Shown here: positions 1 to 64,000 of the stretch, one piece after another
Layout: every line of letters begins with the position of its first letter
Position numbering within the stretch: the first letter of the stretch is position 1
Assembly (NCBI GenBank): GCA_043827025.1
Contig: JBDRPL010000010.1
Span: 1 to 64,000, forward strand
Source of the DNA: Candidatus Micrarchaeota archaeon
Lineage (GTDB): Archaea > Micrarchaeota > Micrarchaeia > Anstonellales > Bilamarchaeaceae
Direction of reading: 5' to 3'
Length of the DNA: 64,000 nucleotides
The notes under the pieces: generated by a model
Databases searched by the model: none
Seen by the model: only the letters and a program-made list of their open reading frames with translations
What the model was told of the DNA's origin: nothing
Translations under genes and position numbers: made by a program

Positions 1-13
1 TTTTTTGGTTTTT

Positions 14-316
14 ATGCTTATTGTCTATAACACTTGCCTTGACAAGGAAGTTGCGGAAAAGATAGCTAAACATCTAATTCAAAACAAGCTTGCCGCCTGC
101 ATCAATCTAATTAAAATCGAGAAATCTATTTACGAATGGAAGGGCAAGCTGTGCGAGGAACCTGAATATCTTCTTATGATAAAAATAAAGGATTCGAATT
201 ATGCTGCAATTGAAAAGGAAATAAAGAAACTCCATTCTTATGAGACTACAGAGATAATTGCAGTGAAAGTCGAGAAAGGAATAAAAGAATATGTTGATTG
301 GGTTGATGAGCCTTAG
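14..316 (+). CDS. cutA: Divalent-cation tolerance protein CutA
   Basis: ~100 aa with LAACIN, SIYEWKG, E(x)LLMIK and LHSYETTEII motifs typical of CutA; ATG at 14. Confidence 0.92.
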   Translation: MLIVYNTCLDKEVAEKIAKHLIQNKLAACINLIKIEKSIYEWKGKLCEEPEYLLMIKIKDSNYAAIEKEIKKLHSYETTEIIAVKVEKGIKEYVDWVDEP

Positions 317-609
317 TCTTCTTTTTCAGAAAGCCCCTTTATGGTTCCGCTGACACCTGTCACCCTTATTCTAGGTTCTTCACACATTCCCAGAAATCCA
401 AGAGTTTGATCCAAATGTTCGCGTTCGCACCTTATGAGGCCTTTTTCGCCATCGAACTCCATCAGTTTGAAAGCTGCCTTTGAAAAGCCGTATTCTCCAA
501 AGAAATGAAGCGCCTGCCGGTAAAGCTCCTTTTCAAATTCATTTTTCGAAGCTTTCCATGAAGTGGTGAATGAGATGTATCTTTTTCTTAGCGAGCCTGC
601 CTTTACCAT
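313..609 (-). CDS. rnp2: RNase P protein subunit Pop5/Rpp14
   Basis: RKRYI, FFGEYG, GLIRC and VSGTIK motifs of Rpp14/Pop5; start taken at MVKAG. Confidence 0.85.
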   Translation of the reverse strand: MVKAGSLRKRYISFTTSWKASKNEFEKELYRQALHFFGEYGFSKAAFKLMEFDGEKGLIRCEREHLDQTLGFLGMCEEPRIRVTGVSGTIKGLSEKED

Positions 610-661
610 GTAGAAGAATAACCCAGACATGGTTAAAAACCTAATCTTCTTACATTAATTT

Positions 662-1099
662 ATGGAAAAGGTACTTATAATTTCAGGAAGCAAGAGTGAT
701 CAGGAAGTTGCCGACCAGGCGATAAAAGTACTTGATTCGTTTAGTGTGAGGTATAAGTGTGAAATCGCATCTGCACACAGGAATCCAGAGAAGGTTGAGA
801 AGCTGGTCAGCGAAACTAGCGCACAAGTAATAATTGCGATCGCGGGTCTTTCAGCAGCGCTTCCAGGCGTCATTGCTTCAAAAACAACAAAACCCGTGAT
901 TGGCGTTCCTGTCAATTCGGCATTGGGCGGATTGGATGCACTGTTATCAATAGTTCAGATGCCCCCTAACATTCCAGTTGCAACCGTTGGCATTGGAAAC
1001 TCGAAGAACGCGGCTCTTCTGGCGGTGGAAATACTTGCATTGAATGATGATTCTCTTAAGGCAAAATTAGCGAACTTCAGGCAAAAATTGAAGGAATAG
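662..1099 (+). CDS. purE: N5-CAIR mutase / AIR carboxylase PurE
   Basis: [40 protein letters not shown]. Confidence 0.96.
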
Positions 1100-1117
1100 T
1101 TGAAGGCGTAACAACAC

Positions 1118-2014
1118 ATGAAGCTCGATAAGAAGAACATACCTGTTGTTTTAGTAGTGGTAATGTTTTTCTGGGCATTGATGCACCCATTGAGCAAGAT
1201 GATTGTAGGTGATGTGCCACCTGTTCTTCTCACTTTTCTCAGATATGGTCTTGGCACAGTTTTCATGCTTGTTTATTTTGTGTTTGCCAAGCGCTCGATA
1301 AAGATTGAAAATAAAGACCTGATTCCGTTAGCTATTATTGGAATATTGGGCAACGGTATCGCAAACCTGTTCTATTTCACAGGCCTTAATCTTTCCACAG
1401 CCACAACTGCATCGATTTTGATAAATTTCAGCCCTCTTGCAATTGCTCTTTTATCCCCAATGCTGATAGGGGAAAAACTCAAAAAACAGGAGATGTTCGG
1501 AGTTCTGCTTGCATTTCTTGGAATAATCTTTGTAATAGACGGAGGTTCATCTATTGATTCTTTGGTTTCATCAGAATATTTCTACGGCAATTTGCTCATC
1601 TTATTTTCAGCATCGCTTGTTGCCGTATCTACAATCTACGGAAAGAAGTATATCCACAAATACGGAGGGTCGGTCGCATCCTTCTACACAATATTCTTCA
1701 GCATGATGTTCATGCTTCCCCTGACAGTATATACAGGCGTATTCTTCCAGATAAGTTCTCTTTCAGTATTTGATTGGTCTGTTGTGGTTTATCTAGGGCT
1801 TATAGCTGCATTTATTTTTGCAATACTGTATGCAAGTATAAGGCATATAGGTGCTGCAAAATCAACTTCATTCAAGCTTTTGATACCGGTCTATGCTACA
1901 CTGGTGGCAGTTGTTTTCTTAGGAGAGGTGCCTTCATTCTACACTCTTTTTGGAGGAATACTTGTGCTTGGCGGTTTGTTCCTGACTCATAGAGCAGATA
2001 GGGAATTCAAATAG
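1118..2014 (+). CDS. DMT/EamA family transporter
   Basis: 298 aa, about 10 hydrophobic segments in two EamA-like halves (LTFLR, LIGEK, FLGE). Confidence 0.9.
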   Translation: MKLDKKNIPVVLVVVMFFWALMHPLSKMIVGDVPPVLLTFLRYGLGTVFMLVYFVFAKRSIKIENKDLIPLAIIGILGNGIANLFYFTGLNLSTATTASILINFSPLAIALLSPMLIGEKLKKQEMFGVLLAFLGIIFVIDGGSSIDSLVSSEYFYGNLLILFSASLVAVSTIYGKKYIHKYGGSVASFYTIFFSMMFMLPLTVYTGVFFQISSLSVFDWSVVVYLGLIAAFIFAILYASIRHIGAAKSTSFKLLIPVYATLVAVVFLGEVPSFYTLFGGILVLGGLFLTHRADREFK

Positions 2015-2063
2015 TCTATGAGGTTAATCCTAGATTATAAACTTTTCTGAATCAATCCATATC

Positions 2064-2645
2064 ATGCTAAAGAAACCGGATTTCCATTTTCCCCAGATTT
2101 TCAGGAAGCTCAAGCGTGGCCCTGCAATCATCCAGCCAAAGGATGCAGGCATGTTCATTGCGTATACTGGTTTGAACAAGGATTCAGTTGTTGCAGAGCT
2201 TGGCACTGGATCAGGCTTTATGACAATATACCTTGCCCAGATTGCAAAGCATGTCACTACTTACGAGATGCGGGATGAGTTCTTTCAGATTGCAAAGTCC
2301 AATGTGCAGAAAGTCGGATTGGACAATGTTGATTGTAAATTAAGGAACGTTCTTGAGCAGTGGATTGATGAGAAAGAACTTGACTTAATATTTTGCGACA
2401 TAAAAGAGCCTGAGGTTGCGATTGAAAAGATGCACGCTTCTCTCAAAGAAGGCGGATATGTTGCAGCGCACTGCCTTAACATAGAGCAGGCAAAGGCATT
2501 CCATCTTGCTTGCGAAACAAAAAAATTCAAAGAAGTGTTTACACTTGAAAACATAATCCGGGAATATGCTGTTCGTGATTTTGGCATAAGGCCTGCACAC
2601 ATGGGATTGCTTCACACTGCTTACTTGGTGTTTGCAAGAAAATGA
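2064..2645 (+). CDS. trmI: tRNA (adenine57/58-N1)-methyltransferase, TrmI/GCD14 family (short form)
   Basis: RGPAIIQPKD, ELGTGSG SAM motif, RPAHMGLLHTAYLVFARK C-terminus. Confidence 0.9.
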   Translation: MLKKPDFHFPQIFRKLKRGPAIIQPKDAGMFIAYTGLNKDSVVAELGTGSGFMTIYLAQIAKHVTTYEMRDEFFQIAKSNVQKVGLDNVDCKLRNVLEQWIDEKELDLIFCDIKEPEVAIEKMHASLKEGGYVAAHCLNIEQAKAFHLACETKKFKEVFTLENIIREYAVRDFGIRPAHMGLLHTAYLVFARK

Positions 2646-2649
2646 TTGT

Positions 2650-2880
2650 TCAGATGTTTGTAGAATACAATAGGATGTCTTCTCCTTTTTGAGTTATCTC
2701 AATAAGTCCGCGATTCAGCATTATCCTTACATATTGTCCCATTCGCGAACCCATCACCCCGAACCTCTCAGCAATCGCCTGTTTCGAACTGGGGTTGTGT
2801 TCGCACAGGTAGTCATATATTTTCTTGATCAGTTTCTCATCCTCTTCGCTGATCTTAATGTAAACAGGAATTTCTTTCAT
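2650..2880 (-). CDS. Small winged-helix protein
   Basis: 76 aa, KIYDYL...SKQAIAERFGV...MLNRGLIEI pattern. Confidence 0.6.
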   Translation of the reverse strand: MKEIPVYIKISEEDEKLIKKIYDYLCEHNPSSKQAIAERFGVMGSRMGQYVRIMLNRGLIEITQKGEDILLYSTNI

Positions 2881-2992
2881 GAATTCAATTGGAAGTTCAA
2901 GCTTATATCTTTTTACAATTAGGTTTTTAGAAAATAAAAAATGCAGGCAGACCTGAACTTTGTTCAGGAGCCAGCATTTTTATGAGTAAAAA

Positions 2993-3163
2993 TGCAGGGA
3001 ACAGGATTTTCATATTGCACCACTTGGTTGCAAGAGGTGCTGAGCCCGCTGGGGCTCTGCTTTGAACCTGCGTAGGCGCTAGGCCAGTAGATTTCTTATT
3101 TCGCTCTTGAAACAAGAACATGGATCTTGAGTCTACCGCGTTTGACCGCTCCGCCATCCCTGC
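2993..3163 (-). tRNA. tRNA-Leu(CAA) with two introns: 3093-3125 (33 nt, position 37/38) and 3007-3060 (54 nt, T-loop 59/60)
   Basis: Removing both introns gives an 84-nt cloverleaf GCAGGGATGGCGGAGCGGTCAAACGCGGTAGACTCAAGATCTACTGGCCTAGCGCCTACGCAGGTTCAAATCCTGTTCCCTGCA: acceptor GCAGGGA/TCCCTGC, anticodon stem GTAGA/TCTAC, long variable arm, discriminator A; BHB-like junctions. Confidence 0.93.
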
Positions 3164-3336
3164 ATGTCGAACTTGCCAGCGGGGCAAGTTTGACTAATTT
3201 GACCGACCGATAGGGGAGGTCAAATCTCCTTCAACTCGAAACGAGTTGGAGGGTATGAAAGAACACAGATTGTCTTTCATCAGAAAGGAGTTTATGGGAC
3301 AAGGGTTTTATTAATTTTACTCCTTTTGTTCTTACC

Positions 3337-3633
3337 ATGTATCTTAAGATTCATAATACCAAAGAAGGCGTAATCGTAGCTGCCTGTGACAAGAATCTCC
3401 TAGGCAAATCCTTCGAAGAAGGTATAAAATGTATAGATCTCAAGACGTATAGGGCTTTCTATGAAGGGGAGTTGTCCACGCCTTTAAACCTTAAACAGGC
3501 ATTAAAATTATTTTCTTCGGCAAACTTGGTGGGAAAAAATGTCATTAAGGCAGCTATCGAAGCAAATGTTATAAAGGATGAGGATGTTAAATACATAGAA
3601 AAAGTTCCGTATGTTCAGGTATATAATATCTGA
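3337..3633 (+). CDS. DUF424 family protein
   Basis: IVAACDKNLLGK, FYEG, ANLVGK, VPYVQ. Confidence 0.88.
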   Translation: MYLKIHNTKEGVIVAACDKNLLGKSFEEGIKCIDLKTYRAFYEGELSTPLNLKQALKLFSSANLVGKNVIKAAIEANVIKDEDVKYIEKVPYVQVYNI

Positions 3634-3650
3634 TGTGCGGAGGTGGGAAT

Positions 3651-4049
3651 ATGAAATCGCTTGCAGTTGTTACAGAGGATCGTGTAGGTCTATTGGCAGA
3701 CATATCATATATTCTCGGCAAAGCCAAGATCAATATTGAATCCTTGAGTGTTGATGTTGTTGGTGGCAAGGCAGTTATAATCTTAACTGTGAATTCATCA
3801 GATTCGGCAGAAGAGGCTCTTAGGGCAGCAGGTTACAAAGTAGAAGAATCAAATGTCATTGTCCTTAAACTGCAGGATCAGCCTGGAGAATTAAATAGAA
3901 TAACAAGTCTGCTTGCAAAGGAACACGTAAGTATAGACAATGTACATATCCTCTCAAGGGATGGGAAATGCACTATCATTGGCATTGTTGTTGACAAGCC
4001 TAAGAAAGCAGAGGTGCTTCTTGAGAAATATCTTGTTAATAAGGAGTAA
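3651..4049 (+). CDS. Tandem ACT-domain protein
   Basis: Two ACT repeats: EDRVGLLADISYILGKAKINIE and QDQPGELNRITSLLAKEHVSID. Confidence 0.88.
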   Translation: MKSLAVVTEDRVGLLADISYILGKAKINIESLSVDVVGGKAVIILTVNSSDSAEEALRAAGYKVEESNVIVLKLQDQPGELNRITSLLAKEHVSIDNVHILSRDGKCTIIGIVVDKPKKAEVLLEKYLVNKE

Positions 4050-4050
4050 A

Positions 4051-5040
4051 TCAGACTTCTATCTCTACTTTTTTGGTTTTTTTATCTATCCTCATGGTCT
4101 TGGCTATCTCTTCAATTTTCTTTTTCTTCAGTTCGCCCATAGTTTTTTCTATCTTCTCGAAATTCTCATAGATGCAGTCTCCTTTTTTCTTGCATTCTTC
4201 TATTTCCTTATCCATTTCAACGAGTTTTGCCTTTTGGTTTTCAAGCCTTTTTTCAAGCTCCCCGAGCTTTTTGTTTTTAGTGCCCTTGTTCTGCCAATAA
4301 TATTCATCAATGCATTCACCAAGTGTTTTCATTTCAGTTGCTTCGCACTGTTTGTCAAATATCACAAGTCCGTAATCGATTGCATGCCCTTCCCTGGAAA
4401 ACAAGTATGGCTTCAGGTTATTTTGCAGTTCTGCTATTCCGTTTTCGATTCGTTTTACTTCGTCTTTTGCCAGTGCAGTGCCTGGTTTTTTCTCATCTAT
4501 CACAAGTTTTGCAAGAATGTATTTGCAGTATTTTTTTCCAAGAGGCATGTTTAGCATGCTGATTATGACGTATTTTTCATTGAGTTGAAGAGTATTCGAG
4601 TTTCTGGATTCAGGAGGTTCATACGTCTCGCCACGTTTCACTTTCCTTGTAGACCATTCCCTTTCTTCGTATGCTGTCACTATCTTACTATTTTCCACTA
4701 GGAGCAGGTTTCCCTTGCTGAAGCATTCGATCACCAATTGCAAATCCCCTTCGAATGTGAACACCACTATCCTGTCCAGCCTGTAGAGCGAAACCTCCAC
4801 CAGCCTTTTGTTTTCCAATTCTTTGTTTATCTTTTGGCATAAATTATCAGTTTCGGATTCTTCAATGTATTTTGTAATATTAAGGCGGATTCCAAGTTCG
4901 ATTATGATTTCCTTATCTTGTATTTTGAGCCTGTATTTGCCATCGTTTATCTTTCTGATCCTGTCGAACCTTTTGCCGGCAAGCTCCTTTAGTTCGTTTT
5001 TGACCATGTAGTCATATTCAATGTGTTCCATATTTCTCAT
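4051..5040 (-). CDS. NFACT/RqcH (FbpA-N) family protein, N-terminal half only
   Basis: LDRIVVFTF, LVIECFSKGNLLL, RKVKRGETYEPP, coiled coil ending KGDCIYENF. Confidence 0.8.
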   Translation of the reverse strand: MRNMEHIEYDYMVKNELKELAGKRFDRIRKINDGKYRLKIQDKEIIIELGIRLNITKYIEESETDNLCQKINKELENKRLVEVSLYRLDRIVVFTFEGDLQLVIECFSKGNLLLVENSKIVTAYEEREWSTRKVKRGETYEPPESRNSNTLQLNEKYVIISMLNMPLGKKYCKYILAKLVIDEKKPGTALAKDEVKRIENGIAELQNNLKPYLFSREGHAIDYGLVIFDKQCEATEMKTLGECIDEYYWQNKGTKNKKLGELEKRLENQKAKLVEMDKEIEECKKKGDCIYENFEKIEKTMGELKKKKIEEIAKTMRIDKKTKKVEIEV

Positions 5041-5352
5041 GTTTATCGTTCAGTTCATGGATGTTATAGTTTATAATGTCTAGTTTGTCCTGCATATTTT
5101 TTATCTGGGCTATTTGAACATCCTTTCCCTGTGTAAACAACACATTTCTTCAGAGTTTTTTATGCTATCTTTGTGAGTTTGTACATAATAACACCAAAAT
5201 AGTGTGCAAAACAACATTTTTGATGAGATGGATATGCGAAAACAGCATAAAAAAATGTTGAAATATGTTAAATTGTATAACGTTTATAAATGTTTTTGTT
5301 CGTGTAATTATGTCTAAGTAATGGAGTTAAGCGTAAAGGAGATTTAGTAACA

Positions 5353-6265
5353 ATGAGACTCAAGCATGAAAGCAATCCTGAAATACGAACCGACAAACAG
5401 AACCATACTTTTGGAGAAAGGATGAAATCAAAAGCTGTCAAAGCGATTCATTCATTAGGAAGATTTGGAAGGGCGTTACTCGTAGGTGGACTGATTGCTG
5501 CTCCGAGTGCTGGGGCGTTTGTTGGATGTACTGATGGTCAGACACAGGAAGAAGAGCCAGTATTTCCAAAAACTGGAATCAAGATAATCCCATATAACGG
5601 AGAAATTCTACAGGATGAAAATGGAACTTATTATATGGCGACACGATTTATAGTAGCGTTCAAAGAAGGAATTCAAGTTTCAGATTCTGAAGTTGAAGAG
5701 TTAACTGGTGGAAAGATCACAGGAAAGATCCCTGGGTTGAATGCTTATCAGGTTGAAGTGGCTAAGGAGAAGCTGGATGAGACGATTGGAACTGTTGGGA
5801 AGGATAGACCTTCGTTCAGAAAACCAAGGAGTCTTTTTGAACTTTGAATTACATAAAGACATGATCCTTCTTCAGGAAGTTGGATGGAAAAGTCCGTCTA
5901 TTCAGGAAAACAGGATACGTATTGCAAACTTGCAAGATCCTGGCAATGTGATCCTCACCACAGTTTTCTCAGAATCTCCTCTAGATTACTTAGGTTATCC
6001 AGATCCAAACTATTCCCATAAGGCAAATTTTGATATCTCTGATGACTATGTAGTCCATGTCAGATATAACCAACAGGGCAGTAACCTTGTTTTTTATCAT
6101 ATCCCTTCTGGAAAAACAACTACTGAAGATGGATTAAGCATAACAAGCAATGGCGGATTCTGGTCGGATTTCAGCAGTGTCAGATTAGACCGTAACAAGG
6201 TTTTATTTCTGGAATATGAAGACGATAGCTCAAAACGTGTGATGGCATGCGATTTTAAACTTTGA
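5353..6265 (+). pseudogene. Frameshifted secreted lipoprotein: S8-protease pro-domain-like module followed by beta-propeller-like repeats
   Basis: ORF 5353-5847 (FVGC lipobox; FIVAFKEG...GGKITGKIPGLNAYQV) overlaps ORF 5741-6265 in the +1 frame; deleting one A at about 5820-5823 joins them (SFRNQGVFLNFELHKD). Confidence 0.55.
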
Positions 6266-6280
6266 TGAAGAGGTTTTACT

Positions 6281-6781
6281 ATGAAGAAAATACTGACTTT
6301 GTTGGTCATTTTCCTTTTGTTGGGTTGTGTCCAGCAACAGCAGAATATTGGGAAGAATGAAACTACAAGTTTAGAAAATCAATCAAACATCACCAATTCT
6401 AGTGTAACCAATATAGATATCTCAAAATTTAATGGAAGCATAACTTTTGAAATTGAAGAACTTAATAATAGTTATGGCAATATTAGTCCATTCTTGCACG
6501 TGCAAACAAATGAAACGTATCCTTGTTCCAATAATTATTTTAGTCATCGTATTGAAACAAATGGTTCTACGATTCATGTAGTTTTACTTGACGTGATGCT
6601 GGAGAAAGTGTGTATTGAAATAATTACAAACTCGTCTTTCTTTGAACAAATATCTTTAAAAGATGGAAACTATACACTCGAATTCGTTTCAGCAAAAGGA
6701 ACTGATAGTTATCAATTGATTGTCGATGCAAATAAAGTAAGTGTTTTACCCATAAAATCCACGTTTTCAAAATTCGAGTGA
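6281..6781 (+). CDS. Putative lipoprotein
   Basis: MKK + hydrophobic stretch + LLGC lipobox; many N-x-S/T sequons. Confidence 0.75.
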   Translation: MKKILTLLVIFLLLGCVQQQQNIGKNETTSLENQSNITNSSVTNIDISKFNGSITFEIEELNNSYGNISPFLHVQTNETYPCSNNYFSHRIETNGSTIHVVLLDVMLEKVCIEIITNSSFFEQISLKDGNYTLEFVSAKGTDSYQLIVDANKVSVLPIKSTFSKFE

Positions 6782-6901
6782 TACTACAACCTTCGAAAAT
6801 GGATTAACCTTGCAACGCGCTCGCGTTCAGCCGCTCGAGTGTCTTTTTAAGCTTTTCTTGCGAATAGTGACTAGGTTTGTTATTTATATCTGGTGACTCT
6901 A

Positions 6902-8563
6902 ATGCCAAAAGATGACGTTAAGAAGAAAATAAAGCAGAATCTGGAATACGAAGACGAATCAAAGTCTTCTGAGGAAGAAACCGAATCCGGACAACCTACA
7001 GAAGAGACTGAGTTGATGGAACAAAAAGAACCTAAAGTTCCAGATGGTGAAGAACCAGAAGAGCCTGAGAAAAGAGAGCCCCAGGGTCCGTCAATACTTG
7101 CATCCTATTCATTCCAGAGTGAAGGCCTTCCCGTAGAGGTGAAGATCATCAAGAGGGATGATTTTGTTCCTTATTATGAAATAACAATTCCTGGCATTGA
7201 TGAGTGGACAAAGAAGATGCTTGAGAAAAGCCTTAAGGCAGAGCTTGTGGCACAGGTCAATCTGGACATAAGTGAAATGCTTGATCCAAAGAGATTCAAC
7301 GAGGTCAAGCAAAAGTTCCTTGCAACTGCCAGAGGCATATTGAAGCGCGAGTTCTCCTCTTTATCAGAAGCCAACATCGGAATACTTTCGGTTTATCTTC
7401 TTCAGAATACTATTGGTCTGGGGGAACTTGAAAATCTCAGGGCTGATGAAGATCTGGAAGAAATTGTCATAAACAATTCAAAGGAAAACGTTTGGGTATA
7501 TCACAAGAAATTCGGCTGGTGCAAAACCAATCTCAGGGTCAAGGACGAGATGATGACTTATGATTATGCATCTACAATAGCAAGGAAAATCGGAAGGCAG
7601 ATAAATGTCCTGAATCCTATGCTTGATGCACACCTTCCGAACGGAGACCGTGTCAATGCTACATTGTTTCCAATATCAAATACTGGAAATACAATAACAA
7701 TAAGGAAGTTCGCAAAGAACCCTTGGACAATAACCACTTTCATAAAATCAAAAACCATCTCTTCTGAAGTTTCAGCATTGATCTGGCTTTGCATGCAGAA
7801 CGAGCTTTCATTGCTTGTGAGCGGAGGGACAGGAAGCGGAAAGACTTCTTTCCTAAATGCAATGGCAGGGCTTGTTCCTGCAAATCAGCGTATTATCAGC
7901 ATAGAGGATACAAGAGAGCTTACATTACCATCTTTCCTTCAATGGATACCTATGGTTACAAGGGAACCTAATCCTGAAGGAAAGGGTGAAGTCACAATGC
8001 TTGATCTCATGGTCAATGCACTGAGGCAGAGGCCGGATAGGATATTTGTAGGGGAAGTTAGAAGGCAAAGGGAAGCCGAAATCTTGTTCGAAGCAATGCA
8101 TACTGGCCATTCAGTGTATGCGACTTTGCATGCAGACAATTCCGAACAGACAATCTCCCGTCTCGTTAACCCGCCAATAAATATTCCAGAAGGGATGCTT
8201 GATGCTCTTGCAGGAATCGTTGTCCAATTCAGGCACAGGCGATTCAACATAAGAAGGACACTCGAATTCACAGAAGTTCTAAAGGATGGCAAGCTCAACA
8301 ATCTATATAGGTGGGATGTAAAGACTGATAAGCTTAGGGGTACATCCAAGTTAATGCGGCTTACAGAACTGCTTTCCCTTTATGCAGGTATGACTGACAA
8401 GGAAATTATTTCTGACGTAGAGGAGAAGAAGAAAGTGCTGGATTGGATGGTTAAGAATGAATATGAGAATGTGGACCAAGTGGGGAGGGTAGTTTCCTAT
8501 TACTATATGGATCCGGATGAAGTCATGGCACATGTCAAGAAAGACAAGCCGTGGAGTTTTTGA
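6902..8563 (+). CDS. Type II/IV secretion / type IV pilus assembly ATPase (VirB11/TadA/FlaI family)
   Basis: Walker A GGTGSGKT, SIEDTREL, LRQRPDRIFVGEVR, AMHTGH, TLHA; acidic N-terminal extension; GGTGA SD before ATG 6902. Confidence 0.95.
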   Translation: MPKDDVKKKIKQNLEYEDESKSSEEETESGQPTEETELMEQKEPKVPDGEEPEEPEKREPQGPSILASYSFQSEGLPVEVKIIKRDDFVPYYEITIPGIDEWTKKMLEKSLKAELVAQVNLDISEMLDPKRFNEVKQKFLATARGILKREFSSLSEANIGILSVYLLQNTIGLGELENLRADEDLEEIVINNSKENVWVYHKKFGWCKTNLRVKDEMMTYDYASTIARKIGRQINVLNPMLDAHLPNGDRVNATLFPISNTGNTITIRKFAKNPWTITTFIKSKTISSEVSALIWLCMQNELSLLVSGGTGSGKTSFLNAMAGLVPANQRIISIEDTRELTLPSFLQWIPMVTREPNPEGKGEVTMLDLMVNALRQRPDRIFVGEVRRQREAEILFEAMHTGHSVYATLHADNSEQTISRLVNPPINIPEGMLDALAGIVVQFRHRRFNIRRTLEFTEVLKDGKLNNLYRWDVKTDKLRGTSKLMRLTELLSLYAGMTDKEIISDVEEKKKVLDWMVKNEYENVDQVGRVVSYYYMDPDEVMAHVKKDKPWSF

Positions 8564-10188
8564 GTATTATGGATTTTGAATCAGCATCGGCATATGCCAG
8601 GAAAATAGAAAAAAGCGCTTTACCGTCAGTGCAGTATGAAGGTGAAGTTGAGTTTTCCCTGACAGTCGACCTATCTCCAAAGGAAATAGAGGATTTTGTA
8701 TATCAAGATTTGTTGAATCTTTATCAGAAATTGGGCAAGATAAATAAGACTTCAAAACTTTTCAGTGGACAGGTCTCAGTTGCCAAGTCCTCGGCAAGAT
8801 CAGCAGAAGTCGAATCCAAAATGAAATCCATAACAGAAAATGCCCTCAAGAATGTAGATGCATTGAGGAATGTCAAGGCTCCTGAAGAGGTTCCGGTGGA
8901 AGTGAAGAAAGGGCCTGAGGACTTTACTATTGATTTCGAGAAATTCGAACATCCCTCTGAAAAGGCGCCTAAGGAAACTAAGTTCGAATCCGAGTTTGAT
9001 TTTGAAATAGCACCTAGAGAAAAGGAAGTAGGTGTCAGGCCAATCCGGGGCCAAGAGACTCCTGAAGAAAAAGAGGGTTTTGAAATTGAGCCTGATGAAA
9101 AGGAGAAAAAAGAAGAAGTTGATATCGTTGACCTAGAGCCTGAGAAAATAGAGGAAAAATTAGAGGAACAGGTTGGAAAGGCTGAGCGAAAAGAGGTGCA
9201 GAAGAGGCAGATTCCTTCGATACTGAGGTCTGCTGATGAAGCAGCTACAAAGAAATATGATGAGATGCAGGAGCAGCTCCACACCCAGATGGATTCAGGG
9301 ATGAGTGTCACTGATATCCAGAAGAAGATGCTTGATCTCACAAAGGAACTTTTCAAGGAAAAAAACACTTCGAAAAGGGAGAAGATAAAGTTGCAGATTA
9401 CTGTTCTGAAGAATATGCTTAGCGGAACTGCTGGCGAGGCAGGAGTCACTGGTGCAGGCAGGAAGGCCGCGGCAAAAACTCCGTCCGTAGATTATTCAGC
9501 TAAGATGTATGATGCCCTTATTTCAACTCAGAATGCAGAACTTTCGAATGCCAAGGACTCGCTTGTAACTCAATATTCTAACAAACTGAATTCATTGAAA
9601 ACAGAATTTTATAATGCCGTTTCAAGCGTTGATTATTCCGATGTGCCTACAAGGAAGAAGGCATATGGCCATTTGCTGGACTTTTTTACCTCGCTTGTGA
9701 AATCGCTTCCATCTGAGATTTCCAAGAGGAAGGATTTCCTTGTGACTAAGCACAAGAACGAATGGGACAGGCTTGCCAGCTCTCCGGAATTGAAAAAGAA
9801 GAAGGCAGTCGGCTCGAAAATAGATGATGTGTCGTCTTCTCTAAATACTCGATATTCAAAGGAATTCAATTCAGCGAAAGAGATTGTTGTCAGGCAGGTG
9901 GAGGTCGCCATAGAATCGGCTTCCCGTGAAGTTTCTAAAGAAGTGGCTTCGGTTTCAGCGTCCAAGAAGCCTGATCCGACCCAAGTCATCTTTGATATAA
10001 ACAATACTGATGAAGGAACGTTGCTTTATCACCTTCATTCAAATGAGCCTGAATATTATAAGAAATACGAGCGCAATCATGTTTCAAAGTATGAGGCATT
10101 GGCCTATGCCAAAAGCCTCATTGCCAAGGAAAAAGGTTTAAGCAAAGACATTATCAATAAATATTTTGGAAAATCGGGTGAAAAATGA
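8551..10188 (+). CDS. Hypothetical soluble protein (acidic linker, helical/coiled-coil) inside the pilus operon
   Basis: 545-aa ORF overlapping both neighbours; no recognisable motif. Confidence 0.8.
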   Translation: MEFLSIMDFESASAYARKIEKSALPSVQYEGEVEFSLTVDLSPKEIEDFVYQDLLNLYQKLGKINKTSKLFSGQVSVAKSSARSAEVESKMKSITENALKNVDALRNVKAPEEVPVEVKKGPEDFTIDFEKFEHPSEKAPKETKFESEFDFEIAPREKEVGVRPIRGQETPEEKEGFEIEPDEKEKKEEVDIVDLEPEKIEEKLEEQVGKAERKEVQKRQIPSILRSADEAATKKYDEMQEQLHTQMDSGMSVTDIQKKMLDLTKELFKEKNTSKREKIKLQITVLKNMLSGTAGEAGVTGAGRKAAAKTPSVDYSAKMYDALISTQNAELSNAKDSLVTQYSNKLNSLKTEFYNAVSSVDYSDVPTRKKAYGHLLDFFTSLVKSLPSEISKRKDFLVTKHKNEWDRLASSPELKKKKAVGSKIDDVSSSLNTRYSKEFNSAKEIVVRQVEVAIESASREVSKEVASVSASKKPDPTQVIFDINNTDEGTLLYHLHSNEPEYYKKYERNHVSKYEALAYAKSLIAKEKGLSKDIINKYFGKSGEK

Positions 10189-11060
10189 TGACAAAGAAAG
10201 AAAGCGCATCAAATACTTTTGGCGACAAGATATTAAAGTATTTTCCTGAAATGAAGGAAAAACTCATGCTTGCAGATATGAAGGTGGCTCCTGAGCAGTT
10301 TTTGAGTAAGGCAGCCAACTCGGCGCTTATGTTTTCCCTTACTCTTTTAGTACTCAGTGCTTTCCTGCTTGTTCAGATAGGTGTAATTCAGCTTGACAAC
10401 TTTGATCTCCTTTTCACCTTTGTGGTGCTGTCTTTCCTCTTCCTAATCTATCTGTTTTTCTTCTTCTTTTACTTCAAAATGTATCCTGAGGCAAAGCTTG
10501 CAAGAAGGAGAAGGCAGCTTGACTATGAGATTGTCTTTGGTGGAAGGCATCTTGTCATTGCGCTGAAGTCTGGCATGCCTCTTTTCGATGCAATGGTTGG
10601 AGTTTCACAGGGCTATGGGGCTGCTAGCGAGGAATTCTCCAAAATAGTGCAGAAGATTTCAGCTGGCACTCCTATGACCCAGGCAATCCGCGAGGTTGCC
10701 CAAATAAATCCTTCAAATTATTGTGTCAGGGTTTTCATGCAGATTTCCAATTCGCTTTCGTCAGGTGCTGATTTAGGCAATTCGCTTGATTCTGTGCTTG
10801 ACCAGATATCCAAAGAGCAGCTCATACAGCTCAGGGAATACGGCCAGAAGCTTACGCCGATGGTCATGTTCTTCATGGTTTTCGGAATAATCCTTCCGTC
10901 CATCGGAGTTGTGCTTGCGACTGTATTGTTTTCTGTAATAAGCGGAGGAAACATAGGTCTTCCTTCGAGTATATTGCTTTACATATTTGCATTCATTGCA
11001 GTGGTTCAGTTCCTGTTCCTCGGAGTCATCGAGAGTTCAAGGCCAAAATATCTTTTGTAG
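10185..11060 (+). CDS. Type II secretion system F / TadB-PilC-like platform protein
   Basis: LKSGMPLFDAM...YGAASEEF...GTPM...SGADL pattern with N- and C-terminal TM segments. Confidence 0.9.
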   Translation: MMTKKESASNTFGDKILKYFPEMKEKLMLADMKVAPEQFLSKAANSALMFSLTLLVLSAFLLVQIGVIQLDNFDLLFTFVVLSFLFLIYLFFFFFYFKMYPEAKLARRRRQLDYEIVFGGRHLVIALKSGMPLFDAMVGVSQGYGAASEEFSKIVQKISAGTPMTQAIREVAQINPSNYCVRVFMQISNSLSSGADLGNSLDSVLDQISKEQLIQLREYGQKLTPMVMFFMVFGIILPSIGVVLATVLFSVISGGNIGLPSSILLYIFAFIAVVQFLFLGVIESSRPKYLL

Positions 11061-11069
11061 GTGAAATTG

Positions 11070-12134
11070 ATGGCAACAAAACAAAGTTTTTTTGATATGA
11101 TTGGTCGGTTGTTCTTCAGCAGGAATCAGATCAAGTCATTTACGGAGAAAGTGTCCTGTGCAGGAGTTAATATGGAAGCTGAGTCGTTTATTGGCTATCT
11201 TGTATTGCTGATTGTATTGACATCATTCATAGTTGCTGCATTGATAGTAAATGATTCGTTTATCTACAGTTCGATAGTTTCCATATTGAATTCGTTTTTT
11301 ATCATGCCGGAAATCCTGGTATGGATAGTCATCTACATAATTTCGCTTATTGTGAGCTATGGCGTCATTTTCCTTCTTGTCTATTCGCTTCTTTCGCTCA
11401 AGGCTGAAGACCGAAGAAACAAGGTGGAACAGGCTCTTCCTGATTTCCTTTTGATGGTTTCTGCAAATATGAAGGCAGGCATGACTCTTGATAGGGCAAT
11501 GTGGTATGCTGCAAAGCCAGAATTTGGAACATTGTCCAATGAAGTCAAAACTATAATTAAAGGCTCTTTCAGCGGTATGTCTCTTGAGCAGTCTCTTGAC
11601 ACACTGTCAACGCGTTTTGATTCAAGCACCTTCTCAAGGACAGTTTCTCTTATAAAACAAGCATCTTCTTCAGGAGGTGAGATTTCTGAAGTGCTTGAAC
11701 GCACGGCGGGCAATGTCAGGGATACGATGATAATGAAGAAAGAAGTGTCAGCATCCCTTGTGATGTATCAGATCTTCCTATTCTTTTCTGCCATTGTTGG
11801 AGCGCCTTTCCTTTTTGCAGTTGGCAATAAGCTTGTGCAGATATTCGAGAAGCAGTTTGCCATGAGTATGGCTGTTCCGACTTCATCTATATCTACAGGT
11901 TTCACGACGTTGCCTTCTTTTTCAAAATTGCTTATAACTTCAACCGAGTTCTTCTATTTTACCATTGCCACAATATTCGTGACAGTGCTGTTCTCGGCTT
12001 TGATTGTTGGGGTGATAAAGACAGGTTCAAGATCCCAGGGCATAAAATACGTGCCTTTCATGCTTATTGGAGCATATTTAATATATTGGCTTGTTGATAT
12101 GGTGCTGACAACAATATTCATGTCGATAGGATGA
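11070..12134 (+). CDS. Type II secretion system F / TadC-PilC-like platform protein
   Basis: EQALPDFL...AGMTLDRA...EFGTLSNE...SGGEISEVL; multiple TMs. Confidence 0.9.
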   Translation: MATKQSFFDMIGRLFFSRNQIKSFTEKVSCAGVNMEAESFIGYLVLLIVLTSFIVAALIVNDSFIYSSIVSILNSFFIMPEILVWIVIYIISLIVSYGVIFLLVYSLLSLKAEDRRNKVEQALPDFLLMVSANMKAGMTLDRAMWYAAKPEFGTLSNEVKTIIKGSFSGMSLEQSLDTLSTRFDSSTFSRTVSLIKQASSSGGEISEVLERTAGNVRDTMIMKKEVSASLVMYQIFLFFSAIVGAPFLFAVGNKLVQIFEKQFAMSMAVPTSSISTGFTTLPSFSKLLITSTEFFYFTIATIFVTVLFSALIVGVIKTGSRSQGIKYVPFMLIGAYLIYWLVDMVLTTIFMSIG

Positions 12135-12165
12135 TTGTTTTAATAAACTCTGAGGTGAGGTTGAG

Positions 12166-12723
12166 ATGTTTGAAAAGAAAAAGGGCCTGAAAGGTCAGGC
12201 AATGATGGAATATCTGATGACATACGGATTCGCGATATTCGTTATAGTCATAGTTCTGGCAATACTGTTCTTTTATCTTGGACAGATAAACACTCCGGAA
12301 ACATGCGCTTTTGACAAGGCTGATTTTAATTGCCAGTCCCCCCCGCCTGTTTTGGTTGCATCTGCAGGCAGTAATACTGTGAGCATGATTGTCAAGATAG
12401 AAAACAATGATAAAAACCCAATTGTCATAGAGGGTGTCCTATGCACTACTGCTGCAAAAGGAGAGATTGACAAGGCATGGTCAACTGATGTCAGTCCAGC
12501 CACTGGCGGTATAACCATAGGTTCAGGAACAAGTACTCCGATAGATGGCACATGGCCATCAATTGCATGTAAAGGCAAGGATGGAATAACTCCTCTTACT
12601 TTGAACCCTAACTCGGAATTCAAGGGTAATTTGGTTATCTGGTACCACTATACTGAAAGGTTGCCTGGTGAACCATTAAGGAAAGCAAATGCAGTTGTGA
12701 CTGGAAAGGTTTTACAGTCCTAG
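12166..12723 (+). CDS. Archaeal type IV pilin-like protein (class III signal peptide)
   Basis: KG|QAMMEYLMTYG + hydrophobic helix; GAGGTGAGG SD; T-rich tract after the stop. Confidence 0.9.
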   Translation: MFEKKKGLKGQAMMEYLMTYGFAIFVIVIVLAILFFYLGQINTPETCAFDKADFNCQSPPPVLVASAGSNTVSMIVKIENNDKNPIVIEGVLCTTAAKGEIDKAWSTDVSPATGGITIGSGTSTPIDGTWPSIACKGKDGITPLTLNPNSEFKGNLVIWYHYTERLPGEPLRKANAVVTGKVLQS

Positions 12724-12767
12724 TTTTTTTCTTATTTTTCTATTTTATCTCGTTCTAAGGTGTTGTC

Positions 12768-13184
12768 TTGGCAAAGAAAACATTCGTGATTGATTTGATG
12801 AACTGGGTCCATACCCCGCTGCTTGCAGCGAAATCCAGTTCATCAAAGCTGTGACCGAATGGGGCATACCCTATCAGCTTGCTGTGGGGTCCCTTCGGTC
12901 ACATTGATTGAAGCAAGTTCTCCAATTATGAAGAGTTCTGTTCAGAATTCAATAGGACATTCCTTTCTGAAGATGTTCGGAAGACCATGCATTTTACTGG
13001 AAAAAGCCCGGATGCATTCAATGATTATCTCAGGGGTGGTTTTGGGACATTCGAACTCAATGACAAAATTTCGATTGTCTGGAAGCATTCGAAGAAGTCT
13101 GAGAATGAAATCGGCAAAATCTTGTTTGCAAAGTTGATTGGGGTTATAAGACTGCATGAGAATATTGAGCTTGTTCTGAAATGA
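12768..13184 (+). pseudogene. Barstar-like (ribonuclease inhibitor) gene interrupted by a palindromic insertion
   Basis: TTG start after AAGGTG gives MAKKTFVID; after the insertion the same frame reads ID*SKFSNYEEF...FTGKSPDAFNDYLRGGFG...IVWKHS...VIRLHENIEL, matching the barstar DAFNDxLxGGFG motif. Confidence 0.75.
12789..12909. mobile_element. Two-hairpin palindromic insertion with 7-bp flanking duplication ATTGATT
   Basis: ATTGATT at 12789-12795 and 12903-12909; perfect 13-bp IR TTTGATGAACTGG/CCAGTTCATCAAA and 10-bp IR TGTGACCGAA/TTCGGTCACA. Confidence 0.7.
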
Positions 13185-13214
13185 TTTAATAACCTGTGCT
13201 GTCAATCCTTTCCT

Positions 13215-13409
13215 ATGGTCAAACAAACTGTATGCCCGAAATGTAAAGGAAAATTAGTCAAGGGACTCATCACTGAATCACAGTCTTTTCCATTGCAAAG
13301 ATGGGTGGAAAAGATGCCTATTCTTGGGCTTCTTTCGCTCAAGGATACAAAATTAATAACTGCTTACCGATGCAAGAATTGCGGTTTTATCGAGCAATAT
13401 GCGCAGTGA
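13215..13409 (+). CDS. Small zinc-ribbon protein
   Basis: CPKC...AYRCKNCGFIEQYA. Confidence 0.75.
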   Translation: MVKQTVCPKCKGKLVKGLITESQSFPLQRWVEKMPILGLLSLKDTKLITAYRCKNCGFIEQYAQ

Positions 13410-13427
13410 TCTTGCCTGTTTATTCTT

Positions 13428-14609
13428 TCAGCTCCCGTACTTCTTAGCCTTTTCAATCAGATTCAGAATCAGTGGCATCACATTTCTGCCTTTCATATGG
13501 CCCAATCCACCTTTCATGCACGAAATCTCATCAAACTTCTTCACATCATCTATTCTCTCGTCCTTTCCGTAAATAATGATGGGAACTTCATGGCCTGAGT
13601 GTGTCTTTCTTGAGCATGGCGTTGAGTGATCGCTAGTTATAACAAGATACGCGCCGGATTTTGCTAAAATTGGAACCAATTCCTTGTCAATCCTTTCAAT
13701 CATTTTTGTCTTTCCTTTGAAATCTCCATCATGGCCGAATGAATCGCAGGCTTTTACATGCAAGAATATGAAATCATATTTCTTCAATGCATGAATTGCA
13801 GCTTCGCCCTTTGCCTTTAGATTGGTGTTAGCAGTTCCTGTTGCGCCCTTGACTTCAATGATATCCATGCCAGCAAGTTTTGCACATCCTTTGTAAAGCG
13901 CTCCGCCAGAGATGCAGGCGGACAACATTCCGTATTGCGCCCTTAAGCTTGGCACTTCTTTGAGAAAACCGCCGCTTCGGGCAAGAATCACATTTGCAGG
14001 CATTTTCCTTTTCTTGTTGAGGTGGTCTTTTGACAGCCTTTTATGCACTTCTTTTGTAAATTCATTCAATATCCTTGCGGTCTTTTCACCGCGATTATCA
14101 AATGCAACACAGATTGGTTCCATGTTGGTCCTGTCAGTTCCAGTGACCTTGTTGCTAAGGCCATGCCCTCGTAAGATAAGAGCGCCACGATGCTCTACTG
14201 ATGATTTGAAGATTATTTCAACATCTTCCATCTTCATATTGACAAGTTTCTCAAGCTTTTTTGCATCTTCAGTTGCAATTCTGCCTGCCCTTCTGTCGAT
14301 TATTTTCCCGTCTTTCATTGTTGCAAAATTAGCCCTAAATACCAAATCAGTTTTTTCAAGTTTCATGCCAATGCCAAGCGCCTCAAGCGGCCCTCTTCCA
14401 GAATAGCAAATAAGGGGGTCATAACCAAATATGTTCAAATGAGACGTATCGCTTCCAGGAACAACTCCTCTGTCAAAGGAAGACATCAGTCCTGTTATGC
14501 CTTTTTCAGCAAGCCTGTCAAGATTAGGCTTTTTAGCAGCTTGCAATGGGGTTTGAGGCGTTGGTAAATCTCCAAGCCCGTCAATTATAAGAAGTATAGC
14601 GTTTTTCAT
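13428..14609 (-). CDS. apgM: 2,3-bisphosphoglycerate-independent phosphoglycerate mutase (archaeal type)
   Basis: IDGLGD, TPLQAA.KPNLD, PGSDTSH, GRGPLEALG, DSFGHDG, TSDHSTP; start at MKNAILL. Confidence 0.95.
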   Translation of the reverse strand: MKNAILLIIDGLGDLPTPQTPLQAAKKPNLDRLAEKGITGLMSSFDRGVVPGSDTSHLNIFGYDPLICYSGRGPLEALGIGMKLEKTDLVFRANFATMKDGKIIDRRAGRIATEDAKKLEKLVNMKMEDVEIIFKSSVEHRGALILRGHGLSNKVTGTDRTNMEPICVAFDNRGEKTARILNEFTKEVHKRLSKDHLNKKRKMPANVILARSGGFLKEVPSLRAQYGMLSACISGGALYKGCAKLAGMDIIEVKGATGTANTNLKAKGEAAIHALKKYDFIFLHVKACDSFGHDGDFKGKTKMIERIDKELVPILAKSGAYLVITSDHSTPCSRKTHSGHEVPIIIYGKDERIDDVKKFDEISCMKGGLGHMKGRNVMPLILNLIEKAKKYGS

Positions 14610-14670
14610 GAAACTATTGATTAGTTTAGGTTTATATTCTTTTTTGTCTATATCATTATTCCTTATTATA

Positions 14671-16722
14671 ATGGTGGTCAATATCGATGTCGACATTACT
14701 TCTTTGAAAGCGTTGTTCAACGACTTCCTTACTTCCATATATAAGCCCAAGATCAATGATCTTCTGGTAGTCTACCCGACAAAGAAAAGCATTGAGATTG
14801 ACTATGAAGACCTTGAAAAATTCGACCCTGATCTTGCAGACAAGGTTATCACCCACCCAGACATCATCATTGAGGCTGCAAAAGAGGCAATCAAGGACCT
14901 TAACCTCACTCTTCCAGGTTTGGAGAAGTTCGAACCCAACATCCGCTTCTTCAACATGTCCTACAGAGAGATACTGATTGAAAACTTAAAATCAAAGAAC
15001 TTGAATGAAATGGTGTGTTTCAAAGGTGTCATAACTAGAAGGGCGGAAACACTTCATAAAGTAAAACTTGCATCCTTTACCTGCCAAGTATGCGATTCCC
15101 AATTCAAACTAGTGGTGACAAAGAATTTCATACCTCCAAAGAGATGTGATTCCTGTAAAAAATTGGCATTGCAACAATCTGACGATGATAGTACTTTTTC
15201 TGACATTCAAAGGGCAGAGACCCAGGAACTTTTGGAGCGCGTAAGAGGTGGAGCACCATCTGCAAAGATTGAATTATTGCTGGAAGATGATCTTGTAAAT
15301 GCAATCTCCCCAGGAGATAATGTAGACGTTGTAGGCATTCTTAGGTTAAAGCCTCCTCTCAAAACAAAGCAGAAACAGGAGCTAATCTATGGACGATATA
15401 TCGAAGTTGTAAGTATCAAGAGTCTCAAGAGGGATTTCGAGGAAGTGGACATAACCAAGGATGATGAGAAAAGGATATTGGATTTTTCAAAGAATCCAAA
15501 TATAGAGAAAATACTCATAGCGTCATTGGCACCTGGAATATATGGCCATAATGAAGTTAAGAGAGCCATTGCTTTGCAGCTGTTCGGAGGAACAAAAGGA
15601 AAGTCTATGGGTGGCATGCGCATAAGAGACGACATCCACATCTTGTTAATCGGTGATCCTGGAAGCGCCAAAAGCCGTTTTCTACAACAGGTCGGAGATA
15701 TCGCTCCGAAGAGCATCTATGTGAGCGGTAAATCCACGTCTGGGGCAGGTTTGACAGTTACAGCAGAGAAAGACGATTTGGGCGACGGAGGCTGGACCCT
15801 TAAGGCAGGTGCTCTCGTTCTGGCTTCTGGCGGAATGGCGCAGATCGACGAGTTTGATAAAATGGATGATGAGGATCGTGCATCGATGCACGAGGCCATG
15901 GAATCCGGCCAAATAAGCGTTGCAAAGGCAGGCATTGTTGCCAAGTTCAAAGCAAGGACATCTATCCTGGCAGCTGCTAACCCAAAATACGGCAGGTTTG
16001 ACCAGAACAAGAATCTTGCAGATCAGTTTGCAATTCCACCCACCTTATTGAGCAGATTCGATTTGATTTTCCCTATCGTAGATATTCTTGATGAAGAGAA
16101 GGACTCTAAATTGGCGCAGCACATTCTATCAGCTCACATGGGCATTGAAAAGAAACCCGATGATATTGAGTTTGTTGACAAGGAACTATTAAGAAAATAT
16201 ATCTCATATGCAAGACGCCACTCGCTTCCAATCCTGACACAGCAGGCTCTTGAGAAGATAAAGGAATTCTACGTTGATTTGAGAAGAAAAGGTAAAGATA
16301 CTGGTTCAGTTGCAATTACGCCAAGATATCTTGAAGGCCTGGTGAGGCTTGCAGAAGCCAATGCAAAGATGCGGTTAAGCACAACTGTTGACGAGGCTGA
16401 TGCGCAGACATCTATAGAATTGATGGAGTATGTAATGAGGAAGGTCATGACTGACAAGGCTACAGGCGTTTTCGACGTTGATGTTGTTGCAACTGGAAAG
16501 CCAAAATCAGAAAGGGATAAGCTGGAGAAAGTCGATATCATAATTGACATAATTAAGGACCATCTGAAGAGGCATGACAGCGCTGAAATAGATTCAGTGG
16601 TGGGCGATGCGGCATCATACGGTGTGGATGACAAGACTGCCAGGAAGATACTGAGCGAACTCCTTAGAAAAGGCGAAATATATGAAAAGGAGTACGGCCA
16701 TATCAGACTGGTCGGCGGATAG
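14671..16722 (+). CDS. mcm: MCM replicative helicase
   Basis: Zn finger CQVC...CDSC, HILLIGDPGSAKS, IDEFDKM, AAANP, LLSRFD; C-terminal wHTH; no intein seen. Confidence 0.97.
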   Translation: MVVNIDVDITSLKALFNDFLTSIYKPKINDLLVVYPTKKSIEIDYEDLEKFDPDLADKVITHPDIIIEAAKEAIKDLNLTLPGLEKFEPNIRFFNMSYREILIENLKSKNLNEMVCFKGVITRRAETLHKVKLASFTCQVCDSQFKLVVTKNFIPPKRCDSCKKLALQQSDDDSTFSDIQRAETQELLERVRGGAPSAKIELLLEDDLVNAISPGDNVDVVGILRLKPPLKTKQKQELIYGRYIEVVSIKSLKRDFEEVDITKDDEKRILDFSKNPNIEKILIASLAPGIYGHNEVKRAIALQLFGGTKGKSMGGMRIRDDIHILLIGDPGSAKSRFLQQVGDIAPKSIYVSGKSTSGAGLTVTAEKDDLGDGGWTLKAGALVLASGGMAQIDEFDKMDDEDRASMHEAMESGQISVAKAGIVAKFKARTSILAAANPKYGRFDQNKNLADQFAIPPTLLSRFDLIFPIVDILDEEKDSKLAQHILSAHMGIEKKPDDIEFVDKELLRKYISYARRHSLPILTQQALEKIKEFYVDLRRKGKDTGSVAITPRYLEGLVRLAEANAKMRLSTTVDEADAQTSIELMEYVMRKVMTDKATGVFDVDVVATGKPKSERDKLEKVDIIIDIIKDHLKRHDSAEIDSVVGDAASYGVDDKTARKILSELLRKGEIYEKEYGHIRLVGG

Positions 16723-16730
16723 GTGGATGA

Positions 16731-17567
16731 TTGGGTCTTGCAGAGAAATTACTGGTGGTTTTCATAGCGGCTCAGCTATTGGGTTTTTTCACAGGCTTTG
16801 TCCTGGTTAAGGATTCGAATGACAATCCCTATGCCCAATCTTTTTTTGTTGATCAGGATACTTCTGATGTTTCCACGCCCTTCTATTTTTTTATCTACAT
16901 AATCTTCAGTTCTTTTCTTCTATTGATGTTAGTCCGTCTTTTTCCAAACAAAGGATTGATGTTTAAGCTTCTGGAGTTTTTGATAATCGCAAGCGCATCC
17001 TCCATTGTTTTTTATTCGTTCCTGAGATTTGCATTCAGCTATGAAGAAAGCATGTTAGGAGGCATTGCATTGGGCTTGGTGCTTGCATTCATGAAATTCA
17101 ACAGCCTTCCTGTGAAGAACCTCGTTGCAATCATCTCAACAGCAGGAGTAGGGGTCGTGTTTGGCCTTTCATTCCAGATAATCCCGATTTTCATTTTTAT
17201 TGTTCTTCTTGCCATCTATGATTATATTGCTGTGTTCAAGACAAAGCACATGGTTGAATTAGCCGAGTTTGTCATGAAGCAGGACCTTGCATTTACAATT
17301 ACGGTGAGACAGAAGCCAAAAGCAGAAGGAGAAAGAGAACGACTGGATTTGGGAACAGGTGATTTGATTGTTCCGATTGCAACAGAGATGTCTGCATTTG
17401 CCTTTAATCCTATTTCAGCCTTGTTTGTCTTTGCAGGTGCAACTATCTCGCTCTACGCCTTTATCTATATTGCATCAAGGAAAAAGATGATTCTGCCAGC
17501 ATTGCCACCAATCGTTTTCGGGATGGCCATTTTCTTTGCAATTGGAAAGTTGATTGGGTTCTATTGA
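16731..17567 (+). CDS. Presenilin/signal-peptide-peptidase-like GxGD intramembrane aspartyl protease
   Basis: YD (AIYDY), LGTGD and PALPP motifs in a multi-TM protein. Confidence 0.9.
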   Translation: MGLAEKLLVVFIAAQLLGFFTGFVLVKDSNDNPYAQSFFVDQDTSDVSTPFYFFIYIIFSSFLLLMLVRLFPNKGLMFKLLEFLIIASASSIVFYSFLRFAFSYEESMLGGIALGLVLAFMKFNSLPVKNLVAIISTAGVGVVFGLSFQIIPIFIFIVLLAIYDYIAVFKTKHMVELAEFVMKQDLAFTITVRQKPKAEGERERLDLGTGDLIVPIATEMSAFAFNPISALFVFAGATISLYAFIYIASRKKMILPALPPIVFGMAIFFAIGKLIGFY

Positions 17568-17577
17568 ATATATAACT

Positions 17578-19419
17578 CTAAGCAAGACAAACCTTTCTCC
17601 AATTCGGATCGCCTTGTTTTCTCCTTTCAGTCATTTCCCTTCTCATTCTTGGCAGTTTTCTCCATAAGTTATAAGCTTCGTGGTTACGAAGAGGCGTTGC
17701 CATGAGTATATTTTCCGCATTTTTCCTTCCAGATCTTTCGAAAACATCTTCTACTATTGGATCCAGTGCCCTCATTTCTCTTGGTTCGCCCGTGGTCATC
17801 AATGTTTTGTCGCTAAGCATCTCCACTGCCTTAGCATACGTTATGATTTCTAGGGCCATCCTTTTAATCTGGGCAGGAAATTCAATTCCTGATCCAAGAA
17901 GCATCCCTGCATATCTTGTTGCAAAACTGAATCCAAGGTAATTCATGAGCGCGCCTTTGTTCATTTCTTTTTCCGGCCCACTCATCCATTCTATTTGTTT
18001 AAATGCCTGAGCCATGCTTGTCATTGTTGAAAGCAATATAGGGTCAAGCGGGAGCGAGCTTTCATATAATATTCTTTGGCTGTTTTTTCCTTCCAAGATA
18101 GCTATGTTCCTATGAAAATATCTCTCAAACTCTTCAGGGAACCTTTCATGCACCAATCGTAGTATTTCTTCTTCAGGTGTGTCTGGATAAACCTTGATTG
18201 CCCCATTGTTTGTTACATACATGCAGAACCAGTTTTTCATGTCCATCATGAATTTTATGAAACTGTACCATTCATTTTTCATCCCTATGATGCTTGCATC
18301 TATCCCAGGAGGCAGGATGAACAGATCCAGCCTGAACCAGGATTTTCTCCCTTGTTTTTGCCAATATGCCTCTCCCATTGCGTCAACTGCCCTGAGTATC
18401 TCTTGGTTCGTGAAGTCTGGCTTTCCAAACATCCTTCTCCTTCCTCTTGAAAATGTCTCAAGACCTATCCCTACTGATTCTAGCCCATAATCAATCATTT
18501 CCAATATCCTTCTGCTTACTTTTCTTTTGCTAACCTCTCCTGCTTCAAGAAGGTGGGTAGGTTTGCACATCACTCCGAATCCCTGTCCAAGTGTTCTTTT
18601 CATTTCCTGGTATCCCTTGTCTTCAAAATCAAAGAAAGGGCCATAGTATTCCAATCCAGGTTTCTGCCACCCTCTCCTTGAGGTTTCACGTATGGCTTCC
18701 AAGGCGTAATCCTGCCGTTGTTGTATTGTAAGCGGCACAGGTATAGGGTCATACCTGCAATATGAACAGCCCTGCGTGCATAGGTGGAACATTGGATAGG
18801 GAATAACCATTTTTTGTTCAGGTTGGTGCTCGTTATATCTGAACAGAGTCCTTGCGCTTATTTTCAATTCCCTTATGAATCTTGTTTCCTGCTTTTCTGC
18901 GTCTTGGAGAGGATGGATTATTGTTTCGCCGATTCGCTGGTAAAGTCCTGGAATTGTTTGCAGATGCTCCCTGTCAACCTCTGTTCCTCTTGCCTTGCAT
19001 TCGTCAACATGTTCGCAGAATCTCCTGAAGCTCATCAATCCCGAACCTGCGAAGAAAAAGTCTGCGCCAGTATGCAGTAGCGCAGCTTCTGCCAATCCTT
19101 CTGGAACAGGGCCACCTATTGCATAGATCGCATCAGAATTAAGCTCTTTCACATATTGGACATTTGATTTGACAGTATGCCCTTTTGGAATTTTCCCAGG
19201 AGGCACTGCCAATTCATCAACATACAATGTGGAACAAACAATTTCTGCAGAAGCAACTTCTTCAAAACCTGCAGAATTCATGTCTCGGTATTCAAGTTTT
19301 CCAATCTGCCTCCAACCAAGTTTTGGCTGTTCAGAGAGCATTGCATCTAGCAATACTGGAACAAAGTTCTCTCTGTTCGTTTTCGAATCGGATTGTGGCA
19401 GGAATAGTACTTGGAGCAT
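17578..19419 (-). CDS. Radical SAM protein with divergent B12-binding-like N-terminus
   Basis: CTQGCSYC (CxxxCxxC), upstream IGGP and ADFFFAGSG, downstream VGIGLET. Confidence 0.75.
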   Translation of the reverse strand: MLQVLFLPQSDSKTNRENFVPVLLDAMLSEQPKLGWRQIGKLEYRDMNSAGFEEVASAEIVCSTLYVDELAVPPGKIPKGHTVKSNVQYVKELNSDAIYAIGGPVPEGLAEAALLHTGADFFFAGSGLMSFRRFCEHVDECKARGTEVDREHLQTIPGLYQRIGETIIHPLQDAEKQETRFIRELKISARTLFRYNEHQPEQKMVIPYPMFHLCTQGCSYCRYDPIPVPLTIQQRQDYALEAIRETSRRGWQKPGLEYYGPFFDFEDKGYQEMKRTLGQGFGVMCKPTHLLEAGEVSKRKVSRRILEMIDYGLESVGIGLETFSRGRRRMFGKPDFTNQEILRAVDAMGEAYWQKQGRKSWFRLDLFILPPGIDASIIGMKNEWYSFIKFMMDMKNWFCMYVTNNGAIKVYPDTPEEEILRLVHERFPEEFERYFHRNIAILEGKNSQRILYESSLPLDPILLSTMTSMAQAFKQIEWMSGPEKEMNKGALMNYLGFSFATRYAGMLLGSGIEFPAQIKRMALEIITYAKAVEMLSDKTLMTTGEPREMRALDPIVEDVFERSGRKNAENILMATPLRNHEAYNLWRKLPRMRREMTERRKQGDPNWRKVCLA

Positions 19420-19464
19420 TTTTATCTGTTTTTTAATTGTTGCAAAAAGTTTATAAATGAGGCA

Positions 19465-20472
19465 TTACTTTCTAACCTTTAGATCTATGACTATCTGATT
19501 AACCTTCGGAGCATATGGTCTCACAATTTTCCAATTTAATATCTCGACCTTCACTCTTTCGCGCTCAGCAGCCTTCTTTACTATATTAATTGCCTTGTCT
19601 GGCATATCTTTCAAATCAACCATTGCGTAAAAGTGAATTATGCATCCGTTTTTCGCAGCTGAGAATGCAACATCTAAAAAGTCTTCAGCAGAATGCGGAA
19701 GCGGCATTGCAATCCTGTCAGCACAGTTCCTTGGCGTGACTTTTCGAACATCACCTTCAATCACCTGTACATTGGCCAATTTATTGAGCTTCACGTTCTC
19801 GCGCATGTATCTTACAGCATCAGGATTCAATTCAATCGCAATCAACTTTGCATCAGGATTTTGTTTTCCTATTACAAGTGCAAACGGTCCGACACCTGCG
19901 AACATTATCATTATATTCTCAGCTCTGCCACCAACAATATCTGCAATTCGTTTTCTTTCGGTTGCCAGCCTAGGTGAAAAGTAAACCTTTGCAACATCGA
20001 GTTTCATTGAGCAGCCATGTTCTTTGTAAATAGTTTCTGTAGTCTCAATTCCAGCAATGTGCTTCAACTCGCGAACGCGATACTCACCTTTCATTGCACT
20101 CATTTTCTTGTAAACAGAATGGATGCTCTTATGGACTTTCATTATCGCGTTTGCAATTTCTTTTTCTCTGCCAGTCATTTTTTCCGGTATCTCTACAATC
20201 GCAATATCTCCTATCATGTCGAATGAGCTTATTGATTCTTTTAGAATTTGACCTATACTTTCAGGTCTTTTTACTTTGGTGCCTCTTCGTTTTATTATCT
20301 CAAGTCCATCCTTTCCATCTGTTTCTTTAGCTTCTTTAGTAACTGGAAAGAAAACAAAATCGCCTTCGGAAAACGCAAGATAATTCTTGTCATACTTCTG
20401 CCTGTCAACCAGCTTCTTCCTGGTCCTTTCGGCATCTTTCTTATGGACTTTGATGAACAACATTTGTTTCAC
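19465..20472 (-). CDS. trm5: tRNA m1G37 methyltransferase, Trm5/Taw2 family
   Basis: SFDMIGDIAI, YKEHGC, KVYFSPRLATER, MFAGVGPF, IELNP, RIAMPLP. Confidence 0.88.
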   Translation of the reverse strand: MKQMLFIKVHKKDAERTRKKLVDRQKYDKNYLAFSEGDFVFFPVTKEAKETDGKDGLEIIKRRGTKVKRPESIGQILKESISSFDMIGDIAIVEIPEKMTGREKEIANAIMKVHKSIHSVYKKMSAMKGEYRVRELKHIAGIETTETIYKEHGCSMKLDVAKVYFSPRLATERKRIADIVGGRAENIMIMFAGVGPFALVIGKQNPDAKLIAIELNPDAVRYMRENVKLNKLANVQVIEGDVRKVTPRNCADRIAMPLPHSAEDFLDVAFSAAKNGCIIHFYAMVDLKDMPDKAINIVKKAAERERVKVEILNWKIVRPYAPKVNQIVIDLKVRK

Positions 20473-20580
20473 GCTTGGTTTATATATCTCTTAGGATGAT
20501 TTAAACTTGATTTTAATGGAGAGTTTCATTCATTTTCTGAAAGAACAAATTTAAATTTTTATTCTAACATTAAAAAAGGT

Positions 20581-20994
20581 ATGGTAATTAAGTTCAACAC
20601 AAAAATTCCGCTATATGAGTTGGAAGAATATCTCAGAACAATGCTTGAAGGAATTAGGCCAATTATCCACATTGGAACTGTTGATCGACAAACAAAGGCA
20701 GGAAAGGTGGTAAAAGTAAGCGAAATGGACGCCGGTGAAATCGACAGAAGAGCTGCAAAATTCTATCCTCATATACGAGAAGCATTAGGCAAAAAAGAAG
20801 TTTATGATGCATTCATAAAGAAACTGGTGGATCAAAAAGAAGGATTCGAAGGGGTTTTGAGGATGACTCTGCCTCAAGGCCAGATTAGGGTTGAACTCTC
20901 TAAAGACAGAGAAGGAATTGACATATTTCTTCCAAAAGATAGAGTCGGAACAGTAAGGGCGCGGATTTACATCGACGATCAGGACAACATGTAG
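20581..20994 (+). CDS. Hypothetical protein
   Basis: 137-aa ATG ORF filling the gap after an AT-rich promoter-like region. Confidence 0.65.
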   Translation: MVIKFNTKIPLYELEEYLRTMLEGIRPIIHIGTVDRQTKAGKVVKVSEMDAGEIDRRAAKFYPHIREALGKKEVYDAFIKKLVDQKEGFEGVLRMTLPQGQIRVELSKDREGIDIFLPKDRVGTVRARIYIDDQDNM

Positions 20995-21036
20995 GTACAT
21001 ACCAAAACAAGAATAGATTGTATAAATACAGGTCAA

Positions 21037-21393
21037 ATGATCGCATTCATTGCAAAACACAAGGAAGGCCAGGTCGAGGGTATCAAGGAAGAATTGGCGC
21101 GTGATAAGACTAATTTCGCTATTTTTGATTATCTTCGAATGACTCAGAAATACGAAAAGCTTGATGATCTTCAAAGGCAAAAGCTTCGTGATTTATTATA
21201 TGGCAAACTAGATGTTCAAGTAGAAAACGGAGTAACTTATGTGACGAATATGAGTAAATCTCCCGAAAAAAGGACAGTTACTATCACAGAGCTATTTCAT
21301 GTGACTGCAGATGGGCAAATCATTCTTGATTTTCCAAAGTCAGAGACAACTGACCTAGAAGAATACATCAGAAGATCGAGAATATCTAAGTAG
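21037..21393 (+). CDS. Hypothetical protein
   Basis: 118-aa ORF converging on leuS without overlap. Confidence 0.6.
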   Translation: MIAFIAKHKEGQVEGIKEELARDKTNFAIFDYLRMTQKYEKLDDLQRQKLRDLLYGKLDVQVENGVTYVTNMSKSPEKRTVTITELFHVTADGQIILDFPKSETTDLEEYIRRSRISK

Positions 21394-21395
21394 TT

Positions 21396-24152
21396 CTATT
21401 CAACATCCAACTTAATCGCTGGTTTCCCCGGGAGTGCGTTCTTCGCTTTTGGCTCTGCACCAGCTTTGTCCTCAAGCATTACCCTGACCTCACAGGAATA
21501 TTCCTTCTCAAAGAATTCCTTTGCATCCTTAAGCGCATCCATCTCGCTTTCTTCTGTTGGAGGCACAGGAAGTGCATAAACATTTTTTATGGTCTGCTTC
21601 ACAATGCGCTGGACTTCTCCCATGTTCATCTTTTTCGCAGATGCAATCTTCATTATCTTGTCCAAAGCCTTTTCTTCACGCATTATTACCTGAAGATCTC
21701 GTTTCCATTGGGATGCGACATATATTTCGATTGATTTTATTTTCTGTGTCGAATCCTTGATCACGAATCCTTTTATCCTGTCAATATCCTCTTTCATCTG
21801 TTTTACTGCGTTCTCAGCATCCTCTATTTCTTTGCTAATCTCCCTATCATCACATTCTGGGAACTTCTGTTCGCAACAGAATCCCTTGCCACCAAGCATG
21901 CTCCAGAATTCTTCGGCATGGAATGGCATGAATGGGGAAATCAATAGAGTCCATTTTTTGAAGAATGATTCGAGCCTCGGCTCCTTTGCCCTTTTCAGGT
22001 ACCAGGAAAGGTCAGCATGTATGTCATAGAATATCTCAAGTGCTAGTTCCCTAAGCGCAAGGTTTGGATAAAGCTCATTCGCCTTTCTTATCTTTCGATT
22101 AAGTCGAGACATTAACCATTTGTCGATTTGTCCAGGTTTGGCCTTGCCCTTTTCTTTTGAAGCTAATTCCATCAATCGTGAAAAGAATTCCAATCTTGTT
22201 TTCGTTCCTTCAGCAACGCTCTTGTTGAAATCCGTGTCCTGAGTAAGGTCTGCTCCGCTTACTGTTGAGAATCGAACCACATCTGCTCCGAATTCCTTTA
22301 TTGCCTTTCTTAGTGGAAGGATGTTACCCATGCTCTTGCTCATCTTCTTTCCATCCATCAAAACAAATCCGTTCGTAACAATCTGTTTAGGCCAGTTTTT
22401 CTTTTCAAATATGGCAACATGGTTGAATATGTAGAATGGAAGGTGGTTCCTCACAAGGTCAGCACCGCTGTGCCTTGAATCGCATGGATACCAATACGAA
22501 AAACTCTGGCGGAGTTTTTCGAGTTTTGGGTTCCAGGTCTTGTGTTTTGTTTCCTCTCCTAGGAACACGTAATCAAAGAATTCATCGCCCATCTCGCTTT
22601 CATCGACTTCTCCAAGAAGGTGGGAAATCGTATAGAATGCCATGTAAATTGTGCTGTCAGACAATGCCTCTATGACCAGTTTCTCGTCAAAGGGGAATTT
22701 GGTCCCAAGCCCTCTGCTGCGGGCGCAAGGCTTTTGCTTGAACCAGTTGATCGCATATTCATATTCGCTTCTTGTTTTTTCAGGGATTATGGTCATTTTC
22801 CCAAGGCATTCTTCCGCCTTCTTCTTCCATTCCACAATTCCATAGTCAATGAACCATTGGTCGATTATATTGACAATTACCTCGGCTCCGCATCTGCACC
22901 GCACCGGCTTGTTGCTTATTTCCCATAATATGACAGCCTGCTTCTTTGCAAACATCTCATTCTTTGTTTTTTCAATTGCAACAGAAACCTTTTCACCAGA
23001 ATGCGGTCCTGCGACCATAATTCCCGTCAGTATCTCTTTCTTGTAGACCTCCTTTACTATATCCTCTATTTTAGGATCATGTTGGTCCTTCACGCCCATC
23101 TTTTCAAGGAGTTCAAGAGCCATGAATTTGTAGCCTTCAACTTTTATAATCGGGGTATAATCCAATTTTATTCCAAGATCAACAAGTCCCATGTGGTCAT
23201 AAGGCGCATGGGAAGGCACGCTCATCACGATTCCTGTGCCGACATCATCCTTCACATATTCTGCCTTGTAGATTGGGACCTCCTCCCCAGTCACGATATT
23301 TTTCGCTTTTCTGCCAACCATTTCTTTTCCATAGAACTCTTTAATCACCTGAAGCTCGAATCCTTGCGAATTCATCTTGTCGCATGTCTTTTTTGAAATA
23401 TAGTATATGTCGCCGGTTTTCTTGCTCATTGCCTTTACATGCTCTGTAGATGGATTGACCCAGATATTGGTGACGCCATATATTGTTTCAGGCCTAAGCG
23501 TTGCTGTGAGTATGAAACCATCTTCATATCCGAATTTAATTGCTGTAAATTCCTTTAGTTCTGGATCAACATCTCCCTTAGTGTCATGGCCACCAACTGC
23601 CTGGTTATCTACAGGGCACCATGCAATAGGGTATTTGCCCTGCACTATGTAGCCTAGTTTCTTCAATCTTCTGAACTGCCATTGGATGAACCTGTTGAAT
23701 TTTTTGTCAGAACTGTAGAATTTCCTTCTCCAATCTATGCTATAGCCCATCTCATGCATTCCTACTTCTATCTCCTTTGAGAAGTACATCACCAAGTCTT
23801 CAGGCTTTGTAAGCTTTGCAGCTGTTTTTCGATCGATGCCATAGATGTTTTCAAACACCGAAAGCACTTCTTCATCTTTGTCTGCTATTCTTTTGGCCAT
23901 GGCGATTATAGGGGTTCCAGTGACATGAAAGCCCATTGGAAACAGTGTGCAATATCCTTTCATTCTTAGAAAACGGGCATAGATGTCTGCAGTCGTATAT
24001 GTCCTTCCATGGCCTATGTGCTGGGGTGAATTGGGATATGGAAATGCAGCAGTTATCATCTTCTTTTCTTTTTTGGAGGGTTCTGGGTTGTAAACATTTT
24101 CAGCATTCCATTTCTTGGCCCATTTTTCTTCTATTTTAGTATGCATAAACAT
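21396..24152 (-). CDS. leuS: Leucine--tRNA ligase (archaeal/eukaryal type)
   Basis: FPYPN..HIGH, GFHVTGTP, TLRPET, GTGIVMSVPSHAP, KMSKS, A.PGKPAI C-terminus. Confidence 0.97.
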   Translation of the reverse strand: MFMHTKIEEKWAKKWNAENVYNPEPSKKEKKMITAAFPYPNSPQHIGHGRTYTTADIYARFLRMKGYCTLFPMGFHVTGTPIIAMAKRIADKDEEVLSVFENIYGIDRKTAAKLTKPEDLVMYFSKEIEVGMHEMGYSIDWRRKFYSSDKKFNRFIQWQFRRLKKLGYIVQGKYPIAWCPVDNQAVGGHDTKGDVDPELKEFTAIKFGYEDGFILTATLRPETIYGVTNIWVNPSTEHVKAMSKKTGDIYYISKKTCDKMNSQGFELQVIKEFYGKEMVGRKAKNIVTGEEVPIYKAEYVKDDVGTGIVMSVPSHAPYDHMGLVDLGIKLDYTPIIKVEGYKFMALELLEKMGVKDQHDPKIEDIVKEVYKKEILTGIMVAGPHSGEKVSVAIEKTKNEMFAKKQAVILWEISNKPVRCRCGAEVIVNIIDQWFIDYGIVEWKKKAEECLGKMTIIPEKTRSEYEYAINWFKQKPCARSRGLGTKFPFDEKLVIEALSDSTIYMAFYTISHLLGEVDESEMGDEFFDYVFLGEETKHKTWNPKLEKLRQSFSYWYPCDSRHSGADLVRNHLPFYIFNHVAIFEKKNWPKQIVTNGFVLMDGKKMSKSMGNILPLRKAIKEFGADVVRFSTVSGADLTQDTDFNKSVAEGTKTRLEFFSRLMELASKEKGKAKPGQIDKWLMSRLNRKIRKANELYPNLALRELALEIFYDIHADLSWYLKRAKEPRLESFFKKWTLLISPFMPFHAEEFWSMLGGKGFCCEQKFPECDDREISKEIEDAENAVKQMKEDIDRIKGFVIKDSTQKIKSIEIYVASQWKRDLQVIMREEKALDKIMKIASAKKMNMGEVQRIVKQTIKNVYALPVPPTEESEMDALKDAKEFFEKEYSCEVRVMLEDKAGAEPKAKNALPGKPAIKLDVE

Positions 24153-24188
24153 TACCTTACGATTAGTGGCTTCTTTTCCGGAAAAACT

Positions 24189-24381
24189 ATGGGGACTTAG
24201 CTTTTTATAGCTAACCCATACCCCGTGTTTTCCTTAAAAAATAGTTGGGGGTGGTCAGAAGGCCCGATTGACTAAACGTCAATGGGCACAGTGAACGAAG
24301 TTCACTTGTGGTGCGTGGAAATGGGAGGGGGAACGGCCCCCTCGCGTTTTCGCATGGGGACTTAGCTTTTTATAGTTAACC
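24189..24381. repeat. 28-bp direct repeat (1 mismatch) flanking a 137-bp GC-rich hairpin cassette
   Basis: ATGGGGACTTAGCTTTTTATAG(C/T)TAACC at 24189-24216 and 24354-24381; the repeat contains a TATA-like TTTTTATA. Confidence 0.85.
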
Positions 24382-24397
24382 TGATTAGATATTATGC

Positions 24398-25657
24398 ATG
24401 TTATTCCCAGTGGCACAGCTAGTTATAAGTGGTCCCGTGTGGGGCAACATACTAGTTGCACTGATGTTTGGGGTAATTTTAACTTCGTTGACTTATTTTG
24501 TAGGTGCTATAACCCAAAGCCCTAAGATTAATGCGGCTGCAAAAGAAGAGCTTATTGCCCTTGTTTTCAGTATGGTAATAATAGGTTCATTTGCATTTGT
24601 GCTTGCAACCCTGAGCCAGGTAACTGCAGCCATATTTGCGGATGCAACTCATGATGCAGGCTTTGATCCTGCCCATGTTGCCAGTGGCGGGATGATAAAT
24701 TCTCATTTTGACCTTGCAAGTTCTGCCCTGGACATTTTGTTTGTGAAACTCAAGAGCATATACGCAAGCCTTTATCTTTATGATGTCCTCATAGGTTTCC
24801 TTTCAACAATGTCATTTCCTCTTGGAAATCCTATGCCATTTCTTGCGCTCATTACATTTTCATTCATGCCTTTTGATGGATTGGTGCTTCTTGTTAATGC
24901 CCATACTATAGTTGTGGAAGCAGTTGGCTACCTTATAACTGTGGTAATGGCAAAGCAGTCATTACTGATTTTTTCGCGGGATGTTGTCATAGCACTATTG
25001 CTTCCCCTTGGGCTTGTGATGCGCGCATTCCCCTGGCTGAGGATGACTGGTTCGAGCCTCATAGCGTTTTCTGTAACTCTTTATTTTATTTATCCGCTTA
25101 CATTACTGCTTTCCAATTACATGATATTTGATGTCTACAAACCAGTTGACTTTGTCTATTCACCAAACCAGAAAATGCTTTCATTTTTCGGTTCTGATAG
25201 TGACAGTAAAATTCCCGATGACACTATAACAGAACTTGAAAAGCTTACCGAACGCTCTGGAGAGGTTATGCATACCATGGCTGTTGAACCCGAGCATGAT
25301 TGCTCGGGGTCTACCTTCGCATTTCTCTGCAACCTTAAATATTATGCTTCGATGGTTTGGAGTGGTGTCACAGGATTTGCCGGGACTGTGTGGAATGTCT
25401 CGAAATTCATGTGGGGTTTTGGAGGGGATTATTTGGGCTATTTCTTTGGGAGCAAGGGAGGCCCGGCTTCTTTTGGTTCCACTGTTTCAGGGCTTTATAA
25501 ATTCGTTATTGAGGAAGTTGTGACTGTATCGCAGTTTATAGTGCTTATAACAATAACTTCGGTGATAGAGATAATAATCACTGTTACTATGTACAGGAAC
25601 ATAGCATTGCTGATCGGAGGAGAGGTTGAAATTGCAGGCCTTACGAAACTGGTGTAA
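24398..25657 (+). CDS. Polytopic membrane protein, VirB6/TrbL/CedA-like paralog 1
   Basis: Shared motifs AKEEL, GLVMRAFPWLRMTG..LIA....YP, C-terminal GGEVEIAGLTKLV. Confidence 0.7.
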   Translation: MLFPVAQLVISGPVWGNILVALMFGVILTSLTYFVGAITQSPKINAAAKEELIALVFSMVIIGSFAFVLATLSQVTAAIFADATHDAGFDPAHVASGGMINSHFDLASSALDILFVKLKSIYASLYLYDVLIGFLSTMSFPLGNPMPFLALITFSFMPFDGLVLLVNAHTIVVEAVGYLITVVMAKQSLLIFSRDVVIALLLPLGLVMRAFPWLRMTGSSLIAFSVTLYFIYPLTLLLSNYMIFDVYKPVDFVYSPNQKMLSFFGSDSDSKIPDDTITELEKLTERSGEVMHTMAVEPEHDCSGSTFAFLCNLKYYASMVWSGVTGFAGTVWNVSKFMWGFGGDYLGYFFGSKGGPASFGSTVSGLYKFVIEEVVTVSQFIVLITITSVIEIIITVTMYRNIALLIGGEVEIAGLTKLV

Positions 25658-25659
25658 TC

Positions 25660-26946
25660 ATGAAAAAACTCTCCATAATATTTATCTTGTTGTTGTTCGC
25701 AGGCTTGCTTTTTGCAGCAGTTGATTTCAACCAGAGTCTCACAGATGTGCGTGATCTTATTGAGGGAATGGTAACGCAGCTCCTTCCTATTTTGGCCTTG
25801 ACAATGGTTGTTTTCGCAGCTTTTGTATACCTCGCGGGCAGTATAGGTGATTCGTCAACTAGAGCAAGGGCAAGTGTTTGGGCAAACGCATTCTTGGTCT
25901 CGGCAGTCGTCTCAATACTGCTTTATATGGTATTGATAGCTTTCTTTGAGCAGGTGTTTAAGGACCTACCGCCTGAGATACAATTATATCAAAACATTTT
26001 TCTTGCAGTAGTCACCGTCCTGACAGGAATAATTGTAATCGCATATGGGATCTCTAGTGTCCTTAACAATTCTGAGTGGAAGGCCTATTGGGGCCATGAG
26101 ATTTCGCAACTCGTTGCATCAGTACTCATACTTTTTTTTGCATTGGCATTCTTCGTCACAGTGAATGCATTCTCTTCAAGCATGACTACATCTATAACTG
26201 GAATCAATGAGGCTACTGCGCCTCTTGCTGCAAATGCCTTTCTTGAGAGGATACTTCTTAAGAACATAGCTCCTGCAATCGACGATCTTTTCAAGCTTCA
26301 GCTCTGTCTTTCGCACCTAAGCACATTCCAGAGAAGAATTGGCGAGTATGTGCTTACGATGACTTACAAATTGTTTCCTGCAGTAGATTCCCTTCTTCAG
26401 GTAGTGAATGTGATTTTTTTTGGGTTCGTTGCAGTTCTGGGAAGCGTTTCGACCCAGATGCTGATCCTTAATATTGTGGATTCCGTAATGATCTATGTGT
26501 TGACTGCAGGAGTGATACTTAGGTTCATACCCCCTACGCGAGAGGCTGGCGTTTTTCTTATAGCTCTTGCAATAGGTTTTCAGGCAATATTTCCGCTCAC
26601 CTATATACTTAATATACATGCACTCAGTATTGTTGGTTTTGCTGATTACACACCACCAATCCAGATAATGACTCTTTGCGGTGCCAAATACATTGCATTT
26701 GGGGTCGGAACTGAATTAATCAGTTCAGCTCTTTCAGGAGTTCCTATCCTTGGTACTGCATGGGCTGCAATTTCGGGTTTGGTTACTGAGCTTCCGATAA
26801 ACCTTTTGAGCCCCTTGGAATTCACAGTATTCCTGGAGAATGTTGCATATCTGTCGCTCATAGCGCTTTTCATGCCCGCATTCTCAACGACGATTACGTT
26901 TGCATTTATAAATGCGTTCACCAAATTTGTTAATATGAAAATGTAG
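25660..26946 (+). CDS. VirB6/CedA-like paralog 2 with N-terminal VirB2/TrbC pilin-like module
   Basis: Signal peptide, TM-(STRARASVWA)-TM hairpin, then GVILRFIPPTREAG..LIA....FP. Confidence 0.65.
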   Translation: MKKLSIIFILLLFAGLLFAAVDFNQSLTDVRDLIEGMVTQLLPILALTMVVFAAFVYLAGSIGDSSTRARASVWANAFLVSAVVSILLYMVLIAFFEQVFKDLPPEIQLYQNIFLAVVTVLTGIIVIAYGISSVLNNSEWKAYWGHEISQLVASVLILFFALAFFVTVNAFSSSMTTSITGINEATAPLAANAFLERILLKNIAPAIDDLFKLQLCLSHLSTFQRRIGEYVLTMTYKLFPAVDSLLQVVNVIFFGFVAVLGSVSTQMLILNIVDSVMIYVLTAGVILRFIPPTREAGVFLIALAIGFQAIFPLTYILNIHALSIVGFADYTPPIQIMTLCGAKYIAFGVGTELISSALSGVPILGTAWAAISGLVTELPINLLSPLEFTVFLENVAYLSLIALFMPAFSTTITFAFINAFTKFVNMKM

Positions 26947-26975
26947 AAAATATGTAGAAATAAAGATGTGGAAAA

Positions 26976-28400
26976 ATGGCTTTGCTATGTCAGGGAAATG
27001 TTCCGTATGATTCTGCTGTCCAAGGTGCAGCCCATGCAATATCCACGTCTACATTGTGGTCTTCAGCCATTCCAATAGCAGCGCTTCTCATGATAATCGG
27101 CGTCATCCTTGTAGCCCTGGTTTACATGCTGAGCGGCATATTTCAGGATGACAAGATGAAGGTCTGGGCAAGGATGGAACTTTTTGAGATCATCTATTCT
27201 GCAATAATACTTTGTATGGCTGTTTTTGCAGTAGGGCTTGCGGATGAGGTCGCACGTTGTGTTTCGCTTGACCCTAATCTATCGCCCACATCCAGGGCAC
27301 TTTGCGACAATCCAGACGACCCCTTTGGCACTTCTACAACTTCTGTTTATAATGGTATCCCATACTGCCACATGAGGATGGCGATTTCATATACGGATAC
27401 TATATTTGCAGAAACCAATAAATTCGCCCTTTTGCTTTACGGCAGTTATATCTACACGTCCACATTTGCAGATATGGCTATAAATGTGGAGTTTGTTTTC
27501 GAGAAAGCAGGTTTCATGACTTTTAATCCGTTGAGAGGATTATTTACCATAGGAAATGACATGCGTTCCTTTCTTTTTGATACCCTCATCAAACTAATGC
27601 TCGTCACGAAATTCCAGGAAATTCTGCTTGTGTTTACTGCAAAGGTGCTTTTCCCATTGCTGTTCATAATCGGTGCAGTGCTGAGGACATTTGCATTTAC
27701 CAGACGGCTTGGAGGATTGCTAATGGCACTTGCCCTTGCATTATTCTTCATTTACCCCATGTTCTATGTGTTCGGAATGTTCATCCTAGATTCCCTGAAA
27801 ACACAGGCAGTGGGATACTGTGTCCATTCTGGCCAGGGTACATTGGACGAATGCCAAGATTCTGTTTCAGTATTCTCAAATTTCTATAGTGGCGGCAGCG
27901 TTCCGCTTATAGGCTCTTTTAATCCTGGGGAACTTGAAGGTTCAACAAAAGGCAAGAGATCTACTGAGGTATTTGACCCATTTGTCAATGGTATCAATGG
28001 AGAAAGTGGATTGCCTAAATTCTATACGCCGCCTCATTCCTGCACTGTACCTGTTGATTGCATAGGCGATCCAAAATGTATGGTCGATGAGGGCAATGGA
28101 AAGGTCAATTATTGCGAATGCAAGGACTCTGAATGTAAGCTAAATGATGCAGCAAATGAGAAAATCCAGGGATTCGGAAGCAGTCTACTGCAGGGCTTGA
28201 CAGAAAGGTCATGGAGCGATTCGCTTTTCATAACTGATTTTTCGAAAGATGGGGGATATGTGGACATAACTGCCAGAATTGCGTTCTTTTCAGTTTTCTT
28301 TTCATTATTTGGATTGCTTGCAACTATTGCTGGAATCAGGAGCATTTCGATGTTCCTTGGTGGGGATCTTGAGATCGCGGGTTTGACGCACCTTATCTGA
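26976..28400 (+). CDS. VirB6/CedA-like paralog 3 with Cys-rich loops
   Basis: WARMEL, GAVLRTFAFTRRLGG.LMA....YP, GGDLEIAGLTHLI. Confidence 0.7.
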   Translation: MALLCQGNVPYDSAVQGAAHAISTSTLWSSAIPIAALLMIIGVILVALVYMLSGIFQDDKMKVWARMELFEIIYSAIILCMAVFAVGLADEVARCVSLDPNLSPTSRALCDNPDDPFGTSTTSVYNGIPYCHMRMAISYTDTIFAETNKFALLLYGSYIYTSTFADMAINVEFVFEKAGFMTFNPLRGLFTIGNDMRSFLFDTLIKLMLVTKFQEILLVFTAKVLFPLLFIIGAVLRTFAFTRRLGGLLMALALALFFIYPMFYVFGMFILDSLKTQAVGYCVHSGQGTLDECQDSVSVFSNFYSGGSVPLIGSFNPGELEGSTKGKRSTEVFDPFVNGINGESGLPKFYTPPHSCTVPVDCIGDPKCMVDEGNGKVNYCECKDSECKLNDAANEKIQGFGSSLLQGLTERSWSDSLFITDFSKDGGYVDITARIAFFSVFFSLFGLLATIAGIRSISMFLGGDLEIAGLTHLI

Positions 28401-28409
28401 TGTGATGCT

Positions 28410-29633
28410 ATGAGCATGTTGACTACTAAAAATTTATTTTTCTTCCTCATATTACTCACTTTGACTTATGCTTCGCTTAATAACCCTCAAGAGCAAGAGC
28501 AGGCTCAAGAAGGCCTGACCAAGCTATTCAGTGATATGGCGCAGGAAGCCAAAGGAGTTACAGGCGGAGTGGTCCATACTCTTTTCGGCGCCTTTCAACC
28601 AAGTTCCTGTGGTGCTGAGGATACATGGTTGAATTTCGGAACAATGAATTGGCTTATTCCATCTGTCTTTGTTGCGATGGTTGTCCTATTTGGAATCACA
28701 ATACTCTACATGATGGGCAATCTTTTCCAGCTACAGAACCTCATTTTGGTTGCTAAAGAAGAATATTTTAATTCATTCGCAACAGTTCTGCGTGTAATAC
28801 TGGTACTTGGCGCAGTTGCAACTGTTGATGCTGCCTGGTATGGTTTGCAGACTAATAATCTTGGCCCTGACCCTGATCCAGTATATAGTTCTTCGCCAGT
28901 CATGATTGATGCAGCTCTTGTCTTCAGCTACCAGACAATGACTGAGCTGAATTCTGTTTTCAGCAATTTGCTGATGTTCAACATGGTTGTCCATACCCTT
29001 TATACCTCTACGCTTTATTTTGGAGTGACATGGCGTGCAATGTACTCTTTCAACCTGGGTCCCGTACTTAAGCCAATAATTGATATTTTGGGAGTTTCAA
29101 TGAATATGCTTTCTGTAGCCATAGGCGAATGGGTCATTCATATGGCTACTCTTTGTATAATAAAGAAATGGGCCTTTACCTTATTCATCCCATTGGGCAT
29201 GCTTCTCAGAGCCATACCTCATACAAGGGCAGGAGGAGAAGCGCTTTTCGCGCTTGTATTTGCCTTTGCAGTTATCTATCCATTCATGTTCATAGTTGAT
29301 TATGAAGCGCATAAGATACTAAAATCTTCGATACTCGATCCAACTGAAAATACGCTTATGACTGATCTTATGGAAGGAACAGGGCTGTTCAAGGTTGCAA
29401 CTATGATGGTCGCATTCTTTTTCCTTAGCGGAGGTGTTTTTGTACCTGTGCTTGTAGAAGCAGGACTTTCAATTACCTTCGAGCTTGTCAATGCTGCTGT
29501 CTATTACATTGTAATTCTTGGGCTGTTATTGCCTTTTATAAATATTTTTATAACTCTTACTGCTGCCAAGGAATTTGCAAAAGGATGGGGAGGGGTTGAC
29601 ATAAATTACATGGCATTCGTGAGGCTGATCTGA
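28410..29633 (+). CDS. VirB6/CedA-like paralog 4
   Basis: AKEEY, GMLLRAIPHTRAGG.LFA....YP, GGVDINYMAFVRLI. Confidence 0.7.
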   Translation: MSMLTTKNLFFFLILLTLTYASLNNPQEQEQAQEGLTKLFSDMAQEAKGVTGGVVHTLFGAFQPSSCGAEDTWLNFGTMNWLIPSVFVAMVVLFGITILYMMGNLFQLQNLILVAKEEYFNSFATVLRVILVLGAVATVDAAWYGLQTNNLGPDPDPVYSSSPVMIDAALVFSYQTMTELNSVFSNLLMFNMVVHTLYTSTLYFGVTWRAMYSFNLGPVLKPIIDILGVSMNMLSVAIGEWVIHMATLCIIKKWAFTLFIPLGMLLRAIPHTRAGGEALFALVFAFAVIYPFMFIVDYEAHKILKSSILDPTENTLMTDLMEGTGLFKVATMMVAFFFLSGGVFVPVLVEAGLSITFELVNAAVYYIVILGLLLPFINIFITLTAAKEFAKGWGGVDINYMAFVRLI

Positions 29634-30778
29634 TGGGCATCATCTATGATAAAATCTGCGTGAACGGCGGTGCAGCCATAAGCGATGTAGTCACACAGTG
29701 GAGATTTGGGGATGTTGCCATAAATTGGATGCCTCTTGCAGCTGCAGCAATGCTTGCCTCTGTTGTAGTAATCGTATTGATCTACCTTTTTGGAGTTATA
29801 ACTCGGGACCCGAATGCAAATACATTTGCAAAAATAGAGTTATACGAAGTATTCATCTCCTTCATCATAGTTCTTTTCCTCATGGGAGTACTTGGTTCGC
29901 TTTGTTCTGTGAGCATAGGAAAACTTCTGGTAGTCAATCAACAAGCTCCCCTTCCGGCAGGAAATGATGATATTGATGAATTCCTTGACATGGATGTTTT
30001 TTCTGCAGGTGAGGACTATTTCGAAAAGGTTTCTGCTGACATGGAAGGCTGGATGGTTGTCAATTATTTCTTTGCCATCTGGCTTGATGAGGCCGCGACC
30101 ATAACTCCATATTCGAGGCCATTGGGTGTTGGTATGGTGGCAGCTCCTCTTGCAGGGCTTGCAGCACCCCTTAAGCAAGTAGTTTACAATGTGTATGTTG
30201 CTCTTTCCATCGCATACATAATCAACTATGCCCAGCTTTATGTCTTCCGTTTTTCAATAATCGCATTCATGTTCATTTATTTCCCAATAGGTATTTTCCT
30301 GCGTTGCTTCACGCCTACAAGAAGAATTGGCGGAACCCTGCTTGGAGTGGGCATTGGTTTCCTTGTAATTGTCCCTCTCCTGACTCTTGTTGCGCACGTG
30401 ATGTTCATGTCCTCATATGGAGTCATTACACTATTGAATGATAGCATTACCAACTATGTCGGCAGCTCTCTCTCTGTTACAGCAGGAGCCAAATCCATAT
30501 TGGCCAACCTCTTTGACATTAGCGTGCCTACCATAATAGGCAGTTTTGTTGCAGGGAAATTTGGAGCAATGCTTGGTTTCATAATAGGCGCAGGTGGAAT
30601 ACCCGGCTCATTGCTCACTGCAGCATTTATCATTCCAATATCAACAGTTGGCGCCGCGTTCCTTATAGGATTCCTTATTCCTGCATTTAACACTATCATT
30701 CTTGTATATTCTGTGAAATCCCTTTCCAGATCTCTTGGCGAGGAGATTGATGTCAGTTCTTTGACGAGGTTGATATGA
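29633..30778 (+). CDS. VirB6/CedA-like paralog 5
   Basis: AKIEL, GIFLRCFTPTRRIGG.LLG....VP, GEEIDVSSLTRLI. Confidence 0.7.
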   Translation: MGIIYDKICVNGGAAISDVVTQWRFGDVAINWMPLAAAAMLASVVVIVLIYLFGVITRDPNANTFAKIELYEVFISFIIVLFLMGVLGSLCSVSIGKLLVVNQQAPLPAGNDDIDEFLDMDVFSAGEDYFEKVSADMEGWMVVNYFFAIWLDEAATITPYSRPLGVGMVAAPLAGLAAPLKQVVYNVYVALSIAYIINYAQLYVFRFSIIAFMFIYFPIGIFLRCFTPTRRIGGTLLGVGIGFLVIVPLLTLVAHVMFMSSYGVITLLNDSITNYVGSSLSVTAGAKSILANLFDISVPTIIGSFVAGKFGAMLGFIIGAGGIPGSLLTAAFIIPISTVGAAFLIGFLIPAFNTIILVYSVKSLSRSLGEEIDVSSLTRLI

Positions 30779-31941
30779 TGAAAATGCGATTGCTGTTGCT
30801 TGTTTTTATTCTGTTCCTGAGTGTTCCGCTTCATTCAGATGATGCTTCAGTTGGCCGTGTCCTAATCGGCTGGGAGGCTCTTGCATACGGTGCAGCAATA
30901 GTCTCATTCGTTTTTGCTATTCTTGCATTGATGATTGGAAGGGCATTTGACCTGAGGAATATCACCCAGGCAGCCAAAACAGAGCTCATCTATATTTTTT
31001 CTACCATTTTACTCATAATGATGCTTGGCGTTTTCGTTACAACTGGGTCAGACCTGCTCTATGAACTTTCCACGCAATTGCTTTGCTCAAGTTATTCTAA
31101 TGTCCCGTCTTTCCAACAGGCTTTTCCGGATTGTGAACTATATGTGGCACCTCCGCCAGTCTATGATTATGATTCAAATGGGGGTAGGATTGAAGTAACT
31201 CTCAAACCCCATGTCATTGATGTTGCAAAGCTCTATCTTCAGCCAGTGGTGCTGGGAGCGCAGACTTCGCAAAAAATATTATATGGATTGAGCATACCTG
31301 TGGAAGCCATGGCTTCCATTTATGTCGAGATCTTCATGAGTGAGCATGCCTCAGGATTCGGATTCAAGCCATTTGCCGAGAGGATAAAGAATACCAACAT
31401 GGCAATCAGCTTCTATCTCTTTGCATATTATCTGATAATCCATATCCTGAATTTCATAAGAGCATATGGCCTGTTTTTCTTATCTATAGGGGTAATATTA
31501 AGGTGCTTCCCACCTACTCGCGGTGCTGGTGCATATGTCATTGCACTCACGCTAGGGCTTTATTTTGTCTTCCCGTTTTCATTTGTCATGGCTTCAGCAG
31601 TCAGTGCAGGTTATTCTTTCGAACAGAGTTTCCTTGGTTTCGGCGGAGGCAAAAATCTCATATTTGCCCTGCCTTTTGAGCTTCCGGAGAACTCAAAAAT
31701 ATGCAATGGCATGGATTCCAGCTCTGTTGTTGATGCCATTCAATATTTCAAGGCTAACAAGTCGGACATATTCAATATAATGGATGTCATCAGCCTTAAT
31801 GTGGTCAAAGCCATGACGCTTAGGATATGCCTGCTTCCGCTTGTTGCGCTTACAGTGACATTCACATTCATCCTTTCCACTACAAACCTTTTCGGAGGCA
31901 ATATTCCTGAAATAGGAAGAGGGCTGGTTAAGCTTATTTGA
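30775..31941 (+). CDS. VirB6/CedA-like paralog 6
   Basis: AKTEL, GVILRCFPPTRGAG..VIA....FP, GGNIPEIGRGLVKLI. Confidence 0.7.
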   Translation: MMKMRLLLLVFILFLSVPLHSDDASVGRVLIGWEALAYGAAIVSFVFAILALMIGRAFDLRNITQAAKTELIYIFSTILLIMMLGVFVTTGSDLLYELSTQLLCSSYSNVPSFQQAFPDCELYVAPPPVYDYDSNGGRIEVTLKPHVIDVAKLYLQPVVLGAQTSQKILYGLSIPVEAMASIYVEIFMSEHASGFGFKPFAERIKNTNMAISFYLFAYYLIIHILNFIRAYGLFFLSIGVILRCFPPTRGAGAYVIALTLGLYFVFPFSFVMASAVSAGYSFEQSFLGFGGGKNLIFALPFELPENSKICNGMDSSSVVDAIQYFKANKSDIFNIMDVISLNVVKAMTLRICLLPLVALTVTFTFILSTTNLFGGNIPEIGRGLVKLI

Positions 31942-31942
31942 C

Positions 31943-32872
31943 CTAAGGACAAGCGATTCTCATATGCTTATACTCATAATTTTCTTCAGCATCCTCTTTC
32001 TTCCTTGTTGAGTAATAGAGCTGGTCTTTTTCTGAAGCATAGAACTTCTGTCCATATATTTTCTCAAGATAAGCATCTTGATCTTGCACTTCGCTTGATG
32101 CGTTTATATTCTTTGCAATATGAAGGAAATTTACATCTACAGTTACTTGTTCATTGAACTCTCTGACAATTATATTGTTCCACATCTCTTTCGGATATAG
32201 TTTGATTTCACTGATGTCATAAAATCCGTAGTCGAATATGTCTATGTATCCCTTTGTATTTTTGATGCATTTATTGATGTGTTCGATTGTAAGTTCATTG
32301 ATTGGAATCTCGTAACCTTCGGGCATGTTGATCATGAACTTCATCACCTTTCCGTTCCTTGCCTTCATATATTTCTTTTCAAGTTTTTCGTTGTAATGAA
32401 CTTCGAACAGTTCTCTTTCTTTTATTACGAACACTTTTGCAGGCAGGTCATCATAGAGTTCATTGCTTCGAACGTAATTTGCATCATTTATCTTGGTTTG
32501 GAGTGCATCTCCACAAATCGATTCGACATTGGCAAAACTATTGATTTTTTCCGCATTTTCGAGCATTTTTTTCGATATGTCGCAAAGGCAGTATTTGACT
32601 CTTTTGAAGAAAATCGGATCAATTCGCTTTAGTTTGCTTAGAAAATAGAATGCAATCTTCCCATTGCCTACCCCGAATTCATAGACATTCAATTCATTGT
32701 CTAAGTTAGCCTCGTTTTCCTTTGCAAATGCATAAAATTCAAGCGCATTTGCCTCGCTTATCAATCTTGAAGAGCCGAATGTCTTGAAATCCTTGTAAAT
32801 CCCAGGGCCTTTTTCAGTGTAGTATGCTTCGTTTCTTTGTTTTTGCAATTCGTCAAGCTGAAGAAACTCCAT
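31943..32872 (-). CDS. SAM-dependent methyltransferase, MidA/NDUFAF7-like
   Basis: YY...DFKT, EFGVGNG, SNELYDDLP, DYG, TVDVNF. Confidence 0.8.
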   Translation of the reverse strand: MEFLQLDELQKQRNEAYYTEKGPGIYKDFKTFGSSRLISEANALEFYAFAKENEANLDNELNVYEFGVGNGKIAFYFLSKLKRIDPIFFKRVKYCLCDISKKMLENAEKINSFANVESICGDALQTKINDANYVRSNELYDDLPAKVFVIKERELFEVHYNEKLEKKYMKARNGKVMKFMINMPEGYEIPINELTIEHINKCIKNTKGYIDIFDYGFYDISEIKLYPKEMWNNIIVREFNEQVTVDVNFLHIAKNINASSEVQDQDAYLEKIYGQKFYASEKDQLYYSTRKKEDAEENYEYKHMRIACP

Positions 32873-33008
32873 GTTCTAAATTAGATTAGTTATCTTTAAT
32901 AATTCTTGTTGGCAGCCTTGGGTTTGCATATGCTGCAAGCCTTGCCTGGTATATTTCTTCGGACTCATAAAACCCTCTTTTTGGTATTCCGAAATCCTTT
33001 TCAACAAG

Positions 33009-33743
33009 CTAGCTCATACACACCTCAGGCGAGTTGTTTGCCATTAATATCCTTAGAACATCTTCAGGAGTCAGTTCAACAACTATCTGCATTGATTTTG
33101 TATGGATATTGCTTGTAACTGCTGGGATTAGTCTATGATCTAAAATCCCTTTATCTAGGTATCCGTACACTTGTGGACCGACATATGAACTTCTTCTGTA
33201 AATATAACTGTCTGTTTGATGTGGAGTTATCAGTTCTGGATTCAGGATTTTTTTACCATTTGCACTGCTTATTTCTTCCAAAACTTGCATTCTTGAGTCT
33301 GGGACGCGAATATGCACAATTCCATTGCTATTTATCTTCAAATCTCCTGCAGTTATGTCTTCGATTACAATTATCTTGTTTTTTTCGCCTACAAACCTGC
33401 CAGTTGAAATTGCCAACATTGTCTCATAATCTATTTGGACATCTGCAAATGGCGCGTGTGGAAGGAAATATGCAATCACTCTCCGGGTCACGAATCTTTT
33501 AGGGAAATCACCACTTCTCATGTCCCATGGGATTTGGCCAGAAGTTATAACTGGGAGGATATCTTCCAGTATGGTGCGTGGTGATGCAAGTTGCATGCTT
33601 GCTCCGCTTTTTCGGTTCATGGCATCAATAAGCTGAAGCCCTTCGACAAAGGAAAATTTTTGACGAAACATGCCTATAACTGTTCTTCCTTTTTCATACT
33701 TTTCTACTGATGCGATTGCTATTTGTGGTTTGCAAGTTGCCAT
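33009..33743 (-). CDS. Hypothetical protein
   Basis: ~244-aa ORF with no competing long ORF. Confidence 0.7.
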   Translation of the reverse strand: MATCKPQIAIASVEKYEKGRTVIGMFRQKFSFVEGLQLIDAMNRKSGASMQLASPRTILEDILPVITSGQIPWDMRSGDFPKRFVTRRVIAYFLPHAPFADVQIDYETMLAISTGRFVGEKNKIIVIEDITAGDLKINSNGIVHIRVPDSRMQVLEEISSANGKKILNPELITPHQTDSYIYRRSSYVGPQVYGYLDKGILDHRLIPAVTSNIHTKSMQIVVELTPEDVLRILMANNSPEVCMS

Positions 33744-33822
33744 ACAATTCACGAATATGTTGTTATTAGTATGAACAATTGTGTATCCTTATATTTAAAA
33801 ATCTGTTTTCCGAATTCATTTC

Positions 33823-34377
33823 ATGAGAAAATTCGTTATCGATACTTCGCTGTTCGTCAATCCGTATGCAAGAGGGGCTTTTGGCAAAGACCCAAGGGCT
33901 GCGCTCAAGGCATTTGTCAAAATAATAAAGAAAAAGAAGATCGAGTTCTTCATGCCCCCGTCCATCTTCCGCGAATTGACTAACTTTGTCGGAGATGATA
34001 TTGAGCATCTAGAGATGGTCGTAAAGCGTAAGTCGCCAAACCTGTATTCCATGTACCTTCCGGCAGCAGTTTTCTATGATTTCATAGAAGATGTGCGTGC
34101 AAGAATAAACAAGGGTTTGAGGCTTGCGGAAGAGGCTGCAAAGGACAATACTCCTGATAATGATCCGAAGCTCAATAAACTAAGGCAGAAATACAGGGAA
34201 TTCATGCGCACTGGTCTGTTGGACAGCAGTGAAGATCTTGAGCTTGTTCTTTTGGCAAAGGAAATTGAAGCTACTTTAGTTAGTTGCGATGAAGGCGTAA
34301 TTCATTTCGCAAGCAAGATTGGCTGTGAAGTATTGAATGCGACTAAGTTCGCGAAGCTGCTGAAGACGCTGAAGTAA
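33823..34377 (+). CDS. RNA-free RNase P (HARP) / RNA ligase partner, PIN-domain protein
   Basis: FVIDTS, RARINKGLRLAE, LRQKYRE..RTG.LDS.ED...LLA.E, D.G. Confidence 0.92.
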   Translation: MRKFVIDTSLFVNPYARGAFGKDPRAALKAFVKIIKKKKIEFFMPPSIFRELTNFVGDDIEHLEMVVKRKSPNLYSMYLPAAVFYDFIEDVRARINKGLRLAEEAAKDNTPDNDPKLNKLRQKYREFMRTGLLDSSEDLELVLLAKEIEATLVSCDEGVIHFASKIGCEVLNATKFAKLLKTLK

Positions 34378-34384
34378 TTCTTAG

Positions 34385-35446
34385 TTAATCTATCTGCCCC
34401 CTTCCTCTTAGGGCCCCATTTATCTTTTCTGATGTCTTTCTGTATATTTTCCTGAACCTTATCCTTTTCCTGTTGCCTTCTTTCTTTTCAAAAACAGTTT
34501 CTACCCTTATCTCCTTGCTCATGTGCTTCTTTATGTTTTCGTAGATTCTTGGATCTTTCACTAGTATTTCATATTCCTCGTGACTATGGCCTTCTTTTTC
34601 TGATTGTTTTATGGAATCAATTAAATTGAAGAATGCCTTCCCCATCCGTTTCTCATATTCGTCTCTCTTGAGCCCGAAGTCATTTAGGAACATTGAAGCT
34701 CTAAAGATGCGCTGCATGAAGAATCCTGGCGGCATATCAAAAAAGCTTTTCACTGCTTCTTCCACGTCGGCAATGTCTGAATTCGCCACTACATATTTCA
34801 CGGTTTCCTTTCTGCTCGCTGTTTTTATTACTATTCCTTCCCTGTTGGAATTGTTTATATCAAGTGCGATTTTCTTTATCTTGTCAATATCTTTTGTGCT
34901 GAATTTGCCAAGCCTGGGCACGCTTTCGATATCGTATTTGTCCAGCAACTTATACTTTTCTGCAATAGGCAGATAGGTTTCGTTTTCCAATCCTATGTCA
35001 AAAACAAGGAATTTCACATCAAACTTTTTTGTTGGCAGGGTATATGGCGTATTGCCGACCATCTCTCCGCACAATACATATTTCGGATGATCTTTGAAGA
35101 ACTTCTCAAGTTTCATTTCCCTTGCCTTTTCAGTTGAGAACAAATCAATGAAACCGCCTCTTGAAAAGGCAAATACCTTGCCTTCAACAATTGCCACCCT
35201 GACATTGAAGCCATCTATCTTCTCTTCTATGTAAATCTCTTTTTCAGTTATGTTCTTCTCAATGCCTTTGTCCAAGGTAAAGATTCGTTTTATGTGAGGG
35301 TAGCCAGGAACGACTCGTTCTCTTGTTATTACTCGCCCTCGGTTTATTTCTCTAAAGCCTTCGCGGAATCTATAATATTCAATATCTTCTTTGTGGTGTA
35401 TAATCTTCCCGCGCTTGATTGCCTCGTCCAGCTCCTTCTTTTCCAT
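34385..35446 (-). CDS. ATP-dependent RNA ligase, archaeal Rnl3 (Pab1020) family
   Basis: GYPHIKR, EEKIDGFNVR (motif I), SRGG, LCGEMVG, FDI, REGIVIK, VKYV. Confidence 0.93.
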   Translation of the reverse strand: MEKKELDEAIKRGKIIHHKEDIEYYRFREGFREINRGRVITRERVVPGYPHIKRIFTLDKGIEKNITEKEIYIEEKIDGFNVRVAIVEGKVFAFSRGGFIDLFSTEKAREMKLEKFFKDHPKYVLCGEMVGNTPYTLPTKKFDVKFLVFDIGLENETYLPIAEKYKLLDKYDIESVPRLGKFSTKDIDKIKKIALDINNSNREGIVIKTASRKETVKYVVANSDIADVEEAVKSFFDMPPGFFMQRIFRASMFLNDFGLKRDEYEKRMGKAFFNLIDSIKQSEKEGHSHEEYEILVKDPRIYENIKKHMSKEIRVETVFEKKEGNRKRIRFRKIYRKTSEKINGALRGRGQID

Positions 35447-35541
35447 GATTAGAGTTTTTGTTCAAAGTTTTTATATTTGCTGTTTTGCATAAGGGGGTAA
35501 GATACTAGGGGGAATTCGAGTTTGACAAGTGTCCCCCTGTA

Positions 35542-36051
35542 TTACCAAGGAACTTTCTTGACTCCAATCCTGTTCGCAATGAAATTAGTCAGTGGATGAA
35601 GAATAAGTGTAATGGCCAATATCAAAACTATTCCGTCAGGCTGGTAATATATCTTTGGGCTTGAGGAGTATGCAAAAGCCAATGCTATCACAAGGAAAAA
35701 GAATGTGTCAAGCACGAATGGTTTTCCAGAATCGATGTTCAGCCTTCTTTTTATGAAACTTCCAAGCGAATCTCCGACCATGGTTCCAAGAGATAGAAGG
35801 AATGCGACAAACACCATCTGGTCTGCTGTGAATTCAGGAAGAAGATATAGCCTGCTCAAAACGAATCCGAACAAAGTTCCTACAAATACTCCTCCGATGA
35901 AGCCCCTTATTGTTTTTCCATCCCCCAATATCCTTTTGCCATCAATGGATTTTCCAAGGTCAATCGGAGTTCCACCTCCTAAAATCACAGGGGAAGAATT
36001 AGCGATGTATGCAGGAAGAATGAACAGCACCAGATAAATAAGTTCGATCAT
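35542..36051 (-). CDS. carS: CDP-archaeol synthase
   Basis: PAYIANSSPV, PIDLG, RILGDGKTIRG, GD.LGSFIKRR, LH...N, K.VPW. Confidence 0.93.
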   Translation of the reverse strand: MIELIYLVLFILPAYIANSSPVILGGGTPIDLGKSIDGKRILGDGKTIRGFIGGVFVGTLFGFVLSRLYLLPEFTADQMVFVAFLLSLGTMVGDSLGSFIKRRLNIDSGKPFVLDTFFFLVIALAFAYSSSPKIYYQPDGIVLILAITLILHPLTNFIANRIGVKKVPW

Positions 36052-36091
36052 TGAATCGAATACTTATTCGATACTATTTTAAAATTATTAT

Positions 36092-36347
36092 GTGGGCTCC
36101 CTGGTTTGCTGCAAACCACCAAGAAGGAGCTTTTACCTTGGGCTCCACTCTGGAGTCTCACTAGCACGATTTGGTATACTTAGGGATGCTCCTTTCGGCC
36201 TGACCCGTTTTGCACAACAAACCGTCAAATGAGGTAGAGTATCAACACTTGCGATAAAAGGCATCCTAGCGACTACAACGCCGCAGGTTTTTGGCCCGTC
36301 TAAAGGGGACGTACGGTGAAGGGACCCCTGGCCCCAACCTAGCCCAC
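36092..36347 (-). ncRNA. ffs: Archaeal signal recognition particle (SRP/7S) RNA, ~256 nt
   Basis: Terminal helix GTGGGCT/AGCCCAC, 5' GGGCTAGG as in archaeal 7S RNAs, helix-8 motif GGGTCAGGCC-GAAA-GGAGCATCCC (36183-36206). Confidence 0.9.
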
Positions 36348-36380
36348 GATAAGAATATGAATAGAGGCTTATTTAAGATT

Positions 36381-36671
36381 TCACTTTTTTCGTTTCTTCC
36401 CTGCCTTTTTCCTTACCTTTGATTTAGCAGGTTTCTTTTTCCCTGCCAGCTCATTTTCCATCGCACGTTCTCCCGCCTTCTTTTTTTGGTATTTTGAATC
36501 TTCATCCAGCCCTGCGAAAACCATGAGCAGGCCCAGAAGGAAAACTACTATAACTACAAATCCAAACAGAGTTTTTATGAATATGTCCAGAAGGTCCTTA
36601 AGATATTCAATTGTCATGAATGCAGTTATCAAAAGAACTATTCCCACTATACAATACTTCATTCCGCCCAT
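36381..36671 (-). CDS. Small two-TM membrane protein with basic tail
   Basis: KYCIVGIVLL..EY.. then second TM; paralogous to the next gene. Confidence 0.7.
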   Translation of the reverse strand: MGGMKYCIVGIVLLITAFMTIEYLKDLLDIFIKTLFGFVVIVVFLLGLLMVFAGLDEDSKYQKKKAGERAMENELAGKKKPAKSKVRKKAGKKRKK

Positions 36672-36675
36672 GTTC

Positions 36676-36876
36676 TTACCGTGTTCTTTTTAGTTTAGGG
36701 TTTTCTTCCCCTATCCCCATTACTAGGAATGCAACTCCTGACAGTATCGTTATAGCAACCATCAGGCCGAGTATGACGTTCTTAGCTGTTCCTAGAAACT
36801 CTCCGAAATATTCAGTCATCCCAATAGCAATAACTATCAGCAATATGCCCAGCAGGCAATACTTCCATGATTCCAT
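36676..36876 (-). CDS. Small two-TM membrane protein
   Basis: WKYCLLGILL..EY.. then second TM; start at MESW. Confidence 0.7.
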   Translation of the reverse strand: MESWKYCLLGILLIVIAIGMTEYFGEFLGTAKNVILGLMVAITILSGVAFLVMGIGEENPKLKRTR

Positions 36877-36913
36877 TAATTGTTTGTGTTTAGCAGGTTT
36901 AAATGGGTTTTGC

Positions 36914-37468
36914 TTAAGCATACCTCGCCCTTTTCTTTACTTGTTCTATTCTTTTTTCAATCTGGTCAAACTTATTGCATTTTCTGTAACCTTCAACGAA
37001 TTTCTCGCCTTCTTCCGTATTAATCATCTTCAGCATTGTCAAAACATCGATTGCCTTGTCTTCTATGTCTGATGAAACGAATCCAAGCCCGAAATCTATT
37101 ACAACTAGTTTTCCATTTTCGAAAAGAAGGTTTGCTGGTGTAAAATCACCATGAATGATATCTGCATTATGCAGTTTTGCAAGTATTTCTCCAGCCTGTT
37201 TTGCAATTCCACCATCTATCTTCCGTTTGCCTTTCACAAACTCTAGTGTTAATTTAAACTCTTCAACAGCAAGCACTGTTGGGCATGAAACCCCAGCTAG
37301 TTTTGCTTTATGAAGGAGCCTTGCCTCGCGCCTTGTCCTTTCTCTTCTTAATTTCTCGTCAAGCTCCTTGTTCCTATAATTTTTCACTACCCTGTCTTTC
37401 ACAACTACCTTTCTTCCTATGAATTTGCTAGTAGTTACAATTGCTTCTGCACCTTTACTTTGCTTCAT
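36914..37468 (-). CDS. bud32: KEOPS complex kinase Bud32
   Basis: GAEA, K.R..K.YR...LD..LR..RT..EAR, IIHGDFTPAN, IDFGL, EDKAID, R.RY end. Confidence 0.94.
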   Translation of the reverse strand: MKQSKGAEAIVTTSKFIGRKVVVKDRVVKNYRNKELDEKLRRERTRREARLLHKAKLAGVSCPTVLAVEEFKLTLEFVKGKRKIDGGIAKQAGEILAKLHNADIIHGDFTPANLLFENGKLVVIDFGLGFVSSDIEDKAIDVLTMLKMINTEEGEKFVEGYRKCNKFDQIEKRIEQVKKRARYA

Positions 37469-38202
37469 TTCCTTACCCTTGAAAAAAGCCCTGAGATGAG
37501 CATAAACAATACTAGCAATATTCCCCAACTCACAACCATGCCCATGAAAAACCCTGGCATGTCAAGCATCTTTTCCATGACTATGGCAACTATTCCAGTG
37601 GCAATCAGGAATCCACCCCATACTACTTTGCTCCATGCGAATATCTTGCTTCCGTCAAGCGGGAATACTGGTATAGCATTGAAAAGTCCAAGCAGGAGAT
37701 TTATGTAGGCTCCGAACTGCCATACTGAGATTGGCCCTCCAAGTATGGCAAGGAAAACAGTTATCTCTTTGGTTGCGCTTAGGAATATGAACGCAATTGC
37801 AACAACAAGATTGGTCACTGGCCCTGCAAGCGAAATCATCCCGTTTTCTTTTCTCGTTATCCTTGGGGCATAGATATAAACTGCACCAGGGGCTGCGAAT
37901 ATGAAGCCGAAAAGAGAAGTCAGCATCATCAGGAATATTCCCTGAAACCACATCACGAATTTTGCAGATGCCCCATAATAGATTGCAGTTATCTTGTGGG
38001 CCATCTCGTGAAGTATGAATCCGCTTCCTACTGTGACAATGCAAAGGAAAGTCATCACTATAAATTCATCAGGATTATTGGCCATTGTTTCTATTCCCGA
38101 AAGCCCTCCTGCAAAAAATATGGTGAATGCTACGGATAAGGCGAGTATGGAGGCGATAATGTCTCTGATTTCATCTTTTCCGAATTTTATTTGATTAAAC
38201 AT
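37465..38202 (-). CDS. Site-2 protease (peptidase M50)
   Basis: HEMAH, AAPGAV, ISLAGP..N, FNAIP.FPLDG. Confidence 0.93.
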   Translation of the reverse strand: MFNQIKFGKDEIRDIIASILALSVAFTIFFAGGLSGIETMANNPDEFIVMTFLCIVTVGSGFILHEMAHKITAIYYGASAKFVMWFQGIFLMMLTSLFGFIFAAPGAVYIYAPRITRKENGMISLAGPVTNLVVAIAFIFLSATKEITVFLAILGGPISVWQFGAYINLLLGLFNAIPVFPLDGSKIFAWSKVVWGGFLIATGIVAIVMEKMLDMPGFFMGMVVSWGILLVLFMLISGLFSRVRK

Positions 38203-38572
38203 TTGCAATCTCCTCATATATTGCCCTTATCCTGGGTGGTGAAAAAACTCCGCTGTATGACTCTACAATGCCAAGCGCCTCGCTTCCATTTCCGAATCTT
38301 ACCCTTATCTTATCATTTTTCTTTCCTTTGTCAACTGCAGTGCCTGTCCTTCCAATAACAACAGGAGTAGAATTGCTTACTACTGAAACAGTGTCGCCTG
38401 CCTTTATCCCCCTTATCTCAGGATAAATGATGGATGCAGTTATTGAAATCGCGCACCCTATTGCCAGGAATTTTGCAAGATCTGTGAGATCTGCATCAGG
38501 TATCATGCCAAAATAAAAAAGCGACAATGCGACCAATACTGCGAATAGCTTTACGAATATCTTAAGTCTCAT
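38195..38572 (-). CDS. Membrane protein with NfeD-like C-terminal OB fold
   Basis: Two TMs then IGRTGTAV...IRVRFG beta-rich domain. Confidence 0.55.
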   Translation of the reverse strand: MRLKIFVKLFAVLVALSLFYFGMIPDADLTDLAKFLAIGCAISITASIIYPEIRGIKAGDTVSVVSNSTPVVIGRTGTAVDKGKKNDKIRVRFGNGSEALGIVESYSGVFSPPRIRAIYEEIANV

Positions 38573-38615
38573 TTTATAGCACCATTACTTTCATCATCTA
38601 TATTCATCGATCTAT

Positions 38616-41692
<3,077 letters not shown>

Positions 41693-41735
41693 TTTGAACC
41701 TCCGTATCAAGCGCTGTTCAAGGAACAGTCTATAA

Positions 41736-43430
41736 TCAGGATTCCTCTTCCCAAAGTTTCTTTATGAGTCCTTTCAATTCCTCTCTTTTCTTTCTGAATT
41801 CGGTCTCTTCTTCCCTGGTGAGGGTTATTTCATTGGCAACTTCATCTTCTGTGATGCCCTCTTCGCTTCCAAGAGCACCACTGCTCCTTATGGAAAGCAT
41901 TTCAGCTTGTTTTGAAAGCATATTGAGTTTCCTTGTAAGGTTGCCTGCAAGCGTGACAGTTTCATCTATTTTGTATTTTATCTCGTCTATAGTATCTTTC
42001 TTGTTTTTTATCTCTTCTATGTTCTTGAGTAGCGGACCTATATCTCCAATCTCGCCCTTTTGGAGTTTCTTCCTGTAGTTTTCTATTTCGGCATCTATGC
42101 CTTTTGAAAGTTCCTTTTTCATGCCTTGCACATCTTCTTCTATTTCAGAGAGCTGTGTCGAGTAGGCTTCCAGCGAACCAAGAGTCCTTTCCTTTATCTT
42201 CTGGAACGTTGCATATGTGCTTCCTTCTTCCTCAACTGCCCTGAACACTTCTTCGGATTCTGCGATTATTTGGTTTCTTATGTCCTCTGCCTTCTTTTGT
42301 ATCGTCTTGAATTCCTTGAGTATGTCTATTGGGCCTGAAACTTCTGAAAGGAGTTTTTCCATTGCCTCCATTTTTTCTCCCAGGTCATTTTCCTTGGATT
42401 CCAGTTCTGCCACCTTTGCATTGACTTCTTTTTGCGAAGGGAATTTTTTCATTATGTCTTTTGCAACATCTATGGAATCTGCGAACCTTTCAACAGTGTC
42501 GGCATCGCCCTTTATTTCTTCAAGCATTTCAGCGCTTCTTTTTTGGACGTCTCCCATTGTCTTGAGCATGCCCTGCATTTCTTTTTTCATGGACTCTGTT
42601 CTTTTCTCATGGGTTTTTATTGCATCTGCTATTGACTGGCTTAGTTCAGCGGTTTCTGTGAGGTTCCTCATATCTTCCTTTACCTTGAAATTGTTTTTAG
42701 CAAGATCCTTGAATTCTAGTTTTAGCTTGTCTAGTTTTTTGGTGAAATCGAGTTTCTGCATTTCTTTTGGCAGCATTTTCCTGGCTTCATCTATTTTTTC
42801 CTCGATGTCTGTGACTTCTGTTTTTATGCCTTTAATCTCTTTTCTTAGAGAATCCATCTTGGTGTTGTCCATTCCACCCTTTCCTTTTATTTCGGACTTG
42901 ATTGACTGTACCTGGCCCTTGAGTTCCTTGTTAGAGTTTTCAATTATCTGAAGTTTGTCTTCAAGTTCCTGTTTCTTGAATTCGTAATCCTCGTATTTCT
43001 TTTCGAGTATTGTCTTGATATCTGTATTTGCCCCTAGCGAGCCTTCTATTTTCTTTATCTTCGGGTAAATCTTTTCGTAAAAATCGTCAAATGTCTTCTT
43101 CATTTTCTCGAGGCTCTTGATCTCAGGTTCAATTTCGTCTTTTAGTTCCGCAACCTTGGTTTTTACAGAAGCCTTTTCCCGATATATGGCCTGGGTCTCC
43201 TTTTCCACTTCCTTTTCAGTTGGTTTGACCCAGCTTAAGTAGACTTTGGTCAAATAATAATCAACGCGTATTATTCCCTCTTCATCAAGAACCTTGGCCC
43301 AGTCTTCGACCTGTTCTATTTCGATTTTGAGGATCTTAGCTGCCATTTCGAGCTCTATCTTCTGCTTTTCCTTTACTAATCTAACAAGTTTGTCCACACC
43401 TGTCGTAACAAGAAGCTCGTCGAATTCCAT
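41736..43430 (-). CDS. N-terminal winged-helix + long coiled-coil protein
   Basis: TGVDKLVRLVKEK...VEDWAKVLDEEGII.VDY followed by ~450 aa of heptad-like K/E-rich sequence; no Walker A. Confidence 0.85.
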   Translation of the reverse strand: MEFDELLVTTGVDKLVRLVKEKQKIELEMAAKILKIEIEQVEDWAKVLDEEGIIRVDYYLTKVYLSWVKPTEKEVEKETQAIYREKASVKTKVAELKDEIEPEIKSLEKMKKTFDDFYEKIYPKIKKIEGSLGANTDIKTILEKKYEDYEFKKQELEDKLQIIENSNKELKGQVQSIKSEIKGKGGMDNTKMDSLRKEIKGIKTEVTDIEEKIDEARKMLPKEMQKLDFTKKLDKLKLEFKDLAKNNFKVKEDMRNLTETAELSQSIADAIKTHEKRTESMKKEMQGMLKTMGDVQKRSAEMLEEIKGDADTVERFADSIDVAKDIMKKFPSQKEVNAKVAELESKENDLGEKMEAMEKLLSEVSGPIDILKEFKTIQKKAEDIRNQIIAESEEVFRAVEEEGSTYATFQKIKERTLGSLEAYSTQLSEIEEDVQGMKKELSKGIDAEIENYRKKLQKGEIGDIGPLLKNIEEIKNKKDTIDEIKYKIDETVTLAGNLTRKLNMLSKQAEMLSIRSSGALGSEEGITEDEVANEITLTREEETEFRKKREELKGLIKKLWEEES

Positions 43431-43493
43431 ATGCTTATAATAATTTAGATATGGTTAATAAACTTGCGCCTCCATTATTTTTGAGTGGTACTA

Positions 43494-45005
43494 ATGGATC
43501 AGGGCTTGGATTATAACATCATCAAAAACGAAAAGGGTCCTCTTCAACGTTTCAAGAACCAAAATCTCCTTTTGAAAAAGTTCGGAGAAGTTGGCCTTCA
43601 GGTTTACAAAGTAATAACTGGGAAGAGAACTGTCAACGAGCTTAGGAAAGACCTTGGGATGGATAATGATGTTTTCTCAGGTATAATTACTTATATGGAA
43701 GAAGCAGGCATGATAACTTTGGAGTCTGCTGGTGAATCCAAAAAGCAGAAACCTTCGGAAACTGGCAAGGCAAAGGGAAGGAAGCCTATAGAAGAACCTA
43801 CTGAAGAGCCTGTTGAAGAAACAAAAGAAGAGAAATCACCTGAAGAATCATTTGAGATACTTCCTGAGGAGGATCTTGAGATAAAGCCAGATGATGGGGC
43901 AAATGAAGAATCAGATATTTTCCCTCCAAGGTCTAGGAAGGGCCAGAAAAAGAAACCTGAGGAGGAGATTTTTGAAATTTCAGAAGAAGACACTACGGCC
44001 TCTGATGAAAATACTGAAGAACCTCAACAGGAAGAAGAGGTTGCTGAAGATGCTGATGATCAAGAAAAACCTGTGGATGAAATAGAGCCTTTCGAGGTAG
44101 AAAATGCTGATGAAGAGCCACTGACTGATGAAGCTAGTGAGGGCAAAGATACTTCAGAAGAAGGCGAGACGCGGGAAGAAGAGGACCTAGTACCTTCAGA
44201 TGAGGGTGAAGGATTATCTTTGGATGAAGGGTCTGAAGATTTGAGCCCTGTGGAGAAAATAATAAAGGAGAAATATGGCGACGTTGGTATAAAGGTTTAC
44301 ACTCTTATAGATGGCCAGAGGACTGCTGAAGAGATAATGAATGAAACAGGCCTCACGGAATCAAAGCTTGTTGAAATATTGGATTTTATGGATGAGCAGG
44401 GCATAATAAAGCTTGAATATCCAAAAGGCAAGAAGAAAACCGAAGGTGGTCTAAGTTCTGGCATTGAAGATGTGCACAAGGAGGAGTTCATTCCAATATT
44501 GTCTTCCCAGGAAGGCGATGCGGATATGAAGATAATCGATCTTTCTCCTTTAGAAGTTCCTATAAAATCAAGAGTAGATATTATGGCTTCTATGCAGCTG
44601 AAGGCAAAGCTTTTCATGAATCAGAAAGCCTCGAAAGTGTATGATGCAGTTGATGGCCAGAAAGATTCTATTGACTTGTGCCTGAAGCTCAACATCCCCA
44701 TCTACGATCTTGCAAGTGTGTTGAAGTTCCTGATTTCAGAGAAGGTAATTGTGGTTAAATCGCTGATGCGCGCAGAAGTGAAGAAAAAATACGGCGATGA
44801 TGCATACAATGTCTATAAGAAATACGGAAAAGAAGGACTTTTGCTTTACCAGCTTATAGGTCGTGAAGACTTGTCATTCAAGCAGATGGCGGACAAAGTT
44901 TCAAAGGACAAGGAGAAGATAGTCGAGATATTCATGTTCATACAGAAAGTACTGAGTCTTGACCTTCCGCTTGATAAGGATGTGCTATATAAACAGCTTG
45001 AATGA
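43494..45005 (+). CDS. Multi-winged-helix protein with long acidic linker
   Basis: Repeated (F/Y)G..G..VY..IDG.RT..E units and a ~170-aa D/E-rich linker. Confidence 0.8.
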   Translation: MDQGLDYNIIKNEKGPLQRFKNQNLLLKKFGEVGLQVYKVITGKRTVNELRKDLGMDNDVFSGIITYMEEAGMITLESAGESKKQKPSETGKAKGRKPIEEPTEEPVEETKEEKSPEESFEILPEEDLEIKPDDGANEESDIFPPRSRKGQKKKPEEEIFEISEEDTTASDENTEEPQQEEEVAEDADDQEKPVDEIEPFEVENADEEPLTDEASEGKDTSEEGETREEEDLVPSDEGEGLSLDEGSEDLSPVEKIIKEKYGDVGIKVYTLIDGQRTAEEIMNETGLTESKLVEILDFMDEQGIIKLEYPKGKKKTEGGLSSGIEDVHKEEFIPILSSQEGDADMKIIDLSPLEVPIKSRVDIMASMQLKAKLFMNQKASKVYDAVDGQKDSIDLCLKLNIPIYDLASVLKFLISEKVIVVKSLMRAEVKKKYGDDAYNVYKKYGKEGLLLYQLIGREDLSFKQMADKVSKDKEKIVEIFMFIQKVLSLDLPLDKDVLYKQLE

Positions 45006-45007
45006 GG

Positions 45008-45388
45008 TCATATGCGGCTAATGGACATCTTTTCCAGTTCCATATCGGTAGCTTTCTTTCTTATTTTGTATTTTATCTTCTTTCCAATTTTTATTTTATC
45101 TGCATCGTCTGTAAAATTTATCAATAGTATTTCATTCCTGTCCTTGAACCTCATTTCTTCAACAGCTCGTCCGATGTCTTTTTTCCCAGAGAGCCAGAGA
45201 AGAAACTCGAGTTTCTCCTTTTTCGCCAGGTTTGTCTTGTTTTCAATGGATTTTTTGCATAGCTCGTAGGCCAGCATTATCTGCTCCTCGCTTGTCTTTT
45301 CAGGGTCAAGAAGCAGTATTTCATTTTCCATTTCCAGTCCTTTAAGCTCTCCTATACTTAGGTCTGATGAAATGATTTCAAATTTCAT
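45008..45388 (-). CDS. cgi121: KEOPS complex subunit Cgi121
   Basis: NLAKKEKLEFLLWLSGKKDIGRAV and C-terminal LEKM. Confidence 0.8.
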   Translation of the reverse strand: MKFEIISSDLSIGELKGLEMENEILLLDPEKTSEEQIMLAYELCKKSIENKTNLAKKEKLEFLLWLSGKKDIGRAVEEMRFKDRNEILLINFTDDADKIKIGKKIKYKIRKKATDMELEKMSISRI

Positions 45389-45513
45389 GCATTATTTATC
45401 TCCAGTATCATTAAAAACTCCATCCCGAAAGAGTTAAAAAAGCTACTCATGAACATTAATTTCCTATTATATTGATTATAGAGTATAATGGAATATTTAT
45501 TCGAGGTTAATTT

Positions 45514-45897
45514 ATGGATCAATATCAAAGATCACACGAGAAGAAAGTCGGAAGCGGCACAGGCGGCCGTAAGAACAAGGCAAGGGACAAGAAGCTTGCG
45601 CACATGGGAAACCCATTCATTAGCCCTAGAGTCAGGGATGTAGAAGAAACGGTATGCATGAGGGAAAGGGGCGGAAACAGAAAATTCAAGGTCAAAAAAG
45701 CACTTTTCATAAACGTGATCATGAAGGACAAGAAGGCGAAGAAAGTGAAGATCATCTCTGTTGTCGAGAGCCATAATCCTGAATTCGTAAGGCAGAATGT
45801 AGTCACCAAGGGTGCAGTTGTGAATACTGAACTTGGAAAGGCAAGAGTTATGAACAGGATTGGCCAGGACGGATTAATCAACGGCGTTCTTCTCTGA
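45514..45897 (+). CDS. rps8e: 30S ribosomal protein S8e
   Basis: TGGR, RGGN.K, NP.FVR.NVVTKGAVV.TELG.A.V..R.GQDG.ING. Confidence 0.95.
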   Translation: MDQYQRSHEKKVGSGTGGRKNKARDKKLAHMGNPFISPRVRDVEETVCMRERGGNRKFKVKKALFINVIMKDKKAKKVKIISVVESHNPEFVRQNVVTKGAVVNTELGKARVMNRIGQDGLINGVLL

Positions 45898-45972
45898 TTT
45901 TATCTTTTTATCATCTTATTTTTCTGATTTTTTAATCTTCTAATTTATTAATTTTCTCTTCTTAATCAGCCT

Positions 45973-46671
45973 ATGCAGTATAGATATTTTTGTCTGTTGC
46001 TGATTGTGCTTGTTTTTTTCGGGTGCACTAGTAATATTCCGGCAAAGCAAGGAAACGGCCAAGACAATGTTACTGTACAGAATATTTCAGAGAATGGTGA
46101 AACAATGACTGCGAAACAACACATGGCCAAAGAAGATTATCTGAAGATTGGGAAAGTTGTCAATAATATTCCTGAATTCCCCGGACAGAAGATGCTGGAG
46201 ATATATAAGAAAACAGAGTTCAAGTTCAAGCCATTTGCAAAGAAACTTGTGGAATCTCCGTACAGCAACACGAGCTGTGCTTATTATGTTGCAATAGAAT
46301 ACGATGATTCCGACCCAGAAGCAAGGCAGCACATAAATACTCAGGTTTCAGACAACGAGTTCTTTGTCGAATATGATTCCTATTGGATAGAGCCGGATGT
46401 TGTGAAACTAGAGGTGTATGATGGGGAGAAATTCACCTACAGCCTTGAACCAATCATCACAAAGAAGGGAAAGAAGACTTATGAAGAATATTGCATTGTC
46501 CCTGGTAGGGAATACATGCTCAGAATATTCGCATATGGCTCGTCATATGAAGGCGATGGTGGAGTTGTAAGCAGGCAGAACTTCCATTTCTACATAAGCG
46601 ACCAGAAGTATGATGGAAAGAAGATGGTGAAGGAAGTCTCGACAGAAGTGGAGAGTACTTCTCGCACATGA
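45973..46671 (+). CDS. Putative lipoprotein
   Basis: Hydrophobic leader + FFGC lipobox. Confidence 0.75.
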   Translation: MQYRYFCLLLIVLVFFGCTSNIPAKQGNGQDNVTVQNISENGETMTAKQHMAKEDYLKIGKVVNNIPEFPGQKMLEIYKKTEFKFKPFAKKLVESPYSNTSCAYYVAIEYDDSDPEARQHINTQVSDNEFFVEYDSYWIEPDVVKLEVYDGEKFTYSLEPIITKKGKKTYEEYCIVPGREYMLRIFAYGSSYEGDGGVVSRQNFHFYISDQKYDGKKMVKEVSTEVESTSRT

Positions 46672-46680
46672 TTTCAGGTT

Positions 46681-48732
46681 TCATCTAACGTTTCCTTCTT
46701 TTATTTTATATGATTCAATTTTCTTGCCATTTGCAGTCAATGGTTTTCCATTGTAATACGCCTTTCCTTCTTTCACTTCCATCTTTACTTTTGAGAATTC
46801 CTTGAATGATATTTTTTCCTTTGGCTGGCCATGCTCGCCTTCTACTTTTATTTTCGTGCCAACTGGAACATCTGGTGAAAACAATTCATATTTTGTTTCC
46901 TTATCTTCAACACCAAGCACCATTCCTTCGGATTTTGCATTACGTATCACAGCCGGCTCAAGGTTCTTTACTATGACAACAGTCTTCCCAACTATCTCTT
47001 CAGGAGTGTAGTCTTTTGCAAGACCTGACACCACCTGTATTTCTTTGTCTCCGAGTTTTATCTTTTCGATGAACAGCTTGTCTGCATCAGGATGCTTCTT
47101 TGCCTCTAATATTTGGCCAACTTCAAGGTCAAGATCCGCGAACTTCATCTCAATTTGCACTGGCTTGGCTGCCTGTTGCTTCAATTTTTCAATCTGTTTC
47201 ACATCAATCTTGTTGAACAATATCTGCGGTTCTCCGATTAATTCTACAGGGAATATGGTAAGCATTTCACGTATTCTTTTGGTTGTATTCGGCATGTAGG
47301 GCTCTATCATGTCTGCAATGAGGTAAACCTGCCGTGCCAGCAAACAGATTACAGTTGTTGCCCTTTCCATATCTGTCTTTACCAATTCCCAGGGCTTGTT
47401 GTCCTGGAAATATTTGTTCGCATTCTTGCTGTATGCCATTATCCTGTGGAGCGCGCTGGTTAATTCATATTTTTTCAAATCCGCTTCAACTTCTTTATTT
47501 ATTTTTTCTTGCCCTTCGAGGAATTTTTCATCCTCTTCAGTGAATTCTCCCTTTTCGTTTTCCATTTCTATTTTCGAATCAAAATTGTTTTTTATGAAAA
47601 CTAAAGTTCGATTGACAAGGTTTCCCAAATTGGCAACAAGCTCATTGTTTATTCTTTCAACAAGCTTTGACTCTGAAAAGTCTCCGTCATCAAATGTTGG
47701 CACCTCTGCCATTAAATAATATCTCAATTGGTCCGCGCCGTATTTTTCAATCAGCACCATTGGGTCAAGCACATTGCCAAGGCTTTTGCTCATCTTCTGG
47801 CCCTCTACTGTGATATATCCATGGACAAATATTCCTTTTGGCAGTTTCAATCCTGCGGAAAGAAGCATTGCTATCCAGTAAATGGCATGAAATCTGATAA
47901 TTCCCTTTCCAATTACATGCAAATCGCAGGGCCACCATTTCTTGAACTTCTTTTCATCGAATCCGTAGCCTACTCCAGTTATATAACAGCTCAATGCATC
48001 GAACCATACATACATTATCTGTGTCTCGTCCCCTGGAACTGGCACGCCCCAATTCCTTGCCCTTGCCACTGACCTTGAAATGCTGAAATCCTCTAATCCT
48101 GCCCTTATGAAGCTCAGTACTTCGTTTTTTCTGGTTTCAGGATATATCTTCAGTTCATCATTCTCTATAAGTTGTTCGAGCTTCCTCTGGTATCTTGAAA
48201 GCTTGAAAAAGTAGTTTTCTTCTTCCACTTCAACTGGTTTTGAATTATGCTCTTTGCATAAACCATCTGAAAGTTCATCTTCCTTGTAGAATGCCTCGCA
48301 TCCAACGCAGTAAATTCCCTTATATTTCTTTTTGTAGATGTCTCCTGATTTATTGCACAGTTCCCATAGTTTCTGCACACCTGGCCAATGATCCGTCTTG
48401 CTCGAGGATTTCTTGAACTCATTATATGACAGCCCTATCTTGTCTGCAAGTTCCTTGAATTTTCGGCCGTTTTCATCGCATAATCGCTGGGTGGAGATGC
48501 CAAGCTTCTCAGCCGCCTGCACGTTCTTCAAGCTATTCTCGTCAGCCCCTGTGGTGAGGAACGTTTCCTTGTAAAGCCCAGACTGATATCTTTTGATGAC
48601 ATCTGTTTGTACGAATTCCAGCACGTGCCCTATATGGGGTTTTGCATTCACGTATGGAATGGCGGTTGTTATGTAAAATGTCTCTGCCTTTCTGGGCTTT
48701 GGTTTTGTCCGATTTCTTGTTTTTGATGCCAT
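46681..48732 (-). CDS. metG: Methionine--tRNA ligase with C-terminal tRNA-binding (EMAPII/Trbp) domain
   Basis: YITTAIPYVN..PHIGH, YC..CE, YVWFDAL, KMSKSLGN, HPDADKL, SEGM. Confidence 0.97.
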   Translation of the reverse strand: MASKTRNRTKPKPRKAETFYITTAIPYVNAKPHIGHVLEFVQTDVIKRYQSGLYKETFLTTGADENSLKNVQAAEKLGISTQRLCDENGRKFKELADKIGLSYNEFKKSSSKTDHWPGVQKLWELCNKSGDIYKKKYKGIYCVGCEAFYKEDELSDGLCKEHNSKPVEVEEENYFFKLSRYQRKLEQLIENDELKIYPETRKNEVLSFIRAGLEDFSISRSVARARNWGVPVPGDETQIMYVWFDALSCYITGVGYGFDEKKFKKWWPCDLHVIGKGIIRFHAIYWIAMLLSAGLKLPKGIFVHGYITVEGQKMSKSLGNVLDPMVLIEKYGADQLRYYLMAEVPTFDDGDFSESKLVERINNELVANLGNLVNRTLVFIKNNFDSKIEMENEKGEFTEEDEKFLEGQEKINKEVEADLKKYELTSALHRIMAYSKNANKYFQDNKPWELVKTDMERATTVICLLARQVYLIADMIEPYMPNTTKRIREMLTIFPVELIGEPQILFNKIDVKQIEKLKQQAAKPVQIEMKFADLDLEVGQILEAKKHPDADKLFIEKIKLGDKEIQVVSGLAKDYTPEEIVGKTVVIVKNLEPAVIRNAKSEGMVLGVEDKETKYELFSPDVPVGTKIKVEGEHGQPKEKISFKEFSKVKMEVKEGKAYYNGKPLTANGKKIESYKIKEGNVR

Positions 48733-48783
48733 GAGAATCACATTTATGTTAATACTCTTAAGAGAGAAACATTTTTAGTTGAT

Positions 48784-49190
48784 TTGAAAAATGCAAATCT
48801 GCCGCAAACCAATTGCTTTGGCTTTAGATGGAGCATTTTTCAACATTAGGGAACTTTGTTCCTTATGTTCATTGACCCATGGTTAATTGGGATATTTGAC
48901 AGTCCAATTGAACGCTGTGTGTTCAATGGACACATGAACGATGTTCGTTCATGCTGTGTCGCGACCGAAGCATCGATGTCGTGAATTGTTATTCACGAAC
49001 ATGCTCAAGAACGACGCTTCGTTCTTGACATCACAAGTATGCTTGCGAACCTTAGTTCGCGACATCTCATTGGCTGACTGGCCAAATGGTTACATAAGTC
49101 TATGTACGTTTTTTGTGGCATTGCCGTATTTATCTATTTCTGAACTAATTATTCTGATAGGAATTAAAGTTCGCAAACCAATTTCAGAAA
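48784..49190. repeat. Intergenic array of about 10-12 consecutive hairpins with a 12-bp direct repeat near each end
   Basis: e.g. TTGAAAAATGC/GCATTTTTCAA, ATGAACGA/TCGTTCAT, TCAAGAACGA/TCGTTCTTGA, GCGAAC/GTTCGC; CGCAAACCAATT at 48803-48814 and 49172-49183. Confidence 0.75.
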
Positions 49191-49226
49191 CAAAAGACTT
49201 ATATATGGTTTTTGCTTAAGTGCAAC

Positions 49227-49940
49227 ATGGATAATAAATCTGTTTTTTCATTGGGATTGCTTTTGATGCTTCTGCTCAGCGGTTGTACACAGAATATCTT
49301 TGATCAAGTGCCTCCCTTTTCTCAACCGCCTCCTGTTTCCCAACAACCGCCTGTTTCTGACAATAAGGTTGGTGGCAATGATGTGGGTAACGGGAACGAC
49401 GTGTCACATTTTTTCTGCGGAGACGGAACTTGCAATGAAGGAAAAGAAACAATAGAGAACTGCCCAAGTGATTGCAAGCTCTGCGACCTTTTAGTAAAGG
49501 AATATGGTCGTGGGCCTACGTCATCCCAAAGCATGAGGGATATGATAAACGGAGAGTATAAGGAACTGGATGCGCAGGTGAATAAATACGCTCCTGGCAT
49601 GGACTGGCTGCCTTTAAAATTTGAGGAGAACAAGGGAAAAAGAGTGACGTGGGTTGGCGTTGTTAGAACTATTTCTAATAATGAAAATGATTTTGTGGTG
49701 GTTTTTAACACCGGTGGAAGGACGTATTCTGCCAAAGTAATGCCAAAAGATGATTATGATGTCTGCATGACTAGTTTCATTCACCACAAGTCAACCAATG
49801 AAATGATTTGGAAAAACGACGTGGTTTTAGTGAGTGGGCGGCTATCGGGCGTAAATACTTTTGGAACTATCTATTTGGATGATGTAACTGCTCTGAGATT
49901 GTTTGATGGCGATACCAGTCGCATTTCCGGAGTCAAGTGA
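49227..49940 (+). CDS. Putative lipoprotein with CGDG-C..CP.DC motif and C-terminal OB-fold-like domain
   Basis: LSGC lipobox, CGDGTCNEGKETIENCPSDC, KGKRVTWVGVV...DVVLVSGRL. Confidence 0.75.
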   Translation: MDNKSVFSLGLLLMLLLSGCTQNIFDQVPPFSQPPPVSQQPPVSDNKVGGNDVGNGNDVSHFFCGDGTCNEGKETIENCPSDCKLCDLLVKEYGRGPTSSQSMRDMINGEYKELDAQVNKYAPGMDWLPLKFEENKGKRVTWVGVVRTISNNENDFVVVFNTGGRTYSAKVMPKDDYDVCMTSFIHHKSTNEMIWKNDVVLVSGRLSGVNTFGTIYLDDVTALRLFDGDTSRISGVK

Positions 49941-50013
49941 ATCTGCCAGAGTCGCACGTTGCTCATTGGCCGAACATTCCTATTTTAATATTTTTCTATT
50001 CTCTTATTCCGAT

Positions 50014-50568
50014 ATGAATTTTGATGTTAAATCTATTGGCAGTCTAAGGAGGAAACTTGGCCTTACCCAGAACCAGCTTGCCAAGCTGTCAGGTGTGAGT
50101 CAATCTCTTATAGCAAAGATTGAATCCAATAGGATTGATCCCGCATATTCCAAGGTGGTTGCAATCTTCCAGGCAATTGAGCAGGAGATGAATCGAAAGA
50201 AGCAGACAAAAAAAGCACGAGATCTCATGACCAGAGATTTAGTTTATGTCTCTCCGGAAGAATCGCTTGAGAAGGTCATAAAGCTCATGAAGCAGAAGGC
50301 CATTTCACAGGTTCCAATATTCGATGGAAAGAATTATGTTGGCAGCGTTACCGATGACATGTTTGTCGACTGGTTTACAAAATATGGCAATCGCCTTGGA
50401 AACGTTATGGTTTCCGAAGTGATGCATGAATGTTTTCCGATTATCCCTGTAGACTCAGACATTGACATAATTGTAGAGATGCTCAAATTCTATAAAGCGC
50501 TTTTGGTTGCAAATGGAAAAGTAGTGGGCATAATCACAAAAGCTGATCTGATGAAAGCTATGAAATAA
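50014..50568 (+). CDS. XRE-HTH + CBS-pair transcriptional regulator
   Basis: LGLTQNQLAKLSGVSQSLIAKIE, ISQVPI, VGIITKADL. Confidence 0.93.
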   Translation: MNFDVKSIGSLRRKLGLTQNQLAKLSGVSQSLIAKIESNRIDPAYSKVVAIFQAIEQEMNRKKQTKKARDLMTRDLVYVSPEESLEKVIKLMKQKAISQVPIFDGKNYVGSVTDDMFVDWFTKYGNRLGNVMVSEVMHECFPIIPVDSDIDIIVEMLKFYKALLVANGKVVGIITKADLMKAMK

Positions 50569-50607
50569 TTCATATGAATACATGATGCTGTAGATGGTTT
50601 GTTTTTT

Positions 50608-51822
50608 ATGGAATACAATTATTTATCAAAGACTCATGGTATAGGCGGAAAGATGAAGCAGAAGCCAGAGGATTTCGTAGTTGAGGAGATAATGCAGGAC
50701 GGAACTGTATTGGAAATAAACAAGAAAGTTGAAAGAGCAGGAGAAGAAGGAAAGTTCACCCATTTCGTTCTACAAAAAACAGACTGGTCAACTGCAGGGG
50801 CTTTGGAAAGAATTGCAAGAAAGATAAGAACAAGCCAGAGGAGATTCAATTTTGCAGGCACAAAAGACAAGCAAGCCCTTACCACGCAATTAGTTTCATG
50901 CTTCGGCAAATGGCCAAGGGATTTTGAGAATCTGATGTTGAAAGACATTGACATTCTCGGAGCATGGGAAGCAAAGGACAAGGTAAGGCTTGGAGAACTT
51001 CTGGGAAACAGATTCACAATCAGGGTTGATGGGTGCAACGAAGATTCGGAATCGGTTGTTGCGAAAATATATTCGGAGCTTGGAGGGAAATTTCCAAACT
51101 ACTTCGGTGAACAAAGATTCGGAACAACTAGGAAGAATACTCATATTATAGGTGAAAAGCTTCTGAGGGGCCAGTTGGAGGATGCCGCGCTTTCTTTCCT
51201 ATGCGATACTGAAGGAGAGGAACACGAAGCTGCCAGCAATGCAAGGAAAGAATTATTGGAAACAAGGGATTTCAATATTGCACTGAAAAATTTTCCAAGG
51301 CATCTTAGGCTTGAAAGGAGCATGATTGCAAGGCTTGCCACGGATCCAACTGATTTTGCTAATGCATTCAGGAAATTGCCAAGAAACATATTGCTTCTTT
51401 TCGTCCACGCATTCCAAAGCCATCTCTTCAATACAATGCTTTCAGAAAGGATTGCAGAAGGAGGACTGGAAAAAGAGGATGGCGAATATTTCTGCGGAGA
51501 GGCTCATGGGTTTCCAGATATTGAGCAGAAGCAAGAGCAGGAGAATAGCATCTGGCTCGTAGGAAGAATCGTTGGCTATGAAACTGTATTGAACAAACGA
51601 GAGAAAGAGCTTTTGGAAAGGTTTGGAATGGACCAAGAGGTTTTCAGGATGAAGACAATGCCTGAGATAAATACAAAAGGCACCTATAGAACACTTATGG
51701 CCCCACTGGCTGATTTCAAATTCGCATCAGACATATTCAATTTTTCTTTGCCTTCAGGTTGCTATGCAACAACTGCATTGAGGGAATTTCTGGACACTAA
51801 GCCTGCTTCGCTAGGTTATTAA
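50608..51822 (+). CDS. truD: tRNA pseudouridine(13) synthase TruD
   Basis: PEDFVVEE, AGTKDK.A.T.Q, GNRFTI, PNYFGEQRFG, LPSGCYAT..LRE. Confidence 0.96.
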   Translation: MEYNYLSKTHGIGGKMKQKPEDFVVEEIMQDGTVLEINKKVERAGEEGKFTHFVLQKTDWSTAGALERIARKIRTSQRRFNFAGTKDKQALTTQLVSCFGKWPRDFENLMLKDIDILGAWEAKDKVRLGELLGNRFTIRVDGCNEDSESVVAKIYSELGGKFPNYFGEQRFGTTRKNTHIIGEKLLRGQLEDAALSFLCDTEGEEHEAASNARKELLETRDFNIALKNFPRHLRLERSMIARLATDPTDFANAFRKLPRNILLLFVHAFQSHLFNTMLSERIAEGGLEKEDGEYFCGEAHGFPDIEQKQEQENSIWLVGRIVGYETVLNKREKELLERFGMDQEVFRMKTMPEINTKGTYRTLMAPLADFKFASDIFNFSLPSGCYATTALREFLDTKPASLGY

Positions 51823-51845
51823 ATTGTTGTGATACGTATATTCTT

Positions 51846-52616
51846 ATGCATATACTCCCTGCCAAGCAACCATTCAAACCAAAAGCCCCTATGCATACTT
51901 CTTTTTCTTGTTGCCAGTCCAACCCATTTAATTCCGGGTGCATGCGGGTTCCAGACAGTCCTTTGATTCCCCAGGTATCTCGGGAGTATCTTGCCCAGCA
52001 TCCATGGTTGACAAGGGAAAGGGTTCATGGCAGGTGGTGTTCAGAGGATTCTGTTCGACATGCGGTTCGATGGTTTGTTGAGCAACACCGGCTGCCTCTT
52101 GGCCATACTTTGAAAGTAGTCACTGAGCAGATGTTGCCTTCAGAACTAAGGAGTTGCCAATACAGGGCTTGCGGATTATATGGGCTGTTTATACATACCC
52201 TGGATGGAAGCAATTACCAAGCGATGTTGTTTGCAGGTTATGATCTTGAGCCAGGTGTCAGATCTCCACTTGAATTGAATGCTTTGAATAGGTTTGGAAG
52301 GGAAAGCGGTTTGAAGTACATCGAATCCCACCCTTGGATCATGAACCGTATGCTGTTTTGGAATGAATCTCTTGCAGTCTCGGCTATGAAATGGCTGGCA
52401 GACCAATTGGCTCTTGCAGAAGACGATTCTGCTCGGGTAGCTGTCGGCCGGCAGAAAAGCCCGTCCAGCATAGACAGATTCGATCTTAGAAACAATCTGC
52501 TTTCCCACCTTCTTACGGTTTACGGTTCTGCAACCGACTCTTTAGCCCTGATTGGAGTGTCCAAATATTATAATCCGGCTCTTAATCTTGGGACGTATGC
52601 CATGCAAAGAGTTTAA
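51846..52616 (+). CDS. Hypothetical protein with two internal helical repeats (DUF4046-like)
   Basis: HPW...W.E...A..W..(E/D)Q...L..L....GS....L repeated twice. Confidence 0.6.
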   Translation: MHILPAKQPFKPKAPMHTSFSCCQSNPFNSGCMRVPDSPLIPQVSREYLAQHPWLTRERVHGRWCSEDSVRHAVRWFVEQHRLPLGHTLKVVTEQMLPSELRSCQYRACGLYGLFIHTLDGSNYQAMLFAGYDLEPGVRSPLELNALNRFGRESGLKYIESHPWIMNRMLFWNESLAVSAMKWLADQLALAEDDSARVAVGRQKSPSSIDRFDLRNNLLSHLLTVYGSATDSLALIGVSKYYNPALNLGTYAMQRV

Positions 52617-52640
52617 ACCGAAATCCTCGAATTGTTATCC

Positions 52641-53714
52641 ATGGAAGAAGAAAATATAGGATTCAATACATCTGATAAGATATTCTACAATCCTGCTATG
52701 AAGTTCTGCAGGTCATTCTTTTCACTTGCTGTTGGGGCGATAGATGAGAAGCTGGATTTGCTTGACGCCTTTTCCGCAACAGGCATTAGGGGCATAAGAT
52801 ACAAGAAGGAGAACAAGAATGTCAAATCCATTGCCTTCCTTGATTACAGCAAGAATGCTGTGAAGCTAATCAAGCAAAATATCAAGAAGAGCAAAATCAA
52901 GGGAAAGGTTCACAATGATGAGTTCGGCAGTTTTCTTGTGTGCAACCGCAAGGAAATGGACTTCAATTTCATAGAGATTGATCCGTTTGGAACTCCTGTC
53001 CCATATCTTTTTGATGCAGTTCGTGCATTATCAAAGCAAAAGAGGTCCTATCTTTCAGTGACTGCGACAGACATGGCGGTATTATGCGGTTCGGAAAAAA
53101 GAGCATGCATGCGCAACTACCATGCAAAATCATTGAACAATGAATTCACCCACGAGAATGGGCTGCGAATAGTTATGAAGCGAATTATTGATTCAGCATC
53201 AGAATTCAATCTTGGCATTACCCCACTAGTTTCATTGTCTCATCGCCACTACATAAAAATACTTGTAAAGCTCGAAAGGAATGCTGAGAAATCAAATGAG
53301 AATATGGCGCAGATTGGATACATAAATTATTGTCCGAAATGCCTTAATCGAAATGCAGGTGAATACGAGAAAACATGTCCCATATGCGGAGCTGTTTTCG
53401 ATCATGCAGGTCCATTATGGCTTGGAAGGCTGTTCGATTCTGTTTTCCTAAAAACAATGAAGAAAAACAACGAGTCAAGGCTTTATTCTGATAGAAAAGA
53501 AATAGGCAAGGTCCTTGATCTGATGATTGGAGAAGCAGACATGCTTCCGTACTATTATGACCTCCATGTGCTGTCCAAGAAGCTTGGCCATAAAGCCATC
53601 CCACGTACAGAAGATGTGCTTAAGAGGATTGAAGGGGTGAGAACACATTTTAATGTGCTTGGGTTCAAGACAAAAAAATCTTTCAAGGAGCTTGTGGAAT
53701 TGCTTAATGATTAA
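52641..53714 (+). CDS. trm1: tRNA (guanine26-N2)-dimethyltransferase Trm1
   Basis: FYNP.M...R, ATGIRGIRY, IDPFGTP, VTATD, CxxC zinc motifs, GPLWLG.L, RTHF. Confidence 0.95.
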   Translation: MEEENIGFNTSDKIFYNPAMKFCRSFFSLAVGAIDEKLDLLDAFSATGIRGIRYKKENKNVKSIAFLDYSKNAVKLIKQNIKKSKIKGKVHNDEFGSFLVCNRKEMDFNFIEIDPFGTPVPYLFDAVRALSKQKRSYLSVTATDMAVLCGSEKRACMRNYHAKSLNNEFTHENGLRIVMKRIIDSASEFNLGITPLVSLSHRHYIKILVKLERNAEKSNENMAQIGYINYCPKCLNRNAGEYEKTCPICGAVFDHAGPLWLGRLFDSVFLKTMKKNNESRLYSDRKEIGKVLDLMIGEADMLPYYYDLHVLSKKLGHKAIPRTEDVLKRIEGVRTHFNVLGFKTKKSFKELVELLND

Positions 53715-53863
53715 TGTTGTTAATCTGGAAATATATTTTCGAAATTGCTGATTTTTCTTCATGGGATTTCTTCCAGGAAATCTTTAGAGAAGCTTTATAT
53801 TTTTAACCTTCGATATTTATCTGTTCTTTTTTATCTTGTAAGACAGCTATTTTGGTGGAAGAG

Positions 53864-54517
53864 ATGGACTTAGAAGTAATACCGGCAATTCTAGTCAAAA
53901 GCAGAGAGGAGCTTGTCCGTCGCATCGAGCTTGTAAAACCCTACGTGAGGACTGTTCAAATAGATGTCATGGATGGCAAATTTGTTCGAAATACTACTGT
54001 CACTGATTTTTCCGACCTTCCCAGGAAGGTGAACTACGAATTCCACTGGATGGTTGAAAACCCGGGAGATTACATTCGTGAAGTTCCTGGAAAGCATATG
54101 CACATGGTTCATATCGAAACAGTCAGTGACTGGAAGGAAATGGAAAAGGTCAATGAGCAGGCGGGCGGAAAGCTTGGACTTGCCTTTAATCCAGAAACAC
54201 AGCTTGCAAGAGTGACTCCATATTTGGACAAAGTTTCCAGATTCCTGGTGATGACTGTGAATCCTGGATTCGATAAACAGAAATATCTTCCGGAGATGGA
54301 AGAGAAGATGCATGCCCTAAGGAAGCTGGATCCAACAATTGATATAGAAGTTGATGGCGGGATAAATCTCGAGACAATCGGAAGGGCAGCTTCTGCAGGG
54401 GCGAACAAGTTTGATGTTGCAAGCGCGATTTTCGGATCAGGCAATATAGGAAAAACAATCAAGGATTTGGAAGCTATTGCAAAGAAATGCAGCGATGAGG
54501 CGTTTAAGGATGTTTGA
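53864..54517 (+). CDS. rpe: Ribulose-phosphate 3-epimerase
   Basis: QIDVMDGKFV.N.T, H.MV, LVMTVNPGF, IEVDGGIN, AGA. Confidence 0.95.
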   Translation: MDLEVIPAILVKSREELVRRIELVKPYVRTVQIDVMDGKFVRNTTVTDFSDLPRKVNYEFHWMVENPGDYIREVPGKHMHMVHIETVSDWKEMEKVNEQAGGKLGLAFNPETQLARVTPYLDKVSRFLVMTVNPGFDKQKYLPEMEEKMHALRKLDPTIDIEVDGGINLETIGRAASAGANKFDVASAIFGSGNIGKTIKDLEAIAKKCSDEAFKDV

Positions 54518-55361
54518 AAAAGTTACAAGTTCAAGGGAATTGAGTTTGATTGCAAATTCATTGCGCCGGCACATAATCGAGATGCTTGTCGAAGCGAAGT
54601 CTGGGCATCCTGGTGGCCCGCTTGGGCTTGCTGATATTTATGCAGTTCTCTATTTTCACAACCTGAGATTCGACCCTAAGGATCCAAATTGGGAGGATCG
54701 GGATCGTGTCATTTTATCAAATGGCCATGTGTGCCCTGTGCTTTATGCAACCTTGGCAGAAGCAGGCTTCTTTCCAGTTTCTGAACTCAAGTCTCTAAGG
54801 AAACTCGGTTCAAGGCTTCAAGGGCATCCTCACAGAGGCCAGTTGCCTGGCATTGAAAATTCATCAGGTCCTTTGGGACAGGGATTATCGCAGGCTGTTG
54901 GTATGGCCCTTGTTGCACAGCGGGAGAAAAAGCCATGGAGAGTATATGCAATGCTTTCTGATGGCGAACATAATGAAGGCCAGACTTGGGAAGCCATAAT
55001 GCTTGCAAATAAATATTCACTTGGCAACCTTACTGTGATAATTGACAGGAACTTTATCCAGATAGATGGCAAGACTGAGGAAGTTCTTCCAATGGAGCCT
55101 TTTGCAGACAAATATCGTTCATTCGGCTGGCATGTGATTGAAGTTGATGGCCACAATATTTCTGAACTCAAAAGAGCAGTTGATGCCTCGGCAAACATAG
55201 CAAAACCAACTGTGATACTCGCAAGAACAATTCCAGGCAAAGGGGTTTCATTTATGGAGCATAGGTATCAATGGCACGGGAAAGCTCCTAATGCGGACGA
55301 AGCCAAGCAGGCGCTTGCAGAGCTAAATGAAGAGAAAAAAAGATTCGAATCCATGCTATGA
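54510..55361 (+). CDS. Transketolase, N-terminal (TPP-binding) subunit
   Basis: SGHPGG, RDRVILSNGH, LQGHP, GPLGQG, SDGE..EG..WEA, WHGK. Confidence 0.95.
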   Translation: MFEKVTSSRELSLIANSLRRHIIEMLVEAKSGHPGGPLGLADIYAVLYFHNLRFDPKDPNWEDRDRVILSNGHVCPVLYATLAEAGFFPVSELKSLRKLGSRLQGHPHRGQLPGIENSSGPLGQGLSQAVGMALVAQREKKPWRVYAMLSDGEHNEGQTWEAIMLANKYSLGNLTVIIDRNFIQIDGKTEEVLPMEPFADKYRSFGWHVIEVDGHNISELKRAVDASANIAKPTVILARTIPGKGVSFMEHRYQWHGKAPNADEAKQALAELNEEKKRFESML

Positions 55362-55370
55362 GGTTTTATT

Positions 55371-56354
55371 ATGACAACTACCAATTCAATGCATTTAATT
55401 GAAAATCTTCTTGAGCCAAAGGTTTCAGTGAGAATAAGCGAAGGCTTTGGTAAGGGGCTTGTTGAGCTTGGCGAGAAGGATCCGAATGTCTGGGGCCTTA
55501 GTGCTGATGTCACTGAATCAACAAGAATGCATTATTTTGCTGAAAAATTCCCTGAGCGTTTTGTACAGGTTGGGGTTGCAGAGCAGAACATGGCAGGGGT
55601 TGCAGCAGGAATCGCTGCCTGCGGAAAAACCGCGTTCATTTCTGCATACGGAGTTTTCTCTCCAGGAAGGAATTGGGATCAGATAAGGGTTTCAATTTGC
55701 TACAATGATGTTCCAGTAATAATTCATGCCTCTCATACAGGCGTAACAGTTGGTCCTGACGGTGCGAGCCATCAGGCGCTTGAGGATGTTGCGTCAGTAA
55801 GACCAATTCCTAATCTGATAATAGAAGCGCCATGTGATATGGAACAGGCAAAGAAAGCTGTTTTCGCTCTTGCAAAGACAAAGAAGCCGGGATATCTTCG
55901 AACTTCTAGAGAAACTGCACCTGTTTTCACAACTGACAAGACGCCTTTTGTTATTGGAAAGGCAAATGTCTATCGTGATGGAAAGGACATTGCGATATTC
56001 GCATGCGGAATGGTTGTCTATGAATCATTGAAGGCTGCAATGCAATTGGAAAAGGAAGGTATCTCATGTGCAGTGATTGATATGCATACAATCAAGCCTA
56101 TAGATGAAGACTGCATTTTGAAATATGCAAAAAAGTGCAAGGTGTTGATGAGCGTCGAGGACCATCAGGTCATCGGTGGATTGGGAGGTGCGATTTCAGA
56201 AGTGCTCTGCGAGAATTCACCAGCATTGCTCCATCGCCACGGAATCTACAACCGATTCTGCGAATCCGGTGGCGGAAAGGAACTGATGCACAAATATGAG
56301 CTGGATGCTGAAGGTATAGTGAAGCAGGCTAAGAAGGCATTGAAGATGAAATGA
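55371..56354 (+). CDS. Transketolase, C-terminal subunit
   Basis: VGVAEQNM, GPDGASHQALED, IKPID, GGLGGAI. Confidence 0.95.
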   Translation: MTTTNSMHLIENLLEPKVSVRISEGFGKGLVELGEKDPNVWGLSADVTESTRMHYFAEKFPERFVQVGVAEQNMAGVAAGIAACGKTAFISAYGVFSPGRNWDQIRVSICYNDVPVIIHASHTGVTVGPDGASHQALEDVASVRPIPNLIIEAPCDMEQAKKAVFALAKTKKPGYLRTSRETAPVFTTDKTPFVIGKANVYRDGKDIAIFACGMVVYESLKAAMQLEKEGISCAVIDMHTIKPIDEDCILKYAKKCKVLMSVEDHQVIGGLGGAISEVLCENSPALLHRHGIYNRFCESGGGKELMHKYELDAEGIVKQAKKALKMK

Positions 56355-56674
56355 ATGCACAAAATCGGGGCCATCATATGAAATATTCTATCAGGGAAGT
56401 ATTATCTGCTTTATCAGATTTCAATAATTGGACTAGGCTGTATCCGGCATATTCCGAAGCAGAGCGTAAGAAAAACCCTTCGCCTCCATTGCATTATAAT
56501 ATCCCCAATATAAAAGTGATCGAAATGGTTTCAACATATGCCGACGAATCCACAAATTCAAAAGACCTCAGTTCCCTTTTGGAAGCTCTTGAAAAAATAA
56601 ATCGTGAAGGAAGCGACGTTTCTCCCTTAATCAATAAAGTGTCTGTCAAACTAAAAAATTTGGTGAAAAAATGA
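56351..56674 (+). CDS. Hypothetical protein inserted in the pentose phosphate operon
   Basis: 107-aa ORF with ATGA overlaps at both ends. Confidence 0.55.
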
Positions 56675-57324
56675 AATTCTTTCTAGACACTGGAAATATC
56701 CAGCAGATAAAGGAAGCTGTTGAGCTTGGAATGTGCGATGGAGTTACTACAAACCCTTCATTGATTGCGAAAGAGGGAAGAGATCATAAGCAAGTGATTC
56801 AGGAAATATGCAAGCTTTTGGGAAACAAGCCTGTTTCTGTTGAAGGCATTGGCGACACTGCGGAACAGATGGTGAAGGACGCAGAAGAGTTCGTTGCCTG
56901 GGGCAAGGGGGTTGTTGTAAAGATTCCAATGACAAAAGAAGGATTGAAAGCGGTTCGTATCCTGTCACAGAAAGGGATCAAGACAAATGTCACATTGGTT
57001 TTCAGTCCAGCGCAGGCTTTGCTAATTGCAAAAGCAGGTGCAACCTACGTCTCTCCATTTGTTGGTAGATTGGATGACATTGGCCAAAATGGAATGAATG
57101 TGATTTCAGATATAATGGAAGTCTACAAAGCATATGGATACAAGACTGAAGTCATAGTCGCGTCAATCCGCTCAGTTGACCATGTGGTTGAGGCGGCAAA
57201 GCTTGGCGCACATATTGCAACCATTCCAGCAAAAGTGATGGACCTGATGTGGAAGCATGAACTTACAGATAAGGGAATAGAGATATTCAATAATGACTGG
57301 AAGAAAAGTCATGAGAAGAAATAA
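56671..57324 (+). CDS. tal: Transaldolase (short FSA/Tal type)
   Basis: [41 protein letters not shown]. Confidence 0.94.
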
Positions 57325-57330
57325 ATAATT

Positions 57331-58248
57331 TCATTTTTCTCTGGAGTAGTATTCTATCAGTCTTTCAATTCCCTCTTCCAATCCTATTTTGTATTTGAAT
57401 CCTAATTCTCTTTCTGCTTTTGAAGTGTCCGCCAAAGTATCCTGGACATAGTTCTTTATCGGATTTTCGATGTATTTTGCCTCAATATTCTTGTTCATCT
57501 TTTGATTAAGTAGTTTTATCATTTCCTTTATGGTGATGCTTTTTCCAGTTCCTGCGTTGTATATTCCGAACTCGATGTCTGATTTGATTGCAAGCATATT
57601 TGCTTCAACAATGTCATCAACATAAGTGAAATCCCTTGTCTGCGAGCCATCGCCATAAACAACAGGCTGCGCGTTGTTCTGCAAGTCCCACATGAACTGG
57701 CTTATCAGGTTGGCATATTGCTTCTTGGATTTTTCATGAGGTCCGTAGACGCTGAAATACCTAAGGCCGATTGACTTGACTCCGTAAAGTATGTGGTATA
57801 ATTGCGCGAGCCTTTCCATTTCATATCTTCCTTCTGTGTAAAAATCAGTTATCTTCACTTCCATATCTTCACGGTGCGGAGGTTTCTGCCCACTGTATAC
57901 TGAAGAAGTTGCTGCCCAGACTATCCTTGCTTTGTTTTCCTTTGCATATTCAAGAATTTTTATGAATTCTTCAATCACTTTTGCAGTGAGCAATGGGTCT
58001 TTCTTATACATAGGGGTCGAGGAGTAGGTGCCGTTATGCACTATCACATCGAATCTTTCATTAGTGTGTTTTTGGAAATCTCCTGCGTTGCATTGTATGA
58101 TTTTTATTTTTCCTTCGATATTTTTTAGGTTTTCCTTGTTGCCGGTGTGCAGATTGTCAGCTACAGTCACCTCATGACCTTCTTTTACCAGTCTTTCAGT
58201 TATGTTTGACCCTATGAATCCTGCTCCGCCTGTTACAAGTATTTTCAT
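57331..58248 (-). CDS. NAD-dependent epimerase/dehydratase (extended SDR)
   Basis: TGGAGFIGS, SSVY, LRYF.VYGP, GDGSQTRDFTYV.D. Confidence 0.93.
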   Translation of the reverse strand: MKILVTGGAGFIGSNITERLVKEGHEVTVADNLHTGNKENLKNIEGKIKIIQCNAGDFQKHTNERFDVIVHNGTYSSTPMYKKDPLLTAKVIEEFIKILEYAKENKARIVWAATSSVYSGQKPPHREDMEVKITDFYTEGRYEMERLAQLYHILYGVKSIGLRYFSVYGPHEKSKKQYANLISQFMWDLQNNAQPVVYGDGSQTRDFTYVDDIVEANMLAIKSDIEFGIYNAGTGKSITIKEMIKLLNQKMNKNIEAKYIENPIKNYVQDTLADTSKAERELGFKYKIGLEEGIERLIEYYSREK

Positions 58249-58480
58249 TTTATCATCCCAACAAGGTTTTATTTTATTCCCATATTCTTTTATACATTTT
58301 GCATGTTTTAGGTTTTCTGTGCGTATTTCAGTTCTTTTTATATTTTACTCCCATAAACATGCACAAACACTTTTAAACTTAACTTAACAAATTCAATAAC
58401 CATGACTTCCTTTAAGGAAATCGGAATAGGAAGTTTCTTTTCAGTCAGTTCTACTTATTCAAGTGTGAGTCGTGGTGTTT

Positions 58481-60475
58481 ATGAAACTTAAAAGAATGGA
58501 TAGTATTAGGAGTGTTAGGGAGGTCAGCGTCCAACACAGAGGAGGTTTTTTAGCTGCATGTACTGCATTTGCTACGATCATTGCATCATCTTTCATTCCG
58601 AGTTTGGCGCATGCAGGGTCTGATTGCGCAGCTTTGCAGCAAAACTGCATTGATGCTGACAGCTCAAATGCAAAACAATGCAGGACATTTGCAAAACGTT
58701 GCGGTATATGGTCAATAGACCAGAAATCCAAGGCTGCATTAGTTCTTGAGAATGACATTGCCACCTCTTTATCACAGATTAGTGCAGGCACTCCTACTGA
58801 GGATGTTACTGCTGTTTTTCAGGAATTCCAGAGCTTGCGTGCTACTGCAGAAAAATCTATGGGCAAGCTTGGAAAAAAGCCAAAACCAAAAAACATTGCT
58901 GCAGTTACCAATGCCTTTGATAAGGTATTGGCAAAAGGCCAGGAAGCAAAGGAGAAAGTAGATTCCCTTGATCAAAAATCACAAGTTCCAGAACTTACTG
59001 CACAAAGGCTGATAGACAATAGGGCAATATGCCGTTCCATGCTTTCTGATTTTAAGGAAAGGTTGGATAAGGTAGGGGAAATGGCTGCAAAACAAAAAAA
59101 GAAAATTGATTTTGCAGATGCGAATCTCTATTATAAAAGAATGAAAAAATCCTATGACCTTGCTCTTAAGACTGAGCACGTTCTGCTTGAAAACAATTCA
59201 GAGGTGACTAATGCGCAAAATCCTCCTGGGATTTTGACTCTGGCAGATCTAACTGGAATTGCAGATGACTATACTCAAGCAGTTGCTTCTGGAAGAAAAC
59301 TTGAAGTTGCCTTAGCTGGTTTTGAAGCGACCCTTTTTCCAAAGCCTAAAGACTCTGGACAACTAGTGCAATCAGTACAACCCACTGCCCTCCCATCTGA
59401 ATTGCTAGAAATGGAAGGTATGCAATGGGCAGGTTCGCAGGTTCTAGGTGCAGATTGGGCATTTGTTACTGCAGTTCGTGGAATCCGATTCAATTTCACT
59501 CCTGATTCTGCGGAATATGCTGATGCTCAAGGCGCAGAAAATCTTACGCTTGACACATCTCCTGCTAAATATGCTACAACTTCTGTGACTGGGCTGTTGA
59601 AGCTCAGCGAAATGTTTTATGCTTCATTGGGATATGGATATATTCATGCTGGAGTGAGTTCTCCGTTCGTGGAGCTTGATCCTGAGAATCCTCTCCAGGC
59701 AAGCCCGAAATTTGCAATATTTAAAACGACAGAGCACAGGTTCCTTTTAGGGCCCGGACTTCTTTTTAATCTTGGAGATAATCCTCTTCTTTTGGTTCCG
59801 AAGTTTGGGTATTCTATGTCTTCAAGCCAAGTCCAAACCTCTTCATTGCAAGGGGTTGATGCAACAAAGGTCGATTCAACGGCTGATGGAGGGTCATCAT
59901 CTGGCCTTGTAGCCGAGTTTCATGCTTCTTTCTTGATGAAACGTATGTTGGCTTCTCTTGATTTGAGCAACAATCCTAGTACATTGGCATCTTTTTCCTT
60001 GCATTTGGGCTTGCCTAATTTCACTACAAGCGACATGCGGTTAAGCCTAGATGGACAATTTGGAACTGTTTTGAGTGCTTCTGAACCAACACGTGTTGGC
60101 GATTCTGTAACTTATAAGTCTGATACTCGTTCATTCCAAAGAATTGGAATGAATCTATTGCTGCCACTTTTGGATCTCTCCGGAGGATCATATACTCTTG
60201 CATTGGATCTTGGCGGAAGCGCGCTTGCAGTGGATGGAGAATCAACTTCATTTGCAGGAAGCGCAGGGGTTGCATTCAAAATATCGGATGCATTCTTTAT
60301 TTCGGTTTCCTATGATTCCTCGAATGCAATATTTGCATGCGTAAACGGGCGCGTAGAAGGAAATGGTGCATTCACCAATGTTGATTGGCGCCTTTCAATT
60401 CCATCTGATATTAATAATCTTGTTGGTTCAGGCCGCACTAGTTTCGGCAGAGCTATGTCTGAGGTGAAAAAATGA
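58481..60475 (+). CDS. Secreted protein: helical N-domain + C-terminal putative beta-barrel domain
   Basis: Long leader ending SLAHA|G; K/A-rich helical region; last ~330 aa made of amphipathic alternating strands. Confidence 0.8.
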   Translation: MKLKRMDSIRSVREVSVQHRGGFLAACTAFATIIASSFIPSLAHAGSDCAALQQNCIDADSSNAKQCRTFAKRCGIWSIDQKSKAALVLENDIATSLSQISAGTPTEDVTAVFQEFQSLRATAEKSMGKLGKKPKPKNIAAVTNAFDKVLAKGQEAKEKVDSLDQKSQVPELTAQRLIDNRAICRSMLSDFKERLDKVGEMAAKQKKKIDFADANLYYKRMKKSYDLALKTEHVLLENNSEVTNAQNPPGILTLADLTGIADDYTQAVASGRKLEVALAGFEATLFPKPKDSGQLVQSVQPTALPSELLEMEGMQWAGSQVLGADWAFVTAVRGIRFNFTPDSAEYADAQGAENLTLDTSPAKYATTSVTGLLKLSEMFYASLGYGYIHAGVSSPFVELDPENPLQASPKFAIFKTTEHRFLLGPGLLFNLGDNPLLLVPKFGYSMSSSQVQTSSLQGVDATKVDSTADGGSSSGLVAEFHASFLMKRMLASLDLSNNPSTLASFSLHLGLPNFTTSDMRLSLDGQFGTVLSASEPTRVGDSVTYKSDTRSFQRIGMNLLLPLLDLSGGSYTLALDLGGSALAVDGESTSFAGSAGVAFKISDAFFISVSYDSSNAIFACVNGRVEGNGAFTNVDWRLSIPSDINNLVGSGRTSFGRAMSEVKK

Positions 60476-63400
60476 AATCTTTACACTTAAGAAATACCGG
60501 AAATTCACATGGAAGACACTCAACTAGAGGAGTAATAAAATCCACATTGGTAGCAGCAGGAGGAAGCCTAATCGGATTAAGTGCAGTTTCTGTCCTTTCT
60601 GGTTGTCTTGATACGTTGAAGCCTTCAGGCACTTTCATTGAAAATCAAATTCTTTGCGGAGTTACACCTGATGGAAAATCCGCTTATCTCATGGATGGCG
60701 GAAAAATTATCGAGGAAACTCGTAAAGATAAGGAATGCAAGGGCATTGAGGCAGTGTCAATTCCTTATTGTGAGGATGGCGAAGTTAAAACAAGGGAAGA
60801 AAGTTGCAAGGATCAGGGAAAAAGATGTAACAATACTACCAAAGAATGCGGTGATGCAGAGGTAGTGTGTACTGATTCCAATGGCAGCGTCCTAAGGACT
60901 CTTGGAGACGAAGTTTTGGAAAGCAAGCCAAAGAAAGAATGCGCCCCTGATGGAAGCGCAGTCATAGATAGGCGCTGTGGGGATGACAAACAAATAGCTG
61001 AAACACAAACTTCATGTGTTGAGGGTGAACTTTGCGATCCAGGCCCTTTTGCATGCAAGGAAATCCAATTATGCGAGGTTTCGCCTGATGGAAGTATAAG
61101 CGTGACAAAAGGCATTAATGTAACTACTGTTGTGCCTGAATGCGACCTGAACGGTACGTCTTATTCGAGACCACGTTGCGATGGAGATAGGCTGGTTCCA
61201 GAAAATATCAATTGTCCTGAGACGCATGCGTGTACGCCAGGACCTTTAGATTCATTGAATCCAAGATGTGACATTCCTGTTGACAAGTGCAACACTCGGC
61301 CAGATGGTTCTGTTGTCCAGATCTCTGGAGGCCAGGTGGTTGCAACTGAAATCAAAAGATGCGTAGATGATTCAGTAGTAACTCCAAGGTGCGACGGAAA
61401 TCAAATTGCCCGCGATACTGAAGTCTGCGATGAAGGCAATCATTGCGAGGAAGTAAGCGTTACATGCCAGGTAAATCTTAATTGCGAGTCTCTTGGAGGC
61501 GGAAGGATTCGTGTAACAAACGGAACAAATGTACGTGAAGACAGTCCTGTTTGCCGTGAGGGTAGAAGATCAAGAACAGTTCCGGCATGCAATGGCCAGG
61601 TTCCGCAAGATCCTGTTCCTGTTGAAAACTGCCCAGTAACCCATGATTGCGATGAGTTGGAAGGTACGTGCAGTGTTCCTGTTGTTTTGTGCAGTGTTCG
61701 TGGAAATGTTGGTACTGTTACTGTTGCAGGAGAAGTTCAGGAGGATAAGACTAGACAAAAAAGATGCAGTGATGATGGAAATTCTGTTTTGATTCCTTAT
61801 TGTTCAAGTTCAAATAGTTTGGATGTTGAAGAAAGAGAAACTCAATGTAGTGCAGGAACTCAATGCGATGCTGGTACTTTGGCATGTGAAACTATACGCG
61901 CATGCCAGCCCTTGCCTAATGGGGTAGGGATAAGAGTAACCGAAGGCACAAATATCAGTGACATTGGCCCAGACTGCAGTGATGATTTAAAATCCCGTAC
62001 TGCTCCTGTGTGCGACGGGGATGTTGCCCAGGTTCCTGTTCCTACAGTAGACTGCCCAGTAACCCATGATTGCGATGAGTTGGAAGGTACGTGCAGTGTT
62101 CCTGTTGTTTTATGCACTGAGAGGCCAGATGGTTCCGTTGTCCAGACCGAGGCAGGAAATCCCATTAAAACAGAATCAAAAAAATGTGATCATAATTCAG
62201 TGGTAACTCCGAGATGCGACGGAAATCAGATAATGCTTGATACACAACCTTGTCTTGATCATTTTGCATGCGATGCTGGAACAGTTTCATGCAAGCCGTT
62301 AACTGAGTGCGTAGTTGATGGTGGAACTGTTAGGCTTTTAGAAGGAGGCCAGGAAATACGTTCGGAAACAAGTGGTTGTGATGGAAATACTGTCGTGACT
62401 GCAAGCTGTGCAGGAAACCAGATAAATTTAGCTCGTCAGGACTGCGTTGCACCTAATTTTGAATGTAATGCAATTGCATTGGGTTGCGATCCTGTCACTA
62501 GGTGTACTGCGTCAAATGGATCTGCACGTGTGACTAGAGGTGTGGAAACAATTGAAGAGCAACAAAGAAGGTGCAGCGAAAACCAGAGGTCTGTTTTGAA
62601 TTTCACATGTGATGGGAATCAGATAGTTAGTGATCAACAAAATTGTGATCCTGGATTTGCATGCGGGCTTCAGGGGGGAACAGTTGCTTGCTATCCTACC
62701 AGTGCAAGATGTTTTGAGGACAACGGCTCTGCAGTTCTGTTGGATGACGAAGGTCAGCCAGTTGAAGCGTCTAGAAGAACTCCAGAATGTGATATAGGTA
62801 CCAACGTATTGACAACCTTCAGATGCAATGCAGAAGGCCAGATCATTTCAAGTCCGCAGGCATGCGGGAATGCGCTGGATTTTGCATGCAATTCAATTAA
62901 CAGATCTTGCGACCCTCTTTCAAGATGTATTCTTGACAGGGGAGTTGGAAAATTCCTTGTAGGGGGAGTGGAGCAACCTGAACATACTCTTATAACGAAT
63001 TGTGATGGAAATGTCCTGCAGGTTCCATTATGCCAGGTGCAGGACCAGCCGCCAGTACTTGATGACACCGACTGTAGGGAAACAGGTATATGCAATGATC
63101 TAGCTGCGGTTTGTGATCCAAAAAATGACTGCAGAATAAATGCTGACGGGTCTGCACAGCTTTTTGTCGGTGGAGAACCAAATGGACAACCAGTTTCTGT
63201 TCAGTGTGAGGATAATATAATAAGAATCCCAATGTGCGTTGTTGATGATGCACAAAATTCTGCAAGTGTGACTGTGATTGACAGGGCGTGCGGTGTGAAT
63301 CATGAATGCAGTGTCGAGGAAAGGACATGTCTTCCTAAGCCAGGGTGTACGCCTGCTGGAAATGGCACTGTAGTCCTGACTCTTGGAGGTCAGTTTATAG

Positions 63401-64000
63401 GGATAGAATCTCCTGCATGCGAGGGCAACGATGTGCGTTCATTTAGCTGTAATATTGATGGAAGTTATGAAAGTTATTTAGAGTCCTGTGGTGATCCACT
63501 GGATTTCAGGTGCAGCAATGCCAGATGTGAACCTCTTACACGTTGTATTGAATCAAAGGATGGTGATGAGGTAGTACAGAGTGCAGTTCAGATGGTTGGT
63601 GGTGTTGCTCAGGATGCAACAAGAAAAGAAAGGCAGTGTGCAAATGCTACAAGTATCAGCGTGCCCCAATGCGAAGGAACAACACCTGTTCATGCAAGAG
63701 TGGATTGCGCTCAGCACAATGAGTGCGATGATGTGTCAAAACAATGCATTCCATTGACAGAATGTCGCGTGAATTATTCAGGAGGTGTGCCTGTCATGGC
63801 AGAGCAAACTCTGGGCGGTCAGCCGAACGGTGTTTATGAAGAAAGAAGGTGCTCGAACGGAGCTGTTTTGCTTGTTCCCAAGTGTACAAATGAGGCGCCA
63901 GATACGGATGCTGTTCAATGCGGTGCAGAACAACAGTGTTCTGTCAGAAACGAAATTGCAAATTGTTTTTCTGCAGATGCAATATGTGTTCAGGATGGCG
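60472..64000 (+). CDS. Giant cysteine-rich repeat lipoprotein (partial, >1176 aa, runs off the window; absent from ORF track)
   Basis: ATG 60472 overlaps the upstream TGA after a GAGGTGA SD; MKSLHL...VSVLSG|C45 lipobox; ~16 repeats of ~65-72 aa with 6 Cys each; no stop seen in frame to 64000. Confidence 0.9.
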   Translation, partial: MKSLHLRNTGNSHGRHSTRGVIKSTLVAAGGSLIGLSAVSVLSGCLDTLKPSGTFIENQILCGVTPDGKSAYLMDGGKIIEETRKDKECKGIEAVSIPYCEDGEVKTREESCKDQGKRCNNTTKECGDAEVVCTDSNGSVLRTLGDEVLESKPKKECAPDGSAVIDRRCGDDKQIAETQTSCVEGELCDPGPFACKEIQLCEVSPDGSISVTKGINVTTVVPECDLNGTSYSRPRCDGDRLVPENINCPETHACTPGPLDSLNPRCDIPVDKCNTRPDGSVVQISGGQVVATEIKRCVDDSVVTPRCDGNQIARDTEVCDEGNHCEEVSVTCQVNLNCESLGGGRIRVTNGTNVREDSPVCREGRRSRTVPACNGQVPQDPVPVENCPVTHDCDELEGTCSVPVVLCSVRGNVGTVTVAGEVQEDKTRQKRCSDDGNSVLIPYCSSSNSLDVEERETQCSAGTQCDAGTLACETIRACQPLPNGVGIRVTEGTNISDIGPDCSDDLKSRTAPVCDGDVAQVPVPTVDCPVTHDCDELEGTCSVPVVLCTERPDGSVVQTEAGNPIKTESKKCDHNSVVTPRCDGNQIMLDTQPCLDHFACDAGTVSCKPLTECVVDGGTVRLLEGGQEIRSETSGCDGNTVVTASCAGNQINLARQDCVAPNFECNAIALGCDPVTRCTASNGSARVTRGVETIEEQQRRCSENQRSVLNFTCDGNQIVSDQQNCDPGFACGLQGGTVACYPTSARCFEDNGSAVLLDDEGQPVEASRRTPECDIGTNVLTTFRCNAEGQIISSPQACGNALDFACNSINRSCDPLSRCILDRGVGKFLVGGVEQPEHTLITNCDGNVLQVPLCQVQDQPPVLDDTDCRETGICNDLAAVCDPKNDCRINADGSAQLFVGGEPNGQPVSVQCEDNIIRIPMCVVDDAQNSASVTVIDRACGVNHECSVEERTCLPKPGCTPAGNGTVVLTLGGQFIGIESPACEGNDVRSFSCNIDGSYESYLESCGDPLDFRCSNARCEPLTRCIESKDGDEVVQSAVQMVGGVAQDATRKERQCANATSISVPQCEGTTPVHARVDCAQHNECDDVSKQCIPLTECRVNYSGGVPVMAEQTLGGQPNGVYEERRCSNGAVLLVPKCTNEAPDTDAVQCGAEQQCSVRNEIANCFSADAICVQDG

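Follow-up and report, generated by a model that had tools for sequence, protein, structure and literature searches.

A conserved six-gene array of CedA-like membrane proteins in Micrarchaeota, a candidate core of a Ced-type machine acting at host contact

The window analyzed here, a 64-kb (64,000 nucleotides) stretch of the genome of a Candidatus Micrarchaeota archaeon, includes an array of six co-oriented genes encoding paralogous membrane proteins (Table 1). As described in the first-pass annotation, the genes are tightly spaced on one strand; the ORF coordinates give intervals of 2, 29, 9, -1 and -4 nt. The alignment likewise bears out the shared features listed there, namely an N-terminal hairpin with an invariant glutamate (AKEEL, WGHEI, ARMEL, AKEEY, AKIEL and AKTEL in genes 1 to 6), a central motif G-x3-R-x5-R-x2-G-x14-P that is invariant across the six proteins, and a GG/GE...L C-terminal tail in five of the six. 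The products of genes 2-6 are 19-26% identical to that of gene 1, and in BLASTP comparisons 13 of the 15 paralog pairs match with E <= 0.002 (0.02 and 1.5 for the other two). The statement that the outer loops often carry cysteines needs correction: only gene 3 is cysteine-rich, and each of the remaining five has 2-5 cysteines. The TATA-like box probably is the promoter of a leaderless operon transcript, and Rfam and ARAGORN searches upstream of the array yielded nothing convincing. Two RNA runs showed no coverage of the array, which bears on its expression neither way. The leuS gene is a neighbor only and lies outside the machine considered below; to describe the array as chromosomally fixed beside this gene overstates the case, as the two adjoin in only three of six same-order relatives. 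Elsewhere in the genome, there is a second six-gene array and a single additional copy, for a total of 13 genes.

Table 1. Features of the array locus (window coordinates)
Feature	Coordinates	Strand	Description	Evidence
leuS	21396..24152	-	divergent neighbor, context only	Pfam tRNA-synt_1 and LeuRS editing domain
TATA-like box	24367..24374	+	23 nt 5' of the first start codon	sequence
Array position 1	24398..25657	+	CedA-like membrane protein, 419 aa	alignment; position profile vs CedA 77.7%
Array position 2	25660..26946	+	CedA-like, fused N-terminal pilin-like module, without C-terminal tail, 428 aa	
Pilin-like module of position 2	25660..25962	+	signal-like helix and two-helix hairpin	
Array position 3	26976..28400	+	CedA-like, Cys-rich outer loop (13 Cys), 474 aa	
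Array position 4	28410..29633	+	CedA-like protein, 407 aa	
Array position 5	29633..30778	+	CedA-like protein, 381 aa	model pLDDT 81.6
Array position 6	30775..31941	+	CedA-like, 388 aa	position profile vs CedA 83%

Searches of Pfam, NCBIfam and PDB sequences give no family name for the six proteins. The NCBIfam CedA equivalog NF041796 (cut-off 330 bits) is matched by none of the 13 paralogs of this genome; one of 94 family members matched it (E 0.0098), and none of 18 members reached the cut-off. An HHalign comparison of the family profile with 30 crenarchaeal CedA sequences detects similarity with the probability of 90.6% (E 1.3e-6) over 179 colinear columns that include both motifs; the reversed control gave 0.2%, and one block-shuffled control was as high as 60%. 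Profiles of single positions score 30-83% (46% for position 2), and the profile of the single-copy clade scores 92.6%. Against one Enterococcus VirB6/TrbL sequence, the family gives 1.2%, that is, no match, but CedA fails the same comparison. Thus, the CedA likeness proposed in the first-pass annotation is supported at the profile level, and the array proteins appear to be homologs of CedA, a polytopic channel protein.

Structural comparison was based on models for position 1 (105 near full-length orthologs, pLDDT 80) and position 5. A Foldseek search, proposed earlier as a check, returned no match at E <= 0.001 for either model. The only structural matches that span almost the entire chain in both models are TrwI of R388 (VirB6/TrbL; 7o3v) and DotA (9ngy), at 9-10% identity. 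These matches reflect a whole-chain helical arrangement with Z of 6.8-9.0, which is not above helical noise: one match to TrwI (Z 6.8, rmsd 6.8, 212 aligned) is tied with unrelated helical proteins, that of the position 5 model (Z 9.0, rmsd 6.4, 238 of 261 aligned) is within helical-bundle noise, and the DotA matches of the two models (Z 8.6, 279 aligned; Z 8.8, 300 aligned) are in the same range. Among the Atlas neighbors are one cluster in which 23% of the members carry CedA1 domains, and TrbL-family models at TM 0.40-0.47. A complex prediction for positions 1 and 2 (score 0.05, mark 0.32) points neither way.

No HerA/DUF87 ATPase was found within the window, in agreement with the first-pass annotation, and the genome-wide search suggested there identified CedB/VirB4-type ATPases outside it. 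The genome carries two CedB-like motors away from the array, each split into two genes, as well as a HerA-clade ATPase. The best NCBIfam match of the ATPase genes is CedB (NF041017, E 4e-30 and 3e-19), with scores far below the 700-bit cut-off for both, and in the ATPase tree the deep branching is not settled, with no clear sister group. The other gene of each pair, the anchor gene, corresponds to the N-half: its profile matches the N-halves of the CedB clade with the probability of 96.6% (E 5.8e-10), dropping to 61% against the bona fide CedB pair alone. It matches neither CedD (0.3%) nor the Enterococcus VirB4 N-half, nor any Pfam, NCBIfam or PDB entry, and a search for a longer fused protein matching it, a weak test, found none. 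These similarities indicate that a CedB-type membrane-anchored VirB4/HerA ATPase is present as a two-gene homolog.

The N-terminal module of position 2, which went unmentioned in the first-pass annotation, is 35% identical to a free small protein encoded at C32:88192-88602 and gives a profile match with E 2e-10; orthologs of position 2 have 0, 1 or 2 copies of the module, and such modules are fused to array position 1 or 2. Pilin-like genes were found in 39 of 41 genomes, both misses being genomes that lack the array family, and are multiplied, with up to 8 matches per genome. The small proteins show 51% probability against the N-hairpin of the array family itself and a weak match to TrbC (E 0.0019), with no TrbC match in a further search. 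Pilin-like genes, where VirB2-like pilins were anticipated initially, are present, and in relatives they are linked to the array, but the match to CedA1 is 0.2-1.3% in three alignments, that is, no match. The small two-helix proteins linked to the array are candidate pilins of the CedA1/VirB2 type. Because the genome has both CedB/VirB4-type ATPases and pilin-like genes, neither of the two absences that would count against the initial reading is observed. Overall, that reading is supported in part: it stands with respect to CedA homology, motors and pilin-like genes, and fails with respect to the fixed linkage to leuS.

The array family is represented in 135 of 151 Micrarchaeota genomes and in none of the 61 genomes from the phylum of an Iainarchaeum-labelled record, the two groups covered by the DPANN search. 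All 21 arrays examined consist of six genes, with position-specific orthology (487 of 504 best matches keep array and position). The outer loops are large, variable and position-specific, giant surface proteins are encoded downstream, and position 3 of the second array contains 20-106 cysteines in 7 of 7 genomes. The synteny comparison across Micrarchaeota envisaged in the first-pass annotation links the array to motor and pilin-like genes: in one-array genomes, two anchor genes directly follow the array in four of five cases, the ATPase gene comes next in three of five, and pilin-like genes are located upstream in four of five, such that pilins, array and motor form a single locus in these relatives. 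Additionally, a minimal Ced-like module exists apart from the arrays, consisting of a pilin, a single CedA-like gene, an anchor gene and an ATPase gene; it is complete in 9 of the 12 regions examined. The first-pass annotation noted neither the second array nor this coexisting module.

The genome (91.6% complete) contains no match to the relaxase family PF03432 or the coupling protein family PF02534, the two families used in the search for conjugation genes, which is in line with the earlier statement that this is not a standard conjugative element. Neither is the locus mobile, patchy or compositionally foreign: the GC content of the array is 0.42-0.43 against 0.38-0.46 over the window, the neighbors are housekeeping genes, and the distribution is nearly phylum-wide.

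The 16 family-negative genomes, all of which also lack the anchor gene, and two single-copy genomes form one clade (single-gene tree, support 0.82), so that the absence of multiple copies is a single loss event. The pssA gene, a marker of a putatively host-independent order according to Rao et al. (PMC12892359), is present in 18 of 18 genomes without multiple copies and in 0 of the 24 others tested; the assignment of the clade to this order, Norongarragalinales, is inferred from two marker genes. The one related lineage that lacks the six-gene set would thus be putatively host-independent; this renders the array a concrete candidate for host contact and feeding, and it may serve as a genomic marker of dependence on a host.

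The Ced system found in Sulfolobales and Desulfurococcales (CedA, CedE, CedA1, CedA2, CedB, CedD) resembles the Micrarchaeota genes in having a CedA-like channel protein that combines an N-terminal hairpin of pilin type with a central hairpin (G..L...F R.G), an outer domain that varies and a final helix, in having a membrane-anchored CedB-like ATPase, and in being chromosomal and without a relaxase family match. Ced, however, has one or two channel genes, whereas here each array holds six fixed paralogs, and two such arrays occur along with a single copy; furthermore, separate genes encode the anchor and the motor of the ATPase, no match to CedA1 is seen for the pilin-like proteins, which are sometimes fused to channel subunits, and giant surface proteins are encoded downstream. 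Ced and the Ted system of Thermoproteales count among the nearest described systems; the comparison was made with CedA, CedB, CedD and CedA1 sequences. Unlike bacterial type IV secretion systems (T4SS), the genome shows no coupling-protein family match. TrwI is a pentamer. The solved structures of Ced and Ted pili show a 1-start arrangement with 5-start protofilaments rather than a six-fold one (PMC9905601); six subunits are therefore without precedent, and a six-fold pilus was rejected as the reason for their number. The Rickettsiales rvh T4SS likewise has a tandem series of VirB6-type paralogs, virB6a-e, whose divergence is ancient (about 80%) and which lie beside a VirB4-type ATPase; the genome is reduced and host-associated. 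These genes, however, number five and belong to a diderm bacterium whose VirB set is full, as opposed to six genes of the Ced branch in an archaeon (PMC2653234); the relationship is one of analogy, not orthology. In Patescibacteria, a relaxase-less T4SS is essential for epibiotic growth (PMC12102498). By description, it is similarly domesticated, with a separate TrsD gene for the VirB4 N-part and pilin arrays, but it is related to monoderm MPF-FATA systems, and its arrays consist of pilins, not VirB6 (PMC12102498).

Taken together, these observations slightly favor the possibility that the array encodes the hetero-oligomeric core of a domesticated chromosomal Ced-type machine acting at host contact. 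Each protein would be a CedA/VirB6-like subunit of the membrane core, and the six fixed, non-interchangeable positions would most likely contribute one copy each to a channel or pilus base. The split CedB-like ATPase, a two-helix membrane anchor with the N-domain plus the ATPase proper, would be the cytoplasmic power source; the pilin-like proteins with their two helices, whether free-standing or present as fusions with position 1 or 2, might form an extracellular conduit or plug; and a giant surface protein, together with the outer loops, could confer specificity. The site would most likely be the contact with a host cell, from which macromolecules may be drawn in (nucleic acid, by analogy with Ced). 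The purine and pyrimidine synthesis genes recognized by sequence reading alongside the two arrays argue against simple nucleotide scavenging.

The same machine could instead serve Ced-like DNA exchange within the species, for repair or recombination, without any host role. The nearest tested relatives, CedA and CedB, do import DNA for repair (PMC9905601), CedA and CedE have been proposed to form a hetero-oligomer (10.1101/2024.09.27.615246), and the HerA-clade ATPase would fit as well. However, DprA was not found, the minimal module is a better candidate for that job, and such exchange leaves unexplained the six-fold expansion, the variable outer loops, the giant surface proteins and a loss that tracks the putatively host-independent clade, so this alternative seems unlikely. 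A cargo-free platform for pilus assembly or adhesion, or several alternative channels, each of them homo-oligomeric, in place of one hetero-oligomer, is less probable still: the fused and multiplied pilin modules and the missing coupling-protein and relaxase matches are compatible with it, and for the tandem VirB6 paralogs of Rickettsia the stoichiometry is unsettled (PMC2653234), but a repertoire should vary in number, and the arrays, with their fixed order, overlapping stop and start codons and duplication as a whole, fit a fixed stoichiometry better. That the array encodes a lineage-specific membrane complex outside T4SS, with convergent hydrophobic helices mimicking CedA, appears highly improbable; the negative family and Foldseek searches and the high-scoring shuffled control are what one might then expect, but the colinear match covers both motifs, the linked anchor gene matches CedB independently, and the minimal module has a Ced-like gene order.

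A more elaborate version of the host-contact machine, which we consider doubtful, combines one copy of each of six CedA-type subunits with a hexameric split CedB motor in an organ for feeding on, or docking to, the host; in the order to which this genome belongs, two such channels, distinguished by their outer loops, would serve two hosts or cargoes, the minimal module would be left for DNA exchange, and the machine would have been discarded by the lineage that regained independence. Hardly any molecular parts have been named for host attachment and uptake in DPANN archaea; the array offers a candidate present in almost the whole phylum, and its defined subunits can be searched for in existing Micrarchaeota co-cultures by proteomics and cryo-ET. 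It also widens the range of domesticated conjugation machines to archaea outside Crenarchaeota, and a VirB6-type core of six different subunits, if true, would be an unusual case; no description of such a system was found in the open literature searched. The six-subunit machine could correspond to the 21-nm barrel-like docking platform imaged by cryo-ET in a Micrarchaeota envelope. In the sole Micrarchaeota pair imaged, the connecting tubes originate from the host, a point against the host-contact reading.

The six ORFs of the array in the window have the same orientation, encode 381-474 aa each and are separated by 2, 29, 9, -1 and -4 nt. The other five are 19-26% identical to gene 1 in the alignment; all share an N-terminal hairpin with an invariant Glu and the invariant central motif G-x3-R-x5-R-x2-G-x14-P, a C-terminal tail is common to five of the six, and 13 of the 15 pairs match in BLASTP with E <= 0.002. 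Thus, the six tightly spaced tandem paralogs with common motifs of the first-pass annotation are confirmed; Cys was said there to be frequent in the outer loops, but gene 3 is the single Cys-rich paralog. The array is chromosomal as proposed, with adjoining housekeeping genes and the GC content of the window, but not fixed beside leuS, which is its neighbor in 3 of 6 relatives from the same taxonomic order. Homologs bearing names come mostly from Candidatus Micrarchaeota.

Searches of sequence libraries return no family name for the six paralogs, and actual CedA sequences were therefore gathered for direct comparison (full-length proteins from 30 of 31 loci; the CedA model NF041796 matched 105 of 121 genomes in the order of an Acidianus record). 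This model matches one of 94 family members (E 0.0098). An HHalign comparison of the 94-sequence family alignment with the 30 CedA proteins yields 90.6% (E 1.3e-6) over 179 colinear columns, from the N-terminal hairpin through the central motif; reversed alignments give 0.1-0.2%, whereas 20 block shuffles reach at most 60%, over 38 columns. Position-1 orthologs alone reach 4-11%, seven-sequence position profiles 30-83%, and the single-copy clade profile 92.6%. Judged from sequence, the family is predicted to work like a Ced/T4SS core, yet lies outside the CedA equivalog. A passage of Beltran et al. (PMC9905601) describes CedA/TedA as distant VirB6 homologs and the CedA1 pilin as homologous to the CedA N-terminus. 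The small pilin-like proteins match the family's own N-terminal hairpin at 51%, compared with 92% for CedA1 versus CedA, so that the relation between pilin and channel hairpin appears to exist here as well, more weakly.

The predicted models of genes 1 and 5 have pLDDT of 80.0 and 81.6, and Foldseek finds no match for either. DotA is a VirB6 counterpart, and TrwI is a pentamer. An exhaustive structure search places DotA first and TrwI/VirB6 sixth for gene 1, and TrwI fourth and DotA seventh for gene 5; no other gene 5 alignment exceeds these two in length, and those of gene 1 rank near the top by length, but their Z of 6.8-9.0 lies inside helical noise. The CedA likeness noted at first pass is supported at profile level.

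The source genome (1.33 Mb, 91.6% complete) encodes seven further paralogs outside the window, namely a second six-gene array and a single copy (see the table). Downstream of the single copy come genes for a 258-aa anchor with two membrane helices, for a 496-aa ATPase and for a coiled-coil/winged-helix protein. A search of this assembly gave no PF03432 relaxase, no PF02534 coupling protein and no DprA. Window gene 2 has an additional module at its N-terminus, which three small proteins with two helices resemble (two encoded on C32, one on C21); these are candidates for the pilins sought at first pass, but their direct match to CedA1 is at most 1.3%. Array-type pilin-like proteins (also L179, L181-L183) mostly carry one Cys near the mature start and one near the C-terminus, possibly a closing disulfide; those of the single-module type mostly lack Cys and often a leader. 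The outer domain at position 3 of the second array contains 28 Cys.

Features of the window and of other contigs (Cn) of the same genome
Feature	Location	Remarks
Six-gene array	window 24398-31941 (+)	
Second six-gene array	C11:60441-67723	
Long open frame 3' of second array	region C11:60441-68600	runs off contig end; appears to continue at C16:2323-4977
Single-copy paralog	C2:15395-16366	
Paralogous anchor-ATPase module	C9:58832-62618	34% and 45% identical to C2 module
Run including this module	C9:58832-65189	anchor, ATPase, 109-aa protein like ATPase C-terminus, 129-aa membrane protein, coiled-coil/winged-helix protein, 851-aa membrane protein; first five genes kept behind array in G103
242-aa membrane protein	C11:37400-38128	orthologs immediately upstream of array in G016, G038, G103; possible further machine component
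Array-type pilin-like proteins	C32:87636-88602	
Surface-type proteins, 1720 and 984 aa	C32:20137-28366	relative of the 1720-aa protein comes after array in G031
Four tandem paralogs, uncharacterised Cys/aromatic-rich repeat protein	C7:8572-12474	beside HerA-like ATPase
Type IV pilus-like locus	window 5741-12134	T2SSE ATPase (6893-8563), two T2SSF genes, unassigned 545-aa gene
Repeat-flanked folding element	window 24189-24381	
PINc, RNA ligase and CDP-archaeol synthase genes	window 33823-36051	downstream of array

The best NCBIfam match of the C2 ATPase is CedB (E 4e-30), followed by VirB4-like, CedD and HerA families, all far under the cut-offs, and the scores of the C9 ATPase are about the same for CedB, for CedD and for two VirB4 families; the search for VirB4/CedB ATPases suggested at first pass was thus successful. 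Aligned anchor sequences match four CedB-clade proteins in their N-terminal halves (96.6%, E 5.8e-10, 173 columns; reversed control 0.16%, shuffles at most 42%), compared with 61% for two bona fide CedB alone, 11% for a pooled set of nine CedB/CedD, 0.3% for three CedD-clade proteins and 0.2% for 19 other crenarchaeal anchored ATPases. On the simplest reading, anchor and ATPase would be CedB split into two genes. Five Micrarchaeota motors group together in the ATPase tree (support 1.0), without a resolved sister. In many Desulfurococcales-type genomes (L192, L222-L234, L240), an extra gene no more than a few kb away from cedA encodes an anchored ATPase with multiple helices that NCBIfam assigns to neither CedB nor CedD; this protein is the top crenarchaeal match of the Micrarchaeota motor.

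Of 151 Micrarchaeota genomes, 135 contain the family, in most cases with 6-13 matches each (scoring stopped near 12, so that the highest counts are lower bounds), and it forms 3237 clusters at 50% identity. Among 12 hand-chosen, well-assembled relatives, seven have two arrays and five have one; all 19 of these arrays, as well as both in the source genome, consist of six genes. In G062, position 4 of the second array (L172:10534-11570) is split into ORFs of 289 and 76 aa, by a frameshift or a sequencing error. In the seven two-array genomes of the window's taxonomic order, array and position are preserved in 487 of 504 best matches, and for 33 of 42 second-array proteins the highest score among first-array proteins belongs to the corresponding position (31/35 without position 4; 2/7 for position 4 itself). 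The tree unites positions 1, 2, 3 and 5 of both arrays (support 0.998, 0.991, 0.79-0.87 and 0.89); together, these observations indicate that the array was duplicated as a whole. In the four most distant genomes, positions 1-4 and 6 cluster apart from those of the window's taxonomic order, and therefore orthology across orders is supported at position 5 only. One-array genomes have two anchor genes directly 3' of the array in 4/5 cases, the ATPase next in 3/5 and pilin-like genes upstream in 4/5; the complete order in G103 is two pilins, six paralogs, two anchors, ATPase and three small genes. A protein of 1100-1650 aa lies 3' of the second array in all six same-order relatives, and some lineages carry a pilin module as part of the position 1 or position 2 protein. 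The minimal module, which comprises a pilin, one paralog, an anchor and an ATPase and is present in full in 9 of 12 regions examined, mirrors the cedA1-cedA-cedB gene order of Ced.

The 16 family-negative genomes stay negative with a deeper profile, and none of the 16 has the anchor gene; two further genomes possess the minimal module only. An eRF1 tree with 31 genomes unites these 18 in a single clade (support 0.82), and the pattern of absence represents one evolutionary event. The pssA gene is present in 18/18 array-less versus 0/24 multi-copy genomes, and the ADP-dependent kinase in 17/18 versus 6/24. Passages of Rao et al. (PMC12892359) give both as traits of Norongarragalinales, proposed there as possibly host-independent, and contain nothing on secretion, VirB or Ced; from these traits we infer that the array-less clade is Norongarragalinales. 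The eRF1 genes of G103, G146 and G137 (L284, L285, L286) contain long in-frame inserts, probably inteins. In a search without a positive control, none of 61 genomes belonging to the same phylum as an Iainarchaeum-labelled record contained the family.

Homology suggests a translocation or pilus-assembly machine, to which the split CedB and pilin-like proteins are connected by linkage and joint loss. That the genes are constant in number and order, that their frames overlap and that the array was duplicated as a whole points to one complex into which the six paralogs may assemble, with one copy of each subunit; the same features argue against a cargo-free or homo-oligomeric platform, which we consider quite doubtful. 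Six subunits, however, have no precedent, Ced/Ted pili being 1-start and built of 5-start protofilaments. Parts of the cited sources describe a proposed CedA/CedE hetero-oligomer (10.1101/2024.09.27.615246), five diverged virB6 in Rickettsia (PMC2653234), an essential relaxase-less T4SS in Patescibacteria (PMC12102498) and VirB4-like ATPases together with giant proteins in Nanohaloarchaea (PMC10266531); PMC11420986 offered nothing pertinent. No description of a six-gene CedA-like system was found in the main texts of the open-access literature, and the array would be a variant of the Ced/T4SS-type core new to that literature.

We lean, by a little, towards a six-subunit machine acting at the host interface, because a plain Ced-like module exists alongside the array, because the outer loops and the giant proteins have become elaborate, and because the array is lost where host dependence seems lost. 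Against this role, the source genome encodes nucleotide synthesis and nevertheless has two arrays; also, the tubes seen in the only Micrarchaeota-host pair imaged are made by the host, although the structure to which they attach is a 21-nm barrel of unassigned nature within the envelope of the Micrarchaeota cell, according to a section of 10.1101/2024.05.20.594898. DNA exchange among kin is compatible with the CedA/CedB homology of family and motor but not readily with the separate plain module, and appears unlikely. That the likeness to CedA reflects convergence instead of homology is highly improbable.

The element preceding the array in the window consists of a 137-nt sequence that folds strongly (z -4.65, 0/200 shuffles) with a 28-nt direct repeat, including a TATA-like box, on both sides. 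It has no match in Rfam and is absent from the region 5' of the array in five relatives. The core of its hairpin recurs at about 10 other sites of the genome, mostly intergenic, with stems altered and still paired; a small repeat dispersed in the genome, or a miniature element, is its probable identity. The T2SSE ATPase of the type IV pilus-like locus is one of four in the genome, and the PINc gene is presumably of the RNA-free RNase P type.
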